Below, one piece after another: positions 1 to 64,000 of a stretch of DNA of 64,000 nucleotides; position 1 is the first letter of the stretch; each line of letters begins with the position of its first letter. The notes under the pieces were generated by a model, which worked only from the letters and a program-made list of their open reading frames with translations, was not told the DNA's origin and made no database searches. Both the position numbers and the translations under genes were made by a program. Origin of the DNA: Nitrospiraceae bacterium (GTDB lineage Bacteria > Nitrospirota > Nitrospiria > Nitrospirales > Nitrospiraceae); NCBI GenBank assembly GCA_050246315.1, contig JBFWWG010000001.1, positions 448,001 through 512,000 of the forward strand, written 5' to 3'.

Positions 1-926
1 GGGCCGTCGGCGAGCTGTTGCCCCAGTTGTACCTGCACGGATTGGCGCACGGGGACTTCGAGCTGGCCCTGCGCGGGCTGCTGGGTGAGGGGGCGCCGTT
101 GTCGGCAACCTCCTTGCCACGGCTCAAGGCCCAGTGGCACCAGGAATATACTGACTGGAAACGCCGCCGGCTGGGTGACCTGGACGTCGTGTACGTCTGG
201 GCCGATGGGCTGTATGTGAAGACCGGGTTGGAAGACAGCAAGGCGGCGCTGGTCGTGCTCGCGGTGGAGAGCGGCCAACGTGAATCGAAGGAGTCCTGGG
301 GCGCCGTGTTGCGGGATCTGCGGACCCGGGGGCTCAAGCCCTGGCGCTGCACCGTGGCCGATGGCCATCTCGGCATCTGGGCCGCGCTCGCCGAGCAGCA
401 GCCGGCGGCGGCGGAGCAGCGGTGCTGGAACCATACGATCATCAATGTGCTCGATGCCATCGCAACGAAGCACCAGGCTGAAGCGACGACGCTGTTGAAA
501 ACCATGCCGTATGCCGAGACACGGCTCGCGTGTGAGCGGGGCCGCGACCAGTTTAGTCGGCAGTACTGCGCGGTGGCCCCGAAGGCCGTTGAGCGCTTAC
601 ACCAGGACTGGGAGCGCCTGGTCACGTGCTATCAGTTCCCGAAAGACCACTGGCGGTATCTGCGGACCACCAACGTAGTCGAGTCGCCCTTCGCCGCCGT
701 GCGGCTGCGGACGACGGCGGGCAAGCGGTACAAGCGCGTCGAGTCCGCCACGGCATTGATCTGGAAGCTCCTCCAAGTAGCCGAGGGCCACTTCCGGCGC
801 CTGAATGCTCCGGAGCTGCTGCCCCTCGTCTACGCCGGCGTCCAGTTTGTCGATGGCGTTCAACAACCGGTTATGCCGAAGGAGGCCGCCGCCTGATTCC
901 ATTTGCACACCTATTGACAAGACCTC
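1..926 (+). mobile_element. IS256-family element (left end outside window); transposase ORF 18..896
   Basis: Mutator-type motifs YVWADG, ADGHLG, QRCWNH, RTTNVVES. Right-end-like sequence TTTGCACACCTATTGACAAGACCTC at 902-926, after which the IS481 frame resumes. Confidence 0.85.
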
Positions 927-2964
927 GCGGCCCTGCAGGAGAGCTCTCACCAGAAACCGCTGCTGAAGAAGCGGGTGGCACCGGAGGTCGAACGGGCCAT
1001 CGTTGAGCTGGCAATTGCGCAGCCCGCCTGGGGCCAAGTCCGGGTGGCCAACGAATTGCGGAAGCAAGCCGTGGCGATCTCGCCGGCCGGCGTCCGCTGT
1101 ATTTGGCTCCGGCATGATCTCGAAACGATGCACAAGCGGCTGAAGGCATTGGAAGCCAAGGTGGCTCAAGACGGGCGGGTCTTAACGGAAGCCCAAGTGG
1201 TCGCGCTGGAGAAGGCGAAGGCCGACAAGGAGGCACATGGCGAATTCGAGAGTGAGTGTCCTGGCTACTGTGGGGCGCAGGATACCTTCTACGTGGGCAC
1301 GCTCAAGGGCGTGGGCCGGATCTATCAACAGACCTTCATTGACACCTATAGCAATCTTGGGTGTGCGAAGATCTATGATCGGAAGACGCCGGTCACGGCG
1401 GCCGATCTGCTCAATGACCAGGTGTTGCCGTTCTTCGAGCAACATGAGATTCCGCTCAATCGGGTCCTCACGGATCGGGGTACGGAGTACTGCGGGGCGC
1501 CGGACCGACATGAGTATGAACTGTATCTGGCCGTGGAGAATATCGATCATACCCGCACCAAGACCCGGCATCCCCAGACCAACGAGATCGGTGAACGGTT
1601 CCACAAGACGATGCTGAACGAGTTCTATCGCATGGCGTTCCGCAGGAAGATCTATCGGACACTGGAGGAACTGCAAGCCGACATGGAGACCTGGCTCCAG
1701 GAGTACAACGAACTGCGGCCGCATCAGGGCCGCTGGTGCTATGGCCAAACACCCATGCAGACGTTCGTCGACACTGTGCCGTTGGCGAAGGAGAACATGC
1801 TATTGATTCCTGCATAACTAATGTCCTATTTTAGACGCAATGAGAGAGGACTGTGATGAAGAAAGGATCGCAGGAGGTCCGCGCGGCGTTGAAGGGCTTG
1901 GCTGGAGCGACGGGTCCCCACCACCAACTGCTCGAGATCCAGCGGTGCCCAGTTGGCGCATGGATTCCTTTTGAGATAGCCCCAGGCATATTCGATGGGA
2001 TTCAACTCGGGGGCGTAGGCCGGGAAGAAGACCGGGTGGATTCGCGCCGACGGGGTCAGGAACGCCTGCACCGTCTTGGCGCGGTGAGGCCGAGATCGGT
2101 CCCAGAGCAAAACGAGGGGGCCGTTGAGGTGGCGCTGGAGGAGGCGCAGGAACGCCACCACCTCGGTCGCGGTGATGTTCCGATTGGGATGGAGCCGAAA
2201 ATACATGTGCACGTGGTCCCGCGTGGGCGGCACACACAACGCGGCGACGACGGACACCTTCTGATGAGCGCGGGTGCGGTGCTGGAGGACTGGCGTGTGT
2301 CCTCGGGGACTCCACGTCTGGCGGACCAGGGGAGCCATGAGCACGCCGCTCTCATCGAGAAATGCCAGCCACACTTTCAGGCGCGCGGCTTTTTTTTAAC
2401 GCCCGGCCACGTCTGCTTGGTCCATCCCTGGATGGCTGGCTCATCGCGTTCCACCGCGCGAGGTTGGGGCTTCTGGGCACTCCAGCCCAGAGCGCGGAGC
2501 AGGCGACTCAGATGATCCACATGGTACCGGACGCCAAAGCGATGGGCCATGACCTGCGCAATGCGGGGACAGGTCCACAAATCGGTGCCAAACCCGGCGG
2601 CCTTCGCGCCCTTGAGCAACACCCGTTCGACCTGCTGCAGGTGGCGGGGCGTCAGCTTCGGGGGACGCCCCGACGCCCGGCGGGCGCGCAACGCCTGCGC
2701 GCCGTGGTGGCGATACGCCGCCTTCCAGCGGCGGACACTGCGTCGATCCACGCCGAGCATCCGCGCCACTTCACTGGGGCCATACCCTTTGGCCAGCAGT
2801 GCTACCGCACGATGTCGGCGTCGTTCCAGTTCCCCTGGGCTTCCCGGTGGTCGCATGCGACACCTCCAGCTCAGAGAATAGGACTTTATTTATACAGGAT
2901 TCAATAGCAGCCTAAACCTGGTGAGGACTCGCTGTCTGTCAGATGGGGTCTTGACTTATACACA
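927..2964 (+). mobile_element. IS481-family element, interrupted by IS256 (5' part) and IS630 (last codons)
   Basis: ORF 975..1817 (frame open from 927) with [37 protein letters not shown]481-like right end TGTCAGATGGGGTCTTGACTTATACA(CA) at about 2937-2964. Confidence 0.85.
1801..2906 (-). mobile_element. IS630-family element with about 30-bp imperfect TIRs and TA duplication; two-ORF transposase (2377..2856 HTH, 1826..2374 DDE)
   Basis: Left end TATTGATTCCTGCATAACTAATGTCCTATT (1801-1830) vs reverse complement of 2877-2906 TATTGAATCCTGTATAAATAAAGTCCTATT. DDE motifs FLDESG, LWD, PAYAPELNPIE. A-run slippery site at the ORF junction. Confidence 0.92.
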
Positions 2965-3001
2965 TGACGGACGGTGTCGTGAACCGCCCGAAGGTCATGA
3001 G

Positions 3002-3547
3002 CTAACTAACGTAGGCATATCGACCTTTCATCAGCTTGACCATGTCCGCCTTCATCGAGTCCGAAACATGTCCTCGAAGGGTAAACTCCTCACCGAACAG
3101 CGGAACTGTCTCCATTTCCGATTTGCGTCGAGCGAGAAAATCTTCGAGGGAACAGATAACCCGCGCCGGATTTCCTGCAACGACTGCACCGGGTGGCACG
3201 TCACCCGTGACGATGCTGCCAGCACCAATGATCACATCTGAGCCGATGGTTACGCCCGGCAAAATCAAAGCCGAGGCTCCAACGAATACGCGGTTACCGA
3301 TCGCCACTTTACCCAGGCGCGTGTAGTTCAGATGACGTTTCGTGCTGGCATCGTGCGCCAAAATATGAACCCTGGGAGCTAATGTGACATCGTCGCCAAT
3401 CGTGATGAGCCAGCAGTGGCTCGGATCGATGATCACATCCTCCAGCATCACGAAGCGTTTTCCAACAATGAGCCCTTGCTTGATCAGGAGAGGAAGTGGG
3501 TCCCGGTGGATATACCGGCGAAGCAGGTTCACGAGAAAATGTCGCAC
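3002..3547 (-). CDS. Hexapeptide-repeat (LbH) acyltransferase
   Basis: ITIGDDVTLAPRVHILAHD, IGNRVFVGASALILPGVTIG, VVAGNPARV. Confidence 0.88.
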   Translation of the reverse strand: MRHFLVNLLRRYIHRDPLPLLIKQGLIVGKRFVMLEDVIIDPSHCWLITIGDDVTLAPRVHILAHDASTKRHLNYTRLGKVAIGNRVFVGASALILPGVTIGSDVIIGAGSIVTGDVPPGAVVAGNPARVICSLEDFLARRKSEMETVPLFGEEFTLRGHVSDSMKADMVKLMKGRYAYVS

Positions 3548-3761
3548 AAGCCCTGTCCTTTTTGTGCGCTGCCGAAGCCGACTGGATTCCTGTATTCGAC
3601 GTCGGAATAATGGGAATAGATGTGGCGCGAGGCTAGCATAGCCTCGCGTGGCTTGACAACATTGACGCTCTCAGAACGTAGACGGTCGGATACCCTTGGT
3701 CGGCCACCAAGGGTGTTGTGGAATGTTGCCCAGCATCTATTAGGTGTTGTACCGCATCCGA

Positions 3762-4322
3762 TCAGAAGCAGCCGATTGGCACGAACCCGGCTCCGAAGAT
3801 TCTTGCTAATGCGAAATATCGCGCGTTGTCCCAAAATGGGTTCGTCGGTAAGTAGTTTCGTCCAGATGGATCGGTGCCGTACGACGGATCGTTTCCAAAG
3901 AAGAAGCCCCCTCGAGTCCGCTGGACGAGTTGCAGCCATTCAGAATACAGGGAACAGACTTCTGTTTGGACAGACGCGTCCGACGTATTATTCGCATACC
4001 AACCTTTGGCCCAATCAGGCACGTTTCGACTGTGCGCCGGAGTTGGCTGGGAAGGTTGCGGCGCGTGATCGATGTCGGGAGCCTGCACTCTCGGCTGGAA
4101 AGAAGAGGCAGGAAAATCTGGCATGGGAGGCACGATTGAAAGTGGCTTTAGATCAAGCTTTCGGCACCCCTCTCGCTCCCGATTTGTGTAAAGTGTCGCC
4201 GATCCTGTTTGGAGGCACTCCCACATTCCCAAGGGGTCGGCGGGGCGCGGCTCATCGGCGAACGCCGGTATAGTGAGCGTTGCCGTGAGAGCCAGAGCAA
4301 ATACGGACGGTATGGAGCGCAT
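3762..4322 (-). CDS. Exported hypothetical protein
   Basis: Signal peptide MRSIPSVFALALTATLTIPAFA from ATG 4322; Pro-rich linker. Confidence 0.6.
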   Translation of the reverse strand: MRSIPSVFALALTATLTIPAFADEPRPADPLGMWECLQTGSATLYTNREREGCRKLDLKPLSIVPPMPDFPASSFQPRVQAPDIDHAPQPSQPTPAHSRNVPDWAKGWYANNTSDASVQTEVCSLYSEWLQLVQRTRGGFFFGNDPSYGTDPSGRNYLPTNPFWDNARYFALARIFGAGFVPIGCF

Positions 4323-4626
4323 AACGCACCTCCGGGTCACACGTGTGACCAATAGGCTAAGGTGGACAACAGCTTTGCCAACGCGGCTCGGTATCACGGT
4401 ATCAAAGGAGATCGAATGGAATTTCTGCATACATGCGCCACTTTATCCACCGGCCCGATGTCGATACTATTCTTCTTTGGAGGGGCGTGGCACGACAGCT
4501 TGCGGGTCGTCTGATCGTGGAGGACGCAGACTTGTCATGATGAGGAATGGTATTCTCCTTCGTAGGGTCCAGAGTTTCCATTGATTATTCAACAAAGTAC
4601 GCTGACGATCTCGACATGACCCCCTC

Positions 4627-6000
4627 ATGAATCTCCAACACGTCGAACACTTCTTCTCGCATGACCTGTGGGTCCTGGATGTGACCCAATTGCCCAAATG
4701 GCAACGGATTGGCGTGTCGGCGCTTCGCCTCCTGAGCGCCGTGACCTGGGAATTTCGTCGCCGGTTGTTGGATGCGAGAGCCGCGGGTCTGGTCTATACC
4801 ACGCTCTTGTCGTTGGTTCCGTTCCTTGCCGTGACGGTCTCGGTGTTGAAAGCATTTGGTGTTCATCAGCAGATTGAACCTTTGTTGAGTCAGGCTCTTG
4901 AGCCGCTCGGACCGAGCGGACAAGAAATTACCTCCCGAGTCGTGGGGTTTGTAAGCAATCTCAAAGTCGGCGTGCTTGGTATCGTTGGGGTCGCGGGCTT
5001 GTTCTATACGACCTATTCCTTGATTGACAAGATTGAACAGACGTTCAACGCGATTTGGAATGTGCGTCATGGACGCTCCTTGACAAGAAAGTTCGCGGAC
5101 TACCTCAGTGTCGTACTGGTGGGACCCGTATTAATTGTCACGGCGTTCGGTTTGTTGGCCTCCATTCAAAATCATGCACTTGTTCAGCGAATTCTAGACC
5201 TTCAACCATTGGGGTTTATCTTCGTGTGGATCGCCGAGTACCTGCCCTTCCTGATCCTGTGGAGTGTCTTTACATTCTTCTACAAGTTCATACCGCATAC
5301 CGAGGTGCGGGTGTGGTCGGCCTGTGTAGGAGGCGCGACGGCCTCACTCTTGTGGGGATTGGCGGGCGAGGGATTCGCAGCGTTCGTCGCTGACTCTTCC
5401 AAGTACAGCGTCATTTACTCCAGTTTCGCAATCATGATCCTGTTTCTGTTGTGGTTGTATGTGGGGTGGTTGATCATCCTTATCGGAGCACAGGTGGCCT
5501 ATTTTCACCAGCATCCGCACGCATACGAACTACATTTCCTGTGGAGACAAGGAACACATGCGTTTCGCGAACGAACGGCCCTCCGTCTGCTTGCATCCAT
5601 GGCGACTCGAACGATTAGTGGAAAGCCTCCCGCCACGCTCGATGACTTGGCGGCTGATGCTGGCGTCCCCCTCTCAATCATCGACGACCTTATCGATGAA
5701 CTACGGTCATCAGGATTGGTAGAGCGTCTCGAAGACTCGAAGGCACTTGTCCTCCTAAGGCCGCCCGAGCTGATCGGTATTCAGACCGTCTTAGACATCC
5801 TGCGAGAGAAATCAGCGGGGATGTCCAGGGTCTCGACCTCAGGTGATGCTATCGATGACGTCATTCGATGCCGAGACGATGCGGCGGCTCGCGCCCTGTC
5901 CGGACTCACACTCCGAAATCTCGCCGATCAGACCCCTCCCTCAGAGTCAGTTCCAGCTCCCTCCAGCGGGATCGAACGGAGCTTGATCCGTGAGCATTGA
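4627..6000 (+). CDS. YihY/virulence factor BrkB family membrane protein with C-terminal winged-HTH-like extension
   Basis: RAAGLVYTTLLSLVP, IEQTFNAIW, YSVIYSSFA..LLWLYVGWLIILIGA; C-terminal TLDDLAADAGVPLSIIDDLIDELRSSGLV. Confidence 0.85.
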   Translation: MNLQHVEHFFSHDLWVLDVTQLPKWQRIGVSALRLLSAVTWEFRRRLLDARAAGLVYTTLLSLVPFLAVTVSVLKAFGVHQQIEPLLSQALEPLGPSGQEITSRVVGFVSNLKVGVLGIVGVAGLFYTTYSLIDKIEQTFNAIWNVRHGRSLTRKFADYLSVVLVGPVLIVTAFGLLASIQNHALVQRILDLQPLGFIFVWIAEYLPFLILWSVFTFFYKFIPHTEVRVWSACVGGATASLLWGLAGEGFAAFVADSSKYSVIYSSFAIMILFLLWLYVGWLIILIGAQVAYFHQHPHAYELHFLWRQGTHAFRERTALRLLASMATRTISGKPPATLDDLAADAGVPLSIIDDLIDELRSSGLVERLEDSKALVLLRPPELIGIQTVLDILREKSAGMSRVSTSGDAIDDVIRCRDDAAARALSGLTLRNLADQTPPSESVPAPSSGIERSLIREH

Positions 6001-6139
6001 CGGGAAGGCTCACCCCGCACGGAGGCTGGTCCTCGGGCACTCGATGTTTCGCGGTGCCCTTCGTCGAGATTGCCTGAATCGATCGGGTGATCGACGAGCG
6101 CAGCGACCTCCTCCTTTGGAGGAGCAGCACGGGCAGCCC

Positions 6140-6813
6140 TTTCGCAAAGCCGAGCTTGACTTCGTTGCGAGGCTCTCAGGGCGCCACGATGTGGTCCCAG
6201 TGGTGTTCGATCAGTGCGGCGGACCTGATCCATGGGTCGACGAGATGGCGCAGGATATGGAACTTGTCGAACAGAATATGGGCCTGTGGAGCATGCCTCT
6301 GGACCGAGTTGCGGAACGCTTTCCATATGTCCAGCACCGCCAGCCGAATCCGAGACGGCTTCTTGAGGCCCAGATCGTAGAAGAACCGGTCCAGATCGGC
6401 CTCGTTTCGTCCTTGCCCACCGACTCAGATCGGGTGGTCTCGATCGAGATCACTGGCCACGGGGCGATACGTGTGGCCTTTCTTGAGCGACAGATCAGCG
6501 ATGCCGATGGCCTGCGGGGCTGGCTGAGACGTCTTGGCCTGCATGTACAGGGTATCTAAATTCTTGACCGTGTGTTCATGTAGATACAGCAGATGAGCCA
6601 CGGCCTTGTTCGACATGCCTCGACACAAGGGGCCGACTTGTTGGGCGAACCGTTGCGTGTAGCGCGGGTTCTGCGCCAGCCACTTCCCTCTCACCTCCTG
6701 ACAGCGCGCAGGCCACCCGCCGTTGCTCGAATACCAGTTAGATGCGCCGGCCCGCAGTGTCAGTATCACGGATGCGGCGTGTCCGGCGGTCGTAGCTGGA
6801 CGATTCTCTGCAT
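6140..6813 (-). pseudogene. ISL3-family transposase remnant (frameshifted, internally deleted)
   Basis: Fragments in different minus frames: YDRRTRRIRD, NPRYTQRFAQQVG.LCRGMSNKAVAHLL, ILFDKFHILRHL, IEHHWDHI. Confidence 0.75.
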
Positions 6814-7063
6814 GGCGTCTTCTTCTTCGGAGTGAACAGCTATGACCCGGCGGAGCCTCATGCTCACGACTCTGTTTGGCGTGCCCGTGGCAACCATCAG
6901 GGAGAAGGAAGCTCCCACGTCATACTTGTGGCGGACTCGCAGTACTCGAGATCGCCGACGTTGACCGGGTCATAGCGCGCAGAGGATCGCGCATGCTCAT
7001 CTTGCGGGGTGAGCGCCTGGCGCTCACGACCACTCGTGAAGAATACGGGTTAGGACTTCTGGA

Positions 7064-8428
7064 CTATGGATGAGAGCCGGCTGATTGGTCACGCGCCGCG
7101 AGTCTACCCATCAGCCAGTACAGAGGCACACCCATCATCACGGTCAGCAAACCCATCAGAGACTCCCATGGGCGGTAGAAGAGACTGTGTGCGAGGAGAG
7201 CTGCCAAGACCAGGATCACGAGGAATGGAAGAAGAGGATACAGAGGTACTCGGAATGGCCTCGCCAATTCCGGACGCCGATGGCGCAACAGCACGACCGC
7301 GCTGACCGTCAGCGCACTGAACCCGGCCAACACGAGGCCGCCATAGACGACGAGTTGTTCGAAGGTGCTCGAAAGGATGAGGAAGGAGACCCATGCGCTT
7401 TGCAGCAGCATTGAACGAATAGGAATTCTTGTACCCCGACGCGTCACGCCAAACCAGGGGAGCAGCGCACCATCGACGGCCATGGCCCAATAGACGCGGG
7501 GGCCGGCCCAGACCATCGCACTGGCCGCTCCTGCGATGGATATGGAAAGCAAGAGTGCTGCGAGAAATGCTCCTGTAGGGCCCAGGAGGGCTGCCGCCGA
7601 CTTTTCCGCCACGGGCAACAACGGAGCCTCGCCGAGTCGATCGACCGGCAGGGCAAAGAAATAGAGCAGGTTGAGGCAAAGGTATACCACCCCGACAAAG
7701 AGCGTCCCACCGATCATGATGCGCGGCAGCGTCCTGATGGGGTCGCGGATTTCTCCTGCAATGTATCCGGCCACATTCCATCCCAGATAGGTATAAAAGA
7801 CAAAGACGAACGAGCCGAGGAGCGCGCCGACGTCCGTGCCAGGTGCGTTGGGCGATCTGCGGAGATGACTCCAGTCCCCCTCTCCGAAGAGCATTCCTCC
7901 CAGGATCAGACCGGCAATCGACAGGATCTTTATGGTGGTCAGTAGTTGCTGGAGCCGCCCGCCCGCTTGAAGGCCGACTCCGTGGACGGCGGTCAGACTC
8001 CATACGAGGGTGAGCGCAATCCCCGGGATCCACCAAGAATCAAGGCCTGACGGTGAGATCGCCCGCATCAGGTACGTCGCGAAGCCGACGGCCGAGGCCG
8101 CGATCGCCGCCCCGAATCCCACGGTGAAGGAAGTCCACCCGCTGAGAAAGGCGGGCAGAGGCCCGTAGGCCTCGCGAAGGTAGACATAGTCGCCGCCGGC
8201 CTGAGGGAACAGGGTACCCAACTCCGCATAACAGAGGGCGCCCGCGAGAGACACCGCGGCCCCTGCCAACCATAGGAAGAGGATGGCCGGCGGATCGCCA
8301 AGGTCCCTGGCTAGGAACCCGCTCGTGGTGAAGATGCCTCCGCCGATGATATTGCTGATCAGCAGGCAAACGGCAGTGAACCAGCCGACTTGTCTATCGT
8401 CAGGTAACGCAGCGGACGGATTGGGCAC
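7064..8428 (-). CDS. APC-family amino acid permease
   Basis: IIGGGIFTTSG, LCYAELG..FPQAGGDYVYL, YLGWN, RPFRVPLYP; many TM segments. Confidence 0.92.
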   Translation of the reverse strand: MPNPSAALPDDRQVGWFTAVCLLISNIIGGGIFTTSGFLARDLGDPPAILFLWLAGAAVSLAGALCYAELGTLFPQAGGDYVYLREAYGPLPAFLSGWTSFTVGFGAAIAASAVGFATYLMRAISPSGLDSWWIPGIALTLVWSLTAVHGVGLQAGGRLQQLLTTIKILSIAGLILGGMLFGEGDWSHLRRSPNAPGTDVGALLGSFVFVFYTYLGWNVAGYIAGEIRDPIRTLPRIMIGGTLFVGVVYLCLNLLYFFALPVDRLGEAPLLPVAEKSAAALLGPTGAFLAALLLSISIAGAASAMVWAGPRVYWAMAVDGALLPWFGVTRRGTRIPIRSMLLQSAWVSFLILSSTFEQLVVYGGLVLAGFSALTVSAVVLLRHRRPELARPFRVPLYPLLPFLVILVLAALLAHSLFYRPWESLMGLLTVMMGVPLYWLMGRLAARDQSAGSHP

Positions 8429-8598
8429 GAGATAGCTTCCGTGATCGAGTGGACAAAGGGGACAGCTTTGCAGAGCGTCCGAAAAGCAACTCGCTTCCGA
8501 TGAACGGTTCCCTCGCGCCGCGCCGGGTGGTAACAGGAGATATCAATGATGACAGGAGCCGTTGATGTCGGCCTGCTTCAGAGCGAAGCAGACCTGGA

Positions 8599-8820
8599 CT
8601 ATTTGGTGATACGTAGTGCTTCCAGACGTTGACGCGCTCGCTGCGCCACCTCGTCTTGTGGGTAATTTCTGATGATCTGTTCATAGAGCTGGACCGCATG
8701 CGCTCGATTGTTCTGCCGCTCCTCAAATTGGGCTGTGGCGAAGAGCTCGCTTGGGTCCTCGCCGGAACAGCCAGCCATGGTCAGCAATACAAGGATGCAC
8801 AGGACGATCGACGATGTCAT
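8599..8820 (-). CDS. Small lipoprotein with TPR-like helix pair
   Basis: Lipobox MAGC; LFATAQFEE...AVQLYEQIIRNYP. Confidence 0.7.
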   Translation of the reverse strand: MTSSIVLCILVLLTMAGCSGEDPSELFATAQFEERQNNRAHAVQLYEQIIRNYPQDEVAQRARQRLEALRITK

Positions 8821-8911
8821 TGCGCCTCCCGGATCGGGTGGCAACATTCTAGCTGGTGCAGTCGATCGCTTCCAGTTGAAAGCGAGCGGAAAGGGATCAG
8901 AAGCGTGGGAT

Positions 8912-10474
8912 TCAGGCGGCGCGGTCCCGGATTCGCTTAAAGCGGCCAACCGTTGGAGATCGAGTGCCTGATTGGTGTCGAAGCTGGTCCCAGTCGATCC
9001 ATACGTGACCGCCAGTAGCCTGGTGCAAATTCCGCCAGTTCTCGAGCAAGTTCAGGCAAGCATGATCGATGTGAGCCAGCGAGTCGGTGCGAATGACGAC
9101 ATCTGCGTGAGGAGGAATGATCTCCAAGGCCGAGGCCAGCTTCGGCAGGCCGACAAATGTCGCCACACCTTCCAGATGTAGGGCAAAGCGCCCGTCTTGA
9201 TCATGGGCATAGTAGGTATGCAGATTCTGAGTGGTGTAGATCAGCTTGGCGACGGTCAAGGCAACTCCGACCAGCACACCGGTCAATAAGTTCGTCGTGA
9301 CGATCGTGGCGAGCGTTCCCATATAGATCAATACTTCGTCGCGCCCATGACGGGACAGGTCTCGGATGGCTTGAAGGTTGATCAGCTTATAGCCGGTAAA
9401 TACAAGGACGGCTCCGAGGCTCGCCGTCGGGATCAACCGCAAGACAAACGGGAGGAAGGCCACGAACAACAGCAACCATAGGCCGTGGCATATGGTCGAG
9501 GCGCGCGTCCGAGCACCGGCCTGTACGTTGGCTGCGCTGCGGACGATGACCCCGGTCATGGGCAAAGCGCCTAGGAGGCCACAGAGCATGTTTCCAACTC
9601 CCTGGGCGAACAACTCGCGATTGTATCGAGTTCGCGGTCCCGTATGGATTTGATCTACAGCCGTGGCGGACAGTAAGGTTTCCACGCTGGCGATGACGGC
9701 AAGCGCCAGGGCTTCTGCCAGCATTGAGGTATCCAGCATGTGGGCAAGGTGCCCGGAGGTCGGAAGCTGAATGACCGCCAAGAGATTGTCGCGAACCTTG
9801 ACATGGTTGATGTCGAGGCCCAGCGCGAGGGTTGTGCCGGTCGCGATCGAGACGCCGACGAGCACGGCCGGCAGCGCCCGGAGCGCTCCTCTGGCCATCA
9901 GGTTCCATGCCACCATCCCTGTGATGGTAAGGATGCCGATTCGGGCCGCCAGGTGATGATTCAGGGGCGTCGCATCATCGGCCACGAGGCCTTTCCACAC
10001 GGCCGATGGCAACGTGAGGAGATTCTCAATCCCCGATCCCTTCGGGGAGTCGTCTATCATGACATGAACCTGACTCGCGAAAATCAATACGCCAATCCCA
10101 GCCAACATGCCGTGAATCACCGACGGAGATACGGCGCGGAACCATTGGCCGAGTTGAAGCCACGCCCAGGTAATCTGAAAGATCCCGGCCAGCAAGATGA
10201 CGATCGCCAATCGCTCCATGCCGTGCTCGTGAATCAGCTCCCACACGATTACGGTGAGACCGGCCGCCGGGCCGCTGACCTGAAGCGGGCTGCCGGCTAA
10301 GCACCCGACGATCATTCCGCCGATGATACCCGTAATGACGCCGGTTGCAGGAGGCGCTCCTGACGCCACGGCAATTCCCATGCACAATGGGAGGGCGACA
10401 AGAAAGACGACAACGGAGGCGAACAAATCCCGTTTTACGTCGGTCCAGGATGGACCTAAGAGGTTGAAAGGCAT
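8912..10474 (-). CDS. SulP-family anion (possibly bicarbonate) transporter
   Basis: VALPLCMGIAVASG, QVSGPAAGL, GALPMTGVIVRSAAN; STAS-like C-terminus. Confidence 0.92.
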   Translation of the reverse strand: MPFNLLGPSWTDVKRDLFASVVVFLVALPLCMGIAVASGAPPATGVITGIIGGMIVGCLAGSPLQVSGPAAGLTVIVWELIHEHGMERLAIVILLAGIFQITWAWLQLGQWFRAVSPSVIHGMLAGIGVLIFASQVHVMIDDSPKGSGIENLLTLPSAVWKGLVADDATPLNHHLAARIGILTITGMVAWNLMARGALRALPAVLVGVSIATGTTLALGLDINHVKVRDNLLAVIQLPTSGHLAHMLDTSMLAEALALAVIASVETLLSATAVDQIHTGPRTRYNRELFAQGVGNMLCGLLGALPMTGVIVRSAANVQAGARTRASTICHGLWLLLFVAFLPFVLRLIPTASLGAVLVFTGYKLINLQAIRDLSRHGRDEVLIYMGTLATIVTTNLLTGVLVGVALTVAKLIYTTQNLHTYYAHDQDGRFALHLEGVATFVGLPKLASALEIIPPHADVVIRTDSLAHIDHACLNLLENWRNLHQATGGHVWIDWDQLRHQSGTRSPTVGRFKRIRDRAA

Positions 10475-10620
10475 TGCGGATCGAAGGCAGTGTGTCTATC
10501 CGATGACCGCTTCAAACTATAGCAAATGCCCGGCTATTCGGCCGGTCCGATACGGGCAGGCAGATGCCGCGTCCTGCTGAGGGAAGGCAGGAGATCGGAG
10601 GGACGAGATCGTCCGAACGG

Positions 10621-10971
10621 TCAATCTCCGCCTGCGTCGCGGCCGGTGGGGGCCTTGCCGCGACGCGCGGTGCGGAGCCGTATGCTATACCGAGGGGCTG
10701 AAATGGATTCGCTCCGGCAGTGGGGGCAGCGGCTTGGCTTCTTGATTTTCCTGCGGTCTCTGAAGACAAACCCGCAGTCCAGACATGCGGAAGGATCCAG
10801 AAGGAAATCCCTTGTGCGGTCTCGAGCCAACGATCGGATCACGTGCTTAAGGTGCTCCTCGACCTGTCGTTCCGGCAGCCCCAACCGTTCCGCAAGTTGA
10901 CGTGAGGACAGGTGTGTTCCGACAAGCAGGACCATCAGCCGCTGACGCGCTGTGAGGTCGTGGGGAGTCAT
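10621..10971 (-). CDS. HTH + zinc-ribbon putative transcriptional regulator
   Basis: SSRQLAERLGLPERQVEEHLKHV; CLDCG and CPHCRSE. Confidence 0.8.
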   Translation of the reverse strand: MTPHDLTARQRLMVLLVGTHLSSRQLAERLGLPERQVEEHLKHVIRSLARDRTRDFLLDPSACLDCGFVFRDRRKIKKPSRCPHCRSESISAPRYSIRLRTARRGKAPTGRDAGGD

Positions 10972-11064
10972 GAGAATCTGTGAAGTGTACGGTTTGGATT
11001 CAGAACGACGTTCCTCACCAACGGTGCAGGCGGTTCAACTTCTGAGGATGCTATAATCAAACCC

Positions 11065-11553
11065 ATGTCGTGTCATGTTCATCAGACGGTCCGTCTCACG
11101 GTCCTTTTCATTCTGATCGGGATGGGTGCCCCGGGCTGCGCCAAGGATATCTACCAGCAGCGGGCTGACATCATCAAGGATCATACGCAGGCCTTTTATC
11201 GGAGCTTGGAGCAGGGGCGGGTCGCGGCCGCCGTCTCGGAGAACGAACAGATCGAAGGGCTCGCTCGCGAAATGGAACAGGGACTGGTCAAGCGCGCTTC
11301 GTCAATGGACAGTAACCAAAAGCTGCGCGAATGGTCTTTGATCAGAACGGCTAATCAAACCGCGATCGACAATTGGCTCAACCTCGGACGGTATTTGACC
11401 ACGACCAAACGGTATGATCAGGCGAAAGGCACCTATCAGCGTGTGATCGCGACATATGGAGAAAAAGGGAGCGAATATCGACCATGGGTGGATCGTGCGA
11501 GGTTGGGAGCTAAGGATGTGGACCTCATCCTTGATCCCACCCGCTCGGAATAG
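11065..11553 (+). CDS. Hypothetical lipoprotein with TPR-like C-terminus
   Basis: Lipobox-like APGC; LNLGRYL...YDQAKGTYQRVI. Confidence 0.7.
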   Translation: MSCHVHQTVRLTVLFILIGMGAPGCAKDIYQQRADIIKDHTQAFYRSLEQGRVAAAVSENEQIEGLAREMEQGLVKRASSMDSNQKLREWSLIRTANQTAIDNWLNLGRYLTTTKRYDQAKGTYQRVIATYGEKGSEYRPWVDRARLGAKDVDLILDPTRSE

Positions 11554-11612
11554 CGGAACGCACCACGGATTGAATACCCCCGGACCCTTGGGGCGCGATG
11601 GCTTGGCCGAAA

Positions 11613-12368
11613 CTACTTGAGGAGCTCCTTTACCCCTTGGACGGCCTCCGATAGAGATCGCCCCGCCGACTTTCCAGCCTCCTCGATCACGCTAGTTCCG
11701 TTCTTCGTCGCCGCCCCCGTCACCTCCCTTGCCAAGGCCGTCAGGACCTGGCCCGTAAGGTCTCCAATAGAAGTTGCCTGCGCGCCGTTGCCCAGGTCCT
11801 TCAACGTGATTTCGCCCAAGGAGACTCCCCGTAAGTTTGTCTTGACCGTTCCGGCCCGCAGCAGAACGTTCAATCTGGCGTCGACAATCCGGAGCTTCGT
11901 TACGATCACCTGGACCTGTCGACTCTCCTCGGACGGTTGCATCCCGTTTGGTGCTCGGTCGGAGGGACCGTGCGTCGTCGCCTGGACGTGATCCCGCAGG
12001 ATCGTGAGATTGTTGCGTGAGAGGCTGCCCTCGATCGTCACCTCCGGTCCCTCGATTACGATCTCACGAATCAGAATAGGACGATGCAAGAGGCTCGACC
12101 AATCGAGCGAGACACGAATCGCGCGAACACTCAAGGCGGTTGGTGTCTCATATTCCGACGGATTCCCGACACGCAATTCATTGAGAGCGATCCGACCGGA
12201 GAACAACGACAACTCCACGTTCTGTAGTTGCACCGGCGTCGTTGTCAGTCGAGAGCCGATATCCTCCACGGCTCGACGGAGCAGCGTCTCACCGAGCAGC
12301 GACAGGATGACGATGGTGACGGCAACGACCCCGATGCCGATCAGGGAGGCTATCTTGATCCGCTGCAT
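11613..12368 (-). CDS. AsmA-like protein
   Basis: N-terminal TM from ATG 12368; VELSLFSGRIALNELRVGNP, ILIREIVIEGPEV. Confidence 0.75.
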   Translation of the reverse strand: MQRIKIASLIGIGVVAVTIVILSLLGETLLRRAVEDIGSRLTTTPVQLQNVELSLFSGRIALNELRVGNPSEYETPTALSVRAIRVSLDWSSLLHRPILIREIVIEGPEVTIEGSLSRNNLTILRDHVQATTHGPSDRAPNGMQPSEESRQVQVIVTKLRIVDARLNVLLRAGTVKTNLRGVSLGEITLKDLGNGAQATSIGDLTGQVLTALAREVTGAATKNGTSVIEEAGKSAGRSLSEAVQGVKELLK

Positions 12369-13165
12369 GGGGAGGAGGCCGGCGTGAGGGGAGAATAGAG
12401 TTGATGCAACAATTGTTGAACCGCGGGACCCGCGTGTGAGGCGGCGGCAACGGTCCCTTCGAACGTCGGAATGGTCTGATTGAAGCGGAACGGGCGGCCC
12501 CGAGCATCCGAGATACTCCCCCCGGCCTCCTCGATCAGGAGGGTTCCCGCCGCGACATCCCATTCATTCTCCCGTTCGAACGTGATCATCGCGTCGGCGG
12601 CTCCGGTGGCGATCAGCGCCAGACTGTAGGCGATCGAACCGAGCGGCCGGCAATCGACCGTGTCGGCGACTCCCTTGAATCGGCCACGCTCGAATTCATA
12701 GGGATTGACGAGAAGGTTGAGACGGGGGGCAACCGGTGCCTCGGCGCGAACGGCATGACCGTTCAGTCGCGTACCGTCGCCTCTCGCCGCGGTGAAAAGG
12801 TCTCCGGTCGAAGGATTGTAGACGGCTCCTAGGACGACTCGTCCCAGCTCGATGAGTGCGGCGGAGATCACAAAGTGCGGGCGCCCCTTCATGAAGGCCC
12901 TGGTCCCGTCGATCGGATCGACGACCCAAACGCGTGGCTTGGAGAGTCGCGCTGGTGAATCGGGTGACTCCTCCGATAGCCAGCCGTCTTCGGGGAACGC
13001 ATCCAACAGCGCCTGTTCCAGCATTCGGTTGACCTCAAGATCGGCCGAAGTGACCGGCGAGGCATCGGACTTGGTCATGGTCTCGAATCCAGCGCTGGCC
13101 AACTGAAGGGCTCGCTGTCCGGCTTCGACCACGGCTTCGCACAAGACCGCATGCTCACGCTCCAT
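12350..13165 (-). CDS. cysQ: 3'(2'),5'-bisphosphate nucleotidase / inositol monophosphatase family
   Basis: KSDASPVTSADL, LSEE, WVVDPIDGT, EWDVAAG. Confidence 0.82.
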   Translation of the reverse strand: MEREHAVLCEAVVEAGQRALQLASAGFETMTKSDASPVTSADLEVNRMLEQALLDAFPEDGWLSEESPDSPARLSKPRVWVVDPIDGTRAFMKGRPHFVISAALIELGRVVLGAVYNPSTGDLFTAARGDGTRLNGHAVRAEAPVAPRLNLLVNPYEFERGRFKGVADTVDCRPLGSIAYSLALIATGAADAMITFERENEWDVAAGTLLIEEAGGSISDARGRPFRFNQTIPTFEGTVAAASHAGPAVQQLLHQLYSPLTPASSPCSGSR

Positions 13166-13730
13166 GGATCGCCTTTCGGGTTTGGTTTGGGGGTTGGTCG
13201 CAATGCCCCAGCTTCGCAGCCTCGATGTCAGAATACCAGCCCAGGCGGACGTCAGGGGAGAGAAAACAGAAAAACCATTCCGGCTGGTTGGGAACGTCCG
13301 AGGTATGGTCCACGTAATCCGTGGTTTTGCAAAAACAATTGGTTGGAGCGTCGGGCGGCTTCAGATCGCGCACCACGTGCGCTTCCCCAATCGCGCGGGC
13401 ACTTCATGCGCCACCTTTTCTCCCCATACGGAGAACGTCCAGAGAATGGGCGCGATGCCCGGGGCGGTCGTCATCGCGAGTTCGCCCTCGTCGGCCTTGC
13501 AGAGCCATCCCTTGCAGCAACATTTCTGGAGGTACCGATCCAGTCGCCGCTGGAATAGCTCACACTGAGGACACCAGCGAGGTCGAAGCCCTCACAACCA
13601 ATACGATCGCGAGCAACGAAGCGATCGTCTTCAGCATGGACACGGAGATTGTTGATGGAGATCTGGAGCGTTCCGACTCACCATGATTGGCCGAGGAGCC
13701 TTCTGGTCATGCATCCGTACCAGCTCCTCC

Positions 13731-14348
13731 CTAGAGGTCGGTGAACAACCATGGGGCTTCCGCTTTTCGCCTCGTCTCGTAAGCGGCGATAGCCGTTTCA
13801 TGCTTGAGGCTGAGGCCGATGGCATCGAGCCCATGAAGTAGACAGTCCTTGCGAAAGGGATCGATGTCGAACTGATATCGGTTGCCGTGAGGGGTCGACA
13901 CAGACTGCGTCGCGAGATTGACGGTGAGTTGATAGCCGGTCGATTCGGCCGCCTCCCTGAACAGCGCCTGCACCTCTGTCGGCTTGAGCACGACCGGGAG
14001 CACCCCGTTCTGGAAACAATTGTTGAAGAAGATGTCGGCGAAGCTGGGTGCGATCAGGCACCGGAATCCCTGGTCGAGCAGGGCCCAGGGCGCATGTTCG
14101 CGGGAAGAGCCGCAGCCGAAATTGTCGCGTGTCAATAGGATCGCGGCGCCCTCGTACCGCGGTTGGTTCAGGAAAAAACCGGGGTCGGGCGAGCCGTCGG
14201 CCCGGCGTCGCCAATCGTAGAACAGACCTTCCTTGAGGCCTGTCCGCTTGATGGTCTTGAGAAACTGCTTGGGGATGATCTGATCGGTGTCGACGTTGAC
14301 CCGATCGAGCGGGGCAACCAATCCGGTCAGGGTCGTGAAAGGTTGCAT
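13731..14348 (-). CDS. leuD: 3-isopropylmalate dehydratase small subunit
   Basis: [31 protein letters not shown] at 14348 overlaps the leuC stop. Confidence 0.97.
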
Positions 14349-15772
14349 CAGTTCCTCATTATGGGCGACGACGGCCAATAACGAATGTCCACGAAATGGC
14401 CTTCCACGGCCGCTGCCACCGCCATGGCCGGGGACACCAGATGCGTCCGGCCGCCGGCACCTTGACGGCCTTCGAAGTTTCGGTTGCTGGTGGAGGCACA
14501 TCGCTCACCGGGCTGGAGCACGTCCGCGTTCATCGCCAGACACATGCTGCATCCCGGCTCCCTCCATTCGAACCCCGCCTCCTTGAAGATTCGGTCCAGA
14601 CCCTCGTCCTCTGCCTGTTGCTTGACCAAGCCGGAGCCGGGTACGACCATCGCCCGGACCGTCTTCGCTACCTGCTTGCCCTTTGCAAACTGCGCGGCTA
14701 GACGAAGGTCTTCGATCCGTGAGTTCGTGCACGAACCGATAAAGACTCGATCGATCATGATCTCAGACAATGGGGTTCCCGGCGTGAGGCCCATGTATTC
14801 CAGTGCCCGCTTGGTCGAGTCACGTGATTTCTCGTCCGGCATGTCGCGCGGGTCCGGGACCTTCGTGTCGACGCCCGCCACCATGCCGGGGCTCGTGCCC
14901 CAGGTGATTTGAGGAGCAATCTCCTCGGCCCTCAGTTCAACCCGACGGTCAAACTGAGCGTCCGAGTCGGATGGCAATTCCTTCCAGGCATGCACGGCCT
15001 GCTCGAAGAGGGTGTCCTTGGGGGTCAGGGGGCGACCCTTGAGGTAGTCAACGGTTTGACGATCGGGGGCCACGAGCCCGGCCCGTGCGCCCGCTTCGAT
15101 CGACATATTGCACAGGGTCATGCGCCCTTCCATCGAAAGACCACGAATGGCCGACCCGGTATATTCGACGACGTAGCCCGTGCCTCCGGCCGCGCCGATC
15201 TTGCCGATGATGGCCAGGATGATGTCCTTGGCCGAACAGTGCCGCGAAAGTAGTCCTTCGACGCGGACCTCCATGGTTCTGGGTCGCTTTTGGATGAGAC
15301 ATTGGGTGGCAAGCACATGCTCCACCTCGCTCGTGCCGATGCCAAAGGCCAGCGCTCCAAAGGCTCCGTGCGTGGAGGTATGCGAGTCGCCGCAGACGAT
15401 GGTCATGCCGGGCAAGGTGAAGCCCTGCTCCGGTCCGATCACGTGGACGATTCCTTGGCGAGGATCGTTCATCTTATAGAGGGTGATGCCGAAATCGCGG
15501 CAGTTCTCTTCGAGCGTCGCAATCTGTTTGGCGCTGATGGGGTCTGCGATCCCCAGGCGACGGTCGGTGGTTGGAACATTATGATCGGGTACGGCCAAGA
15601 CGGAGCCGGGGCGACGCGACCTTCGTCCGGCCAGCTTGAGTCCTTCGAATGCCTGTGGAGAGGTTACCTCGTGCACCAGGTGGCGGTCGATATACAGCAA
15701 CGTCGTGCCATCGGGCTCCTGGCGGACCACATGGGCGTCCCAAATCTTTTCGAACATGGTCTTGCCAGCCAT
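14348..15772 (-). CDS. leuC: 3-isopropylmalate dehydratase large subunit
   Basis: [44 protein letters not shown]. Confidence 0.98.
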
Positions 15773-16158
15773 CCTGAAATCCTTGAGTTCGGTCTTGACG
15801 TGATGAACAGCGTGCTACACTTAGGCCCAGCATTATACATGTGTCGTGGGCCGGAGAGGCAAGGGGCATCTGACCGGCATCAGCGCTTCAGTGTCGAGCG
15901 CGAGAAACCGAAAGAGCATTTATGAAATCACGATCCGTCGAGGCCGGACGCATCAGAATTCCACGGTGGACCATCTGGCGCCAGGCCGAACCGCTGGGCT
16001 GCCCCCACTGCGGCTCGATCATCGTATCGATTAAGGCAGACGCTCGGCAGGTCTCCTTTTGCGAATGTCGAATGATCGAGGATCGGCAAGCGGCTTCCTC
16101 ACGGAAGCGAACGAGACAAGCAGAAGAGCACAACGACCAGCGCGAGTAAATCCATCCC

Positions 16159-16752
16159 ATGCGACCATGGCCGTTGTGGTTTGTCCGTCCGCCCCTTCTC
16201 ATTGCCTGGTTGGGGCTCCTGAGCCTTGATGCCGAATGGCAGCTCGGCTGGGCGGACGACCGCCCATCGAAACCGACGGCGCTCCATTCCATCGTTGAGG
16301 CAGCCGAATCCGATCCCTTTGCAACCCGTTCTTGCCGCCGAGTAGATCTGCTGGGCACTTGGGAGTTGGTCACATTTACGGCCAGGTTTCGAGCCAAAGA
16401 TCCGACCGCAGCCTACCTCTATCCGCATCAGGTCTTTCAATTCTCTGTGGATGGGTCGATGAAATCTGCGCACTCCCCCAAGGCGTTCGTTGGGTCGCCC
16501 GGTCACATCCTGGACAAGGTTCCGTCGGTGCTCAGATACGAGATGGACGCTGACTATCCCGGACGGATCACGGTGAGATCGAACGGCTCCGGAACCGCAG
16601 CGGAGACGTGGCAATGTCTCACGATCACCTCCGACCAAACTGGGCGGAATCGCCCTGTTCCTGCATCACCTGGCGACCTGGTGATGACCCTTGTGGGAAA
16701 GAATGGAGAACCGCTGTTTGTTCGCTACCTCCGCAAGCCCTCACGCCGCTGA
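16159..16752 (+). CDS. Exported hypothetical protein (possible beta-barrel fold)
   Basis: Hydrophobic N-terminus; LLGTWELV motif; no family recognised. Confidence 0.55.
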   Translation: MRPWPLWFVRPPLLIAWLGLLSLDAEWQLGWADDRPSKPTALHSIVEAAESDPFATRSCRRVDLLGTWELVTFTARFRAKDPTAAYLYPHQVFQFSVDGSMKSAHSPKAFVGSPGHILDKVPSVLRYEMDADYPGRITVRSNGSGTAAETWQCLTITSDQTGRNRPVPASPGDLVMTLVGKNGEPLFVRYLRKPSRR

Positions 16753-16858
16753 CGATTGAGCCTCATCCCTGATCCGTGCTAACTAAGTCGTGCAGACGGC
16801 GTTGCCGCCTCGACTGAGATGAACCCTAGCAGTCGATCCTAATTTGAGGCCACGCGGA

Positions 16859-17362
16859 ATGGATTCACGATCCGTACAGATGCCTTGGTTGGAACCCGGC
16901 CTCGTCGAGTGGGTGCAGTGGTTGCTGGACAGCTTTCGGGACTTGACGGGGAAAGAGTTGTGCGCTCGGGAAGGGTCAGAAGCAGCGCAGGCCGCGGCAC
17001 TCTTTTCCGCACCATGTGTCGTGGTCTCGCATGGAATGGAAGCCGATCCGGTCCTCAATTATGGGAATCGACAGGCCCTCATCCTGTGGGAGATGACATG
17101 GGCGGACCTCACCCGCACGCCATCGCGTCTGACAGCGGAACCGGTCGACCAAGCTAAGCGGGAACAGATGCTCATGCGCGCTGTGAGTCAGGGATATATC
17201 GACGACTATCGTGGCATCCGTATCTCACGGACGGGACGTCGATTTCTGGTGGAGGGTGCGACGGTGTGGAATGTGCAGGATCTGCAGAGGCAGCGGCGAG
17301 GACAGGCGGCGACCTTCACGACGTGGACGTTTCTAGATGCCGATCAGCGCGTACCCAGGTAG
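16859..17362 (+). CDS. MEKHLA (PAS-like) domain protein
   Basis: VVSHGMEADPVLNYGN..AL.LWEMTW..LTRTPSRLTAEP, YRGIRISRTGRRF. Confidence 0.9.
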   Translation: MDSRSVQMPWLEPGLVEWVQWLLDSFRDLTGKELCAREGSEAAQAAALFSAPCVVVSHGMEADPVLNYGNRQALILWEMTWADLTRTPSRLTAEPVDQAKREQMLMRAVSQGYIDDYRGIRISRTGRRFLVEGATVWNVQDLQRQRRGQAATFTTWTFLDADQRVPR

Positions 17363-17562
17363 GTAAATCGGGGGACACTTTTGCCATTGACGGTGGCGGG
17401 CTCCACAAACTTCGTTTTGGGCCGCACCCACAAGTCGAAATTTCCGTATAACGCTCGATAGACCACTAATTCTTCTTCCGTTTCCGTGTGTTTCGCACAG
17501 GCGATGACGCGATACTCCTTCCCTTTGTAGTGGCGATATCGTCCTGGTCGCACGGTGACCAT
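17344..17562 (-). CDS. DUF1653 family protein
   Basis: GRYRHYKG..Y.V...AKHTETEEELVVYRALYG..LWVRP. Confidence 0.9.
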   Translation of the reverse strand: MVTVRPGRYRHYKGKEYRVIACAKHTETEEELVVYRALYGNFDLWVRPKTKFVEPATVNGKSVPRFTYLGTR

Positions 17563-18094
17563 GGTGGTCGATCCTCCCGACATGGCCCTAGTATACCTCA
17601 TGGGATGGACCGGCCGATCGAAATGTGATCATCTCGTCGGCTTACGGCAGGTTCCAGGGAAGGAGCATCACGGAGGCGATCGTGAAGGGCAGGAGACGCA
17701 AGACACGTAACGGAAGCGACGAGCGCTCAGAACCGGAGGCGATATTGGGAGCGGCGGTTTCGGGATCAGGCCTCGGGCTGATGCCTCGGGAGCGGAGTTG
17801 ACGGTCTCGCTTTCTACCCATGGTGGTGAACTCTAGCAAAGGGATCAGCCTCCTCACAACCGACATCGACACGGAACCGGGTCGCCGGGGTCAACAGTGC
17901 CGAAATATGAAGAGGGGGTTCTCCTTCGTTCGAGGAGCCGGCAAAAGCCTGGGGCCAAGCCGCGACAGTACATCGATTCGGTCGGTTCTAAGCAAGAAAG
18001 GCCTTCGCCAACCCGCACGGGACTTCGTTACAATACAATTAGGGTGCGTCGCCGAGCCTGTAGGCGACGCTCTCCTTGAGAACAGGACAGATCC

Positions 18095-19498
18095 ATGACT
18101 CACGATGTCATCGTCATCGGCGGCGGATCGGCGGGCTATGCGGCGGCGAGAACGGCTCGCGACGCGGGAGCCACAGTCGGAATCGTCGACCATGGTCCTC
18201 TCGGCGGGCTCTGTATCCTGCGAGGTTGTATGCCGAGCAAGGCGATTCTGCGGTCGGCGGAGATCGCAGCGCTGATGAGGCGGGCTAAGGAATTCGGGTT
18301 GGAACCGGTCCCGGTGCGCGCGGATCTGAGCGCCATTGTGGACCGTAAGAATCGCCTCGTGCAGGAATTTGCGAAGGACCGAATCGAAGCCCTGAAAGAT
18401 CGCCGCTTCATGCTCTATCAAGAACGTGCGATGTTTACGTCTCCCCATGAAGTTCGGGCCGGGGGACATGTCCTGACGGCGCGGTCGTTCATTATCGCAA
18501 CCGGGTCGATGTCGTGCGACGTGCTCATCCCCGGCCTGGAGGAGTCGGGCTATGAAACCAGCGATAGCATCCTCGATCTTCGCGAGCAGCCCGCCTCGTT
18601 GGTCATCCTCGGGGGCGGCGCCGTCGCCACGGAGTTCGGGCAATTCTTTGCGCGAATCGGCACTCGGGTCACGATCCTCCAAAGAGGTGAACATCTTCTG
18701 TCCGACTTTGACAGCGAGGTTGGACGCACCGTGGAAACGGCGTTTCGGCATGAAGGCATCGAGGTGCACCTGGGTTGCGAAGTCACGCGTGTGACCCGTC
18801 AAGGTGGAGCGAGCCTGATCGAATTCGAACAGGCTGGGCGAGTCCGAAGCGTCACCGGTGAGCGAATCCTCCAAGCCCTCGGGCGCAAGGCGAATATTGC
18901 CGGGCTGAATCTGGAGGCGGCAGGGGTGGCTGTCCGGGAGGGTCGCCTGGTCTTGGATGAGGAAATGCGGACTTCGCAGCCACACATTTTCGCGGTCGGT
19001 GATGTCAACGATCTCAACCCCATCGTGCATATCGCAATCCAGCAAGGAGAGATCGCTGGCTACAACGCCACCCATCCAACGGCCGTCCCGAAGCGGGTGG
19101 ACAACCGGCTCAACTCCGACGTGATCTTTACCGATCCGCAGGTGGCGGCCGTAGGGTTGAGTGAGACGGCATGCCGCCGAAGCGGCATCTCGTACCTCGT
19201 TGCCTCCCATCCATTTGCGGATCATGGGAAGGCCCTCTGTTCCGGCCAGACCCAGGGATTTGTGAAGCTGCTCTGCCAACCTCGGAGCGGGCAGGTCCTC
19301 GGTGCACAGATCGTCGGACCAGAGGCGGGGGAACTTGTTCACGAACTGGCGGCTGTCATGTATTACCGCGGAACCGTGCATGATCTGTTGCGGATCCCGC
19401 ACTACCATCCGACATTGGCCGAGATTGTCACCTATCCTGCCGAAGAACTGGTGGGTCGGCTTCAGTCTGAGGTCCATTCGGGTAGCCAACCGGAATGA
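18095..19498 (+). CDS. Pyridine nucleotide-disulfide oxidoreductase (dihydrolipoamide dehydrogenase/mercuric reductase-like)
   Basis: IGGGSAG, GGLCILRGCMPSK, FAVGDV, HPTLAE. Confidence 0.9.
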   Translation: MTHDVIVIGGGSAGYAAARTARDAGATVGIVDHGPLGGLCILRGCMPSKAILRSAEIAALMRRAKEFGLEPVPVRADLSAIVDRKNRLVQEFAKDRIEALKDRRFMLYQERAMFTSPHEVRAGGHVLTARSFIIATGSMSCDVLIPGLEESGYETSDSILDLREQPASLVILGGGAVATEFGQFFARIGTRVTILQRGEHLLSDFDSEVGRTVETAFRHEGIEVHLGCEVTRVTRQGGASLIEFEQAGRVRSVTGERILQALGRKANIAGLNLEAAGVAVREGRLVLDEEMRTSQPHIFAVGDVNDLNPIVHIAIQQGEIAGYNATHPTAVPKRVDNRLNSDVIFTDPQVAAVGLSETACRRSGISYLVASHPFADHGKALCSGQTQGFVKLLCQPRSGQVLGAQIVGPEAGELVHELAAVMYYRGTVHDLLRIPHYHPTLAEIVTYPAEELVGRLQSEVHSGSQPE

Positions 19499-20241
19499 CG
19501 AAGGTCGGCCGAACTGTGATGCCGCTGATTCCTATCCGGAGCTTCATTCTGTCCTGTGTGGCCGTGCTGGTGGTTGGACCGCTGGCGATGTCATGCAGCA
19601 GCGAGTCATGGGAGGAGACCATGGCGGCGGGGCAGCGGGCGCTTCAACAGCGAGACTACGCAAGTGCCGAGCGGCGGTTTCTGACTGCGGTGAAGCAGGC
19701 AGAGGCCTTTGGGCGGGAAGATCGGCGTGTAGCCGTCTCGCTCTCGCAGTTGGCGGAGGTCTACGCCGTCCAACGGCGGTATGTCGAGGCGGAGCCGGTC
19801 TATGGACGGGCGTTGGTGGTCTATCAGGCGGTATACGGTGAGGACCATCCAGATGTTGCAGCGGTGCTCAACAATTTGGGCGTGATGCATCGCCTTCACG
19901 GGCAGTTCAGCGAAGCGGAGCCGCTTCTGAAGCGTGCGTTGGCCACTAAGGAGAAGGTCTACGGGCCCGATCATGTGGAAGTGGCCATCACTCTCGGCAA
20001 CCTGGCGCAACTCTACGCTGCGCAAGGACGATTCAACGACGCCGAACCGTATTATCGGCGCGCGCTGTCTGTGCGGGAGAAGGTCCTGGGTGACAGGCAT
20101 CCGGAGGTTGCCAAGAGTCTCGAGGATTATGCAGTCCTGCTCCGGACGATGGGACGCGAGAAGGAGGCGCTGCCACTCGAATCTCGTGCCCAAGGCATTC
20201 GGGTGCAGGGAGCGCCTCGTCCAACGACCTCACCGCGTTGA
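19495..20241 (+). CDS. Tetratricopeptide-repeat lipoprotein
   Basis: Repeats HPDVAAVLNNLG, HVEVAITLGNLA, HPEVAKSLEDYA; lipobox AMSC. Confidence 0.85.
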   Translation: MTKVGRTVMPLIPIRSFILSCVAVLVVGPLAMSCSSESWEETMAAGQRALQQRDYASAERRFLTAVKQAEAFGREDRRVAVSLSQLAEVYAVQRRYVEAEPVYGRALVVYQAVYGEDHPDVAAVLNNLGVMHRLHGQFSEAEPLLKRALATKEKVYGPDHVEVAITLGNLAQLYAAQGRFNDAEPYYRRALSVREKVLGDRHPEVAKSLEDYAVLLRTMGREKEALPLESRAQGIRVQGAPRPTTSPR

Positions 20242-20294
20242 GTTACGGCGAGACTATATGGACAGTCGCGGCGCAGTCGGTGTAGCGTGAGGCT

Positions 20295-20534
20295 ATGCTA
20301 GATCGAGAACAGGTGGTCCGCCGCTCCAGATTCAGCGCCATGATTGCCCGCACAGCAGGAGTCGTGGCTATCGCCGGAGGATTCATCGGGGGAATGTACG
20401 GGCTGGAGCATCCCGAGACCATCTGGTTGCGCACCTCGCTCGGCTTGATCGTCACCGGACTCTTGGCTCAAGGGTATGCGCTGGTCTGCACCGCGCGGCG
20501 GTTGTGGGAACGTGAGGAATCCGATCGCCAGTAA
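20295..20534 (+). CDS. Small two-TM membrane protein
   Basis: Two hydrophobic segments; tight operon spacing. Confidence 0.6.
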   Translation: MLDREQVVRRSRFSAMIARTAGVVAIAGGFIGGMYGLEHPETIWLRTSLGLIVTGLLAQGYALVCTARRLWEREESDRQ

Positions 20535-20539
20535 CCAAA

Positions 20540-21004
20540 ATGGAACCGATCCGCCAAGTGTCCTCTCGATGCGCTGCTTCTGCCTTGACGATGTTCTCCA
20601 TCGGGCTCGTCCTGACCCTCATCCTGAGCGGCTGTAGTCGGCCTTGGCGAGACCAATACTTTGACAAGGGCCTGAACAAGGCGACGCAGGCGGAGATTGA
20701 GCAAATGCTCGGGCCGCCCCATACGGCGAAGACCTCGTTTCTCGATGAGGAATCCATCTGGACGTACCGCTACGCTATGACCGAAGATGAAATCGATCCC
20801 TGGGGCCGATTCGGACGGACGGCTGCCAGCGCCAAGGATACCGCCGCCTCGGCTGTCGGGCAGGGGAAGGACGGCGCCTCTCATCAGCGGCTCCTCTGCA
20901 TGAAGTACACGCTCAAGTTCAACAGGGGGAAGGTGCTTCAGGATTGGAAACGCCAACCCTGTGTGTCTCCGACTCAGACCGCCACGTCCCCCTTAGCGCC
21001 GTGA
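20540..21004 (+). CDS. SmpA/BamE-like lipoprotein
   Basis: Lipobox LSGC; TQAEIEQMLGPP, WTYRY. Confidence 0.7.
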   Translation: MEPIRQVSSRCAASALTMFSIGLVLTLILSGCSRPWRDQYFDKGLNKATQAEIEQMLGPPHTAKTSFLDEESIWTYRYAMTEDEIDPWGRFGRTAASAKDTAASAVGQGKDGASHQRLLCMKYTLKFNRGKVLQDWKRQPCVSPTQTATSPLAP

Positions 21005-21086
21005 TCCCTCGCCCGATGACATTCCGATATCTTTCTGTTATCACGCGTCGACGAGCATCCGATCGACCGATGTTCCACTCGGCGGA

Positions 21087-21923
21087 GTGGTCCCGATGAC
21101 AGCCTGGGTTCCCTCGCTCGACAGCTCCCTCTTCGTCGACGGCGTCACATCGCTGACCTTGCTCCTTGGGGTGCTGGTCCTCCGCGCGCTGCTGGTCCGA
21201 TGGGTGAGCAGCCAGAAGGGGTTAACTGTCGAGCAACGCCGACGATGGATCATCAACATCCGAAACGGGATGGTGTTCGGCTTCACGGTGGGGTTGGTGT
21301 CGATCTGGGCCCATGAACTCCAGGCCTTTGCCGTATCGTTGATCGCGCTTGCCGCGGCGCTGGTGCTGGCGACCAAGGAATTGATCCTCTGCATGAGCGG
21401 AGCGGCTTTGCGCGCGGGCGCGCGGTTTTTCTCCATCGGCGACCGCATTCAGATCAGTGCCCATCGCGGCATCGTGCTGGATCATGATTTGTTTGCGACC
21501 ACGCTGCTCGAAATTGGTCCTGGCCAGGCCTCGCACCTGACCACCGGCCGCGTCGTGGTGCTCCCGAACAGTTTGTTTTTCACGACCCCTCTGGTGAACG
21601 AAACGTTCTCGAAGGATTATGTGTACCATGTGACGGTCGTGCCTCTGCCGGCCGGGGACGATTGGCGTCGAGCTGAGCGGTTCTTGCTGGAGGCTGCCCG
21701 GACGGAGTGCGCGGAGTATATTCAAGGAGCCGCCCAATATCTCCATGATTTGGAGGAGCGAAATCTCCTCGAGGCGCCTAATCCAGAGCCCAAGGTCACG
21801 CTCCAACTCGACCAGCCGGGTCGGGTCAATCTGGTGCTGCGATTTCCGGTTCCGGTACGGGGCCGTGCCCGAACGGAACAGGCGATTCTGCGCCGGTATC
21901 TGACGGCCATGAGCAACGGGTGA
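21087..21923 (+). CDS. MscS-family mechanosensitive channel
   Basis: LATKELILC, FSIGDRIQI, VVLPNSLF. Confidence 0.88.
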   Translation: MVPMTAWVPSLDSSLFVDGVTSLTLLLGVLVLRALLVRWVSSQKGLTVEQRRRWIINIRNGMVFGFTVGLVSIWAHELQAFAVSLIALAAALVLATKELILCMSGAALRAGARFFSIGDRIQISAHRGIVLDHDLFATTLLEIGPGQASHLTTGRVVVLPNSLFFTTPLVNETFSKDYVYHVTVVPLPAGDDWRRAERFLLEAARTECAEYIQGAAQYLHDLEERNLLEAPNPEPKVTLQLDQPGRVNLVLRFPVPVRGRARTEQAILRRYLTAMSNG

Positions 21924-21994
21924 TTCGAGAGGCCGACAGGGGCATAGTCCTGCCGCTCATCACAGCGGAGGGGTAGGGAAAGGGACATCAGGTA

Positions 21995-22768
21995 ATGAAG
22001 CTCGCCACGTTCAATGTCAATTCGCTACGAAAGCGGCTGCCGATCGTGCTGGAATGGCTGGAGGGACATCACCCGGATGTCCTCTGTCTGCAGGAGACCA
22101 AGGTTCAAGACAATGACTTTCCCTTGCTCGCGTTTGAGCGAACGGGCTATCACGTGACATTTCGTGGCATGAAGTCCTACAACGGGGTGGCGATCCTGAG
22201 CCGTTCAAAACCGGAGGAGGTGTTTCACGGGTTCCACGACGGAGACGAGCTTGATGACTCACGCCTGTTGCGCGTGGTCGTTGCTGGTCTGCCGATCGTG
22301 AATACCTACGTGCCGCAGGGGTTCGAGATCGATTCGCCTAAGTATCAATACAAGCTGGCGTGGTACGAACGCCTCCGGAAATATTTCGACACGTATCTCT
22401 CCCCCGATCAACCAGCCATCTGGTGTGGGGACATGAATGTCGCCCCGAGGCCAATCGATGTCCATAGCCCGGAAAAGCACCTGAAACATGTTTGCTATCA
22501 CGAGGCGGCGCGAAAAGCGTACGAGGAAACAGTCCGGTGGGGATTCGAGGACGTCTTTTGTAAGCTGCACCCGGATCTTAGGCGATATACGTTTTGGGAT
22601 TATCGGGCACCGAACTCACTGGAAGCCAACAAAGGTTGGAGAATCGATCATATCCTGGCGACTCAACCTTTAGCTGCACGCTGTCGGACGGTAGAGGTGG
22701 ACGTCGGGCCGAGGCGAGCGAAAGACCCATCAGACCATACGTTTCTCTGGGCGGAGTTTTCGATCTAA
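21995..22768 (+). CDS. xth: Exodeoxyribonuclease III
   Basis: ATFNVNS, LCLQETK, YNGVAILS, CGDMNVA, GWRIDH, PSDH. Confidence 0.96.
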   Translation: MKLATFNVNSLRKRLPIVLEWLEGHHPDVLCLQETKVQDNDFPLLAFERTGYHVTFRGMKSYNGVAILSRSKPEEVFHGFHDGDELDDSRLLRVVVAGLPIVNTYVPQGFEIDSPKYQYKLAWYERLRKYFDTYLSPDQPAIWCGDMNVAPRPIDVHSPEKHLKHVCYHEAARKAYEETVRWGFEDVFCKLHPDLRRYTFWDYRAPNSLEANKGWRIDHILATQPLAARCRTVEVDVGPRRAKDPSDHTFLWAEFSI

Positions 22769-22861
22769 CCTCGTGCGCGACGTCCACAATCTCATTGACC
22801 TCTAGAGACTTATCATCCGTCTGTCAGCCGGGACGGAACAACAGAGGGCAGGGAGGAGCTG

Positions 22862-23032
22862 TTACGCTGCCTTGCCCACCGGCTCCTTGCCCTGCTCCTG
22901 GAGGAGGCGGTTCCGTGTGATCAGCGCATCCTCGATGAGTCCGCAGTTGATACAACGCGAAATATAGGTCTCCGGAGAAAAATCAGGCCGCCATTCCTCT
23001 ACCATGAAGCCTTGGCATTTGCGACACCTCAT
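22862..23032 (-). CDS. Small zinc-ribbon protein
   Basis: MRCRKCQGFMV...CINCG; GGAGG RBS upstream of ATG 23032. Confidence 0.7.
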   Translation of the reverse strand: MRCRKCQGFMVEEWRPDFSPETYISRCINCGLIEDALITRNRLLQEQGKEPVGKAA

Positions 23033-23153
23033 CCTCCACCTCCTCTCCATCCTCATTGATCCGACCCGTCAGGATCAACTTCGCTGGCGAGATGGTAAGA
23101 CGGAAACATTAGTCGTCCATTAAGGCTAGGTTAGAAAGTGTTAATGTGCGGGC

Positions 23154-24467
23154 ATGGAAGAAAAAGTGCCGCAAAATCCATCTGATCTGATTGTCATTGG
23201 GGCAGGGGCCGCAGGGTTGTCCGGGGCTATTTTCACGGCAGAGGCCTTATCTGGAACGACTTGTCGCGTGGTGGTGTTGGATGGGGCCGCGATGATCGGG
23301 GCCAAGATTCTGGTCTCAGGTGGGGGGCGATGTAACGTCACCCATCGTGAGGTACATCCTGAGGACTTTCATGGGCCGCGCGTGTTGATCCGCAATGTGC
23401 TGGCTGCATTTCCCGTCCAAGCCACGATCGATTGGTTTGCCTCGCTCGGGGTTCCGTTGAAGCAGGAGGAAACAGGCAAGCTCTTTCCCGTCACTGATCG
23501 ATCCCGGACGGTCTTGGATGCGCTGGTTCGCCGGTGCCGCGACCTGGATGTCACCATTCTGGCCGGCCATCGAGTCCTTGAGGTCACGGACACTCAGTCG
23601 GATGGGTCGGTTGAACGGACCTTTCTCGTCCGGCACCAACGCGGAACGATACGGGCTCGATCTGTCCTCTTGGCGACAGGTGGGCGTTCTTTGCCGAGAA
23701 GTGGAAGCGATGGTTCCGGCTGGACGATCGCCCGTTCGTTCGGGCACAGCGTGACGCCCACCGCTCCAGCACTGGTGCCGCTGGTCTTGGCAGACACGTT
23801 TTTTCATCCGGCCCTATCCGGCGTTTCGATGATGGTCGAACTCGTGGTGCTTGTAAACGGTGCTCTGATCGATCGGCGGACCGGGAGTCTCCTCTGGACG
23901 CATTTCGGCATCAGTGGGCCGGTCGTGATGGATGCGAGCCGGTTCTATTCGCTCGCGAAGCAGGCCGGAGAGGCGGTGGAACTACGGTGCAGTTTAGTGC
24001 CGGGGGCCGATGCGCAGGCTGTGGACCGTGAATTGGTACGACGAATGAATTCCTCACCGCGGCTCTCTATCAAGAAACTTGTTGCTGCCTATGTGCCCGA
24101 GCGTGTGGCAGAGGCGCTCTGCACGCTGTGCAAGCTCGATACGATGACGACGGGCGGTCGGTTGACGAGAGAGCGTCGGACCGCGTTGGTCCAGGCGCTG
24201 ACGGGCTTGACGCTTCCTGTGGTGCGGGATCGAGGCTGGAACTTTGCGGAAGTCACCGCGGGCGGTGTCCCGCTCGTGGAAGTGAATTTCCGCACAATGG
24301 AATCCAAGCTGGTACCGGGACTGTATCTGGTCGGCGAACTGCTGGATTGCGATGGCCGAATCGGAGGGTTCAATTTTCAATGGGCCTGGGCCACGGGATT
24401 TATCGCCGGACGTGCGGCGGCGGCGGCTCTGACCGGCCGGAACCAGAAGAAGATGGGCGTGAACTGA
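23154..24467 (+). CDS. HI0933/BaiN-family flavoprotein
   Basis: IGAGAAG, KILVSGGGRCNVT, THFGISGP, GRIGGFNFQWAWATG. Confidence 0.92.
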   Translation: MEEKVPQNPSDLIVIGAGAAGLSGAIFTAEALSGTTCRVVVLDGAAMIGAKILVSGGGRCNVTHREVHPEDFHGPRVLIRNVLAAFPVQATIDWFASLGVPLKQEETGKLFPVTDRSRTVLDALVRRCRDLDVTILAGHRVLEVTDTQSDGSVERTFLVRHQRGTIRARSVLLATGGRSLPRSGSDGSGWTIARSFGHSVTPTAPALVPLVLADTFFHPALSGVSMMVELVVLVNGALIDRRTGSLLWTHFGISGPVVMDASRFYSLAKQAGEAVELRCSLVPGADAQAVDRELVRRMNSSPRLSIKKLVAAYVPERVAEALCTLCKLDTMTTGGRLTRERRTALVQALTGLTLPVVRDRGWNFAEVTAGGVPLVEVNFRTMESKLVPGLYLVGELLDCDGRIGGFNFQWAWATGFIAGRAAAAALTGRNQKKMGVN

Positions 24468-24894
24468 CGTCAGGTTCGAGGACCAACGTGCCGCTCATTC
24501 CAGGGTGGCCCTTACGCGCGCAGTAGAACACATGGGTTCCTGGAGGAGCCGTGATGCGGATGGACAGTCTGTCTCCCGGATTCAGGCGCCAGGGTCGATG
24601 GTTTCCACGCTCTGGCGGGTCAATGGCGAGTATTCTGGTCGATGTGCCTGTGAACAGTTGACTGTCGAACTCATGGACTTCGCGACCTTCGTTGACGAGC
24701 GTGAGGCTGACCGGGCTATCGCTGGCGAAGGTCAAGTGATCCGGGACAAAACGATTGTCTTGAACGGCGATGTGTACAGATTGCACACCCCGATCGCAGC
24801 CGGCCGGGAGGCAGGCCATCAGCAAGACAAATGGAGCCAACGGGCAATAGGAGGGACGGTTGCGGCGCAAGCCCGAATCCGTCGAAGGACCCAT
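24400..24894 (-). CDS. Cupredoxin-domain lipoprotein
   Basis: Lipobox PAGC; type-1 Cu ligand pattern H...C-ARKG-H-PG-M. Confidence 0.8.
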   Translation of the reverse strand: MGPSTDSGLRRNRPSYCPLAPFVLLMACLPAGCDRGVQSVHIAVQDNRFVPDHLTFASDSPVSLTLVNEGREVHEFDSQLFTGTSTRILAIDPPERGNHRPWRLNPGDRLSIRITAPPGTHVFYCARKGHPGMSGTLVLEPDVSSRPSSSGSGRSEPPPPHVRR

Positions 24895-25061
24895 GGCTGA
24901 CTTCTACCCTGTTTGACTTCCCGCCTCAAGAGGAGGCATGCGATGTGAGTCGCCGGGGTCGTTGGGTGTCGGGGCGACTGGATCGCGGTATTGGTTGATC
25001 TCGATGCTTCCCGCATCAAGCGGGCGGCGGGCTCTTCGGCTGATCGGCTTGTCGAGATCAT

Positions 25062-25088
25062 AGCAGGGTGTTGAAAATGTCCGCCCGC
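25062..25088. repeat. Possible solo arm of a dispersed inverted-repeat element
   Basis: AGCAGGGTGTTGAAAATGTCCGCCCGC resembles, from recollection, the terminal arm of a dispersed Nitrospira palindromic repeat; no partner arm in the window. Confidence 0.35.
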
Positions 25089-25289
25089 TTTGTTGGGGGT
25101 ACCCGTTGCTCCGAACATGCAGCGGGTGAAACGTCACGAATCGTCATGAATCATATGGGCCACCATGGGAGAGCAGGACCGCAGAGATCGGTTGTGGGAA
25201 TGGCGGAGAGGCTTTACCTGGAAAGGCGATCTGGTATCTTTACTATTTGGCTCGCGGGACCCCTGAATGAGCCGAAGGAACGTGTGGCG

Positions 25290-25466
25290 ATGCTCTGTGG
25301 ATGCGGCGGTGAGGTCACCGAAAGTTTCATGACCGAAGGGTGTGGCGAATCATGCAAGGCCTGCCGGCAGGTCGTGCAGGAGCGGTCGCAGCCCAAACCG
25401 ACTCGACGGACCGCAAGGCGGGAGCATCTTGAGATGAGTTCAACGATGATCGTGAACGGTTGGTAA
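25290..25466 (+). CDS. Small Cys-rich hypothetical protein
   Basis: MLCGCGG...CGESCKAC; AAGGA upstream. Confidence 0.4.
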   Translation: MLCGCGGEVTESFMTEGCGESCKACRQVVQERSQPKPTRRTARREHLEMSSTMIVNGW

Positions 25467-25514
25467 GAGCCCAATGGGCTCGCGACCTCGTGCGGGAATG
25501 ACCGGGAGTCTGTG

Positions 25515-26030
25515 ATGTCCAAGCCGCTGCGCTGCCCCCTGTGCGGCAAGAACGTGATCTTACGAGCCCAGACGCGCACGCTGTCTGAATCGTTCCTGAC
25601 CTGGCTTTTCATCGCTCCGTTCCGATGCCAGTCTTGTCATCATCGATTCTTCCGGCTCCGGTTGGGCGTTGAGTATCCGTCCAGCCTCATCGATCGTCGA
25701 GAACATCTCCGCATTCCCGTCCGACTGTTCCTGTCTTTCTCGGGAGGACGCATCAAAGGGGAGGGTTTTGTGACCGATATGTCCATGGGAGGCTGCATGA
25801 TCCAAAGCTCCACCCACGTCAAGGTGGACGACATCTTCTATCTTCATATCACCCTGCCCAATCAGGAGAAGTCTCTGGAACTGGCCGCGATCGTCCGATC
25901 CGTCACTTCGCGGGGGGTGTCCTTTCAGTTCTTGCGACAGGCGCAGGAAAGCAAATCCCTCCTCTCGTTCATTCAGGCGCAAGCACGTGGCGGCGGCTCG
26001 GGAACCTGCAAGACGGACCAGGCGGCTTAG
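25515..26030 (+). CDS. PilZ-domain protein with N-terminal zinc ribbon
   Basis: CPLCG...CQSC; PilZ motifs RREHLR and DMSMGG. Confidence 0.88.
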   Translation: MSKPLRCPLCGKNVILRAQTRTLSESFLTWLFIAPFRCQSCHHRFFRLRLGVEYPSSLIDRREHLRIPVRLFLSFSGGRIKGEGFVTDMSMGGCMIQSSTHVKVDDIFYLHITLPNQEKSLELAAIVRSVTSRGVSFQFLRQAQESKSLLSFIQAQARGGGSGTCKTDQAA

Positions 26031-26123
26031 CGCGGCCAGGGACGTACGGAGCACCGCAAGAGATCCAACAGGCTGCTGGAAGATCGTGGACGCTCCGCGC
26101 TCGTTTCGCTAAAATCCGCCTCG

Positions 26124-27731
26124 ATGACGGCCGATCCCGCACCCGCCGATTCACGCATGCCGGTTCAACAGGACAATCATTCGGTGGTGAAAGCCGCCGG
26201 GCTCATCGGTGTCGCTACCTTTTCGAGCCGAATTCTGGGCTTTCTCCGCGACATGGTATTGGCCCGTCTGTTCGGTGCGACCCCCGCTGCGGATGCATTC
26301 TTTATAGCCTACCGCATTCCGAATCTGCTCCGAGAACTCTTTGCGGAAGGGAGCATGTCGTCTGCATTCATCCCCGTGTTCACCGAGTATCACTCGCTCA
26401 GATCCAAGTCAGACGCTTGGGGACTCGCAAGCGCAGCTTTCACAACGCTCCTCACGCTTGTGACGGCTGTAACGATCGCCGGCATCGCGGCCTCTCCAGC
26501 ACTGGTCTGGCTGATCGCGCCTGGATTTCGAGATGATCCGGCTTCATTGGCCTTAACCACGCTTCTGACGCGCCTGATGTTTCCGTATCTGATCTTCATC
26601 AGCTTGGCGGCGCTGGCTATGGGGATTCTGAATTCGTTGCGTGCGTTCGCCGCTCCGGCCTTCTCGCCGGTGTGTTTCAACCTCGTTATCATTGCCTGTG
26701 CGGTATTCCTCTCCCCGCTGGTGGAGGAGCCGATTCTGGCCGTTGCGGCCGGGGTCGTGGCAGGCGGCGCCGCGCAGTTTGCCATGCAGATTCCGGGGCT
26801 GCGGCGGCGCGGCATGCTGTTCGGATGGCGGTTTGATCCGAGACACCCGGGGGTGCGCAAGATCGGGTGGCTCATGGTTCCCTCGCTGCTCGGATTGTCG
26901 GTCACGCAGATCAACATTACGGTCAGCACGATTATGGCGTCGTTTTTTCATGGCGGCCCCGCGTACCTCTTTTACGGGATGCGGTTGATCCAGTTTCCAC
27001 TCGGAATATTCGGTGTCGCACTTGCGACAGCGATTCTGCCGACGCTCTCGACACAGGCGTCTAAGGGAGCGCTGGACGAACTGCGGGCCACGATGGACTT
27101 CGGGCTGCGGTTGATCCTGTTCATCATCATTCCGGCCATGGTCGGCTTGATCCTGCTGCGCGTGCCGATTGTCCATCTGTTTTTTGAGCATGGGACGTTT
27201 CGAGCGGCCGATACGGTGGCCACTGCGACGGCGGTGCTCTGTTATGCGGTGGGGCTGTGGGCCTTTGCCGGTGTGCGGATCATTGTCGCGGCCTTTTACT
27301 CGCTCAAAGATACGACCACGCCGGCCGTGACGGCTGCGGCGGCAGTCGTGGCGAATCTGCTCTTCTCGCTGCTGTTGATGGGACCGTTGGAACATGCCGG
27401 CCTGGCCTTGGCGACGGCTCTAGCGTCGATGCTGAACGGAGCGGTACTGGTCTTCGTGTTACATCGACGACTTGGCGGGATGGCCTGGCTATCGGTACTA
27501 CGATCCGCCGGACGGTCCCTTCTCGCCACGATCCCAGTGGCCGTGGCCTGCCTGTGGATCGCTGGGTTGGCCGTCTGGCAGCGTCCCGAGGCCTGGATCG
27601 CAAAATCGATCATGCTGGCAGTCGGGATCGGCTTGAGCATCAGTGGGTATCTGGCGGTCCAGGCGCTCTTTCGGTCGGCGGAGTTGGACCTGCTGTGGGA
27701 GTTGGTGAAGAAAAAGACGACGCGGAGATGA
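26124..27731 (+). CDS. murJ: Lipid II flippase MurJ
   Basis: SRILGFLRD, YRIPNLLRELFAEG, RLIQFPLG. Confidence 0.96.
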   Translation: MTADPAPADSRMPVQQDNHSVVKAAGLIGVATFSSRILGFLRDMVLARLFGATPAADAFFIAYRIPNLLRELFAEGSMSSAFIPVFTEYHSLRSKSDAWGLASAAFTTLLTLVTAVTIAGIAASPALVWLIAPGFRDDPASLALTTLLTRLMFPYLIFISLAALAMGILNSLRAFAAPAFSPVCFNLVIIACAVFLSPLVEEPILAVAAGVVAGGAAQFAMQIPGLRRRGMLFGWRFDPRHPGVRKIGWLMVPSLLGLSVTQINITVSTIMASFFHGGPAYLFYGMRLIQFPLGIFGVALATAILPTLSTQASKGALDELRATMDFGLRLILFIIIPAMVGLILLRVPIVHLFFEHGTFRAADTVATATAVLCYAVGLWAFAGVRIIVAAFYSLKDTTTPAVTAAAAVVANLLFSLLLMGPLEHAGLALATALASMLNGAVLVFVLHRRLGGMAWLSVLRSAGRSLLATIPVAVACLWIAGLAVWQRPEAWIAKSIMLAVGIGLSISGYLAVQALFRSAELDLLWELVKKKTTRR

Positions 27732-28288
27732 ACAAGGTCATACCGGCCGTTTCTCGGACGTTCGAGTCCCGCTGGGGATGGGCAGGCGTGGCGGCAACCG
27801 ATCAGGGACTCTGCCTGGTCATCCTGCCTCGCCGGTCCAGAGAGGAGGCTCAGCGCGCCCTTGTGCGGGAGTTGCGCCAGGGAGGGTTTGCAGAAGAGTT
27901 CCCGAAGGCGGATGCCCGACGATCGGGCGCCGAACGCTCGGCGAAGGAGGCGGTCGAACAGGTGAGACGGTATTTGAATGGGACCGCTCGAACCATCGAT
28001 CTTCGCCTGGATCTTCGAAAGGGGACACCGTTTCAACAGAAAGTCTGGCGCCTCGCCACCGAGATTCCCTACGGGTGCGTCCGCTCCTATGGATGGCTGG
28101 CGGCCCGGCTCGGTGGGCGACGGTATGCTAGGGCGGTCGGCATGGCATTGGGGGCGAACCCCGTGCCCCTCATCGTGCCCTGCCACCGCATCGTCTCACA
28201 TGACGGGTCCTTGGGAGGGTTTTCCGGAGGCCTGCCGATCAAGCGAAAACTTCTTGCGCTCGAAGGATCGTTGGCGCAGGTGCATTGA
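27728..28288 (+). CDS. ogt: Methylated-DNA-protein-cysteine methyltransferase
   Basis: GTPFQQKVW, IPYG, ARAVG, NPVPLIVPCHR; ATG 27728 overlaps the murJ stop. Confidence 0.92.
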   Translation: MNKVIPAVSRTFESRWGWAGVAATDQGLCLVILPRRSREEAQRALVRELRQGGFAEEFPKADARRSGAERSAKEAVEQVRRYLNGTARTIDLRLDLRKGTPFQQKVWRLATEIPYGCVRSYGWLAARLGGRRYARAVGMALGANPVPLIVPCHRIVSHDGSLGGFSGGLPIKRKLLALEGSLAQVH

Positions 28289-28320
28289 TCGGGAACGATG
28301 CATCGGTTGACGCCTTTACC

Positions 28321-28818
28321 ATGAAAGCGGTCATTCAGCGCGTGACAAGCGCTTCCGTTTCGGTCGATGGCGAGCAGATCGGCTCCATCGGCCATGGATT
28401 GGTGCTGTTGCTTGGCATCGCCAAAGGAGATATCGGGCAGGATCTCGATTATGTGGTCGATCGGGTCGTCAATTTGCGGATATTCTCCGACGCAGCCGGC
28501 AGGATGAACCGCTCCCTGTTGGACGTGCAGGGGGCTCTGTTGGTGATCTCCCAGTTCACGCTGCTGGGTAGCACCAGCGGAGGACGCAGGCCCGGCTTTG
28601 AGCAGGCCGCGCCTCCCGATGAGGCTCGGAAGCTGTATGAGCAGGTGATAGAACGGTTACACGCTTTCGTGCCTCGGGTCGAGAACGGCCGATTCGGCGC
28701 GCATATGGTTGTGACCTTGAGCAATGACGGTCCGGTCACCTTTGCGCTGGATAGTCGGGATCGCCGACCAGGGACTCAAGCGTCCCATCAAGAGGCCGAT
28801 ACAGCAGATAGCAGCTAA
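28321..28818 (+). CDS. dtd: D-aminoacyl-tRNA deacylase
   Basis: MKAVIQRV, SQFTL, FGAHM, NDGPVT. Confidence 0.95.
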   Translation: MKAVIQRVTSASVSVDGEQIGSIGHGLVLLLGIAKGDIGQDLDYVVDRVVNLRIFSDAAGRMNRSLLDVQGALLVISQFTLLGSTSGGRRPGFEQAAPPDEARKLYEQVIERLHAFVPRVENGRFGAHMVVTLSNDGPVTFALDSRDRRPGTQASHQEADTADSS

Positions 28819-28892
28819 CGAAACAGGAGCCACGGCTGGCCGATCTTTGCTATACTTCAGACGACGGAACCGGAGGTCAATCGGAGGCTCGC

Positions 28893-29459
28893 ATGGGGCT
28901 TCGCATTCCCGACCATCATCCGTTACGCCAATTGTTCGGAGCCCTCACCGAACGCAGCTTTGCGGACAAGCTCGGCTGGACGGATCTGACCGTAACCGAG
29001 TATGTGTCCAATCTCCTGGTCGATTTCGCACACGTGGACGGACTGTATAAGATTCGTGACGCCCGCAACCAACGGGTGGAGACGGTCGTCGAACTCCTGT
29101 ATGAATCGGAGATCTTGCTCGCCGCGCAATCCTTCGACCGAGAATGTGAAGTGCATCGGCAGATCGGCGATTTCACGTTGTTCATGGCCGGCTTGTTTCC
29201 AGAATATCTCAAGCGGCTCAAGACGGCCGGCCAGATCCACCATCCGGATTTTCTTGTGGATTACGTCAAGACCGGAAAGCGATCCTACGGGATCGTGGCG
29301 CAATCATTGGCGGTTGAATCCGAGCCGACCTCGCCGGTCTTTCGCAGCCTCTCCGAGAATTTCGAGTGGTGCGTCACGGGTCTAGGGTTTGTGCGAACCG
29401 ATCTCGAACGTCTGCAGGATCCATCCTACCGACGCGCCAAAGATATCCTCCTGAATTGA
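28893..29459 (+). CDS. Conserved hypothetical protein
   Basis: Well-formed ORF with RBS; HRQIGDFTLFMAGLFPE motif. Confidence 0.75.
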   Translation: MGLRIPDHHPLRQLFGALTERSFADKLGWTDLTVTEYVSNLLVDFAHVDGLYKIRDARNQRVETVVELLYESEILLAAQSFDRECEVHRQIGDFTLFMAGLFPEYLKRLKTAGQIHHPDFLVDYVKTGKRSYGIVAQSLAVESEPTSPVFRSLSENFEWCVTGLGFVRTDLERLQDPSYRRAKDILLN

Positions 29460-30397
29460 ACGAACACCGTCCGATTTTGCTGATCCATGGAGGGGCCGGA
29501 ACCCGCGCCCTCTCGCGCGCGCAACGGCGCTGGCTCGAACAGGCGCTCGTGGAAGGGCACAGCACGCTTCGGCGGGGTGCTGCGGCTCTCGACGCGGTGG
29601 AGACCAGCATCCGGATCCTCGAGGGATCAGGGGTCTTTAACGCCGGTCTGGGTTCCAACCACCAATTGGACGGTGAGACGCGAATGGATGCCTCGATTAT
29701 GGAGGGGCTGACGCTTCGCGCTGGAGCGGTCGCATCGATTGAGGATGTGGCGCACCCCATTGCTGCGGCGCATCTGGTGCTCAAAGAGACCGCGCATGTG
29801 CTGCTGGTCGGCCCACCAGCGACGGAGTTGGCCCGGTATTTCAAGCTGGCGCAGCGGCCGCTTGCGCTCGAACAGGCTCGCAGGCGATCGAGACGGAGAC
29901 CACTGACTGAACGTGCCCTGCGAACCGCCAAACTCTTTGAGGCCATGTCGAGGGCCAACCTCGGATTGAGGGAGAGGCACGGGCGCGAGACGGTTGGGGC
30001 CGTCGCACTCGACCGTGGTGGGACCCTTGCCGCAGGGGCGTCGACAGGAGGGATCGATCTCATGTTGCCGGGCCGCGTCGGCGATACCCCCTTGATCGGG
30101 TGCGGGATTTATGCGGACAATTGGGCCGGGGCCGTCTCGATGACCGGGTGGGGGGAAAGTATTATGAGGGTGGCGGTCGCGAAGGCCATCGTGGACTGGA
30201 TGAGCAGCGGCGCCAATCCCGGCAAGGCTGCCCGAGCCGTGTTGACCCAACTGACTACACGTATAAGGGGCGAGGCTGGCGCGTTAGTACTGGCGCCGGA
30301 TGGCAGGTTCGCGATCAGGCACACGACTCCCCGGATGGCCGCAGGCTACTGGGATGGCCGAGGTAAACCGGTCATTCGGGATCGGTTCGAGAAGTGA
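29456..30397 (+). CDS. Isoaspartyl peptidase / L-asparaginase (Ntn hydrolase)
   Basis: IHGGAG, FNAGLG, MDASIM, ETVGAVA (Thr nucleophile), GRVGDTP. Confidence 0.92.
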   Translation: MNEHRPILLIHGGAGTRALSRAQRRWLEQALVEGHSTLRRGAAALDAVETSIRILEGSGVFNAGLGSNHQLDGETRMDASIMEGLTLRAGAVASIEDVAHPIAAAHLVLKETAHVLLVGPPATELARYFKLAQRPLALEQARRRSRRRPLTERALRTAKLFEAMSRANLGLRERHGRETVGAVALDRGGTLAAGASTGGIDLMLPGRVGDTPLIGCGIYADNWAGAVSMTGWGESIMRVAVAKAIVDWMSSGANPGKAARAVLTQLTTRIRGEAGALVLAPDGRFAIRHTTPRMAAGYWDGRGKPVIRDRFEK

Positions 30398-30400
30398 ACG

Positions 30401-30832
30401 ATGGAGCGCATCCTCTTTCATCTGGCGTTTCCTGTCACGGACATCGAATCCACGAAGCAGTTCTATGTGGATGGTCTGGGCTGTACCCTGGGCCGGGAAT
30501 CCGCATCCGCCCTCACCTTGGGGCTCTACGGGCACCAACTGGTTGGACATCTCATCAAGGAGTCGATCCCGGCACAGAAGGGCATTTACCCTCGCCATTT
30601 TGGGCTGGTGTTTACCGAGCAGTCGGATTGGCAGGCGCTGGCCGACCGAGCGAAGCGCAAGGGCCTGACGTTCTACCAACAGCCACGTGTGCGCTATCCC
30701 GCGACTAGGATCGAGCACCGAACGTTTTTCCTTGAAGATCCATCCGGCAATCTGCTCGAATTTAAGCACTATACCCACGAATCAGCCATCTTCGGCGAGC
30801 GAGACCATGCAAAAGTGGGTGATACGGATTAG
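30401..30832 (+). CDS. VOC/glyoxalase family protein
   Basis: FHLAFPV, PRHFGLVF, FFLEDPSGNLLEFK. Confidence 0.9.
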   Translation: MERILFHLAFPVTDIESTKQFYVDGLGCTLGRESASALTLGLYGHQLVGHLIKESIPAQKGIYPRHFGLVFTEQSDWQALADRAKRKGLTFYQQPRVRYPATRIEHRTFFLEDPSGNLLEFKHYTHESAIFGERDHAKVGDTD

Positions 30833-30866
30833 CGTCCGGCCAGTGTGGTTTCACGGCGGATCCCGA

Positions 30867-31610
30867 TTACGAAGACGACGTCGTCGATACGCGAGTTCGC
30901 ACCTTGTCCATGTTGCGGAGGATTGTCCGCTGGCGGGCCGCCACGTGGCGGGTGATCCGGAGCGGGTCATAGCGGCGCGGAGACGGGAGGATTGCGGCCA
31001 AGGTGGCGGCTTCTTCCTCCGTCAATTCTAGCGCGCTCTTGTGAAAATGATGCTGAGCCGCCGCTTCGGCTCCGTACACCCCCCGGCCCCATTCCGCGAC
31101 ATTGAGGTAGAGCTCCAGGATTCGACGTTTTGACAGATGATGCTCCAGACTCCGGGTAATGAGCGCCTCGCGAGCCTTGCGGAGGAGAGACCGTTCCGAT
31201 GAAAGGTAAAGATTTTTGGCGAGCTGCTGGGTGATGGTGCTGCCGCCATGGACGACCTTTCCGGCCTCGAGATTCTTGATCGCCGCCTCCCTGACGCCCT
31301 CCCAATCGAACCCTTCGTGAGAGAAGAACTGGGCGTCCTCCGCGGCAATGACCGCGCGCTGAAGATGCGTCGAGATGCGGGCCAGGGGCACCCAGGTCCA
31401 GCGTGGGACCGAGTGTTGCCCGGCCGCTCTGGCCTGCGCCGACCGCGCATCCATCAGTGCCGTGGTATGGGGATTCGCCGTCCTCAAGGCCGTCACATCG
31501 GGAATCGTGATCAGCCAGTAGAAGCCGACCAGGGTGGTCGCGATCAGCGCCGCCAGCGCCGCCGTGCCGAGGAGGCGACCGGTCGACCATCTTCCCGTTG
31601 ACTTCGCCAT
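30867..31610 (-). CDS. mtgA: Monofunctional peptidoglycan transglycosylase
   Basis: AAEDAQFFSHEGFD, GGSTITQQLAKNL, RKAREA, LYLNVAEWG. Confidence 0.93.
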   Translation of the reverse strand: MAKSTGRWSTGRLLGTAALAALIATTLVGFYWLITIPDVTALRTANPHTTALMDARSAQARAAGQHSVPRWTWVPLARISTHLQRAVIAAEDAQFFSHEGFDWEGVREAAIKNLEAGKVVHGGSTITQQLAKNLYLSSERSLLRKAREALITRSLEHHLSKRRILELYLNVAEWGRGVYGAEAAAQHHFHKSALELTEEEAATLAAILPSPRRYDPLRITRHVAARQRTILRNMDKVRTRVSTTSSS

Positions 31611-31650
31611 GCCCGGATGTTACGGGGTGAAGAGCTGGGAGAAGGATCTC

Positions 31651-32253
31651 ATGCGCATCGTCGGGGCAGAGTTTACCAGAAGTTGTGTCGCGGTCGAACA
31701 ATTTCCCGCGGATCAGGGCGTCGAGTTTGCGATCGTCGGCCGGTCCAATGTCGGGAAATCCTCGCTGATTAATCGCCTGGTCCAACAGAAACGACTGGCC
31801 CACGTCAGCCGAACGCCGGGGAAGACCCAGGCGGTGAACTTCTTCGACCTGCAGACCACCGATCGGGCGTTCTCACCATTCCGCATGGTCGACCTCCCCG
31901 GATACGGCTATGCTCGAGTATCGAAGGCACTGCGCGCTCAGTGGGGGCCGCTGATCCATCGGTATCTACACGAACGCCGGTCGCTGGCCTGCCTCCTGTT
32001 CCTGATCGACGCCCGCGGCAGCGAGCCGACGGACGTCGCAACCTTCGAATGGCTGCGAAGCGTGAACCTTCCCGTGATCGTCGTCCTGACGAAAATCGAC
32101 AAGCTGAAGCGAGGGGAGCGACGGGCCTGCGAGGAGGCTGTCCGCGAAACTTTTGCATTGACCGGCGCCGATCCGGTGATCCTGTGGTCATCTGTCACGG
32201 GGGAAGGGCGGATCGGTCTCTGGCAGGCGATCTGCGAGAAGGTCAGAACTTGA
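31651..32253 (+). CDS. engB: Ribosome biogenesis GTPase YihA/YsxC
   Basis: GRSNVGKSSLIN, SRTPGKT, DLPGYGYA, TKIDK. Confidence 0.94.
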   Translation: MRIVGAEFTRSCVAVEQFPADQGVEFAIVGRSNVGKSSLINRLVQQKRLAHVSRTPGKTQAVNFFDLQTTDRAFSPFRMVDLPGYGYARVSKALRAQWGPLIHRYLHERRSLACLLFLIDARGSEPTDVATFEWLRSVNLPVIVVLTKIDKLKRGERRACEEAVRETFALTGADPVILWSSVTGEGRIGLWQAICEKVRT

Positions 32254-33268
32254 TTTCGATATAGGCCTTATTCTTCAGATCGGCCATCCAGGATTGAAAC
32301 AAATCCTCGTTCTTTTGCGCGTAGACGAGGTTTTGGATCTCGGCCTTGACCGCATCGAATGGACGAAACTGTCGGGGCTTCCGTTCTTCCACGCGGATAA
32401 TATGGAAGCCTTCCGGTGTTTCGATTGCGTCGGTCGTTTCTCCCGGATTCATGGCGGCGAGGGCTCGCTCGATCGGGGGCTGCAGTTCTCCTTGGCGGAC
32501 GAGCCCTAGGAGCCCGCCACGGGTGGAGTTCTCGCCGTCCGAATATTGAAGCGCCAGTTCTTCGAATTTTCCGCCACCCTTCAGCACAGCCAGGACCTTC
32601 TCCGCCCTGGCGCGAGTCTCGACGGGAGTTTCGAAGCTGCGCGGACGGATCAAGATCTGGCTCAGGGTGTACTCCTCGGGAAGCGCAAATCGGCTTTCGT
32701 GTTCCTTGAAATAGCGGTGCATCTCCGTCGCGCCGACCGTAATGCCGCTCCGGACTTCGCGATCAACCACTCGCATGAGGATCAACTGCTCCTTGACGGC
32801 TTGAAGATAGCGGGGATCGCTTTCCTTGACCTTCTCACCTTGCTTTTTCAACTCGGCGAGGGAGAGCCGCACCTCGGCGTCTGCGACCTCGACACCCTTG
32901 GATTTGGCCTGCTGAAGTTGCAGCTTGCGTTCGATCATGCGGGTCAGGCCAATGTGGTGTGCCAATTGAAGCCGGCGCTCGCGCTCCTCGCCGTGAAATT
33001 GCTGCGAGATCCGATCAAGATCCGGCTGAATTTCGTCCAGCACCTCGCTCAAGGTGATGACCTCCGAGTTGACGATTGCGACGATTCGGTCTTGCATCCG
33101 CGCGCCGAGTCCCGGAAGCGCCGTGCACATTAACGAGAGCAGGAGCCAGGTGGCCAGCGCGGACGAATACCTGAGGCACAGCAATGAAGCTCGGCCGGAT
33201 GAGGGAAGCTGCTCAGCGGGCCGGTACAGATGTCTCAATCGCATGGCAGAATCACAGGGAACAATCAC
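32243..33268 (-). CDS. SurA-like peptidyl-prolyl isomerase
   Basis: DRIVAIVNSEVITLSE, FEELALQYSD..GGLLG, ETPEGFHII. Confidence 0.88.
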   Translation of the reverse strand: MIVPCDSAMRLRHLYRPAEQLPSSGRASLLCLRYSSALATWLLLSLMCTALPGLGARMQDRIVAIVNSEVITLSEVLDEIQPDLDRISQQFHGEERERRLQLAHHIGLTRMIERKLQLQQAKSKGVEVADAEVRLSLAELKKQGEKVKESDPRYLQAVKEQLILMRVVDREVRSGITVGATEMHRYFKEHESRFALPEEYTLSQILIRPRSFETPVETRARAEKVLAVLKGGGKFEELALQYSDGENSTRGGLLGLVRQGELQPPIERALAAMNPGETTDAIETPEGFHIIRVEERKPRQFRPFDAVKAEIQNLVYAQKNEDLFQSWMADLKNKAYIEIKF

Positions 33269-33356
33269 CCGACCTCATTCAAATAGGAGATGATACCGGA
33301 TTGGAATGGCGTAGAAAACCGGGAATGCCGAAACGGGGGTGGAAGGCGGCTAGGGG

Positions 33357-34319
33357 TCAGCGTCTGACCGCGGCGGTGGATTCACGCGGCGGCTCAGTCA
33401 GATGGTGGGCGGCCGTCGAATACCGGATCGTTGCGGTTTTCTTCAATTCCGCGACGAGATCGTCGAGACGCTGCCGGCGCTTTTCGTTCAAGAGTTCTTG
33501 CCGGAGCCGTTCCCGAATGGCCAGATCCGCCTGGATTGTCTCCTGGTCGAGTGTCTCGACTTTCACCACATAGTAGAGGTCGTCGATCTTCACAGGGTCG
33601 CTGATCATCCCTGGCCTGAGCGACAAGATGAGCGACTCGAGTTCGGGCCGGGCCGTCCCCTTGCGAAGGGGGCCCAAGTCGCCCCCCTTCGTGCGCGTCG
33701 CCTGATCCACCGAAAAGCGGACGGCCAGCTTTCCAAAATCCGCCCCCTCGGCCAGCATGCGCCGAATGTCCTTCGAGGCGAAGATGTTGGCCGAGACGAT
33801 CACGCCCGCCCGCACTTTGGCGGGCAAGAGCAGTTCATGGGCGTGGGAGGCCAGGTACGCGTCCACTTCACTCTTGGACACTTCCACCGAGGTCTTGACC
33901 CGCTGCCGGACCAACTCGTCGAGAATGAGTTTTTCGCGGTACTGGTGGGTCCGATCGCGGATCGATTGGCTTTGATCGAGCCCCAGTTTCTTCGCTTCCT
34001 GCATGAAGAGTTCGTGGGTGATTAATTCCTCCAGAAACTGCCGTTTACCGCCCGCTCTTTCGTAGCGGGCGCGCGTTGCCTGTGCCAGTTCCTGCCAGCG
34101 GTAGTCAAATTCTTCTTGTGTGATCATCCGCCCATTGACGATCGCGACGACCGGTGGGTCGCTTGAAGCCGGCTGGCACCCGGTGACACCGAGGCCGATC
34201 AGCCCAAGCAGACAGGCGTATATGAGCGGCCGGCCCGTGAGCGACCATCTCGTGACGGACGCCACACACCAGACCGCCTTCGCCGCCTTCGTCGAGTTCC
34301 CCGACAATGCTCTGTTCAT
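33357..34319 (-). CDS. PpiC-type peptidyl-prolyl isomerase lipoprotein
   Basis: Lipobox VTGC; FGKLAVRFSVD..KGGDLG, ISDPVK. Confidence 0.85.
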   Translation of the reverse strand: MNRALSGNSTKAAKAVWCVASVTRWSLTGRPLIYACLLGLIGLGVTGCQPASSDPPVVAIVNGRMITQEEFDYRWQELAQATRARYERAGGKRQFLEELITHELFMQEAKKLGLDQSQSIRDRTHQYREKLILDELVRQRVKTSVEVSKSEVDAYLASHAHELLLPAKVRAGVIVSANIFASKDIRRMLAEGADFGKLAVRFSVDQATRTKGGDLGPLRKGTARPELESLILSLRPGMISDPVKIDDLYYVVKVETLDQETIQADLAIRERLRQELLNEKRRQRLDDLVAELKKTATIRYSTAAHHLTEPPRESTAAVRR

Positions 34320-34350
34320 GGAAGATTAGTCGTCCAAGCGGGAGAGGACT

Positions 34351-37300
34351 TCACCTGCGAGGTACTGGTTCACTGGTATCACAGCCCTGGAGGGTTTGCA
34401 AGGAGAGGTTCAATTCCGGAAACAGGGAAGCCCACTCGTCGGTCGGCATCTGAATCTCCACCGAGGTGGGAGTGAGGAACCGAAGCCGCCGGTCGTATCG
34501 GTCCATCAAGGCCTGGACGCCGCGCTCCGGAGGCGAGGCTTTGGGGAGGAAGGACAGGACGACCGCTTGGTGGATGATCTCAACCGACGCAAGCCGGAGG
34601 ACCTTGGCCAGGGTGCGAATCTGCATCACCTCAAACAGGCGTTCGACGGCGTCCGGCAGTGCGCCGTAACGATCCTGCACCTCGCTGTGGATCAAGGCCA
34701 GCTCTCCGACCTTGGAGCAGGAGGCAAGCCGCTTGTACAGCGCCAACCGCTGATGGGCATCGGTCACGTACTCTTCGGGAATGTAAGCCGAGACGTTGAG
34801 GTGCAAGGTCGGGTCCGGCTCCTCCTCGATGAAGTCCCCCTTCAATTGATGCACCGCCTGTTCCACCATGCGCAGATACAGATCAAGTCCGATGGCCGCG
34901 ATATGGCCTGACTGCTGGCGCCCCAGGAGGTTGCCCGCTCCCCGGATCTCCAGGTCAGCCGCGGCGATCCGGAACCCGGACCCCAACTCGGTGAACTGCT
35001 GAATGGCGATGAGCCGTTTCTGGGCATCCGACGTCAATGCGCCTTCGTCGGGAACGAGGAAGTAGGCATAGGCTTGCTGTCCTCCTCGTCCGACGCGCCC
35101 GCGCAGTTGATAGAGCTGGGCCAGACCGAACGTGTCGGCCCGGTTGACGATAATGGTATTGGCGTTCGGAATATCCAGACCCGATTGGATAATGGCGGTT
35201 GCCAGCAGCACATCCGCCTCGCGGTGCAGGAATTTCAGCATCACGGATTCGAGCAACCGACCATCCATCTGTCCGTGCGCCATGACCATGCGGGCCTGAG
35301 GGACGAGCTGCTGAAGCCAACTCCCGGTCTTCTGCAGTGTTTCGACGCGATTGTGGACGAAGTAGACCTGGCCGCCGCGGCCGAGTTCGCGGACGATGGC
35401 GTCGCGTACCGCGGTCTCATTCACGCGCACGACCTCCGTCCGGATCGCCAACCGTCCGGCAGGAGGAGTTTCGATGATCGAAAGATCGCGGACTCCCGAC
35501 ATGCCCATCTGCAATGTGCGCGGGATCGGCGTCGCGGTCAGAGTAAGGATATCGACCTGTGTGCGAAGCTGCTTCATCCGCTCCTTATGGCGGACGCCGA
35601 ACCACTGTTCTTCGTCGATGATCACGAGCCCCAGGTTGCGGAAGGTTACGTCCTTTTGAAGCAGGCGATGGGTGCCGATGATGACGTCGATGGCGCCCGT
35701 GGCGAGGTCGCGAAGAATCGCCTTCGCCTCCTTCGGGCTTTGGAAACGCGAGAGCAGGCCCACCCGCGCCGGGAAGGGGGCGAATCGTTGCACGAAGTTG
35801 TCGTAGTGCTGGTGCGCCAACAGCGTGGTCGGCACGAGGACGGCGACTTGTCGATTGTGTTCCACCGCCATGAATGCCGCCCGCATGGCGACTTCGGTCT
35901 TGCCGTATCCCACGTCGCCGCAGACCAGTCGATCCATCGGTTTTGTGGACGCAAGGTCCCGTTTAATGTCGTCGATCGCCCGCAATTGATCGGGTGTCTC
36001 CTCGAATTCGAAGGCGGCCTCAAACTCGTGCAGCAGCGTCGTCTCCCCGTCGTAGGCCCCGCGTTGCACCACCTCCCGGCTGGCATAGAGCTCCACCAAC
36101 TCGTGCGCCATCTCTTCGATGTCCTTCTTGACGCGCGCCTTGGTTTTCTCCCAGGCCGTTCCTCCTAGGCGGTCAAGTCGTGGGGCGCTGCCCTCCGAGG
36201 CAATATACCGTTGGACCTGGTTGAGTCGGTCGAGCGGGACGTAGAGCGTGTCGTTGCGGGCGTATTCCAGGACGAGATAGTCGCTCTCGAAATCCTGGAC
36301 GGCCAAACGCTTGAGGCCTCGATAGCGGCCGATCCCGTATTGGACATGGACGACATGGTCGCCCTCGTGAAGCTCCTCCAGTGAGGATAGGAATGCCGCG
36401 GTCTTGCTCTTGGGAGGCGGTTTGTGACGAGCGCCCTTGGCGAAGACTTCTTCCTCAGTGATCAGGGACAGACCCTCATCCCCTCCGATGAATCCTGCCG
36501 ACACACCTCCGTCGAGAATGTAGAAAGGGAGTTTCTGTCCTGTGAGGGACCAAGCTGTCGGCGTCCAGCGTGCGGCTGGGAGATCGTGTTCGGCAAACAG
36601 GGCAATGAGACGGTCGACTTGTGCGCGCGACCGAGCCACCAAGATGACGAAGCCGGCATCGCGCAGGCGGTCCAGGAGGGTCAGGGTTTCGATGAAGGGC
36701 GTGCCCCGGAGCCCCAGGCCGGTACTGGCTGGGCTTTGCGCGGGGAACTCCACGACCGGCTCGCATGCCGGCCCGGGTGCGACGACAGACTCCAGCATGA
36801 GCTTGGGCCAGTCTTGCGCCTGTTCCAGGAGGTGTTCCCATAGGCAGTACTGACGATCAGGGGTCGGATAGGATTCCTGTTGCCCCGACTCACTATGGCG
36901 AAGATACTCATCCTCGATCGTCTTCCAAAAAGACCCTGCGGCGTGTGCGAGAGCCGCCGGCTGATCCTGGATCAGAATGGGGGGGCTGTCGAAATAGTCG
37001 AGGAGCGTGTCCATCCGGGGATACCACGAAGCCGCTCGCCATTCGGCATCCGGGTCCAAGGGATGTAGGGAGTCGGGGTCGTCTCCGGGCAAGATGGCTT
37101 CGCGGGCGGGAAGAATCCAGGCCTCGCGGCGCTTGGCCGAGGAGGTTTGCGATTCGATCTCGAAGCAGCGAATGGAATCGATCGTGTCTCCCAGGAACTC
37201 GATCCGTAGGGGGTCGTCATAGGCGGTGGAATAGATGTCGACAATACCGCCACGAATGCTGAACTCTCCGGGAATCTCCACAACCGAGGCTTGGCGATAA

Positions 37301-37815
37301 CCCAGTCGAAGGAGGCGGCCGACCAGATCCTCTCGCCCGAGCGTCTGGTTGAGGGCCAACGACAGGATACTGGTACGGAAGAGCTCGCTCGGCAGCAACC
37401 GCTGGAGAATCGCTTGGCTGGAGGTGACCAGTAACGTAGGGTTGCCTTGTGACAGATGGAGGAGGGCGCGCATCCGTTTCGCGATGACCTGCACATGCGG
37501 AGTCGAGGCCTGATAGGGAAGCAGTTCCCAAGCGGGAAACAACGTCAACTGTTCGGAAGGCAGGCCGAGAAGGTCGTGAAAGAATGACAGGTCATCGAAC
37601 AACTGTTCCGCCGCTTCCTGACTGGCGGTCACCAAGACCCAGGAGCGAGGCAGATGTTCTTGCCGAGGCTCGGGGTTCGTGAGAAGCGTGAGGAGAAAGG
37701 GCGCTCCTGACCCGATGAGGCCCGTGAGGCAGGGGGTCCGAGTTCCGTCCGCCAGTGCTTCTCGGATGGGTCGGAGCAGGTCGTTCCAATACCGGATGTG
37801 AAATGATTCAGACAC
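34351..37815 (-). CDS. mfd: Transcription-repair coupling factor
   Basis: GEFSIRGGIVDI, CGDVGYGKTEVA, LTATPIPRTL, QLRGRVGR, TRCF C-terminal domain. Confidence 0.98.
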   Translation of the reverse strand: MSESFHIRYWNDLLRPIREALADGTRTPCLTGLIGSGAPFLLTLLTNPEPRQEHLPRSWVLVTASQEAAEQLFDDLSFFHDLLGLPSEQLTLFPAWELLPYQASTPHVQVIAKRMRALLHLSQGNPTLLVTSSQAILQRLLPSELFRTSILSLALNQTLGREDLVGRLLRLGYRQASVVEIPGEFSIRGGIVDIYSTAYDDPLRIEFLGDTIDSIRCFEIESQTSSAKRREAWILPAREAILPGDDPDSLHPLDPDAEWRAASWYPRMDTLLDYFDSPPILIQDQPAALAHAAGSFWKTIEDEYLRHSESGQQESYPTPDRQYCLWEHLLEQAQDWPKLMLESVVAPGPACEPVVEFPAQSPASTGLGLRGTPFIETLTLLDRLRDAGFVILVARSRAQVDRLIALFAEHDLPAARWTPTAWSLTGQKLPFYILDGGVSAGFIGGDEGLSLITEEEVFAKGARHKPPPKSKTAAFLSSLEELHEGDHVVHVQYGIGRYRGLKRLAVQDFESDYLVLEYARNDTLYVPLDRLNQVQRYIASEGSAPRLDRLGGTAWEKTKARVKKDIEEMAHELVELYASREVVQRGAYDGETTLLHEFEAAFEFEETPDQLRAIDDIKRDLASTKPMDRLVCGDVGYGKTEVAMRAAFMAVEHNRQVAVLVPTTLLAHQHYDNFVQRFAPFPARVGLLSRFQSPKEAKAILRDLATGAIDVIIGTHRLLQKDVTFRNLGLVIIDEEQWFGVRHKERMKQLRTQVDILTLTATPIPRTLQMGMSGVRDLSIIETPPAGRLAIRTEVVRVNETAVRDAIVRELGRGGQVYFVHNRVETLQKTGSWLQQLVPQARMVMAHGQMDGRLLESVMLKFLHREADVLLATAIIQSGLDIPNANTIIVNRADTFGLAQLYQLRGRVGRGGQQAYAYFLVPDEGALTSDAQKRLIAIQQFTELGSGFRIAAADLEIRGAGNLLGRQQSGHIAAIGLDLYLRMVEQAVHQLKGDFIEEEPDPTLHLNVSAYIPEEYVTDAHQRLALYKRLASCSKVGELALIHSEVQDRYGALPDAVERLFEVMQIRTLAKVLRLASVEIIHQAVVLSFLPKASPPERGVQALMDRYDRRLRFLTPTSVEIQMPTDEWASLFPELNLSLQTLQGCDTSEPVPRR

Positions 37816-37829
37816 GGGATCCGGAAAAC

Positions 37830-38321
37830 CTAGGATGGTTGTGAGCGTATTTTCTCTACTAGCGCGGTGGTCGAAACGCCGGGGACGAGCGGGATTGCGA
37901 GGACGCGCCCACCGCGATCCTCCACGATTTCTCGTCCGACGATCTGTTCTGGCTTCCAGTCCCCCCCCTTCACCAGCACGTCGGGTTGGACCGCCCGAAT
38001 CAATCCATAGGGGTCCGGCTCGTCAAACAGCACGACATAATCGACGCACTCGAGGGCGGCTATCACCTCCGCCCGTTGGGACTCGGGCACAATCGGGCGC
38101 GCCGATCCCTTCTGGAGGCCTCGGACGGAACGATCGGTGTTCACTCCGACTACCAACACGTCCCCCAATCCACGTGCGGCCTGTAGGTATCGTGTGTGCC
38201 CCACGTGCAGAAGGTCGAAACAACCGTTCGTAAATACGATATGCGCGCCGGCCCGCCGCTTGAGATCGAGTTCCCGCACCAGCTCCGCTTCTGAGAAGAC
38301 CTTTGCGTTCATGGACGGCAT
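37830..38321 (-). CDS. rfaE2: D-glycero-beta-D-manno-heptose 1-phosphate adenylyltransferase
   Basis: FTNGCFDLLHVGH, PDVLVKGGDW, GVSTT. Confidence 0.93.
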   Translation of the reverse strand: MPSMNAKVFSEAELVRELDLKRRAGAHIVFTNGCFDLLHVGHTRYLQAARGLGDVLVVGVNTDRSVRGLQKGSARPIVPESQRAEVIAALECVDYVVLFDEPDPYGLIRAVQPDVLVKGGDWKPEQIVGREIVEDRGGRVLAIPLVPGVSTTALVEKIRSQPS

Positions 38322-38521
38322 CTTACCGAGAGTCGGTCTGGAATCCTAGCCCACCATATTCCTGACCGTTTCTGCTGCAACCGCCCTGCAATCCGTGTGA
38401 GCAAAGAGCAACGGGTGAATCGTCACGAACCGTCATGAACAATACGAGCTAGAGGTTTTCCGACTTGTCGTAACTTGTAGCGGAGGGAACCCCGCGTCCT
38501 CTGTCGAGACGATGTCGTTGG

Positions 38522-39244
38522 TTACTCGACGTCGGCCAAGATTTCGAAGGGGAGCCGCAATTGGCCGAGCGGGTCCGCATGTGATGAGACAAGGTCGGGC
38601 TCTTGTTGCCAAGGAGGATTGGGATCAGTCTTTTCTCGGTGCTCGGCCGAGCCGGTGTGGATGCCGATCTGTTCAGGAGCTTCTTTCAAGGGCCCATGGC
38701 ATAAACCGCAAACGTGGCGGCGGGGGTGGATGGTTCGTTTTCGGCGACAATAGATCTCCCCGCATCGCTGGCATCGCCAGGCATATCGTGCTAGGCTCCG
38801 TACCCCATTTGACAGGGAGTGGTAAATGGTAATGCCGAGGAGCCCCTGTCGGTTGATCTCCTTCATCTTTGTTCTAAAGTCGGGGCCGTGGTCGGCCCGG
38901 CGCATGAGAATGTCGTATTGCCATTGATGGATCATCTCGTGGGCCAATGTATTAAGGACGACCCGTTCCCGACTCACTGGTCCGCGCGGAAGCTCCAGGA
39001 GCAAGGGCAGCGACAGTCGGATGCAACGTCGAGCAAGGTCCGGCATCGATTGTGTCGATGCCTCGGTCCGGGGGCCCATCCAATTCATAAAGAGGCCCAA
39101 GGAAGAAGTCAGCCGTCTGCTCCACTGGATAGGGATCGGCGGGAGGCATCCGTCAAAATAGAGGCGATTCAACCGGTTCCAGCAGTCGAGGACATCAAAT
39201 GTTTCAACGAGGACCCGAGGTGTTTCCCGACGTAGGCTGGACAT
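38522..39244 (-). CDS. SprT-like zinc metalloprotease
   Basis: LNRLYFDG.LP, TLAHEMIH, HGPDF, C-terminal CQRC/CGLC. Confidence 0.88.
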   Translation of the reverse strand: MSSLRRETPRVLVETFDVLDCWNRLNRLYFDGCLPPIPIQWSRRLTSSLGLFMNWMGPRTEASTQSMPDLARRCIRLSLPLLLELPRGPVSRERVVLNTLAHEMIHQWQYDILMRRADHGPDFRTKMKEINRQGLLGITIYHSLSNGVRSLARYAWRCQRCGEIYCRRKRTIHPRRHVCGLCHGPLKEAPEQIGIHTGSAEHREKTDPNPPWQQEPDLVSSHADPLGQLRLPFEILADVE

Positions 39245-39511
39245 TTACGCAAACACCGAATGTGAGAGTGTAGGATACATCCTTCAAATTTACACTGGTG
39301 AGAGCCCAAGGATCATTTTTTTCTGACCCTTTCGAGTGAAACTAGCATTTCCAGGGGGTTGATCCCTTTCTCGAGATATCGGTAGAGTAGGTGCCTATCG
39401 AGAGTGATTGAACCCGACGCCTCGACCTGGTTGGGGACCTTCAGGAACACCGCCCTGGGACCGGAGTTGACGAATAGCACATATGGTACCGACAGAGGAG
39501 GACAGAAACAG

Positions 39512-41206
39512 ATGAGCAGACAATCAACGGTACTGCGAATTATCCACACAGTGGCCGCCCTGAGTGTCATTGGATTGTTGACAGCATGCGGAGGAGGCGA
39601 CGACGGGGCTCCTCCTGTCCCACCGACGATCCAGACAACCCTCTTGCAGCCTGCCGATGTAGGGTTGGGCTATTCTGCGACACTGAGCGCCGCCGGCACC
39701 GGGCCATTCACCTGGACGAGAACGAGCGGAGCACTGCCGGCGGGACTGAATTTGGCTACAGATGGTACGGTCTCCGGAACGCCCACGAGTCCCGGCCCAT
39801 CTTCATTTCAGGTTGAGGTGACCGGACCCGGCGGCAAGGACGGTCCTACAAACGTACAGCTCTTAGTCCGTGACAAGGTGTATCCGGCCTCTGTGAACAG
39901 TTCCGGGGCTCAAGGAAACGGAGACAGCGGGTTCAGCCTTCCGCCATCCCGGATCGGCGGTACTCCAAGTTTTAGCCGGGACGGTGGTTACGTCGCCTTT
40001 GAATCACTCGCCTCTAACCTCGTTCCCAACGACACCAATGCTCTGAGAGATATCTTTGTTCATGACCGTCAGACCGGGCTGACAGCAAGGGTCTCGGTGG
40101 CAACAGGGGGGGCTGAATCATTGGGAGGGGCCAGTCAGAATGCCCGCATCACTCCGGATGGCCGGTTCGTGGTTTTCGATTCATTTGCGACCAATCTCGT
40201 TCCCGGCGATACCAATGCAAGCAGCCAAGGCGGGGGAGGACGGGACATATTTGTCCACGATCGAAACAGCAGCACCACCGAGCGGGTCACACTGAACAGT
40301 GCAGGGGATCAAGGGGTCTGCAACGCGCTCCCTGCAGGGGGAGTCGAGTGTAATAGTTTCAGCGGAACGATCAGCGCAGACGGACGGTACGTCGCGTTTT
40401 CTTCCTATGCTCAGAATTTGGCCAGCGGAGTCAATACCTTCTCGAACGTCTATGTTCGTGACCGTCAGAGCCGAACGACGACACGCATCTCACTCGGTGC
40501 GCAACCCAACAACAATACGAACGGCGATAGCCTCGGTGTGATGATCAGCGCCGATGGGAATTATGTGGTCTTTCAATCGGAGGCAAGCGACCTCGTCACG
40601 GACAACCTCGTCGCAGACACGAACGGGGTGTCCGACATTTTCGTCTGGTCCCGGGCGACAGGAAAAATTACGAGGGTATCAACCGGTCCAACCGGAAGTC
40701 TTGCTAATTTGGCCAGCTCTCAACCTTCGATTAGCGCCAACGGCCAGTTGGTCGCCTTTTCGTCTTTGGCTAGCGACCTCGCGACCAACGACAACAACGG
40801 CCAACAGGACATCTTTGTGAAAGCCTGGCAGCCGACGGGTACGGGAACCATCCAACGGGTCTCTGTTGATGTCAGCGGTGTCGAAGGAAACGGAGAGAGC
40901 GCCAATCCGTTCCTGAGCCCGGATGGGATTTTAGTGGTGTTCGATTCGCTCGCATCCAATCTCGTGCAGGGAGCCGCCACAAACGGCAACCGACAAGTGT
41001 TCGTCGCCAACCGAGCCTTCAACACCACCGGGGGGGCCTGGATGAAGCTCATGTCGGCGAGCAGTGCCGGTCTCGATGGCGATCAAGACAGCCGATTCGG
41101 CGCAATCAGTGATGACGGCCGGTTTGTCGGCTTCAGCTCCTTTGCGACGAATCTTTTTGCCGGCGATACGAATGGTTTTGGTGACGTGTTCGTCGCACAA
41201 CGATAG
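39512..41206 (+). CDS. Lipoprotein with putative Ig domain and TolB-like (PD40) beta-propeller repeats, paralog 1
   Basis: Lipobox LTAC; SGALPAGLNL..DGTVSGTPT; repeated ISADGRYVAF.S.A.NLV.DTN...DIFVHDR. Confidence 0.88.
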   Translation: MSRQSTVLRIIHTVAALSVIGLLTACGGGDDGAPPVPPTIQTTLLQPADVGLGYSATLSAAGTGPFTWTRTSGALPAGLNLATDGTVSGTPTSPGPSSFQVEVTGPGGKDGPTNVQLLVRDKVYPASVNSSGAQGNGDSGFSLPPSRIGGTPSFSRDGGYVAFESLASNLVPNDTNALRDIFVHDRQTGLTARVSVATGGAESLGGASQNARITPDGRFVVFDSFATNLVPGDTNASSQGGGGRDIFVHDRNSSTTERVTLNSAGDQGVCNALPAGGVECNSFSGTISADGRYVAFSSYAQNLASGVNTFSNVYVRDRQSRTTTRISLGAQPNNNTNGDSLGVMISADGNYVVFQSEASDLVTDNLVADTNGVSDIFVWSRATGKITRVSTGPTGSLANLASSQPSISANGQLVAFSSLASDLATNDNNGQQDIFVKAWQPTGTGTIQRVSVDVSGVEGNGESANPFLSPDGILVVFDSLASNLVQGAATNGNRQVFVANRAFNTTGGAWMKLMSASSAGLDGDQDSRFGAISDDGRFVGFSSFATNLFAGDTNGFGDVFVAQR

Positions 41207-41232
41207 GTAACGATGTAGGCTAGTGTGTTTTG

Positions 41233-41266
41233 GCCGGTGGCCTCCAAGGGGGCCACCGGCTTTTTT
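41233..41266 (+). terminator. Rho-independent terminator
   Basis: GCCGGTGGCC-TCCAAGG-GGCCACCGGC followed by TTTTTT, just after the 41206 stop. Confidence 0.85.
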
Positions 41267-41286
41267 ATTGGGTTCTTCAGGCTTTC

Positions 41287-41765
41287 GTGTGGGTAGCGAG
41301 GATAGCCCTTGTCGCCTCGGCTGACGAAGGCCGGGCGTCTCCGGGCCTTGCCCTGATGCGATGGTGTCGCCGCCCTCTTCTCATGTCGTCCTGGTGGTCG
41401 CCGCGCCTCTGAGGCCGCGTCGGAGCGCGAAGCCGGCGCGGCGACACCCGAGCCCGGCACCTGACTGGCTTGCGCCCGCCCGGGCCGCGGCCCTCCGCGC
41501 GCCGCCCTTCCAGCCTCGCCTCACGCCTGTCCCGGGGAGCAGAGCGAGGGAGGCCCGCTCGCATTGCCGGAGGATCGGGGCCCCACCGAGGGCACGGCAG
41601 GAAGGAAAGCTGGACCTGGCCGATGCCCCACGGTCGCCAGACCGTGGCGGAGCGAATTCCAGAAGGGTTCCGCCTGCGGAGCCCCGGACGGGTCGATCCG
41701 GGAGGCGCGAGAGCGGGCGTCCCCTCGCCCGCGCCGAGGGTGTGGGTTTTACAAGCAACCCACCC
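41287..41765. other. GC-rich, hairpin-dense non-coding element (candidate ncRNA or non-autonomous element)
   Basis: About 80% GC in 41401-41520 (counted); several stems; GTGTGGGT direct repeat at 41287-41294 and 41740-41747; only low-complexity ORFs. Confidence 0.5.
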
Positions 41766-42001
41766 GATTTCCGGAAGATCCTTTTATTGGCGGTGAACGT
41801 CTGTCATCGAGCTGGCCGACTGCGGTCAGTCCAACCCCATCGTCGTGCCTCCTGTCCTGCAGGGATTCAGGTCATCCTCCCGAGGGAATGCTGACACCTC
41901 CACGGTATAGACGGTTCGGCGGCTTCATAGGACAGTAGCCGCATGCATTGTGAAAGAGACCCGAAACTGTGCATGTCGTACCAACGGGATGGAGGAAACA
42001 C

Positions 42002-43684
42002 ATGGGACAGAGCCGTCGGAATTGGGAAATGATCCACGGGGTGGTCATGCTTGCGGTAATCGCGGTCTTGGCCGGTTGTAGCGATGGGGGAGGTGGCGGT
42101 GGAGGGACGATACAAGGGAAAGGGGTTGCGATCCCGCCAAGTATCGTCACGACAGCGGTGCCAGTGGCTGATATCTCACTCCCCTATGACTCAACCCTAA
42201 GCGCCACGGGGAGTCCCGATATCGACTGGTCCATATCCGGCGGGGCGTTGCCGGCAGGGATCAGTCTGTCGGGAACAGGTACACTTTCTGGGACACCAAC
42301 CGAGGAGGGACAGTTTCCTGTGAGCATTAGCGCTGTGGGGCCGGGGGGCACCGATACGAAGCTCTTGGTCCTTACGGTCCGGCCACGGACGAGTTTGATC
42401 TCCGTGAGTCGCACGGGAGAGCAGGGCAATGCTGAGAGCGGGGCCCCTCCGGCCTATGGGGGAGAGGCCGAACTCAGCGGTGATGGGCGGTTTGTGGTAT
42501 TCAATTCGACCGCTGGGAATCTCGTACCCGCCGACACAAATGGGAAGCGAGACATATTCGTTCATGATCGAGCGACCCGAGAGGTCAGCCTTGTGTCGGT
42601 TGGAGTCGGTGGAGTGCCAGCCGACGGAGAAAGTCCACTCGGGGCGATCAGTGAGGATGGCAATATTATCGCCTACCATTCCTTTGCGGGGAATCTGGTC
42701 AACGGTGACCAGAATGGCCAAGGCGATGTGTTTGTACTGGACCGTCGGACCCAACTCACGACTCGGGCTTCTGTGAGGACGGTGACGGGCGAGGAAGGAA
42801 CCTGCGCCCTACCTCCCGCCGGCGGCTTCGATTGCACGAGCTTTGATCCGCATCTGAATGACGATGGTAATCTCGTGGTATTCGGTTCTACTTTTTCGAA
42901 CTTGGTCTCGAATGATACCAACGGTCAAGCCGATATATTTGTCCACGATCGATCGAGCAAAGTGACGGAGCGAGTCTCGGTAGGACCAGCCGGCTTCGAA
43001 TCCGACGGATTCAGCGGCAATCCCGGCATCAGCGCGGATGGTCGGTACGTGGTATTTGAGTCCAAGGGAACCACTTTGGTCGGGGCCGGACAGGACACCA
43101 ACGGGTTCTCGGACATCTTCGTGCACGATCGCACCACGAGACAGACGACGCGCGTGTCGGTCGGAGCGGGCGGGGTTCAGGGAAATGATCACAGCTTTAC
43201 CCCCTCCATCAGTCGCGATGGGCGGATCGTGGCGTTTTGGTCCTTGGCCAACAATCTCGTGGCGAACGATACCAACGGTGTGGCAGACGTATTCGTAGTG
43301 GACTGGCAGTCTGCGTCCCCCTTGATGCGTCGGGTCTCGGTGGATCAGAACGGTGTCGAAGGCAACGGTGAAAGCCGCGTGCCGATGTTGAGCCGAGACG
43401 GGAGATTCGTGGTCTACGAATCCGATGCAAGCAATCTCATAGGCGCTGGGCAGGATACCAACGGTCAAACCGACATCTTCGTCGTGGATACCCAGCCGGG
43501 AGCGAACAATGCGGTCCGTCGCGTATCCGTGGATGGGGCGGGAGTTGAGGCGGTGGGAGGAGCGAGTTTCTTTGCCGCGATCAGCGCCGACGCCCGGTTT
43601 GTCTCGTACACCTCGTCCGCGACCAATCTTGTGCCGAACGACCTCAATGGCGTTGCCGACGTTTTCGTAACGCAACGCCCGTAG
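42002..43684 (+). CDS. Lipoprotein with putative Ig domain and TolB-like beta-propeller repeats, paralog 2
   Basis: Lipobox LAGC; GGALPAGISL.GTLSGTPT; same repeats and C-terminus (DVFVTQR) as paralog 1. Confidence 0.88.
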   Translation: MGQSRRNWEMIHGVVMLAVIAVLAGCSDGGGGGGGTIQGKGVAIPPSIVTTAVPVADISLPYDSTLSATGSPDIDWSISGGALPAGISLSGTGTLSGTPTEEGQFPVSISAVGPGGTDTKLLVLTVRPRTSLISVSRTGEQGNAESGAPPAYGGEAELSGDGRFVVFNSTAGNLVPADTNGKRDIFVHDRATREVSLVSVGVGGVPADGESPLGAISEDGNIIAYHSFAGNLVNGDQNGQGDVFVLDRRTQLTTRASVRTVTGEEGTCALPPAGGFDCTSFDPHLNDDGNLVVFGSTFSNLVSNDTNGQADIFVHDRSSKVTERVSVGPAGFESDGFSGNPGISADGRYVVFESKGTTLVGAGQDTNGFSDIFVHDRTTRQTTRVSVGAGGVQGNDHSFTPSISRDGRIVAFWSLANNLVANDTNGVADVFVVDWQSASPLMRRVSVDQNGVEGNGESRVPMLSRDGRFVVYESDASNLIGAGQDTNGQTDIFVVDTQPGANNAVRRVSVDGAGVEAVGGASFFAAISADARFVSYTSSATNLVPNDLNGVADVFVTQRP

Positions 43685-43700
43685 CGGGCTGAGGGCACCC

Positions 43701-43737
43701 GCCCGCCAAGGCTCCTGTCTCAGGAGTCTTGGCGGGC
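43701..43737. terminator. Hairpin between convergent genes
   Basis: GCCCGCCAAGGCTCCTG-TCT-CAGGAGTCTTGGCGGGC. Confidence 0.7.
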
Positions 43738-43752
43738 TTCTCGCGTGAAGAC

Positions 43753-44691
43753 CTATCGGAGTTGTTCGAGGACAGACGCCATGAGGAGAGGGAACAAGAT
43801 CTCATGGTGGCCGATGAGCGAGTAGCCCGTTCCACCTTTCTGAGTCGGCCGTTTCACGACGTTGGTTAACGGACGGTAGTGAGGAATAAAGTCCATATTG
43901 ACGGTCGTGATGTTCGTGAGCGGGTGCCCAAGATTCCGGCCCAATGTGACGGTCTTGAGAAAGACCTCCGGCAGGATCACGGCTGACCCCAGATTGATGT
44001 AAACTCCGCCTTCCATCCCCGCCACTACTGCCGCCAGTTTCCTGAAATCCACCAACGAGGCGGCGCCGATCGCTGCTCCGTCTGCAGAGGGATGCATGTG
44101 GATGATGTCCGTGCCGATCGCCACGTGAACCGTAACGGGGATGCCTAGGCGAGCAGCGGTTGCCAGCACGCTCAGCGAGCGGTGCGGGAACGTACGATTC
44201 CGCGAAGCGATATAGTCGCCGACGGCGGCGCCCAACCCCCTGTCCTTCTCGACTCCCAGCACGATCGCCTCGTTGAGCAGGCGTCCGGTTTCCTCGGCCA
44301 TACCGAACCGGCCCGAGTCGATCTCGGTCTCCACGTCCTCCGATGTTTGGCCGAGAAGCGCGATTTCAAAATCATGGATAATTCCGGCGCCGTTGAGCGC
44401 AATCGTCGTGAGAATGCCGCGTTCCATGAGATCGATGACCAAGGGGCTCAGCCCCACTTTGATCGGATGGGCGCCCATTCCGAGAATGACCGGGCGTCGC
44501 CGGCGATGAGCACGGGCGATCGCCAGCGCCACGGCTCGGAGGGTTTTGACCGCCAGAATGTTGGGTAGCCACTCCAAGAACTGACCGAAGCGGCTTCCGG
44601 GTTTCCATGGCGTGGCAAAATCGGCAATGCGCACCTTGCTGTGCCGCCGCTGAAGCGGATAGGTCTTCAGCCGGCTCACATCGATCGGCAT
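43753..44691 (-). CDS. Conserved protein with deoxyhypusine-synthase-like fold
   Basis: ILGMGAHPIKVG, ALNGAGIIHDFE, VAIGTDIIH, NLGSAVILPEVFLK; start uncertain (44691 or 44760). Confidence 0.7.
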   Translation of the reverse strand: MPIDVSRLKTYPLQRRHSKVRIADFATPWKPGSRFGQFLEWLPNILAVKTLRAVALAIARAHRRRRPVILGMGAHPIKVGLSPLVIDLMERGILTTIALNGAGIIHDFEIALLGQTSEDVETEIDSGRFGMAEETGRLLNEAIVLGVEKDRGLGAAVGDYIASRNRTFPHRSLSVLATAARLGIPVTVHVAIGTDIIHMHPSADGAAIGAASLVDFRKLAAVVAGMEGGVYINLGSAVILPEVFLKTVTLGRNLGHPLTNITTVNMDFIPHYRPLTNVVKRPTQKGGTGYSLIGHHEILFPLLMASVLEQLR

Positions 44692-44725
44692 GACGGGCGG
44701 ACGAGGGCGGGTGGATCGGGGAATC

Positions 44726-45307
44726 TTACCCGGGCGTCGTGGCAAAGAGGTCTTCCTCAATCAACTCGCAGAGGACATGCCCCAGCGTGATATGGCACTC
44801 CTGGATGCGGGCGGTCACCGTGGAGGGCACGATGAAGCTGTACTCCACGAGCGAGGCCAGTTTTCCGCCTTGGTGACCGGTCCAACCGATGGTGATGAGG
44901 CCGCATTCGCGCGCAGTCTCGACACCCTTCAAGACATTCGGTGAATTGCCGCTGGTGCTGATGGCGATGGCGATGTCCCCCTTGTGGCCGTGGGCGCGAA
45001 CTTGGCGGGCAAAGATGTCGTCGAATGTGTAATCGTTGGCGATGCAGGTCAACGCGGCGATGTCTGAACCCAGAGCCAACGCGGGCAGCGGGCGGCGATC
45101 TTTGTGGTACCGTCCCACGAATTCCGCCGCGAGGTGCGAGGCGTCGGTGGCGCTGCCTCCATTGCCGAAAAGCAGCACCTTCCGGCCTTCTCGCAATGCG
45201 TGGGCCATGACGCCGGCAACGTCCGCAATACGATCGATATAGGTGCGCACGAAGCGGCGTTTGACCTCCGCGCTGTCGTCGAACCGTTCGATGATACGAG
45301 TTTTCAT
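44726..45307 (-). CDS. gmhA: Phosphoheptose isomerase
   Basis: GNGGSATDASH, ANDY, ISTSGNSPN, ARIQECH. Confidence 0.95.
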   Translation of the reverse strand: MKTRIIERFDDSAEVKRRFVRTYIDRIADVAGVMAHALREGRKVLLFGNGGSATDASHLAAEFVGRYHKDRRPLPALALGSDIAALTCIANDYTFDDIFARQVRAHGHKGDIAIAISTSGNSPNVLKGVETARECGLITIGWTGHQGGKLASLVEYSFIVPSTVTARIQECHITLGHVLCELIEEDLFATTPG

Positions 45308-45341
45308 TCGGGCGCCATTCTAGGAAAGGCGTTCCAGCCTG

Positions 45342-46295
45342 TCAAACTCCAGGGGTCGTCGTAGGCGAGGCCGTCGACGCGGGTCGCTTGGCGATGACGT
45401 TCATCGCGAGCGCGATCATGGAGCCGACATCGGAGACTGTGGCCGGGAGTACCAAGGTGTTGCTGGACTTCGCCAGTTCGCCGAATTTGGCGATGTATTG
45501 TTCGGCGACGCGAAGCTGGAGCGCTTCGAAGCCGCCCGGAATCTGAGTGGATTCGGCCACCTTCCGTATGCCTTCCGCCGTGGCCGTGGCAATCGCGAGG
45601 ATCGCCTGGGCGGCACCCTCCGCCTCGTTGATTTGCTGCTGTCGCTTGGCCTCCGATGCCTTGATGACCTGTTGTTTCTCGCCCTCGGCTTCATTGATCG
45701 CTGCATCCCGCTGTCCTTCGGAGGTCAGCACCACGGCCCGCTTCTCCCGCTCGGCCCGCATCTGCTTCTCCATGGCGTTGAGGACATCCTTGGGTGGCGT
45801 GATGTTCTTGATTTCGTATCGCAGCACCTTCACCCCCCAGGGCTCGGAGGCCTTGTCGAGTTCATTCACGACTTGCACATTGATATTCGTCCGTTCCTCA
45901 AAGGTGCGGTCGAGGTCGATCTTGCCGATCTCGCTGCGCAAGGTGGTCTGCGCGAGTTGCGTGAGCGCGAACTGATAATCGGAAATGCCGTACGACGCAC
46001 GTTCCGCATTCAGCACCTTGAGGTAGAGCACTCCATCGACGCCGACCTGCACATTGTCCCGAGTGATGCAGATCTGCTCCGGAATATCGATGGCGGTCTC
46101 CTTGAGGGAATGTTTGTAGCGCACGGTATCGATGAACGGCACTAGAATATGAAAGCCCGCGTTCAGGGTCGAATGGTATTTCCCCAATCGTTCGACCACA
46201 AACGCGCTCTGTTGCGGTACGACGCGCGCGGTCTTGGCGATCGTGACGACCACCAGGATCGCGAGGATGAACATGACGAACAATCCACCGGACAT
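45342..46295 (-). CDS. SPFH/stomatin (paraslipin-type) protein
   Basis: VVERLGKY, LAQTTLRSEIG, WGVKVLRYEIK, KQMRAEREKRA. Confidence 0.93.
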   Translation of the reverse strand: MSGGLFVMFILAILVVVTIAKTARVVPQQSAFVVERLGKYHSTLNAGFHILVPFIDTVRYKHSLKETAIDIPEQICITRDNVQVGVDGVLYLKVLNAERASYGISDYQFALTQLAQTTLRSEIGKIDLDRTFEERTNINVQVVNELDKASEPWGVKVLRYEIKNITPPKDVLNAMEKQMRAEREKRAVVLTSEGQRDAAINEAEGEKQQVIKASEAKRQQQINEAEGAAQAILAIATATAEGIRKVAESTQIPGGFEALQLRVAEQYIAKFGELAKSSNTLVLPATVSDVGSMIALAMNVIAKRPASTASPTTTPGV

Positions 46296-46332
46296 GGTCG
46301 ATTCCTCCATAAGAGTGGCGATGCCTTGCGAT

Positions 46333-46764
46333 TCAGCCGGACGTGACCCAGAGGGTCAGGCCGTCCACTCGTTCGACTCGACTCCGCTCGCCCTTCGTGA
46401 TCTCTCTCGGTCCGATGTTGGTTGCCGACCATGCAGAACCGCGCAGCTCTACCTTCCCGATCCCTCCGGTTGCAATTGTTTCCAAGGCGATCGCTTCCTC
46501 GCCGATGAGCGTATCGACCTCGCCGGAAGGGGCCGCACGTTTCATCATCATAAGCAGCCGGCTTCGGAACAGGACCAGCGAGAGCACCGCCAGGGCTGAG
46601 AAGAGCAGCCACTGTGTCCAGTCTGGGAGAGCCAGTCCCAGGCCAAGCGCAGACCCCACGATGAGGGCCGAAAGTCCAAAGAACAGGATGTAGAATCCGC
46701 CCGGCGTGACCAATTCGGCTCCCAGGAGCACAAGTCCCACGAACATCCAGTGCCACCACAACAT
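46333..46764 (-). CDS. NfeD-family membrane protein
   Basis: WWHWMFVGLVLLGAEL..PGGFY, GKVELRGSAWSA; upstream of SPFH. Confidence 0.9.
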   Translation of the reverse strand: MLWWHWMFVGLVLLGAELVTPGGFYILFFGLSALIVGSALGLGLALPDWTQWLLFSALAVLSLVLFRSRLLMMMKRAAPSGEVDTLIGEEAIALETIATGGIGKVELRGSAWSATNIGPREITKGERSRVERVDGLTLWVTSG

Positions 46765-47009
46765 TGATCTGCCTCACCGAATCATGGTCTGCCGGGAGAA
46801 CAGTAGGGCCGTCTGGAGTGACGACCTGTGGACGGGTGCGGCGCGTTCAACGCAATCAGTCTAGTCACGCCTCGCACCACGGTCAAGGAGCGACAGTTAA
46901 TCGGTATCAGGAGGCGGCCGATCACGACAAGAGATAGCATAGTAAGATAAGCAGCGGCCGAGCCGCAGTCGTTGATCGATGGCGGGGGCGGTGCTATAGT
47001 CCGCGCTCC

Positions 47010-48275
47010 ATGGCCGTCGAGTCTCCCGTCAAAGCGCTCCTGTGCGGTTTCTCCAGCAACGTCGAGGCTGCCGCATATGTGATCAACCGGCTGAAGCCGG
47101 ACCTCCTCTGTTTTTTTGCTCCCGAATCCAGCAAGCCCCTTATCGAACAGCAGGTTCAGCCAAAGCTCGCGCAGATGCCCCGCCGGTGGGACATCATTGC
47201 GACCCCCGATTCGCTGGAGTTTGTCGCCTCCTACCATGCGCTCATTCGCGCCCTTCCGCCGCTGCTCCAGACCTGGGACGTCCTCCGCGGGGAATTGGTC
47301 ATTGCTTGGGCTGATGCCTCGCCGGCCATGGTCGGGGCGCTGATCCTGGCCGGGCTCGATAAAGCGTCGCGCGTCGTCCAACTGTTGGAACCGCCTGCGG
47401 CCACGGGACCGGCCGCTGACTCGCCGATTGGAACATCGGAGGAGCGATGGAAGTGGATGCAGGGAAATCCCTGGGATGAGGGCTCGGCCTGGCTGCGCAA
47501 GGAGGCGAGTGATCTGTTCAATAAAGGTTCGTACGAAGCGGCGACCTCCCTGTTCAAGCAACTCGAGCAGCGGGTGAGCGGGGGGCAGAAGCCCCTCTAT
47601 CGCGCGTTCGCCGATCTGGCCGAAGGATATGGATTGTGGCACCGGTTCCAGTACCGTCCGGCATGGGATAAATTGAAGACCTCGCACAGAGCGCTCGAGA
47701 TGGCGTCGGTTTGGGGCGGGCCCCCGGGGCTCAAGGAGCTGATCCCGGCCCTCAAGGCCAATGCGGGATTTCTCGAACGGCTGGTCCTTGATCCGCAAGA
47801 GGTGAAGGAGCAGGCGGCGCTGGATCTGCTGGCACAGGCTCGGCGTCGGGCCGAGCACCAGAGGGACATCGAGGGAGCCATGGTCGCACTAGTGCGGGCT
47901 CTGGAAGCGTTTGCACAGCGGCAACTGTTCAAGCAGTACAAGATCAAGACCTGGGATGTGCAGGCGGAACAATTGCCGGACGCGCTGCGAGAAACCTGCC
48001 GCGCCTGCTATCTTGATGACGTGGACGGCAAGTACAAGCTGCCGCTTCAAGCGCAATTCCGTGCGCTGGCCGGGTTGGGCGATCAAATGGGGCAGGCATT
48101 CCTCGCGCAGTGGCCCAAGATGAAGCCGCTGCTGGATGCGGCGAACCATGGGGTGCTGGGGCATGGATTCGAGCCGGTGAAGCCGGAGCGGTTCCACCAA
48201 CTGTACGAGATTGTCATCAAACTGGTCGATGTCCCGGACACCTCGCTGCCGAAATTTCCCGTGCTGAACGTGTGA
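47010..48275 (+). CDS. Orphan CARF + HEPN-like protein (TIGR02710-like), motifs degenerate
   Basis: Rossmann-like N-terminus (KPDLLCFF, AMVGALILAG), NPWD linker, helical middle, C-terminal NHGVLGHGF resembling RNxSxLAHG. Confidence 0.72.
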   Translation: MAVESPVKALLCGFSSNVEAAAYVINRLKPDLLCFFAPESSKPLIEQQVQPKLAQMPRRWDIIATPDSLEFVASYHALIRALPPLLQTWDVLRGELVIAWADASPAMVGALILAGLDKASRVVQLLEPPAATGPAADSPIGTSEERWKWMQGNPWDEGSAWLRKEASDLFNKGSYEAATSLFKQLEQRVSGGQKPLYRAFADLAEGYGLWHRFQYRPAWDKLKTSHRALEMASVWGGPPGLKELIPALKANAGFLERLVLDPQEVKEQAALDLLAQARRRAEHQRDIEGAMVALVRALEAFAQRQLFKQYKIKTWDVQAEQLPDALRETCRACYLDDVDGKYKLPLQAQFRALAGLGDQMGQAFLAQWPKMKPLLDAANHGVLGHGFEPVKPERFHQLYEIVIKLVDVPDTSLPKFPVLNV

Positions 48276-48278
48276 CGC

Positions 48279-48683
48279 GTGGCAGGCACCCACACGATCG
48301 ACATTCGCATCTATTATGAGGATACCGATTGCGGCGGAGTAGTGTATTATGCGAACTACCTCAAATATTTCGAACGCGCGCGGACACACTATCTTGAATC
48401 GAGAGGGATCTCCGTTACCGAACTATTGCAGCAGGGCACCCAGTTCGTGGTGGTCCATGCCGAGCTGGATTGTCGAGCGCCGGCTCGGTATGGGGAGACC
48501 TTGACGATCGAAACGCGCCTTGCTGAGGTGACGAGGGCCTCACTGACCTTTGCACACGTGATCCGGGAGCGAACGAGCCAACGGGTGGTAGTCGAGGGAT
48601 CGGCGAAGCTGGCGGCGACCGATCTGGCCGGCAAGGTCAAACGGATCGACCAGTCGCTTGTCGACCAACTTCACGACGCATAG
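48279..48683 (+). CDS. YbgC/FadM-family acyl-CoA thioesterase
   Basis: IYYEDTDCGGVVYYANYLKYFERAR. Confidence 0.92.
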   Translation: MAGTHTIDIRIYYEDTDCGGVVYYANYLKYFERARTHYLESRGISVTELLQQGTQFVVVHAELDCRAPARYGETLTIETRLAEVTRASLTFAHVIRERTSQRVVVEGSAKLAATDLAGKVKRIDQSLVDQLHDA

Positions 48684-48696
48684 AAAGCATGCCCCA

Positions 48697-48810
48697 ATGG
48701 AAAAACTAGGAACGTGGTTGGCCATCGGAGGCGTCGCGATCGGATTTGTCGTGCTGGCTTGGTTGTTGTTTTCCGAGGGACCGAAAGACAAGAAGGACAA
48801 AAAGCCGTAG
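48697..48810 (+). CDS. 37-aa single-TM peptide
   Basis: MEKLGTWLAIGGVAIGFVVLAWLLFSEGPKDKKDKKP; below the ORF-track cut-off. Confidence 0.55.
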   Translation: MEKLGTWLAIGGVAIGFVVLAWLLFSEGPKDKKDKKP

Positions 48811-49016
48811 TGCTCGACCCTCGGTGTGGTCCTCTTCCGCCTTGTGTATCCTAAGTACCACCTCGAAGGGTAGAGACCTCCTCTCAAGTCCCCGTTGCAT
48901 GCACCGCTCGTTCTACATCTCGACTCCGGCGGGTCCGGTTGGGATCATCTTCATCGCTGATGGTTCCGGCCTGCCGTTCCTGTTATGAACGATCAAAGTC
49001 TTCAACTGGAGAAACA

Positions 49017-50579
49017 GTGGTCGTGAGACTGTCTCCCTGGAACGCCAAGCTGCGCGATTGGCAGGCCCGTGCCGTGGCGGCGGTCTTGACCCATCCCAGC
49101 CCGGACTTTCTTGCGACCGCGACTCCCGCGGCGGGAAAAACGCGGTTCGCGTTGCGGATCGCCCATCAATATCTGGCCGACCGAGTGGCCGGCCGCGTGC
49201 TGGTCATCTGTCCCACAAATCACCTTCGCGGACAATGGGCGGCCGCGGCCGGCTCGGTGGGGATTCAACTGGACCCGGCGCTGACGAACGAGCAGTCCTG
49301 TGAAGCCCGCGATTACCATGGGGCAGTCGTCACCTATCAACAGGTCTGCCTTGCGCCGGCTGTATTTCAGCGGGCCTGCCGGAACCGGCGCACGCTGCTC
49401 ATCTTCGACGAGTTGCACCATGCGGGCGACGGCAAGGACTGGGGCAGGGCGTTGCGGGAGGCGTTCAGCGAGGCGGCGTTTCGCCTTGCGCTCTCGGGGA
49501 CGCCCTTTCGCTCTGATAACAATCCAATCCCTTATGTCCGGTACGATCACGGAGAAAGCCAGGCCGATTTCACCTATGGCTATGCCGAAGCCATTCGCGA
49601 GGGCGTCTGCCGGCCCATTCTGTTTCCGAGCTATGAGGGGGAACTGAGCTGGTTGTCGGACGGGCGCGAACATCGGGCCACGTTTGAAGACGGATTGACG
49701 GCCGAACGGCGGAGGGAGCGGCTCAAAACGGCGCTGCTACAGGAGACCTGGCTGGGGCCGGTGATTGCCGACGCCCATACCGAATTGACCCGACTCCGCA
49801 AACAGGAGCAGCCGGACGCGGGCGGCCTGATCGTCGCCATGAACCAGGAGCATGCCAGGCAGGTGGCCGAATTGGTCGGCCGCGTCACAGGAAGCCGTGC
49901 CCATGTGGCCGTCTCCGACGATCCGGCCGCCTCCAAGACGATCGAGACGTTCGCGCAACATCCCAAACAGCAGTGGTTGGTCGCCGTGAACATGGTGAGC
50001 GAAGGCGTGGACATTCCACGACTGCGTGTCGGCGTCTACGCGTCGAACGTGTTGACGGAGATGTATTTCCGCCAAGTCGTCGGGCGGTTCGTCCGGATGC
50101 AGGAGGGCTTTCCCCGACCGCAACGGGCTTGGCTCTACCTCCCGAAGGACGCGACGCTCGTGCACTATGCCAAACGGATCAAGGCCGAGCGGGACCATGT
50201 CTTGGAAGAGGTGATGCCGTCCGTGCAGCGGACGTTGTTCGGCACCGCCGGCACCTCGCTGAAGGAATATGTGCCGTTGAACGCCGTAGCCCGAATGGAT
50301 GCCTTGATCGGTGAGGACGAGGCCGACCAGGAGGGAGGCAAGGGCGCACCGGCACCGGCCGTTTCATTGCATGACCGAAAGGCCGAGCTGCGGGAGGTGC
50401 ACCGAACCTTGGTCGGAACGGTTGCGAGGAAGACCGGTCTCGATCATCGCCGGCTCAATGCGGAGCTCATCAAACGCACCGGCGGACGTGTCGATCAGGC
50501 GACGATTCGACAACTGGAGCGTCGGATCGCCTTGCTGGAACGGTGGCGAGAATCCGGATTTGACGGAACGCGGACGTGA
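49017..50579 (+). CDS. Superfamily II DExH helicase (ResIII-like)
   Basis: LRDWQ Q-motif, TPAAGKT, DELHH, LSGTPFRSD, MVSEGVDIPRL, QVVGRFVR. Confidence 0.9.
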   Translation: MVVRLSPWNAKLRDWQARAVAAVLTHPSPDFLATATPAAGKTRFALRIAHQYLADRVAGRVLVICPTNHLRGQWAAAAGSVGIQLDPALTNEQSCEARDYHGAVVTYQQVCLAPAVFQRACRNRRTLLIFDELHHAGDGKDWGRALREAFSEAAFRLALSGTPFRSDNNPIPYVRYDHGESQADFTYGYAEAIREGVCRPILFPSYEGELSWLSDGREHRATFEDGLTAERRRERLKTALLQETWLGPVIADAHTELTRLRKQEQPDAGGLIVAMNQEHARQVAELVGRVTGSRAHVAVSDDPAASKTIETFAQHPKQQWLVAVNMVSEGVDIPRLRVGVYASNVLTEMYFRQVVGRFVRMQEGFPRPQRAWLYLPKDATLVHYAKRIKAERDHVLEEVMPSVQRTLFGTAGTSLKEYVPLNAVARMDALIGEDEADQEGGKGAPAPAVSLHDRKAELREVHRTLVGTVARKTGLDHRRLNAELIKRTGGRVDQATIRQLERRIALLERWRESGFDGTRT

Positions 50580-50586
50580 CACCCCT

Positions 50587-50624
50587 CGCCGGACGCGGCG
50601 GGCGACCCCGCTCGGCGTCCGGCG
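50587..50624. terminator. GC-rich hairpin between convergent genes
   Basis: CGCCGGACGC...GCGTCCGGCG stem with inner GCGGG/CCCGC. Confidence 0.6.
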
Positions 50625-50636
50625 GTATCCCCTTCC

Positions 50637-51077
50637 TCATGACCGCTCGAGGGGACGGCGATAAAACTCCAGCGGCGGGGCCGTTCCACTCTCGAGCAAG
50701 AGACGGTCCCCCTCCAGACGATAGTGTGTTGAAGTTTCGAATGCGCGGATAAACGCCGCCTCGAACTCCATCCGCCCAGGTTCGCAAGCCATGCGCGTGG
50801 TCATGCCGGGAGACACGGTCACGTGACCGTCACGCGGTCCGAACGTGACGCGGCTGTTGTACCGGTTGCAGCCGGCATGGCCGGAGGCTCTGCCCTCCTG
50901 GAATTCGAGGATCACGGGCTCGCCATTGTCGCCATGCGGGACCGTGCGATCGCCCCAGCGAACTAACTCCCACCGATTGGACTCGATGAGTCGAGGCGCG
51001 TTCTCCGTCGAAGGAGCGGAGACACACCCCAGCAACATGACCGTGACAGCGATCGGGAAGAGATTGGCGAGGCGCAT
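50637..51077 (-). CDS. META-domain (HslJ-like) lipoprotein
   Basis: Lipobox LLGC; SGHAGCNRY, TRMAC. Confidence 0.9.
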   Translation of the reverse strand: MRLANLFPIAVTVMLLGCVSAPSTENAPRLIESNRWELVRWGDRTVPHGDNGEPVILEFQEGRASGHAGCNRYNSRVTFGPRDGHVTVSPGMTTRMACEPGRMEFEAAFIRAFETSTHYRLEGDRLLLESGTAPPLEFYRRPLERS

Positions 51078-51604
51078 CTACAATGGTTGAGCGAGTGGCG
51101 ATTGTTGACTGATGCTTTCGGCTGAATCGGGCATGGAGTCATCCGCACGAGACGACAGGCTGTGTCGGTATCCTGCCAAGATTGGCAGGCTATGCCAAGC
51201 GATTTCTTGGCGGCATTGCAATGGGACCGATTCCGGACCTGAGCATGGGTGTCGCCTGCCAACCGCGTACATCGCGCAAACGCAAGTCGCCCCCTTTGCA
51301 TGGCGGGTCTGAAAAGGTATACTCATCGCGGCCGAGGCAAATGCAGCGCTTCGCCTTCCTCTGATCAATAGCTATATAGAGGATGAGCGGACCTCCGAAT
51401 CTTCGGTGGAACCATTTTCGGGTTGCTGCGCGGATTCGCTCCCGCGAGGTGAGCCTGAGTCTCGACCAGATTCTTGGATACGTTCCCACCCTGAGCCGCT
51501 AGACGGCCCTCCGATCGTTGTGTTCTCCCGAATGAGTATCCTCACGCTGCGTCTGTCGGCGTGAGGGCGATCCGCACGTGGAGTCTCCAGCGTGATAAAG
51601 CTGC

Positions 51605-52960
51605 GTGTGTCCCGTGGCGTCTCCCATATGGATCAGGACATGGTCTGGGCCGGAATGGGGAATGGCGAGTTGTGATCCTTGCGCAGGGAACCACGAGCGT
51701 CTGGTTCGTGTCCGGAGGGGAGCGGTGACCTGCCGATTTCCCATCTCGGCTCGGTTTCTGATTCGTTCGGCCGTTCTCGGCGTAACGGTCCTGGCCGCCT
51801 GGCTATCTCTTCAGGCGGCGACGCTTCCATTTGCCTGGTTCTGGCTCAGCTGCGGGATGGCCATGCTTCTGTTCGGATTCACCGCCCGGCGGACGGCCGC
51901 CAAGGCGGTCTGGGTCAACCTCTGTGCGGCCATGGTGTCCCTCGCATTGGCCGAGGTGTATTTTTGGAACACGAAGGTGGTGAAGACCAACACCTATTGC
52001 TGCGACGACCGCTATTTCGTCCGCGACGATCTCTTAGGAGTGGTGCCTCGGAAGAGCTTCGCCGCGACCCATGTGAAGACCGCGAATGCGCTTCCCCTTT
52101 ACAAGGTCACCTACACCATTGACGCCAATAGATTGCGCATTCCGCCCCCCTACGATGAACGAAACAGCCGCGGGTCCATCCTCTTTTTCGGCTGCTCCTA
52201 CACCATGGGCGATGGAGTGGAAGATACCGAGACTCTGCCCTATCTGACCGGCCTTCTGACACAGGGCCGCTACGCCGTTTACAATTTCGGGTTTCATGGC
52301 TATAGCGCGCAACAGATGTTGGCCAACCTGGAGTCAGGGCGAGTCCAGAATATCGTGACCGTGGCGCCTCAGCACATCATCTACCAGACCATCCCGTATC
52401 ACATGGAACGGGTAGCAGGCCTCATGACCTGGTTCCCGCATGCGCCGCGATACCGTCACTCGGACGGCGGCCGCGTCGTCCCCGACGGGCACCTCGACAC
52501 GGTGGAGGACGAAACCCGCTATTCACGGATCGAGCGGTTCTGGCGGAGTCAGGGATCCATCGGGCAGGCCATCTCCACGACCATGCGAAAGTCCTACATC
52601 TACGACAAATTGGTGCCTCCATTACGAAGCCTGACCGGCGAGGACGTCCGTCTCTATCTGGACGTGGTCTCGCAGGCGCGAGCGGCGGCGGCGAGGCAAT
52701 ATCCCCAGAGCGAGTTCCATATTATTCTGTGGGACAACATGTTCGTTAAACACGATTATCTCCAATTCCTTCCTCAAGTGCTGGAAGGGTTCCGGAAGGA
52801 GCGCGTGCGGGTCCACCTCGTGTCCGAGATCATTCCGGACTATGACGCCAGTGCGCCGAATACGAAGTATGAAATCCATGCGCACGATAGCCATCCGAAT
52901 CCCTTCACGTATCGTCTCTTGGCGACCTATATCGCCAAGAACATTCTTCACGCGGATTGA
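51605..52960 (+). CDS. Membrane-anchored SGNH/GDSL-like hydrolase
   Basis: N-terminal TMs; FFGCSYTMGDGV, YNFGFHGYS, DSHPN; start uncertain. Confidence 0.78.
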   Translation: MCPVASPIWIRTWSGPEWGMASCDPCAGNHERLVRVRRGAVTCRFPISARFLIRSAVLGVTVLAAWLSLQAATLPFAWFWLSCGMAMLLFGFTARRTAAKAVWVNLCAAMVSLALAEVYFWNTKVVKTNTYCCDDRYFVRDDLLGVVPRKSFAATHVKTANALPLYKVTYTIDANRLRIPPPYDERNSRGSILFFGCSYTMGDGVEDTETLPYLTGLLTQGRYAVYNFGFHGYSAQQMLANLESGRVQNIVTVAPQHIIYQTIPYHMERVAGLMTWFPHAPRYRHSDGGRVVPDGHLDTVEDETRYSRIERFWRSQGSIGQAISTTMRKSYIYDKLVPPLRSLTGEDVRLYLDVVSQARAAAARQYPQSEFHIILWDNMFVKHDYLQFLPQVLEGFRKERVRVHLVSEIIPDYDASAPNTKYEIHAHDSHPNPFTYRLLATYIAKNILHAD

Positions 52961-53003
52961 GGCAAGGGGTGGGTCTTCAGCACCACAAAGGGGTCACACA
53001 AAG

Positions 53004-53471
53004 GGGTCAGGTCTTGCAATCATGCACGAGCTTGCTCGATCTGCTTCAGCCGGCGTGGGTCGCTAGCTTTGCGCCGACGGGGTTGAGCACCACAGATCGG
53101 CACAACTCCGACAGGTGCGCATCCTTTTCCACAAGAATGGCTCTGAATCGATCTTCAAACAGATGGCCAACCCGACCATGCCGGCGATTGAAGGCCTGAA
53201 CGTATACGCCGTTCAACTGGCGCATGCCCTGCGAGAGCGTCGGTCGTGGTATATCGACGAGCAGATGGTCGCGATTGTCCATCAGGCAGTAGGCCTGATA
53301 CAGCCGGCCATACCGGTCGATCATCTGGGCGAGGGTGGCGAGAAACCGCGCATGATCTTTGTCATCGCGCACGATCGGCTGGTGGGAGTTTCCGCGTCCA
53401 GTCAGTTGGTAGACGGCGTGGGGAAACTCCAGACGAGCGGGTGAGCAATGTATGATTGCAAGACCTGACCC
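53004..53471 (-). mobile_element. RAYT (TnpA-REP)-derived mini-element A1 with perfect 20-bp TIRs
   Basis: GGGTCAGGTCTTGCAATCAT (53004-53023) and ATGATTGCAAGACCTGACCC (53452-53471); internal ORF AYCLMDNRDHLL..FNRRHGRVGHLF..VVLNPV. Confidence 0.85.
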
Positions 53472-53496
53472 TCCATTTGCGCTCCATTTGATTTGA

Positions 53497-53543
53497 CGAA
53501 GGAGCGTCGCTTTTTGCTGTCCGAGTTGATGCTGTTGTTCGGG
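53497..53543 (-). repeat. Partial attC (R'' side only)
   Basis: GTCCGAGTTGATGCTGTTGTTCGGG just downstream of the nitroreductase gene; other arm replaced by element A1. Confidence 0.45.
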
Positions 53544-53550
53544 TTCTGAT

Positions 53551-54567
53551 TCAAACCAGCACCGACTCTACCGGACGCCGTAGTGATCTCGGCATTTCCT
53601 TTCCTCTGCCGAAGCGCACGACGAGATCGAGCCTCCGGTCACCCAACCTCAGGGCTTTGGCGAATTCGAGGCGAAGGCGGGATTCCTCGACAGGTTGGTT
53701 CACAAAAGCATTCCGGATTCCCAACGCCGTGGCTTGCAGCGCGAAGCGCTCATAACAGCGGCCTGCTTCGACCCAGTGAACCTTGTCGTTGACGTTCGAT
53801 ACGAACACGGCGATTCCCGCCGAACTGCGGATTTGGCGGGCATACTTGGCATTTTCAGGTTTCACGCGAAAAAGCGAACGGAACAGTAGCCTCCCCAGCC
53901 AGCGTGGAGTCGGAGGGCTTCCGGTCGATCGAGCCGTCAACCCATCACCGGTTCGGATCGCCTCGCCATCGCTGAAGCGAATCCAACTCTCTAACTCGCT
54001 CACAAAAGCCGGGTTGTCGATCTGCATGGTGTTGCCCTGAACCACATATTCGAGAACCTTCTCCATTGCTTCCCGCTCAGTCAGCAGGATGACCACAACG
54101 CCGTTCCCGGTTCCGGCTGTTTCGAGCAGCCGCAGTTCTTCCGTGGCCAGTGGTCTACCGTCAAAGCTGGTTCGTGTGCATTGTCGATAGGGAATTGCTT
54201 TGAACAGAGGCGATTCTTCCGCTTTCCATCGTTCCAGCATGACCGTGATTACTCCGCCGGAAGCAGGACTGAAATCCACATTCCCCATGAAGCCGGATGC
54301 CCTTGCCGCCTGGACAAGATTCTCGGCGGCGCATCCCAGCGACACGAAGAGATGATGGTCATCCGGATCGACCACCGGGGTACGTCGGGACAGATCCGGC
54401 AGGATTGCAATGGAACGATTCTCCAGCCGAAACCGCCAACATTGTGTGTTGTGCCCGGACGGGGCCAACGTGGCGTAGCGGACGATCTCTTTCATCTGCG
54501 CCGCCTCATCGGACGGCACGCCTTCCGAGTGGCGCCAGATGCTTTTCACCGCCTCAGCGTAATTCAT
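53551..54567 (-). CDS. Acg-family FMN-binding nitroreductase-like protein (cassette)
   Basis: LAPSGHNTQCW, SLGCAAENL, NQPVE, RSLRRP. Confidence 0.88.
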   Translation of the reverse strand: MNYAEAVKSIWRHSEGVPSDEAAQMKEIVRYATLAPSGHNTQCWRFRLENRSIAILPDLSRRTPVVDPDDHHLFVSLGCAAENLVQAARASGFMGNVDFSPASGGVITVMLERWKAEESPLFKAIPYRQCTRTSFDGRPLATEELRLLETAGTGNGVVVILLTEREAMEKVLEYVVQGNTMQIDNPAFVSELESWIRFSDGEAIRTGDGLTARSTGSPPTPRWLGRLLFRSLFRVKPENAKYARQIRSSAGIAVFVSNVNDKVHWVEAGRCYERFALQATALGIRNAFVNQPVEESRLRLEFAKALRLGDRRLDLVVRFGRGKEMPRSLRRPVESVLV

Positions 54568-54586
54568 CTCGCCGATTGCCTCGCAA

Positions 54587-54652
54587 CCCTAGCGCTCGAG
54601 ATCAGCCGACCCAGAACCGCGCAGGGCCGTCCGCTGCCCGCTCCTGTTGGAC
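54587..54652 (-). repeat. Degenerate attC site
   Basis: Plus strand CCCTAGC...ATCAGCCGAC...GTCCGCTG...GTTGGAC, 9 bp from the mrr stop. Confidence 0.5.
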
Positions 54653-54661
54653 GGCCCGCGG

Positions 54662-55573
54662 CTACTCCTCGCTGAAGTAGTCGGAATCAATCTTCTTCAC
54701 CTCATAGGAGCGAGCTAGGGACACGCCGACGTTGTGGTCAATCATGTGCTTTGCGAGCGCCGCGCCATCGATGAGCACGATCGTGCTGTCGATTCGAGAG
54801 GCGAACTCAATGGCGTCGGCGGAAAAGGACGACGTCGTAATGAATACTCCCTTGCGGGCCCGATGCCCCTGAAGCGCTCCAGCGAACTTCTGGATCTCGG
54901 GGCGTCCCACCGTAGAGTCCCAGCGCTTCGCCTGGATGTAAATCACATCGAGCCCCAGGCGATCCTCCTTGATGATCCCGTCGATCCCTCCGTCGCCACT
55001 CTTGCCGACAGCCTGCCCGGCGTCGCGAAGCGTTCCTCCGTAACCCATCCGAACAAGAAGCTCGACAACGAGGCGCTCGAAGAATGATGGGGATGCGCCT
55101 TTCACTTGGTCGAGGAGTTCACCTTCGAGATCGAGTCGGAGGCGGCCGTATGCCGCATCCAAGGCTTCCTCAGGTGTGGCGTCGCTAGAGACGATGATCG
55201 GTGTTGGCGCTTCATCCGGACGCTCATGTCGCAGCTCTCGGAAAGCCACGAACTCCGGAAACTGCTCCAGATACTTGACATCGACGCGCTCGGGCTTCGA
55301 CGCGAGCACGGATTGCCCGCGATCGGTGATACGGAAGTAGCCCCGGCGAACAGACTCAATCAGACCAGCCTTCTTGAGGTAAGTCCGCGCCCAACCCGCT
55401 CGGTTCCGAATCACGGTCTGCTGACCGCTGCCGAGCAACTGCTGGCGCTCCTCGGACGACAGACTGAACTCGTCGGCTAACGAGTCCACAACTTCCCCGA
55501 TGTTGTGCTCCTTGCCATCCCTGAGGAATCGAAGGAGAGGCAGCATCACCGTTTGGTAGTCGGGTATCGCCAT
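54662..55573 (-). CDS. mrr: Mrr type IV restriction endonuclease (cassette)
   Basis: MAIPDYQTVMLPLL, NRAGWARTYLKKAGL, DGGIDG, IYIQAKRW. Confidence 0.95.
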   Translation of the reverse strand: MAIPDYQTVMLPLLRFLRDGKEHNIGEVVDSLADEFSLSSEERQQLLGSGQQTVIRNRAGWARTYLKKAGLIESVRRGYFRITDRGQSVLASKPERVDVKYLEQFPEFVAFRELRHERPDEAPTPIIVSSDATPEEALDAAYGRLRLDLEGELLDQVKGASPSFFERLVVELLVRMGYGGTLRDAGQAVGKSGDGGIDGIIKEDRLGLDVIYIQAKRWDSTVGRPEIQKFAGALQGHRARKGVFITTSSFSADAIEFASRIDSTIVLIDGAALAKHMIDHNVGVSLARSYEVKKIDSDYFSEE

Positions 55574-55610
55574 TCAAGACTCTCAGCCATCCGTCTTTCG
55601 GTCCGTCCGC

Positions 55611-55649
55611 TCCCGTTCAGCGGCGCGCCGCTGAACGGGATGGTTGGGC
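55611..55649 (-). repeat. Degenerate attC collapsed to a perfect 30-bp palindrome
   Basis: TCCCGTTCAGCGGCG/CGCCGCTGAACGGGA plus GTTGGGC (55643-55649). Confidence 0.6.
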
Positions 55650-56405
55650 GTCTGGCTTCTGAAGCACCCAGATCATCACCGGACTTCGGCCTGCATCGAA
55701 CGGAGAGCGATCGTAGTTTCCATAGAGATCGAGGACATGGAATCCCGCGTCTCGCGCCATGGTCTCGAAATGATCTCTTTCGACGAACTCGAACTCCATT
55801 GGCATCAGGTGCTTCGAGCGCAGCCGCCCGTCACTATCGAAAAACTCAAAAACTTGAAGGCGCGTCACCAGAGGCCGTCCGCCCTGTTCGAAGCCGGAGA
55901 CGACGAGGCTCCCGTCCGGTGTCGCAAAGCGTCCGACGAGGCGCAGCGTTCCATCCACTTGGGCTCGGCGCACGGCGGGATTGTGCATCGTGCAGATGAA
56001 GCGGCCGCCTGGCGCCAAACATGCGAACACGGCCGAAAGTGCCTGGCGCTGACGCGGCTCGCCTATGATTTCCATGAACGATTGGAATGGCAGCAGCGCG
56101 AGCTGATAGCGTGTGTGAAGCTCGAGTTGGCAGACATCGGCACACAGTACTTCTGCGCTGAGACCACGATCCCTCAGTTTACGAGACAGAACGTCGAGCA
56201 TTCCGCGGGATCCATCGATGCAGGTCAATTGCGCTCCCGCCTGGATCAGCGCGAGTGAGAGCCGACCTGTGCCTGCGGTCAATTCCAAGATCGGCCCCTC
56301 GACCTTCGCCGTTTCCTCCAGAAAGAACGGGATGTCGTAGTCCGCGGCCACGTACAGGTCATAGATCTCCGCGACGCTGTCGTAGTCGACCGGAGTACGG
56401 CTCAT
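55617..56405 (-). CDS. Class I SAM-dependent methyltransferase (cassette)
   Basis: ILELTAGTGR, IDGSRGML, LAPGGRF. Confidence 0.9.
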   Translation of the reverse strand: MSRTPVDYDSVAEIYDLYVAADYDIPFFLEETAKVEGPILELTAGTGRLSLALIQAGAQLTCIDGSRGMLDVLSRKLRDRGLSAEVLCADVCQLELHTRYQLALLPFQSFMEIIGEPRQRQALSAVFACLAPGGRFICTMHNPAVRRAQVDGTLRLVGRFATPDGSLVVSGFEQGGRPLVTRLQVFEFFDSDGRLRSKHLMPMEFEFVERDHFETMARDAGFHVLDLYGNYDRSPFDAGRSPVMIWVLQKPDAQPSRSAARR

Positions 56406-56507
56406 AGCTGCCTCATAAGACGCCCAACGCCTGAATGAAGCCGCGCCGCGTAGCGGCGTCGGGTTGAATGAATGAACCAGAATAGTGAACCAGTACGGGT
56501 CACAGAA

Positions 56508-57158
56508 TTAGGGGGCAGAGTACTCTTGCCTGGTGGGATGTAGCTCGTTTGGTCGACCCCCTGTTTCCCCTATCAAGCTCCTTCCGACTTTCCTGCCGAT
56601 GGCCTCCCTGATACGTCTTACCTCCCACCACTCGCCCTGCTGCGTCGCTGTCCGGATGCGATCCCATTCATGGTCAGGCAATGAGTCCTCAAGCCGGCTG
56701 GCATAGGCGCTCGCTCGGGCTTGTGGGTTGTCTCCCAACGTCACGTACCAGGAGTCCTCATCAAGAAGAGGATCTGGTCGTCCCAGGGCCCGTCCGGTCA
56801 TGGTCGGCATTGAAATACCGGACATAGCGTTGCCCAACGCTCTGCATGAAACGACTCAGATCGCCTTCGTGTCCCGGTTCCATCAAGAGATGAACATGGT
56901 TGGTCATGAGCACGGATGCATGGAGCCGTACCCCGCATTGCTGTTTGGCCACGAGCAGACACTCGCCAAAGACCTGATAGGCCTTCGGAGCATGAAAGAC
57001 AGGTTGCCGATTATTGCCGCGCTGGATGACGTGATGTGGGGACGCCGGTAGGCTAAGTCGAGGCGGACGCGCCATGATTGGCAAACCCCGCACACCAGTG
57101 AGGTCGGGACCCTACGTCACGGCTGGCGGGACTGTCAATGCAATAGTTCTCTGACCCC
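56508..57158 (-). pseudogene. Second RAYT type (B), internally deleted; ORF start 57075
   Basis: MARPPRL..HHVIQRGNNRQPVF, VLMTNHVHLL, YFN...RTG then a jump to the C-terminal part. Imperfect IR GGGGCAGAGTACT / AGTTCTCTGACCCC. Confidence 0.82.
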
Positions 57159-57174
57159 TATTCCGGTTCCAATC

Positions 57175-57312
57175 TTTGTCATCGCGCACGATCCACTGGT
57201 GGGAGTCTCCGCGTCCAGTCAGATGGTGGACGGCGTGGGGAAACTCCAGACGAGTGGGCGAGCCATGCTGGAACTCGACTCCAACGCGATGTGTGACTGC
57301 AAGACCTGACCC
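57175..57312 (-). mobile_element. Truncated copy A3 of RAYT mini-element (one TIR)
   Basis: Near-identical to 59845-59982; ends TGACTGCAAGACCTGACCC. Confidence 0.8.
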
Positions 57313-57375
57313 TCAATTCCCACCATTCCTCAATTCGGTGGACCCTCCATTCGGTGAATGAATTGTTAGCCGAAC

Positions 57376-57828
57376 CTACGCTTTGACAGGGTAACGGCTG
57401 GAAATGGCGATACGGTTCCAAGTATTGATGACCACCGCAAGCCATTCGATGGCCGCGATTTCCTCTTTGGAAAGATGTGCGGAAGCTTGCTCGTAAACCG
57501 TATCTGGCAATTGACCATCTGAGATCAGCGTGATCGCCTCCACCAACTTCAGAGCGGCACGTTCTTTTTGCGTGAAGTAATCGGTCTCTCGCCATGCTGC
57601 GAGAACAGAGATGCGATCACTGCTCTCTCCACTGGCCAATGCATTCCGTGTATGCAGCCTGACGCAGAATGCACATTGGTTGATCTGAGAAGCCCGCAAG
57701 CGTAAGAGGTGAGAGAGGCCATCTGAGATACCTGCTTGGGTCGTTGCGTCAGACGCAAGCCGATCGAGTGCAACAACTGCCTGATATAGCGCAGGCGAGA
57801 ATGTTCCAAGATTGATTCTTTCAGTCAT
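57376..57828 (-). CDS. Carboxymuconolactone decarboxylase/AhpD family protein (cassette)
   Basis: LRASQINQCAFCVRLH, INTWNRI; lower GC than host genes. Confidence 0.92.
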   Translation of the reverse strand: MTERINLGTFSPALYQAVVALDRLASDATTQAGISDGLSHLLRLRASQINQCAFCVRLHTRNALASGESSDRISVLAAWRETDYFTQKERAALKLVEAITLISDGQLPDTVYEQASAHLSKEEIAAIEWLAVVINTWNRIAISSRYPVKA

Positions 57829-57847
57829 GCAGATTCCTCTGCTTGGA

Positions 57848-57980
57848 GGCTAACGCCGCCGTTCACCTGCGGCGGAGCGAGTGATCGCAGGGAGCGAGGC
57901 CGGCGTCAGGTGAACGCTAGAGCTCAGCGGCGGCAATGGAGCGCTGCGGAACTGCCGTCCGCTGCAGTGCCTTGTTCGGC
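57848..57980 (-). repeat. Two fused attC hairpins
   Basis: GGCTAAC..GTTCACCTG..CAGGTGAAC joined directly to GCTCAGCGG..CCGCTGCAGT..GTTCGGC. Confidence 0.75.
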
Positions 57981-58751
57981 TTATTTGTTTCCAACATAGA
58001 TTGATATTGGATAGGAAAAATGGATTTCGTTGCCAACCAAGTGAGCATCCATGCCCAATGAATTAGCATTGATATCGTTTTTGAATATGTCCCTTATCTT
58101 GTCATCATCCCCAGGTTTGGGAAACGATGCCTTGAGTTGCTTTTCAAGCTCCATCGGAACGGTATAGCGTCCACGCCGAAGATTGCTCAACCCGGATTGT
58201 CCAAGAAGTTGTTCCCATGACTCGTATGACAACGCTCGGGTATGAGATGGATCACGGAGCTTTTCCATGTGGTTGTAGGCCTCAGCTTTGTCGGCAGGCA
58301 ATGCTGCGTCTGCTATCAAAACAACGCCTTTCGGCTTACAGACTCTGATCATCTCCGTCAAGACCGCCTTCGGGTCGAGAAAGTGATGGAAGCTGTATCT
58401 GGTAACGACGATGGAGAATGAATCGGATGCGTAAGGCAATGGGGATGCGGTTCCGATGTCCCATGAGAGATTGGTCAAACCAAGTTCCTTTTGGCGATTC
58501 ATTGCCTGCTGGATCATCGTTTCGGTGAGATCAACTCCCGTAACATGCTGAGCCACCTTGGCAAACTCGCAAGCCACCAGCCCAGGTCCACATGCAACAT
58601 CGAGGACGAGGTCATCACCAGAAACGTTGCACATCTCGATGAGCATGTGGATTGAGTCCAAGTGCCCAGGCAACTTGGCGAAGGGAATTGCCTGCTGGGT
58701 AAATTGTTTCACAATCTCCGCGTCATGTTCCTGTTGACTTCTTGCGGTCAT
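57981..58751 (-). CDS. Class I SAM-dependent methyltransferase (cassette)
   Basis: VLDVACGPG, GVDLT, RYSFHHF, CKPKG; lower GC. Confidence 0.92.
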   Translation of the reverse strand: MTARSQQEHDAEIVKQFTQQAIPFAKLPGHLDSIHMLIEMCNVSGDDLVLDVACGPGLVACEFAKVAQHVTGVDLTETMIQQAMNRQKELGLTNLSWDIGTASPLPYASDSFSIVVTRYSFHHFLDPKAVLTEMIRVCKPKGVVLIADAALPADKAEAYNHMEKLRDPSHTRALSYESWEQLLGQSGLSNLRRGRYTVPMELEKQLKASFPKPGDDDKIRDIFKNDINANSLGMDAHLVGNEIHFSYPISIYVGNK

Positions 58752-58766
58752 TCTTTATCTCCTTCT

Positions 58767-58815
58767 GCCTAACGCGGGGCCTGAGCCGCGCCTGGAAGCG
58801 GGCCGACCGAGGAGG
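58767..58815 (-). repeat. Half attC (R' side)
   Basis: GCCTAACGCGGGGCCTGAGCCGCGCC...; complementary arm not found. Confidence 0.6.
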
Positions 58816-58862
58816 AGTCTCAGAAACGGTCATTGTTCAGAGGTTCCTTTGGCGGCGTTGTG

Positions 58863-59399
58863 TTACAAGGACTTCTTCATGCGCAAAAGCGGAACCGCGG
58901 TACCTCCGCGACCATCAATCATGTTTTCGTCAGCCACATACCCGCAAGCGCGATAGAGGGGTTCTCCGGCCAAGGTGGCGACTAATTCCATCCTGGTAAA
59001 ACCTTCTGCTTGCGCCGCCGCTTCGCAGAGCGCAATGATCAGCCGCCCCACGCCTTTGCGGGTGTGGTGGGGATGGGTATACATCGCGCGGATGCGTGCC
59101 GCGTCTTTCGTCGGGTCGAGGAGGGCCGCACTGCGTCCGAGGGTCTGATCTCCACCATACAGGGTGGCACGGCGGCTCCATCCGCCACAGCCGGCAAGTT
59201 GACCATCTACATCTACAATGAAATAGGTCTTATCATCAATCAGCTGAGTGTCCAAGCCCATAATGGCTCGACTCGAGGCAATCTGGCGTTCATCGAGAAA
59301 TGGCTTCTGCAATTCTGCGATTGCCGCGTTCATTAACAGTCTTAACGCGTTGAGGTCGTGGCGGCCGGCCAGCCTGTGGATCAATGTCGCTTGCGTCAT
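58863..59399 (-). CDS. GNAT-family N-acetyltransferase
   Basis: LAGCGGWS, RIRAMYTHP..RKGVG, LYRACGY; AAGGAGG RBS. Confidence 0.92.
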   Translation of the reverse strand: MTQATLIHRLAGRHDLNALRLLMNAAIAELQKPFLDERQIASSRAIMGLDTQLIDDKTYFIVDVDGQLAGCGGWSRRATLYGGDQTLGRSAALLDPTKDAARIRAMYTHPHHTRKGVGRLIIALCEAAAQAEGFTRMELVATLAGEPLYRACGYVADENMIDGRGGTAVPLLRMKKSL

Positions 59400-59490
59400 C
59401 ACTCCTCCTTGGGCCTGATTGAATTCAATCCTCGATGTCGGGGTCACGATTTCAGGGGTCAGATGTCAGGGTCACAGGGGTCAGATGTCA

Positions 59491-59982
59491 GGGTCAGGTC
59501 TTGCAATCATGCACGAGCTTGCTCGATCTGCTTCAGCCGGCGTGGGTCGCTAGCTTTGCACCGACGGGGTTGAGCACCACAGATCGGCACAACTCCGACA
59601 GGTGCGCATCTTTTTCCACGAGAATGGCTCTGAATCGATCTTCAAACAGATGGCCAACCCGACCATGCCGGCGATTGAAGGCCTGAACGTATACGCCGTT
59701 CAACTGGCGCATGCCCTGCGAGAGCGTCGGTCGTGGTATATCGACGAGCAGATGGTCGCGATTGTCCATCAGGCAGTAGGCCTGATACAGTCGGCCATAC
59801 CGGTCGATCATCTGAACGAGGGTGGTGAGAAACCGCGCACAATCGTTGTCATCGCGCACGAGCCACTGGTGGGCGTCTCCGCGTCCAGTCAGATGATGGA
59901 CGGCGTGGGGAAACTCCAGACGAGCGGGCGAGCCATGCCGGGACGCTACTTCAGCGCAATGTGTGATTGCAAGACCTGACCC
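59491..59982 (-). mobile_element. RAYT-derived mini-element A2 with 19-bp TIRs
   Basis: GGGTCAGGTCTTGCAATCA (59491-59509) and TGATTGCAAGACCTGACCC (59964-59982); near-identical to 53004-53471. Confidence 0.88.
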
Positions 59983-60494
59983 TTTGTCTGCTTTTCGAAC
60001 GACTCGGAAGCTGCTCGGAAGTCCAGCGCTTCCGAGTCGAGTCCGGGCATCGGCTGCTCGTCGAAGGTCTCGCTCCGCCCGAAACGGCGAAGCTCCTCGA
60101 CGAGCTCGCGATCCGCGCGGCGGTTGGTCGACCCCACGCGGACGTACACCCCGGCCTCGCGCCCCTCGCGCTTCAGGTGGTGCGGGCGCGCCGGACTCGG
60201 GTGTACCTGCACGGCGACGACCTGCGTACGCCGCCACGGGAGAATCTCGATCTCCGGCACGAGCCGCGGGGCCACGTGGTCGCTGACGAGGTTCGCCAGT
60301 CGCTCCTCCAGATCGAGCGGCTCGCGGATACCCCGCACATGGCCGGTTCTGTCTTCCACGCCCAGCAGCACGATCCCGCCGGCGGTGTTCGCTAAGGCGA
60401 CGACGGTCTTGAGCAGCCCGTCGGGGCCGGAGAGCTCGCGCTTGAACTCCAGCGTCTTGCCTTCCGGGCGCTTGAGCAGGTCGACCAAGTTCAT
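59946..60494 (-). pseudogene. AlbA_2/Schlafen-like domain protein, C-terminally truncated by element A2 (cassette)
   Basis: EGKTLEFKR, VVALANTAGG.VLLGVED, YVRVGSTNR, FDEQP; the ORF runs into the TIR. Confidence 0.82.
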
Positions 60495-60631
60495 CGCGCT
60501 AGGAAGCCTACTCGGAAGCTCCTGGGCACGTCAAGCTTCCGAGCTCAGAACCCCTCCGAGGCCGGCCGGCAAAGTACAGACGGGCGACGCGGTAACGTCC
60601 GTCCGCCCGGCACGGACCGTGGACGTGGGGC

Positions 60632-60704
60632 GTCTAACGGCTAGGTTTCAGCCACGGAGGCTCATGACCGGACCGGCCGCCGACGGCTGCAAACCCTGTT
60701 AGGC
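60632..60704 (-). repeat. Intact attC site (73 bp)
   Basis: Minus strand GCCTAAC-AGGGT-TTGCAGCC...GGCTGAA-ACCTAGCC-GTTAGAC with an extrahelical base in L''. Confidence 0.9.
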
Positions 60705-60736
60705 ACCGCGCGAATCAGTCGGTGCGCAAAGCCCAA

Positions 60737-61228
60737 CTACTTTCGGGCGCTGATGCCGTCCGCCGCGTCCATCTTTGGTTTGAGCTCGTTCAGATTCGCT
60801 CTCGCGAACGTGACATTAGCCGACGAGGCAATGATGTTTGGACCCGTCGGGGCCCCCTGCGCCACCATCAGCGCCATTCGCAGCGCCGGTACACCGACGA
60901 GGTAATCCTGTGCCGTCAGACCGTTCTCCTTGAGGATGGCCATTGCCTTTGGATCCTTCTCTACTTGCGCGCGACGTTCAGCGGGGGTCATCTTCATCGA
61001 CTTGGCCACCCGATCCTGAAAGTCCGGTAGGGACACCAGATATTTCGTCATCGCCTCCAGCGCTGAGATGAGCTGGTTGGCGCGCGGCAGCGTGAGCTTG
61101 TAGTTGAGGATTTCCTGGCGGCCGTCGGACGAATCTTTGGAGCCCTGCCCTCCAGCCACGTCGGTCGCGAGCCCAAGGGACATGACGACAAGGGACATGA
61201 CGACGAGAAGAACTACCGTGCGGAGCAT
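60737..61228 (-). CDS. Exported hypothetical protein (cassette)
   Basis: Signal peptide, AGGAGG RBS, flanked by attC sites with complementary R boxes. Confidence 0.8.
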   Translation of the reverse strand: MLRTVVLLVVMSLVVMSLGLATDVAGGQGSKDSSDGRQEILNYKLTLPRANQLISALEAMTKYLVSLPDFQDRVAKSMKMTPAERRAQVEKDPKAMAILKENGLTAQDYLVGVPALRMALMVAQGAPTGPNIIASSANVTFARANLNELKPKMDAADGISARK

Positions 61229-61323
61229 GAATCCCTCCTCTGCTTCTGGTCCTGCAATATACCGTCAACGCCGGGCGCCCGACTTCGAAGATCCGTAGCG
61301 ACGTTCCGGTTGCTCGTTCAGGT

Positions 61324-61382
61324 GCCTAACGTTGGAGCTAACCGGCCTGCCGCTGCGGGTCCGGTTGAGCGACTGGTTAGGC
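61324..61382 (-). repeat. Intact attC site (59 bp)
   Basis: Minus strand GCCTAAC-CAGTC-GCTCAACCGG...CCGGTTAGC-TCCAAC-GTTAGGC; extra C in L''. Confidence 0.92.
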
Positions 61383-61466
61383 GACCTCGTGTCACTCAGC
61401 GTTGTCTATTTCGTGACAACGCGTGCGCTCGCTGGCTGCAGGGTTGGCGAAGTTGCACAACCCATC

Positions 61467-64000
61467 TCAACCGCAACACTCGTCATCCCCCTTCATCTCG
61501 ACATCAATCGCGACTCGGCGAACACGAACACTCTTGACCTTGTCGCCGGGCAGGTCCAGACACTCGAGAAGCCGGCTGGCTCTGTCGCGGCACTGCGCCT
61601 TCTTGTCTTCAGGCGTCCGGTCGTTGAACGGCATCTCGAGGTCCGGATCGATTCGGTACGTCATGCCACCGATGACCGCGGTATCGGCGGTCGCGGTGAC
61701 GACGATGTCGCGCTCGGCTGCGGCCGCGACGTCAGCCTTCGTGAATGGCGCGCCCGCGTGGACATCAAAGGTGACGAGTCGTTGCTCGCGGGCCTTCAGG
61801 CGGGCGCCGCCTTCAGGCAAGGTCTGCAGACCGATCCGCCATCCTCGCCGCGCCAACATTGCAGGAAGAACGATAGACACCTCAATCTTCGCGGCTGTCC
61901 GACCAGGATTGCCCACCCAGAAGCCCTTGCCGTGGAGTCCCGCCATGAGACCCGCCAGTCCGCCGCCACCCGGAACGAGCGTGACATTCCGCTGACCGAC
62001 GTTGTTGTCGTTCGGCACGAGGCGCCAGTCCTCGACGACTTCGCCCGCCGTGAAGTTGTCGACGTTGCTTGGATCGCCTGTCGCCGACACGATCATCAGC
62101 ATGCAGTCATGCCCCCAGGCGTTCGTGACGGGGGTCCACTCGAACGGGCCGACGGTCTTCTCTTCGCCGTCGTTGGGCTGCAGCGTTCCGGCTGAGAGTT
62201 GGGCGGTCGTCATGGGTTGCAGGTCGTTGGGCCAGAGCACCCCTGCGGAAGGCTTGCAGTGGTAGCCCTTCACGACCACGTTGTTGGCGACGGACGTGCC
62301 ACGATTCTTGATCTTCACGTAGGCGTAGTTGGTGGCGGGGTCCCCTCCCGCATCGAGCAGCGCCGGTTCTTCGTGGCCCGCCAAGCCGTCGGGGTTACGG
62401 CGGTTCCAGATCGTCGTCGTTGCCCAATGGACCGGCAGATACTGGTACTCGCCCGCCCGGCTATCGTCGATGTAGACATCGACGCTGGGCGGTGCGCCGC
62501 CGTTGAGATTCTGTTTTTCAAATGCCCACGTGAGCACCTTGCCGTAGGCGCCTCCAAAAACCCCTTCCGAGGTCCAGTTGCCGGCGTCCGCGGTAATGAG
62601 CGCACTGAGAAAACCAGCGGCCGTCTTGGCGGTGCCGCCGACGCCCAAGCTGGCCGGGGTCATGCTGCCGACGGCTCGCAACAGCAGATAGGCCATGCAG
62701 CGCGCGGCGAATTCGCGCCGGACGACACTGTTCGAGTCGCCACCGATGGATCGGTAGGCACGGAACATCGTCGTGGAGAGAATTTGCTCGCTGAGGTAGC
62801 TGCCGAGATCGGCCGTGCCACCCCACGCCCACTTGCCGATGGTTGCCGTCCCGGAAGCGCCAGTCCCTCCGCCGCCCGTAATCGTCACCGTCGGCGCTCC
62901 GGTAAAGCCTGTGCCGTGGTAAGTGACCATCAGGAAGGTAACTGCCCCTCCGGAGACAAATGCGAGCGCTTTCGCACCCGAGCCGCCGCCTCCGCTGATG
63001 GTGACCGTGGGTGCACTTGCGTAGCCGGAGCCTCCACTCGTCAGAGTCAGGGCAATCACTCCGGAATCCGAAGGCGCCCGGTCTGATCGTCTTTCGAAGT
63101 AGGTGACGAAGGGCGCAAGGACAAAGCGGTCAATCGTGGCCGCATCGTGCCACTTGGACACGTAGTCATTGAGAATCATGGCGAAGCTGTCACCGGCGCT
63201 GTGCGCGAAACCGAAATTGGGGCCTCCGACATGGTCGTAGAGGATCCCGTGGCCGCCCAGTTCGTGAAGGACCACGCGCCAGTCTGTTGAAATGCCGATC
63301 GGGTTGGCGGTGTCGCCCTCGTCCGCAAGCGCATAGCACGTGTGATCGATGCCGTCGCCGTCGCCGATACAATGGCCATTGACGACGTTTCCAAGGGCGC
63401 GATGATCGACTTCAACCGGGAACGCCGTACCGTTGAAGTACCCCCCAGCGCCGGTCAGCGAAAACCCGAGGTCGGCCACCAGCCGAAAGAATCGGTCGGT
63501 GTGGTAATAGGCGTTGACTGCCGAAAACTGGTTGGTCCGCACATCCCAGATGTCGAAATCACTACCCGCAGGCCGTGTGGGGGCACCGACGGTCGGGGTC
63601 TCGATCTCGGTCAGGGTCGCCCAGGTGCCCTGAAGTGATTGGGTGGAGGGCGTTCCCGTGGGCGGATTCAGGTTGGCAAGCGGCTCGTTATCTCGATGCG
63701 GGTTCAGCACGGCGTTGCTTTTGTCCGCCGTATTGGTTGCCGTGCCACTGCTCGTGATCGGATCGTAGGTGAAGACCAGCCCGTTGATGCCCGAAGTGAG
63801 GGCCCGCAGATAGAGGATCGTGTTGGTCTCGACCTCAACGAGCACTCGCCAGTTCATCCGATGGCCGTTATATGGCAGGCGGAAAATGAGCTCGGCGACG
63901 AGGTACCAGCCTCCGTCGCGGATTGACTTGGGTACAGGCGGGAGCGGCAGCGTCGGCGGCGTGCCGCAGAGTGGCTGATCGACCGAATGCGGGTGGTCCT
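61467..64000 (-). CDS. Large M4/M36-like metallopeptidase (N-terminus outside window)
   Basis: Frame open to the window edge; [24 protein letters not shown]-terminal beta domain ending [10 protein letters not shown]. Confidence 0.72.

Follow-up and report, generated by a model that had tools for sequence, protein, structure and literature searches.

Decayed mini-TIRtrons with common lesions and terminal inverted repeats at a Nitrospiraceae locus

The locus and its features

The window (the whole 64,000-nt stretch of Nitrospiraceae bacterium DNA that was analysed) contains two copies and one partial copy of a short element, A, which is bounded by inverted repeats and holds the remnant of a Y1 transposase gene. 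The three copies have the same orientation and all lie inside 7 kb, together with small unrelated genes and a second mini-element, B. The features are as follows.

52966..53002, unstranded: array outside the A1 3' end, made of flank plus tip CACAAAGGGGTCA, tandem, period 13, 100%
53004..53471, minus strand: A1, mini-TIRtron with a decayed Y1 transposase remnant, 468 bp (repeat search, translation, Pfam, alignment)
53004..53022, plus strand: A1 inverted repeat, 3' end of the gene remnant
53453..53471, minus strand: A1 inverted repeat, 5' end of the gene remnant
53472..53493, unstranded: junction tandem duplication outside the A1 5' end, TCCATTTGCGC / TCCATTTGATT, period 11, 91%
53551..59447, minus strand: six small unrelated genes, namely nitroreductase, Mrr, methyltransferase, CMD, methyltransferase and GNAT (Pfam)
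56511..57158, minus strand: B, second mini-TIRtron, of a different Y1 subfamily (translation, Pfam, genome comparison)
57170..57312, minus strand: A3, third copy, present as its 5' 143 nt only, 91% identical to A2 (repeat search, alignment)
59440..59490, unstranded: tip-copy array outside the A2 3' end, including GGGGTCAGATGTCA, GGGTCACA, GGGGTCAGATGTCA, period 22
59491..59982, minus strand: A2, mini-TIRtron with perfect 19-20 nt inverted repeats, 492 bp (repeat search, translation, Pfam, alignment, folding)
59984..60494, minus strand: AlbA_2 (PF04326) gene, apparently truncated beside A2 (Pfam, homologue comparison)

The AlbA_2 match to a 276-aa homologue (83% identical) stops at residue 166, 4 codons before a repeat-encoded tail, and the homologue continues 110 residues past the match. 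In 53551..59447, several start codons are preceded at 15-25 nt by GTTRRRY-like cores, and this stretch is probably an integron-type cassette array; attC sites were recognised by eye and folding only, and the intergenic folds are mostly no better than shuffles. An integron integrase is located 7.2 kb from A2 (TIGR02249, 462.7 bits against a cut-off of 265). From 52142 onwards, the window has no counterpart in G001 or G002, the genomes of two sister species of the same genus that were compared with the present 30-contig assembly (G000).

Ends and boundaries of the A copies

The ends of A1, A2 and A3 consist of a 19-20 nt inverted repeat, GGGTCAGGTCTTGCAATCA, which pairs over 20/20 nt in A2 and over 23 nt at 96% in A1 (repeat search); A3, cut off internally 8-12 nt from B, has its own inverted repeat with 1 mismatch. 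With at most 2 mismatches, the 19-mer occurs 5 times in the window and 0 times in 100 dinucleotide-preserving shuffles. The A1 3'-end tip, including the preceding G at 53003, reads GGGGTCAG (53003-53010) and matches GGGGWSAS, and the remaining four A tips read (A/T/G)GGGTCAG, a 7/8 match. The element sizes and common terminal repeats given in the preliminary description are thus borne out.

A1 and A2 form a direct repeat of 300 nt at 97% (repeat search of the window), and the right ends make up a three-copy 144-nt repeat family with A3 as the reference, A2 at 91% and A1 at 67% ungapped. A1 and A2 align with 448 identities, 20 mismatches and a single gap of 24 nt, and 130/143 positions are identical between A2 and A3. 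In MAFFT alignments of the three copies and their surroundings, identity reaches no further than the repeat tips at either end and the flanks beyond differ, which speaks against a segmental duplication. The A copies showed neither a target-site duplication nor a conserved target.

When A2 is folded as single-stranded DNA, its two repeats pair in both the MFE and the centroid structures (z -4.76). In the A ends, inverted repeats of 19-24 nt with a GGGTCA tip, no REP-type palindromes were seen. At their 5' end, A1 and A2 can form only a 5-bp GCAAT/ATTGC hairpin, not kept in A3 (by eye).

Lesions of the gene remnant and family assignment

The A1 ORF matches Pfam Y1_Tnp (PF01797) with an E value of 2.1e-5 and 25.1 bits (cut-off 23), and the A2 read-through falls slightly below this cut-off (E 1.3e-4, 22.5 bits). 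The A ORFs are 53-59% identical to full-length relatives (tblastn). A1 and A2 translate to CLMDNRDHLLV and CRSVVLNPVGAKLATHAG*, and both have NRDHL at the HUH position and RSVVLNP at the position of the catalytic Tyr. Aligned with the relatives C1d and C4a, they miss about 430 nt and the C-terminal HTH is gone; at the deletion junction, ...CACGCCGGCT|GAAGCAGATCGAG, C1d sequence is matched to the left and right of the gap, past which the reading frame changes. A 1-nt deletion follows the ATG in A1, A2 and A3 relative to C6r, C4a and C5. The ATG of A2 is retained but put out of frame by it, and A1 is additionally without 24 nt that include the ATG. The motifs, the absent C-terminus and the start codon lost from A1 were correctly read in the preliminary description, and the frameshift that it assigned to A2 and A3 extends to A1.

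Among the matches listed, the closest intact-looking database protein (P0003, 73% identical) has NHYHLL and CRYVVLNP. NRDHL/RSVV were found in only two of eight sequences examined out of 120 matches listed, and these two are the A1 and A2 ORFs themselves. The two altered motifs are derived losses. Since P0003 and the full-length copies of this genome keep the HUH motif and the Tyr, A1-A3 are pseudogene derivatives and non-functional members of the TIRYT family. The 17 substitutions in the 5' part of A1/A2 lead to 10 amino-acid changes (hand count), and the ORF appears to be under no selection.

TIRYT proteins normally have about 280-320 aa and a C-terminal HTH. A TIRtron is described as a Y1/HUH transposase (TIRYT) gene between GGGGWSAS-tipped inverted repeats, with the HUH motif and catalytic Tyr conserved in all TIRYTs (Di Nocera, De Gregorio and Rocco 2013, PMC3733652), and TIRYT has been equated with subclass 2.1 of the TnpA(REP)-like Y1 proteins (Quentin et al. 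2018, PMC6006769). Judged by their sequence, A1, A2 and A3 are decayed, internally deleted derivatives of this subclass. The subgroup with GGGG(A/T)(C/G)A-tipped repeats named in the preliminary description corresponds to the published TIRYT/TIRtron, as both papers present it; the label RAYT gives way to TIRYT, no REPs being involved.

Full-length relatives and the second mini-element

Four intact full-length relatives are present in G000 (C4:264712, C4:302808, C1:569901 and C20:16774), with NH[YV]HLL and RY[VL]xLNP motifs and GGGGTCA-tipped inverted repeats that match the A repeat over the first 13 nt only. The tips of full-length relatives read GGGGTCAG or GGGGTCAT. Domain scans of three of these four relatives gave Y1_Tnp plus HTH_23/HTH_38/Bac_DnaA_C in each; the HTH comprises HTH_23/HTH_28/HTH_38 in C4a, Bac_DnaA_C in C4b and HTH_23 in the G001 counterpart of C1d. 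C1d (C1:650952) is the sole full-length G000 element with an A-type repeat (2 mismatches), and it is a pseudogene: codon 5 is a stop, there is a frameshift, and 5 nt are missing from a tip. In both G001 and G002, the counterpart of C1d has an open frame of 297-304 codons and retains HUH, Tyr and HTH, and the common 3' flank places the G002 counterpart at the same locus as C1d. The search for an intact enzyme with the same terminal repeat, suggested by the preliminary description, thus succeeded in both sister species and failed in the 30 contigs of G000, where none with exactly the A repeat was found.

G001 carries two full-length TIRtron copies that are 98.6% identical over 926 nt, bounded by their tips and placed in different flanks. 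B keeps NHVHLL, has a frameshift after RTG, has lost the segment expected to hold the catalytic Tyr and carries the inverted repeats GGGG(T/G)CAGAG(T/A)ACT(C/A)TTGC. A copy at a different locus in G002 matches B at 97% identity, with identity ending at the tips (common span 56503-57162), and the attC-like repeat of B lies on opposite sides in G000 and G002 while the boundaries remain at the tips. B is a dead mini-element unrelated to A, adjoining A3. The G001 duplicates and the occurrence of B at different loci in G000 and G002 indicate that elements of the TIRtron type move.

Spread after inactivation

The genome-wide count of copies added one further mini copy, of 492 bp, on another contig (C5:134177-134668); it is diverged (76% over the 322 nt that aligned), has an in-frame stop and is an older mini copy of A. 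The 1-nt frameshift is common to A1, A2 and A3, RDH to A1 and A2, and both the Ser and the deletion to A1, A2 and the C5 copy. These common lesions in copies with different flanks, and the same deletion in the diverged C5 copy, argue for multiplication after inactivation and support the earlier view that a non-autonomous derivative was copied at least twice. The family has the make-up of a non-autonomous (MITE-like) element: the ends are kept, the gene is dead, three copies and one diverged copy have different flanks, and a cognate full-length element is known.

A1 and A2 form a mosaic, with 17/20 mismatches in columns 1-192 of 492 and 3 in columns 193-492. This clustering indicates past gene conversion, through which some of the lesions could have passed between copies. 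Run X20 contains a mini copy, 91% identical, that spans the deletion junction and, from the differences at 59581-59582, apparently has TAC (Tyr) where A and C5 have TCT; the order of the lesions is therefore not a simple tree.

Proposed history

It is likely that A1-A3 are non-autonomous, decayed TIRtron derivatives which spread after the death of their gene and were moved in trans by an intact TIRYT. In an ancestral copy, a segment of about 430 bp flanked by two short direct repeats (...CGGCT) would have been deleted, and the out-of-frame loss accounts for the ATHAG* end. Loss of the Tyr, of HUH and of the frame would have followed in the A lineage, yet the repeat-bounded unit would have gone on to reach new sites by copying, giving the three copies here and the older one on contig C5. 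As A cannot make an active enzyme, we infer that an intact TIRYT acting on the common repeats moved it. The likeliest source would be the same-repeat lineage, which survives intact in the two sister species but here only as the pseudogene at C1:650952; the four intact paralogues resident in this genome, with only the first 13 nt of the repeat in common, are less likely sources. By analogy with IS200/IS605 and REPIN/RAYT, the enzyme may be expected to act on single-stranded DNA, in which the two repeats of one strand would pair as a 20-bp panhandle. Gene conversion between A1 and A2, truncation of A3 by a rearrangement beside B, and the placement of A2 at the break of the AlbA_2 gene would be later events. 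Mobilisation in trans, as put forward in the preliminary description, stays at the level of inference; no occupied/empty site pair was found in the G001/G002 comparison or in read contigs, and no contig skips A1, A2 or B in the four runs examined.

Alternative explanations

The copies could instead have been made by recombination, either integron-type cassette duplication and shuffling or ectopic exchange in a variable island, with the inverted repeats as relics. Three A copies in one orientation among small same-strand genes, only 3-4 copies known, attC-like cores between the genes, the nearby integrase and the evident A1/A2 conversion would suit such an origin, as would the position of the C5 copy, at 1.1 kb from an attC-like repeat of 88% similarity and at 1.8 kb from a fragment resembling an integrase. 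We consider it unlikely, because A identity ends exactly at the tips and not at GTTRRRY/RYYYAAC cores, no attC is common to the copies, the boundaries of B stay at its tips when the attC-like repeat switches side, the G001 duplicates have the same tip-to-tip boundaries outside any cassette context seen, and the attC calls themselves were visual. Conversion might also have done more: active full-length copies could have inserted independently, the lesions could have arisen once and spread by conversion, and no dead element need have been mobilised. The 300 nt that hold RDH, Ser and the deletion junction indeed differ little between A1 and A2. However, the 1-nt frameshift common to all three copies sits in the 5' region, which is diverged, the unlinked C5 copy has both the deletion and the Ser, and the X20 copy also spans the junction, so that several cross-contig conversions would be needed; this course of events is decidedly improbable.

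That the short ORFs are still used is very improbable. Some deletion derivatives of other transposons restrain their transposase, and a truncated, catalytically dead DNA-binding protein might do so here; a 108-aa ORF is open in A1 and A2, and its lesion-bearing part is nearly identical in both. Against this, the in-frame ATG is absent, all three copies are frameshifted, and the only in-frame starts are an internal GTG (A1) and the start of a 234-aa frame beginning outside the element (A2). The A1/A2 substitutions are mostly non-synonymous, the C5 copy has its stop, and NRDHL/RSVV proteins occur in no other organism among the eight sequences examined. An assembly artefact, in which one element was placed two or three times, is scarcely credible. 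Repeats often break or mislead short-read assemblies, and the Logan contigs do break inside A1 and A2, but the two copies have unique flanks and differ at 20 positions and a 24-nt indel. The locus is reproduced by independent Logan contigs of three studies (runs X3, X9 and X16, which may include the source sample), one X3 contig covers 53274-59520, and in X3 and X9 the depth over the segments common to A1 and A2 is about 1.5-1.6 times that of the flanks.

Comparison with known systems

Like TIRtron/TIRYT, A has a Y1 remnant between terminal inverted repeats, no REP hairpins and a tip that matches GGGGWSAS; its relatives have a C-terminal HTH (HTH_23/HTH_28/Bac_DnaA_C), and solitary and clustered repeats occur in one genome. 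In contrast, A1-A3 lack HUH, Tyr, frame and HTH and cannot encode an enzyme, and A is a small family of mini copies with identical architecture. The IS200/IS605 family transposes as single strands. A is like IS608, ISDra2 and their non-autonomous derivatives in its catalytic fold (PF01797) and in having no target-site duplication seen, whereas IS200/IS605 elements have asymmetric ends with subterminal hairpins and no terminal inverted repeats, and no C-terminal HTH; the ends of A are perfect inverted repeats. REPIN/RAYT likewise combines a Y1 relative with short inverted sequences thought to be mobilised in trans (bioRxiv 10.1101/119735), and its two repeats can also form a long hairpin in single-stranded DNA. 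However, A has neither REP hairpins nor a GTAG tag, and RAYTs are typically single-copy and vertically inherited according to Bertels and Rainey (bioRxiv 10.1101/119735), unlike the several full-length paralogues, sister-genome duplicates and gene-bearing deletion derivatives seen here. As in MITEs and internally deleted non-autonomous transposons, the terminal repeats are kept, coding capacity is lost and a related enzyme is presumably needed. The A copies, at 468-494 bp, exceed typical bacterial MITEs (70-300 bp, as given in PMC3733652), retain, in pseudogene form, three quarters of the catalytic domain and are very low in number.

Significance and observations at the element ends

The family itself is ordinary and its behaviour modestly new. 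TIRYT/TIRtron elements are known solely from sequence surveys: the parts of PMC3733652 and PMC6006769 that deal with mobility hold no demonstration of it, the former proposing tests as future work and the latter calling further analyses necessary. The main text of PMC3733652 does not mention truncated or pseudogene TIRtrons, and its sole use of 'non-autonomous' concerns REPs. Dead copies with common lesions and tip-to-tip boundaries provide comparative evidence that the repeat-bounded unit moves and that the repeats alone suffice in cis; the 98.6% full-length duplicates of G001 and the interspecies pair of dead B copies (97%, different loci) bear on the same two points. For testing this directly, the 492-bp A2 offers a defined substrate, and candidate enzymes are at hand.

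The junction duplications, like the closeness to integron integrases, count as leads and not as results. In a broader reading, which we regard as rather doubtful, the TIRtrons here would be active and spreading replicatively, and the enzyme would nick at or near the GGGTCA tip, with repeated nicking, extension and rejoining producing the tandem duplications. Dead minis and bare repeat pairs would be mobilised in trans as panhandle single strands, and the family would prefer integron cassette arrays, which are often single-stranded and hairpin-rich. If the nicking and array reading were true, these loci would be a natural read-out of cleavage site and target choice for an unstudied class of HUH transposase. 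To our knowledge, tandem duplication of the flank-tip junction has not been described before as a footprint.

A-type and related elements are seen near integron integrases. Three extra GGGTC[AG] hexamers are found within 45 nt of the A2 3' end, and short tandem duplications of the flank-tip junction are present at many element ends.

Structure and family of the A copies

The window is C1:448001-512000 of the genome under study, G000. Two mini-elements and a fragment of a third, each holding a remnant of a Y1/HUH transposase gene, lie in it, and another mini-element, B, adjoins the fragment:

53004-53471, minus strand: A1, gene remnant, 468 bp
56511-57158 (tips): B, a mini-TIRtron of another Y1 subfamily; the span common with a copy in the sister-species genome G002 is 56503-57162
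57170-57312, minus strand: A3, gene remnant, first 143 nt of a copy
59491-59982, minus strand: A2, gene remnant, 492 bp

A repeat search of 50000-64000 found a 300-nt direct repeat of 97% identity between 52986-53285 and 59473-59772, and the other element end as a three-copy family at 53353, 57170 and 59840. A2 has inverted repeats matching at 20/20 nt (59490-59509 with 59964-59983), and A1 has repeats of 23 nt at 96% (53004-53026 with 53449-53471). Allowing at most two mismatches, the window contains the 19-mer GGGTCAGGTCTTGCAATCA five times, against 0 times in 100 shuffles. A1 and A2 are identical at 448 positions and differ by 20 mismatches plus a single 24-nt gap; A3 matches A2 at 130 of 143 positions. 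In alignments that included the flanks, similarity stops at the repeat tips (the outer ends), at either end of A1 and A2 and at the outer end of A3, and the flanks differ. The preliminary description of a dead mini-element family with terminal inverted repeats is thus borne out by the repeats, the dead Y1 remnants and the tip-to-tip boundaries.

On the minus strand, A2 reads ...SPARLEFPHAVHHLTGRGDAHQWLVRDDNDCARFL...AYCLMDNRDHLLVDIP...ELCRSVVLNPVGAKLATHAG-stop. The A1 ORF and the A2 read-through match Pfam Y1_Tnp (PF01797) with E values of 2.1e-5 and 1.3e-4, respectively. A tblastn search of the whole genome identified four full-length relatives of 305-328 codons from stop to stop (C4:264712, C4:302808, C1:569901 and C20:16774), with the motifs NH[YV]HLL and RY[VL]xLNP and flanking inverted repeats that start with GGGGTCA in each case. 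The three that were domain-scanned all contain Y1_Tnp and a C-terminal HTH (HTH_38/HTH_23/HTH_28; Bac_DnaA_C; weak HTH matches). PMC3733652 describes TIRYT transposase genes flanked by inverted repeats, many with a common GGGGWSAS, in which HUH and Tyr are conserved throughout, as well as solitary, dimeric or grouped repeat families in some genomes. In PMC6006769, 20 of 26 TIRYTs belong to subclass 2.1, whose C-terminal extension resembles Bac_DnaA_C, HTH_23 or HTH_28. Judged by motifs, domains and repeats, the architecture of the A-copy family is that of the published TIRtron/TIRYT, and the A copies are decayed derivatives of a described but unstudied element type. The subgroup with GGGG-tipped inverted repeats that the preliminary description mentions therefore exists in these sources; the label RAYT has to give way to the more precise term TIRYT.

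Lesions of the gene remnant

The lesions were read from an alignment of A1, A2 and A3 with a diverged mini copy on contig C5, a 90-nt stretch of C6 (C6r, which over its first ~80 nt corresponds to the 5' end of the A element), and two full-length elements, C4a (C4:264666-265623) and C1d (C1:650952 onward). One nucleotide just after the ATG (ATGGCTCGCCCGCT-CGTCTGGAG) is absent from A1, A2 and A3 and present in C6r, C4a and the C5 copy. CAC TAC CAT has become CGC GAC CAT (H-Y-H to R-D-H) in A1 and A2, with HYH kept in C5, and TCT (Ser) replaces the Tyr codon in A1, A2 and C5. These three copies also lack ~430 nt. The deletion junction (...CACGCCGGCT joined to GAAGCAGATCGAGCAAGCTCGTGCATGATTGCAAGACC) agrees with C1d on the upstream side of the gap (...CATCCGCGGCT) and with its last codons on the downstream side (...CGCCGGCTGAGGCAAGTCGAG...GTGTGATTGCAAGACC), so the deletion falls between two short direct repeats; it shifts the frame and thereby creates the ATHAG-stop end. 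A1 additionally lacks 24 nt that include the ATG.

The motif states NRDHL and RSVV could be thought to mark a conserved, catalytically inactive protein family. A search of a 5.8-billion-protein collection gave 620 matches, of which 120 were listed and 8 sequences inspected; among these 8, the two states occur only in P0001 and P0002, which are the organism's own A1 and A2 ORFs, and the idea was rejected. The closest intact-looking protein, P0003 (73% identical, from a 1114-nt metagenome contig), has NHYHLL and CRYVVLNPVRAKL. By this comparison the A1/A2 states are derived. The 17 substitutions between A1 and A2 in the 5' part cause 10 amino-acid changes, which is what a pseudogene would show.

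Copies elsewhere and the same-repeat lineage

A genome-wide count, as the preliminary description had proposed, added one mini copy and one 5' fragment outside the window. The mini copy, C5:134177-134668 (492 bp; 76% identity over 322 aligned nt), has A-type repeats with one mismatch each, shares the deletion, the ATHAG-stop end and the Ser codon, and contains an in-frame stop. The fragment is at C6:90271 (83%). C1d is the full-length element of the A repeat type in this genome, with two mismatches in its left repeat and a right repeat lacking five tip bases; codon 5 of its gene is a stop, and the gene is also frameshifted. In the two nearest genomes its counterparts are open, over 297 codons in the sister-species genome G001 and 304 codons in G002, with HUH, Tyr and HTH_23 kept, and the G002 counterpart has the C1d 3' flank and is therefore at the same locus. 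The search for an intact transposase with A-type repeats thus succeeded in the sister species, whereas C1d in the genome under study is broken.

Of 40 relatives searched, 14 have the 24-25 nt GGGTCAGGTCTTGCAATCACACAT at 96-100% conservation, often at contig ends; among the 14 are genomes from a different family of the order, and one is the unpublished G009. No partner was found within 2.5 kb for the 22 solitary ends examined. Three partner-like matches, with 3 mismatches over 13 nt, seem to be due to chance, and a relaxed 13-mer scan (at most two mismatches, 224 matches) was too noisy for counting ends.

Probable copying after inactivation and probable gene conversion

The A copies have common lesions and different flanks. 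G001 has a full-length C4a-like element at each of two loci; the two copies are 98.6% identical over 926 nt from tip to tip, and their flanks are unrelated. B, a dead element unrelated to the A copies and single-copy in the genome under study, keeps NHVHLL, has a frameshift after RTG and has lost the Tyr-bearing segment (by eye). It is 97% identical to G002:C3:168793-169452, a different locus, and the similarity again ends at the tips with differing flanks; the side of B on which an attC-like repeat is found is not the same in the two genomes but the opposite one, and the G002-like arrangement is also present in sequencing run X20. Taken together, the G001 duplicates, B in G002 and the flanks and lesions of the A copies point to the repeat-bounded unit as the thing that is copied; a functional gene would not have to be present in cis.

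Gene conversion between A1 and A2, which are 6.5 kb apart, offers another route to shared lesions. Their 20 mismatches are uneven, with 17 in alignment columns 1-192 and 3 in columns 193-492, so the 3' 300 nt have probably been homogenised by it, and RDH, Ser and even the deletion could have spread in this way. It leaves unexplained the frameshift, which lies in the diverged part and is common to A1, A2 and A3, and the deletion in the unlinked C5 copy. These two lesions, with the different flanks, support the earlier proposal of multiplication after inactivation. A 367-nt contig of run X20, 91% identical to 59515-59881, spans the deletion junction, and in our reading of its difference table the changes at 59581-59582 would restore TAC (Tyr); a mini copy with an apparent Tyr implies that the history includes recombination with other copies.

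No pair of occupied and empty sites was found in the same-genus genomes and runs X20, X3, X9 and X16. The region beyond ~52141 had no counterpart in three same-genus genomes (query 51600-61300) or in G001 and G002 (query 44001-64000); only mobile elements matched there, the G002 contig ends at that point and G001 diverges at ~51204. Nearly all of the 9-kb stretch is present in 19 runs from 6 studies, and many of these runs may be of the source sample. No contig in the four runs joined across A1, A2 or B, and two joints that appeared to skip sequence were not trusted, their sides being 21-30 nt.

Proposed mechanism

Mobility is proposed here on top of the observed anatomy, family, lesions, copy boundaries, and intact and broken relatives. 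Y1/HUH transposases such as IS608 and TnpA(REP) act on single-stranded DNA and need structured ends, and the enzyme of the A element may do the same. When A2 is folded as single-stranded DNA, the MFE structure and the centroid structure alike pair its two repeats as a 20-bp stem (z -4.76). Bare A-type repeat pairs, 14-40 nt apart, occur in run X9 (joints 53021 to 59960) and in a relative's genome (G011, L024 ~48-95), and look like minimal, REPIN-like derivatives. From the known Y1/HUH mode, the stem and the bare pairs, the mini copies are taken to be trans-mobilised substrates. Most likely the enzyme would be that of the same-repeat lineage (C1d), active before its decay in this genome. By comparison, the A copies speak for TIRtrons being mobile units that need no more than their repeats in cis, and they offer leads on the mechanism.

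Junction duplications and one-sided losses

Outside many ends, the last 5-13 nt of the flank plus the first tip bases are tandemly repeated. Duplications were scored when they abutted the tip with a period of 8-20 and at least 85% identity, and an extra GGGTC[AG] was sought within 45-48 nt outside.

Frequency of junction duplications and extra motifs
Set; duplication; extra GGGTC[AG]
Objective list (19-mer, at most 3 mismatches, own genome); 8/23; 7/23
Random genome positions; 0.49%; 2.4%
Hand-made list, possibly eye-biased; 15/30; 10/30
Relatives' loci (one end from unpublished G009); 2/18; 4/18

Junction duplications in the window are at 52966-53002, 53472-53493, 57313-57360 and 59440-59490; examples elsewhere in the genome are C16:19024, C12:117015, C6:187836 and C2:276955. 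Longer ones in G001 have periods of 47, 74 and 659 nt. Spacer sequences are not the same from copy to copy, which places the origin of the arrays at the site itself and later than insertion. Tandem duplication also affects the right ends of two intact TIRtrons (C1:568896/568957, period 61 nt; C4:265590/265623, period 33 nt), setting two terminal repeats side by side.

A2 adjoins the break of an AlbA_2 (PF04326) gene at 59984-60494. Similarity to an 83%-identical 276-aa homologue stops at residue 166, four codons before the repeat; family members reach at least 276 aa, and the last 12 codons of the window ORF are read from the A2 inverted repeat. The remainder of the gene is absent from the other side of A2. 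Likewise, the internal end of A3 is 8-12 nt from B, and the remainder of A3 is absent from the other side of B. Both breaks tie A2 and A3 to one-sided losses of adjacent DNA.

Integron-like setting and solitary repeats

Six small unrelated minus-strand genes lie between A1 and A2, several with GTTRRRY-like cores 15-25 nt upstream of their start codons. An integron integrase (C1:515191-516135, ~67191-68135 in window numbering; TIGR02249 462.7 bits, cut-off 265) is 7.2 kb from A2, just beyond the window end, with an IS3-like ORF alongside. The minus-strand gene run 53551-60494 resembles a cassette array but sits on the 3' side of this integrase. Strict pair-and-fold scanning for attC over C1:499500-517500 produced a single weak candidate, which falls outside the locus. 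Of eight intergenic stretches folded, only 55570-55660, with a perfect 13-bp hairpin, beat its shuffles; the cassette-array reading is therefore provisional. In a blastn-short search, the repeat at 56416-56480 had one good relative, C5:132989-133039 (88% to 56423-56473), which is 1.1 kb from the C5 mini copy.

A second integron integrase is at C8:84849-85871 (L046 6849-7871; TIGR02249 462.4 bits), and the C8 integron has a textbook attC at L046 ~5146-5080 (by eye). Four solitary C20-type TIRtron repeats (L046 3373, 4137, 4458 and 4530; C8:81373-82530) with the sequence GGGGTC[AG]GGC[CA]TGAGTATTGA, each preceded by GTAAC, occupy the far end of this integron's cassette array and adjoin a HicA/HicB-like pair (named by eye).

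About 90-150 nt beyond several solitary repeats comes a common motif ...CCGCA(T/C)TATTCATGACG... with the palindrome TGACG-N3-CGTCA (C2:276955, C1:245384, C1:235358 and C4:12843; L046 ~3290 and ~4370; L044 5427-5470). This motif could represent a distinct family of short repeats that has a single TIR-like end. On C12, translations read by eye show a similar ribbon-helix-helix and PIN-like gene pair after each of the TIR-like ends at 108880 and 114973; one of the pairs is decayed.

Follow-up and report, generated by a model that had tools for sequence, protein, structure and literature searches.

The closest described relatives of the elements at this locus are the TIRtrons, whose TIRYT gene was described by Di Nocera in 2013 (PMC3733652) and placed in subclass 2.1 of the TnpA-REP proteins by Quentin in 2018 (PMC6006769). 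In the passages of these two papers drawn on here, TIRYT is a Y1 HUH transposase with a C-terminal HTH and with GGGGWSAS inverted repeats. The family is presented there as a general one, with TIR repeat families recorded in genomes without reference to integrons (PMC3733652). The same passages describe no insertion event, target duplication or link to integrons, and report no TIRYT activity or transposition. Literature searches of main texts, directed at RAYT, REPIN and IS200-type elements and at TIRYT/TIRtron, yielded no paper that places elements of the present kind in an attC. [quoted passage not shown]

RAYT/REP/REPIN systems have a related transposase and short dispersed flanking repeats, often arranged as inverted doublets. 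The IS200/IS605 family (IS608, ISDra2) shares the Y1 HUH chemistry on single-stranded hairpin DNA, has no TIRs and inserts 3′ of a fixed word of 4-5 nt; to our knowledge, its characterised Y1 HUH transposases make no target duplication. Mobile DNA inside the attCs of cassette arrays is represented by the IS1111-attC elements, which have a DEDD transposase, and by the group IIC-attC introns, which depend on a reverse transcriptase and ribozyme; both have a fixed entry point in attC.

The window, the whole 64,000-nt stretch of a Nitrospiraceae genome that was analysed, contains the distal part of a chromosomal integron whose cassettes lie on the minus strand. The integron integrase (TIGR02249, 462 bits, cut-off 265) is located just outside the window, at C1:515185-516420, and the R''/R' pairs of the cassettes chain correctly. 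An IS3-family fragment is also present in the integron. The attC sites were searched with a covariance model of our own (R1) rather than that of IntegronFinder; the alignment used is the third (A3), two earlier MAFFT alignments having been dropped because L'' was out of register. A heuristic finder based on boxes and a constrained fold gave 79 matches, mostly false positives, and was replaced by the covariance model. An Rfam scan of 52500-62000 gave nothing relevant. The features are collected in Table 1.

Table 1. Features of the interrupted attC, its insert and the related sites (window coordinates unless a contig is named)
Feature	Position	Strand	Basis or remark
R'' box GGCTAAC of the CMD cassette attC	57365..57371	-	4 nt after CMD stop codon
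9-bp duplication, copy 1 (ATTCATTCA; spacer and first 5 nt of L'')	57355..57363	-	single in empty alleles
9-bp duplication, copy 2	56465..56473	-	sequence
attC remainder: end of L'', central stem-loop, L', spacer, R' GTTGGGC (56428-56422)	56422..56464	-	
CMD-family gene of the interrupted cassette	57376..57828	-	PF02627, 1.6e-16
Degenerate short repeats, 42 nt, with partial TIR starts (CCGAATGGA-GGGTCC ...)	57313..57354	-	sequence
5′ TIR of type-A fragment, 1 mismatch to GGGTCAGGTCTTGCAATCA	57294..57312	-	
Type-A fragment: degenerate TIRYT gene, 5′ leader plus initial ~30 codons	57170..57293	-	
Type-B element, 660 bp; TIRs 57158-57139 and 56511-56530	56503..57162	-	
Type-B right-end flank: partial terminus duplications (GAACCAGAATAG / GAACCAGTAC-GGGTCA)	56474..56502	+	
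Methyltransferase-cassette attC (cassette upstream of CMD), intact	57909..57980	-	46.0 bits (R1)
Intact attC	60632..60704	-	47.8 bits (R1)
Intact attC	61324..61382	-	58.7 bits (R1)
attC beyond the window	C1:512691-512754		covariance model
Type-A copy A1 (from one TIR to the other), distal in the array	53004..53471	-	Y1_Tnp 2.1e-5
5′ half of nitroreductase-cassette attC (R'' CCCGAAC, L'' CATCAAC)	53495..53543	-	
Type-A copy A2	59491..59982	-	AlbA_2 cassette ORF runs into A2's TIR

The attC of the CMD cassette is split by an insert. The 9-mer TGAATGAAT of the plus strand, which reads ATTCATTCA on the cassette strand, occurs at 56465-56473 and again at 57355-57363, exactly where the original prediction had placed a target duplication; identical 9-mers 890 bp apart are found at only 9 of 2,000,000 random genome positions. 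On the minus strand, the CMD stop codon (57376-57378) is followed by 4 nt, R'' GGCTAAC, AATTCATTCA, the insert and ATTCATTCAAC...GTTGGGC. The R'' box (57371-57365) is complementary in 7/7 positions to R' GTTAGCC (57854-57848), which opens the CMD cassette, and R' GTTGGGC (56428-56422) is complementary in 7/7 positions to R'' GCCCAAC (55649-55643) of the next cassette. Both consensus boxes, RYYYAAC for R'' and GTTRRRY for R', are thus present at the interrupted site. When the 881 bp between the 9-mers and one copy of the 9-mer are deleted by coordinates in a script, a site of 60 nt is left. Of its 60 positions, 57 agree with the uninterrupted attC that follows a CMD homologue in Tepidimonas (L169:1958-2017), and 55 agree with the attCs of L143 and L140. 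Relatives of the CMD gene were collected from 41 loci, with identity up to 80%, and four of these (L140, L143, L145 and L169) have the uninterrupted 60-nt attC type with a single ATTCATTCA. Since the 9-mer is single in the empty L169 allele, the duplication in the window is real; the predicted insertion into a genuine attC stands, and the empty-site alleles that the prediction proposed to look for exist. The attC that follows qacF on plasmids with class-1 integrons agrees with the L169 allele in 58/58 positions, and the allele has matches in more than 5000 plasmid records.

The expectation that the rejoined sequence would score as an attC is borne out. A sequence profile of 17 attCs matches it over its full length with 41.9 bits, a score flattered by the close relatives of this attC among the seeds; seeds of the same type score 44-48 bits, and only 3 of 300 shuffled sequences are reported at all, the best with 1.1 bits. 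As it stands, the interrupted site scores 21.1 bits with R1, against 46.0, 47.8 and 58.7 bits for the three intact attCs of the window. By sequence reading, L'' and L' pair in 6/6 positions in the empty alleles (ATT[C]AAG with CTTAAT), while substitutions at positions 19 and 45 leave 4/6 pairs in the window copy. An unconstrained fold of the rejoined site gives the central stem only.

The insert is composed of a 144-bp 5′ piece of a type-A element and a 660-bp type-B element. The type-A piece (57170-57313) is 91% identical to 59840-59983 of A2. Type-A TIRs, (G)GGGTCAGGTCTTGCAATCA, are present at both ends of A1 and of A2, and the type-A gene stops after about 140 codons, with its HUH motif changed to NRDH. 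The TIRs of type B, GGGGTCAGAG and GGGGGCAGAG, are paired in 22/28 positions; its TIRYT gene is split in two frames (56761-57093 and 56508-56837) and lacks the length for the catalytic-tyrosine region. Type B matches Y1_Tnp (2.6e-9) and REP_Tyr_transpos (37 bits, 2.8e-9). The inserted DNA is of a RAYT-like HUH Y1 family, in line with the earlier claim that it holds two RAYT remnants. An intact catalytic tyrosine is absent from both copies in the insert, and the C-terminal HTH is lacking or lost in the A and B remnants. The two copies are decayed remnants, neither of which can code for a transposase. The degenerate repeats at 57313-57354 have counterparts beside most TIR copies of the family. 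Taken as inverted repeats, the composite's outer ends do not stand out from chance (an equal or better score in 115 of 1000 shuffles), and its TIR cores are set inwards from the 9-bp duplication by 42 and 37 nt; with such poor outer repeats and such a distance, a single clean event is not demonstrated.

The TIRs start with GGGGTCAG, which fits the GGGGWSAS consensus. The genome has four intact TIRYT paralogues of 306-328 aa with a C-terminal HTH/Bac_DnaA_C and Y1 transposase-domain scores of 45-52 bits; two of them lie at C4:264697-265620 and C1:568960-569934. The paralogue at C1:569k scores 86.8 bits with NCBIfam REP_Tyr_transpos (cut-off 80), and no attC lies within about 5 kb of any of the four genes. 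The Y1 HUH N-terminus, the C-terminal HTH (Bac_DnaA_C / HTH_23-like), the GGGGWSAS repeats flanking the gene and the small TIR repeat families, which occur as singles and dimers, are all shared with the TIRtrons as far as these are described in the passages used. The insert elements are accordingly classed, on these likenesses, as non-autonomous remnants of TIRYT/TIRtron, an already described relative of RAYT. Compared with the TIRtrons of those passages, the distinctive features here are a filled/empty pair, a 9-bp duplication inside an attC and non-autonomous derivatives. Unlike RAYT/REP/REPIN systems, the genome has several paralogues instead of one and 23 repeat copies instead of hundreds, and the repeat is a TIR, not a GTAG-tagged palindrome. 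In contrast to IS200/IS605, there are TIRs of 19-28 nt, an 8-9-bp duplication and variable flanks, and there is no tnpB.

Two further type-A copies lie in the same array. The nitroreductase-cassette attC is cut in its central part by A1 and the 23-nt flank of A1, and its 3′ half is absent. The remaining half matches the attC of nitroreductase-cassette homologues up to ...CTCCTTCGTC, where type A begins, as judged from 5 clear cases among the 15 nitroreductase-cassette loci examined; the half-attC that had been noted beside a RAYT copy is therefore well founded. Between A2 and the GNAT gene, neither an attC nor an R' is left. No TIR copy with up to 3 mismatches was found in 1-52900 of the window, which agrees with the absence of RAYT copies claimed for its first 53 kb.

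Relatives of these arrangements are found in other genomes. In the sister genome G001, a type-B copy that is 96.7% identical over 661 nt, and equally broken, is present 28 nt after an attC, one of only two attCs detected in that genome. That equally broken type-B copies occupy different loci in the two genomes was counted as a point for mobility in trans. A 1.8-kb block of G001 that includes this copy and two attC-like sites has an 8-bp repeat at its bounds, and its ends are not those of a TIRtron. Among the G001 TIR loci fetched, 9/11 have an orthologous stretch in the present genome with the TIR in place, so these yield no fresh filled/empty pairs. Of the 6 genome loci that matched the B-type TIR pattern, L194 alone is a true B copy. 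In a Methylococcaceae genome (G002), an attC is found within 130 nt of 4/6 TIR copies; three of these have an 8-nt gap to R'', and one of the three is flanked by the 8-bp repeat AGCCTAAC. A TIR-to-R'' gap of 8-9 nt is common to the L045, L095 and G002 lineages, and in G002 the TIR-attC units at C25:138665 and C25:139925 are located on different genes within the array. A single attC type is common to the Methylococcaceae/Methylobacter TIR-attC units, and these may go back to a small number of events. A metagenome pattern search gave 37 matches, 25 with an intact R'' (chance matches) and 12 without, of which L221 and L227 alone, two records of a single sequence, are informative. In this contig, a mini TIR doublet ends 8 nt before ATTCATTCAAGCCGAC and R'' is missing; its attC is of the type of the CMD cassette and was struck at the same position. 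A candidate second insertion at this position, at C5:134117, where AATTCATTCA is directly followed by GGGGCAG, was rejected because G001 has the same sequence with one change; in the sister-genome comparison, a type-A-like element lies there within a 514-nt segment that replaces 370 unrelated nt, with no duplication.

The association with attC is well above chance, here and in other genomes. Among 25 TIR/TIRYT loci of this genome, 4 are within 2 kb of a model attC, a zone that makes up 0.83% of the genome (binomial 5e-5); when the three sites of the array are counted once, p = 0.015. Even so, 16 of the 23 TIR copies in the genome are outside arrays, and no TIR is present in its C8 and C2 arrays. 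The original prediction had named TIRs spread genome-wide with no attC enrichment as the finding that would speak against it; the spread is found, but the enrichment is present. The exact 19-mer TIR is found at 134 or more public loci in many phyla, which argues for horizontal spread; 6 of 134 have an attC nearby and 128 have none within the 300-600 nt of flank covered. Five different entry points into or beside attC are seen: the spacer/L'' boundary, the central loop, R'', 8 nt upstream of R'' and 28 nt downstream of R'. Since most copies of the family are found elsewhere in genomes and their entry points into attC vary, unlike those of the IS1111-attC elements and the group IIC-attC introns, the association is a preference rather than a site specificity of the IS1111-attC kind. 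Cassette arrays would be a preferred, non-exclusive landing ground of the TIRYT family.

Duplications around the other copies were sought in flanks of two widths. In the 14 nt beside the TIR cores, a repeat is found at only 1 of 43 doublets; such flanks are too short for the purpose, the duplication in the window being itself 37-42 nt away from the cores, and flanks of 60 nt were used instead. There, direct repeats of at least 8 bp are present at 9/42 TIR doublets, compared with 10/161 local controls (p about 0.001), and 33/42 doublets have none. No duplication is present at type B in G001, at A1, at A2 or at the C5 copy.

The insertion, its duplication, the family membership, the decay of both copies and the attC enrichment are observed, and the account that we prefer for them, with about an even chance of being right, is that a TIRYT composite inserted in the CMD attC with a 9-bp duplication, by activity in trans, arrays being preferred but non-exclusive targets. 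On this account, an 881-bp non-autonomous composite of A and B entered the 60-nt attC where the unpaired spacer meets the L'' box, with duplication of 9 bp (ATTCATTCA). The activity was probably supplied by one of the four intact TIRYT paralogues, and we can only infer the order in which A and B joined. With R'' parted from L''-L'-R', the folded bottom-strand substrate of IntI would no longer form, and the CMD cassette would therefore be locked to its downstream neighbour. Attachment sites may be favoured because they often extrude as single-stranded hairpins in which bubbles stay unpaired, and Y1 HUH enzymes work on such DNA, and because insertions in arrays would cost the host little. TIRs that land beside an unbroken attC would then travel with the cassette.

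The same facts might arise with no targeting at all, if arrays were tolerant dumping grounds in which one type-A arrival spread by recombination or short-range hopping. A1, A2 and the fragment are 91-97% alike within one 7-kb stretch and may stem from a single arrival with local spread or recombination, which would leave fewer independent events; the integron also holds the IS3-family fragment, the enrichment falls to p = 0.015 with the array counted once, and the C8 and C2 arrays have no TIR. An IS200/605 element beside a CALIN is likewise given simply as an observation in the passage used from PMC7923331. Such an origin is nevertheless fairly unlikely, since it leaves unexplained the fixed 8-9-nt gap between TIR and R'' in L045, L095 and G002, the same attC position struck in an unrelated metagenome contig, and type B beside one of only two attCs detected in G001. 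Quite improbable is a target that is merely a word, ATTC/GAAT-rich like ATTCATTCA, which by chance spans the spacer and L'' of the common 60-nt attC. Tandem ATTCATTCA does stand beside both 3′ TIR copies of an intact TIRYT at C1:568864-568954, with no attC within 5 kb; the word abuts a B-like TIR remnant at C5:134117, L221 was struck at it too, and the genome has 33 occurrences of it, where composition alone predicts about 10. However, it is absent from the A1 junction (the central loop of another attC type), from the R'' junction in G002 (AGCCTAAC) and from the type-B site in G001, most TIR flanks are unrelated to it, and the C5 occurrence is conserved in G001 and so is no fresh junction.

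An association with attC that recurs in at least five lineages, and junctions that in several cases fall within an attC or at its edge, are what a dedicated attC-targeting HUH class, comparable to IS1111-attC or the group IIC-attC introns, would give. We hold this to be highly improbable: 128 of the 134 sampled loci and all intact genes of this genome are away from attC, the entry points differ, and the family is described as general in the part of PMC3733652 used. The new attC-defined HUH class of the original prediction thus gives way to TIRYT/TIRtron. The micro-duplications and inverted target copies that fill the flanks bear on another question, whether the TIRYT remnants were passive and the duplication was made by a DDE transposase acting on the ends, or by repair or template switching at a fork stalled by an attC hairpin. 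From what is generally known of IS200/IS605, an 8-9-bp duplication is the usual mark of a DDE enzyme and is not known from Y1 HUH enzymes; the poor outer repeats of the composite and the bounds of the 1.8-kb block in G001 also fit passive remnants. Yet it is TIRYT genes that the TIRs flank, in this genome and in various phyla, no DDE gene accompanies TIRs among the loci examined, and the surplus of 8-10-bp repeats near TIR doublets speaks for a mechanism of the family's own, which makes such passivity very unlikely.

Beyond the preferred account of a composite inserted in trans, a wider reading is conceivable, but unlikely: that TIRYT/TIRtrons are cross-phylum Y1 HUH transposons making 8-9-bp duplications, unlike any characterised Y1 enzyme, for which attCs would be both favoured landing pads and vehicles. 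TIRs 8 nt upstream of R'' would ride with cassettes, TIR-attC units would be re-used on different genes, as at the two C25 sites in G002, and attC-bearing blocks such as that of 1.8 kb in G001 may move outside integrons and seed clusters of attC.

The filled/empty pair with its clean 9-bp duplication, together with the modest excess of 8-10-bp repeats, leads to the prediction that TIRYT elements move by staggered cuts or gap repair, a route that would differ from the peel-and-paste of IS608. The attC struck is of the common 60-nt type of class-1 integron cassettes. If attC is indeed favoured, these elements would be a cause of cassette fixation, array decay and rearrangement that has not been listed until now, and they could be hitch-hikers on the cassette traffic between phyla.

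The attC of the CMD cassette is interrupted by foreign DNA, and the 9-mer TGAATGAAT is present on both sides of it, at 56465-56473 and 57355-57363. Among 2,000,000 random genome positions, nine have an identical 9-mer at a distance of 890 bp. The R'' of the cassette, GGCTAAC, exactly complements its opening R' GTTAGCC (57854-57848), and the R' beyond the insert exactly complements R'' GCCCAAC (55649-55643) of the next cassette, a box logic that is also kept in the 163-aa cassette of the array (GTTAGGC, 61330-61324; GCCTAAC, 60704-60698). Joined by coordinates, the two halves form a site of 60 nt, which is identical at 57 of 60 positions to an uninterrupted allele (L169:1958-2017). The differences are at positions 19, 31 and 45; read from the sequence, the first and last of these affect L'' and L' and lower their pairing from 6/6 to 4/6, as would be expected of a site freed from selection. 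The joined site scores 41.9 bits with a profile of 17 attCs, whose seeds include close relatives of the CMD-cassette attC; seeds of the same type score 44-48 bits and shuffled sequences at most 1.1. In R1, a covariance model built from the same 17 attCs (alignment A3), the unjoined site scores 21.1 bits versus 46.0, 47.8 and 58.7 for the three intact attCs of the window.

The original prediction proposed a search for empty-site alleles, and these were found in four of 41 public loci that encode CMD relatives (identity up to 80%). In each, an uninterrupted 60-nt attC of the same type directly follows the stop codon and holds ATTCATTCA once. At 58/58 positions the L169 allele agrees with the attC that follows qacF on plasmids; more than 5000 plasmid records match the 60-nt type. 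Because of these uninterrupted alleles with one 9-mer, the likeness of the joined site and the profile and R1 scores, the duplication and the insertion are real. Both the 9-bp duplication, which the empty alleles prove, and the rebuilt 60-bp attC, with its R'' complementing the CMD R', had been predicted.

Features of the interrupted attC, its insert and the integron (unprefixed coordinates refer to the window; C1, contig of the same genome; L-numbers, public loci)
Feature	Coordinates	Strand	Remarks
CMD stop codon		minus	4 nt before R''
R'' GGCTAAC	57371-57365	minus	followed by AATTCATTCA
Foreign DNA between duplication copies			881 bp
Insert part 1 (cassette orientation)			42-nt run of short degenerate repeats
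Insert part 2			144-bp 5' piece of type A: TIR (1 mismatch to GGGTCAGGTCTTGCAATCA) and ~30 codons; 91% identical to A2
Insert part 3, type B	56503-57162		own TIRs 57158-57139 and 56511-56530, 22/28 positions paired
Insert part 4			29-nt flank with partial end duplications
R' GTTGGGC, beyond insert	56428-56422	minus	preceded by ATTCATTCAAC and a GC-rich stem-loop
Type A copies	A1 53004-53471; A2 59491-59982		~470-490 bp TIR to TIR; gene degenerate, truncated
Uninterrupted alleles	L140, L169 (Tepidimonas); L143 (Noviherbaspirillum); L145		
Further attC	C1:512691-512754		outside window
Partial IS3-family transposase	C1:514184-514969 (L135:2184-2969)		between integrase and array / attC C1:512691-512754
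Integron integrase	C1:515185-516420 (L135:3185-4420)	minus	outside window; TIGR02249 462 bits, cut-off 265

The cassette genes of 53.5-61.3 kb are all on the minus strand and encode a nitroreductase-like protein, Mrr, two methyltransferases, CMD, GNAT, an AlbA_2 protein and one unknown product. The integrase gene is codirectional with the cassettes, not divergent. The attC of the first methyltransferase cassette (55611-55649; R'' GCCCAAC) contains a perfect 15+15 palindrome and has no GTT where R' is expected, so the Mrr unit that follows cannot count as a canonical cassette. The CMD cassette is separated from the attC at 57909-57980 (R' GTTCACC) by a 60-nt unit with no ORF (57848-57915), which terminates in GGTGAAC, 6 nt and GTTAGCC and resembles a cassette cut down to an attC stump. 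Elsewhere in the window, a Csm6-like protein with HEPN and 6H domains (47010-48275) adjoins a ResIII/DEAD helicase; no other CRISPR-associated match was found among the 19 proteins scanned.

The insert contains the two RAYT-like remnants, types A and B, that had been recognised in it. Type B matches Y1_Tnp (2.6e-9) and the NCBIfam REP-associated tyrosine transposase; it is broken into two frames, and the whole element is only 660 bp long. Four paralogues in the genome are intact (306-328 aa); in these, Y1_Tnp is joined to a C-terminal HTH or Bac_DnaA_C domain, and the ends carry related repeats. Excerpts of PMC3733652 and PMC6006769, the only sources in the literature searched that use the name TIRYT/TIRtron, describe RAYT-like genes between TIRs with the motif GGGGWSAS and place them, with their HTH extensions, in subclass 2.1 of TnpA-REP. 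The insert elements and the paralogues belong to this described family, which is already known.

Characterised Y1 HUH transposons are not known to make target duplications. Direct repeats of at least 8 bp lie within 60 nt of nine of 42 TIR doublets versus 10 of 161 local controls (p ~0.001); at 33 of the 42 no such repeat is present in the 60-nt flanks. A candidate 8-bp duplication also occurs in G002, a Methylococcaceae genome. Evidence against a simple rule of duplication comes from those 33 doublets and from A1, A2, the C5 copy and type B of the sister Nitrospiraceae genome, the MAG G001, the last four having no duplication. The inverted-repeat likeness of the composite's outer ends is not significant.

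With up to three mismatches, the TIR occurs 23 times on 11 contigs of the genome (the reversed pattern, once), many copies standing singly. The exact 19-mer is found in at least 134 public loci, which include, among the matches listed, Nitrospirota, Rokubacteria, Beta-, Gamma- and Deltaproteobacteria, Acidobacteriota, Actinomycetota, Elusimicrobia and Omnitrophota; it lies beside TIRYT genes, in short inverted doublets or alone. Because of these 23 copies and the at least 134 loci in many phyla, the TIR is not an attC-specific signal. The original prediction had named genome-wide spread with no attC enrichment as the contrary outcome; the spread was seen, the lack of enrichment was not. R1, applied to 150 prefiltered candidates, gives 12 attCs at E < 1e-3 in six regions, and four of 25 TIR/TIRYT loci are within 2 kb of one, in 0.83% of the genome (binomial 5e-5, or 0.015 when the three sites of the window array are taken as one event). 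A1 abuts another, unrelated attC in its central part, and the 3' half of this site is absent; five of the 15 nitroreductase-cassette homologues listed read ...CTCCTTCGTC|GCTCTGC...GGTTATGCTGAACGTT, and the window has the A1 flank after the bar. A2 has taken the place of the AlbA_2 cassette's end, of its attC and of the R' before GNAT. The half-attC abutted by one copy and the cassette gene truncated by another at 59982 are as predicted, and so is the absence of copies from the first 53 kb, where no TIR (up to three mismatches) occurs in the first 52.9 kb.

No attC lies within ~5 kb of the four intact TIRYT genes, the three C12 TIRs, the C6:90271 fragment or the C1:651k pseudogene, and the C8 and C2 attC arrays contain no TIR. 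A sequence preference of TIRtron insertion is a live rival explanation, because tandem copies of ATTCATTCA also adjoin the TIRs of the intact gene at C1:568864-568954, where no attC is near.

The association with attC recurs in other genomes. G001, 96-98% identical in syntenic blocks, lacks the cassette array of the window and type A. It does carry B, equally broken and 96.7% identical, and this copy is located 28 nt beyond the R' end of an attC that also belongs to the 60-nt type; only two attCs were found in G001. This B is inside a 1.8-kb block (L198:9873-11697, G001:C3) that is not present at the orthologous C6:109655-109671 of the window's genome. The 8-bp repeat GTGCGCAT stands on both sides of the block, whose weak inverted ends include TAAGGTTG; the attC-bearing block seems to have moved outside an integron. 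Among the 134 TIR loci sampled, six (L045, L055, L095, L111, L112 and L128; L095 and L128 had also served as model seeds) have a model attC in their 300-600 nt flanks, and in L045, L095, L111 and L112 the TIR is directed at R'', with 8-9 nt between them. In G002, the source of L111 and L112, four of six TIR copies (up to two mismatches; control 0) have an attC no more than 130 nt away. An 8-nt gap to R'' is seen in three of these four, one of which carries the 8-bp repeat AGCCTAAC, the R'' box, on its flanks; the remaining copy forms the 5' TIR of a TIRYT gene starting 123 nt after an attC. In the G002:C25 array the TIR is now part of the attC repeat. A metagenome contig (L221, the same as L227) lacks the R'' of a 60-nt-type attC, and a mini TIR doublet stops 8 nt short of the ATTCATTCAAGCCGAC... 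of this site; of the 37 metagenome pattern matches, the remaining 35 are chance or uninformative.

Several further arrangements accompany these elements. Most TIRs of the window's genome are preceded by a short flank word, repeated in tandem together with GGGTCA, the first six TIR bases, in the pattern X-GGGTCA-X-GGGTCAGG... (two or three copies, X copy-specific; C6:90211-90289, C2:276937-277015, C16:18964-19042 and window 59443-59509), and at many inverted doublets the flanks lengthen the inverted repeat by 3-9 copy-specific bases. We know of no mechanism that accounts for either. At C1:568864-568954, the 3' end of the intact TIRYT gene and its TIR are tandemly duplicated, and GTGAATGAAT, which terminates in a (GAAT)n run, comes after each copy. 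Two G002:C25 cassettes 1.26 kb apart (L296:8657-8782 and L296:9917-10040) have different genes and one common unit: CATCAAAG, TIR, cgcacccg and attC. Besides B and the 60-nt-type attC, the 1.8-kb block of G001 contains a GNAT-like ORF and another attC-like site, which scores 12.6 bits. G001 also has two other short repeat families (L184:495-710, ~210 bp; L180:1405-1542, ~140 bp), each with more than 20 copies of 72-94% identity.

IS1111 elements and group IIC introns are known attC-targeting elements. An IS200/605 element adjoining an attC cluster has already been noted in a portion of PMC7923331. In the article texts searched, there is no report of a TIRYT-family insertion inside an attC with an empty-site control, of a target duplication for this family or of a recurrent TIR-attC arrangement across lineages. 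In the best-supported account, for which we infer both the acting enzyme and the cause of the attC preference, a decayed TIRtron composite, mobilised in trans, would have landed in the unpaired spacer/L'' region of the attC, duplicating 9 bp and probably disabling the attC of the CMD cassette. Cassette arrays would be favoured, not exclusive, targets, and TIRs parked beside an attC may move along with the cassettes.
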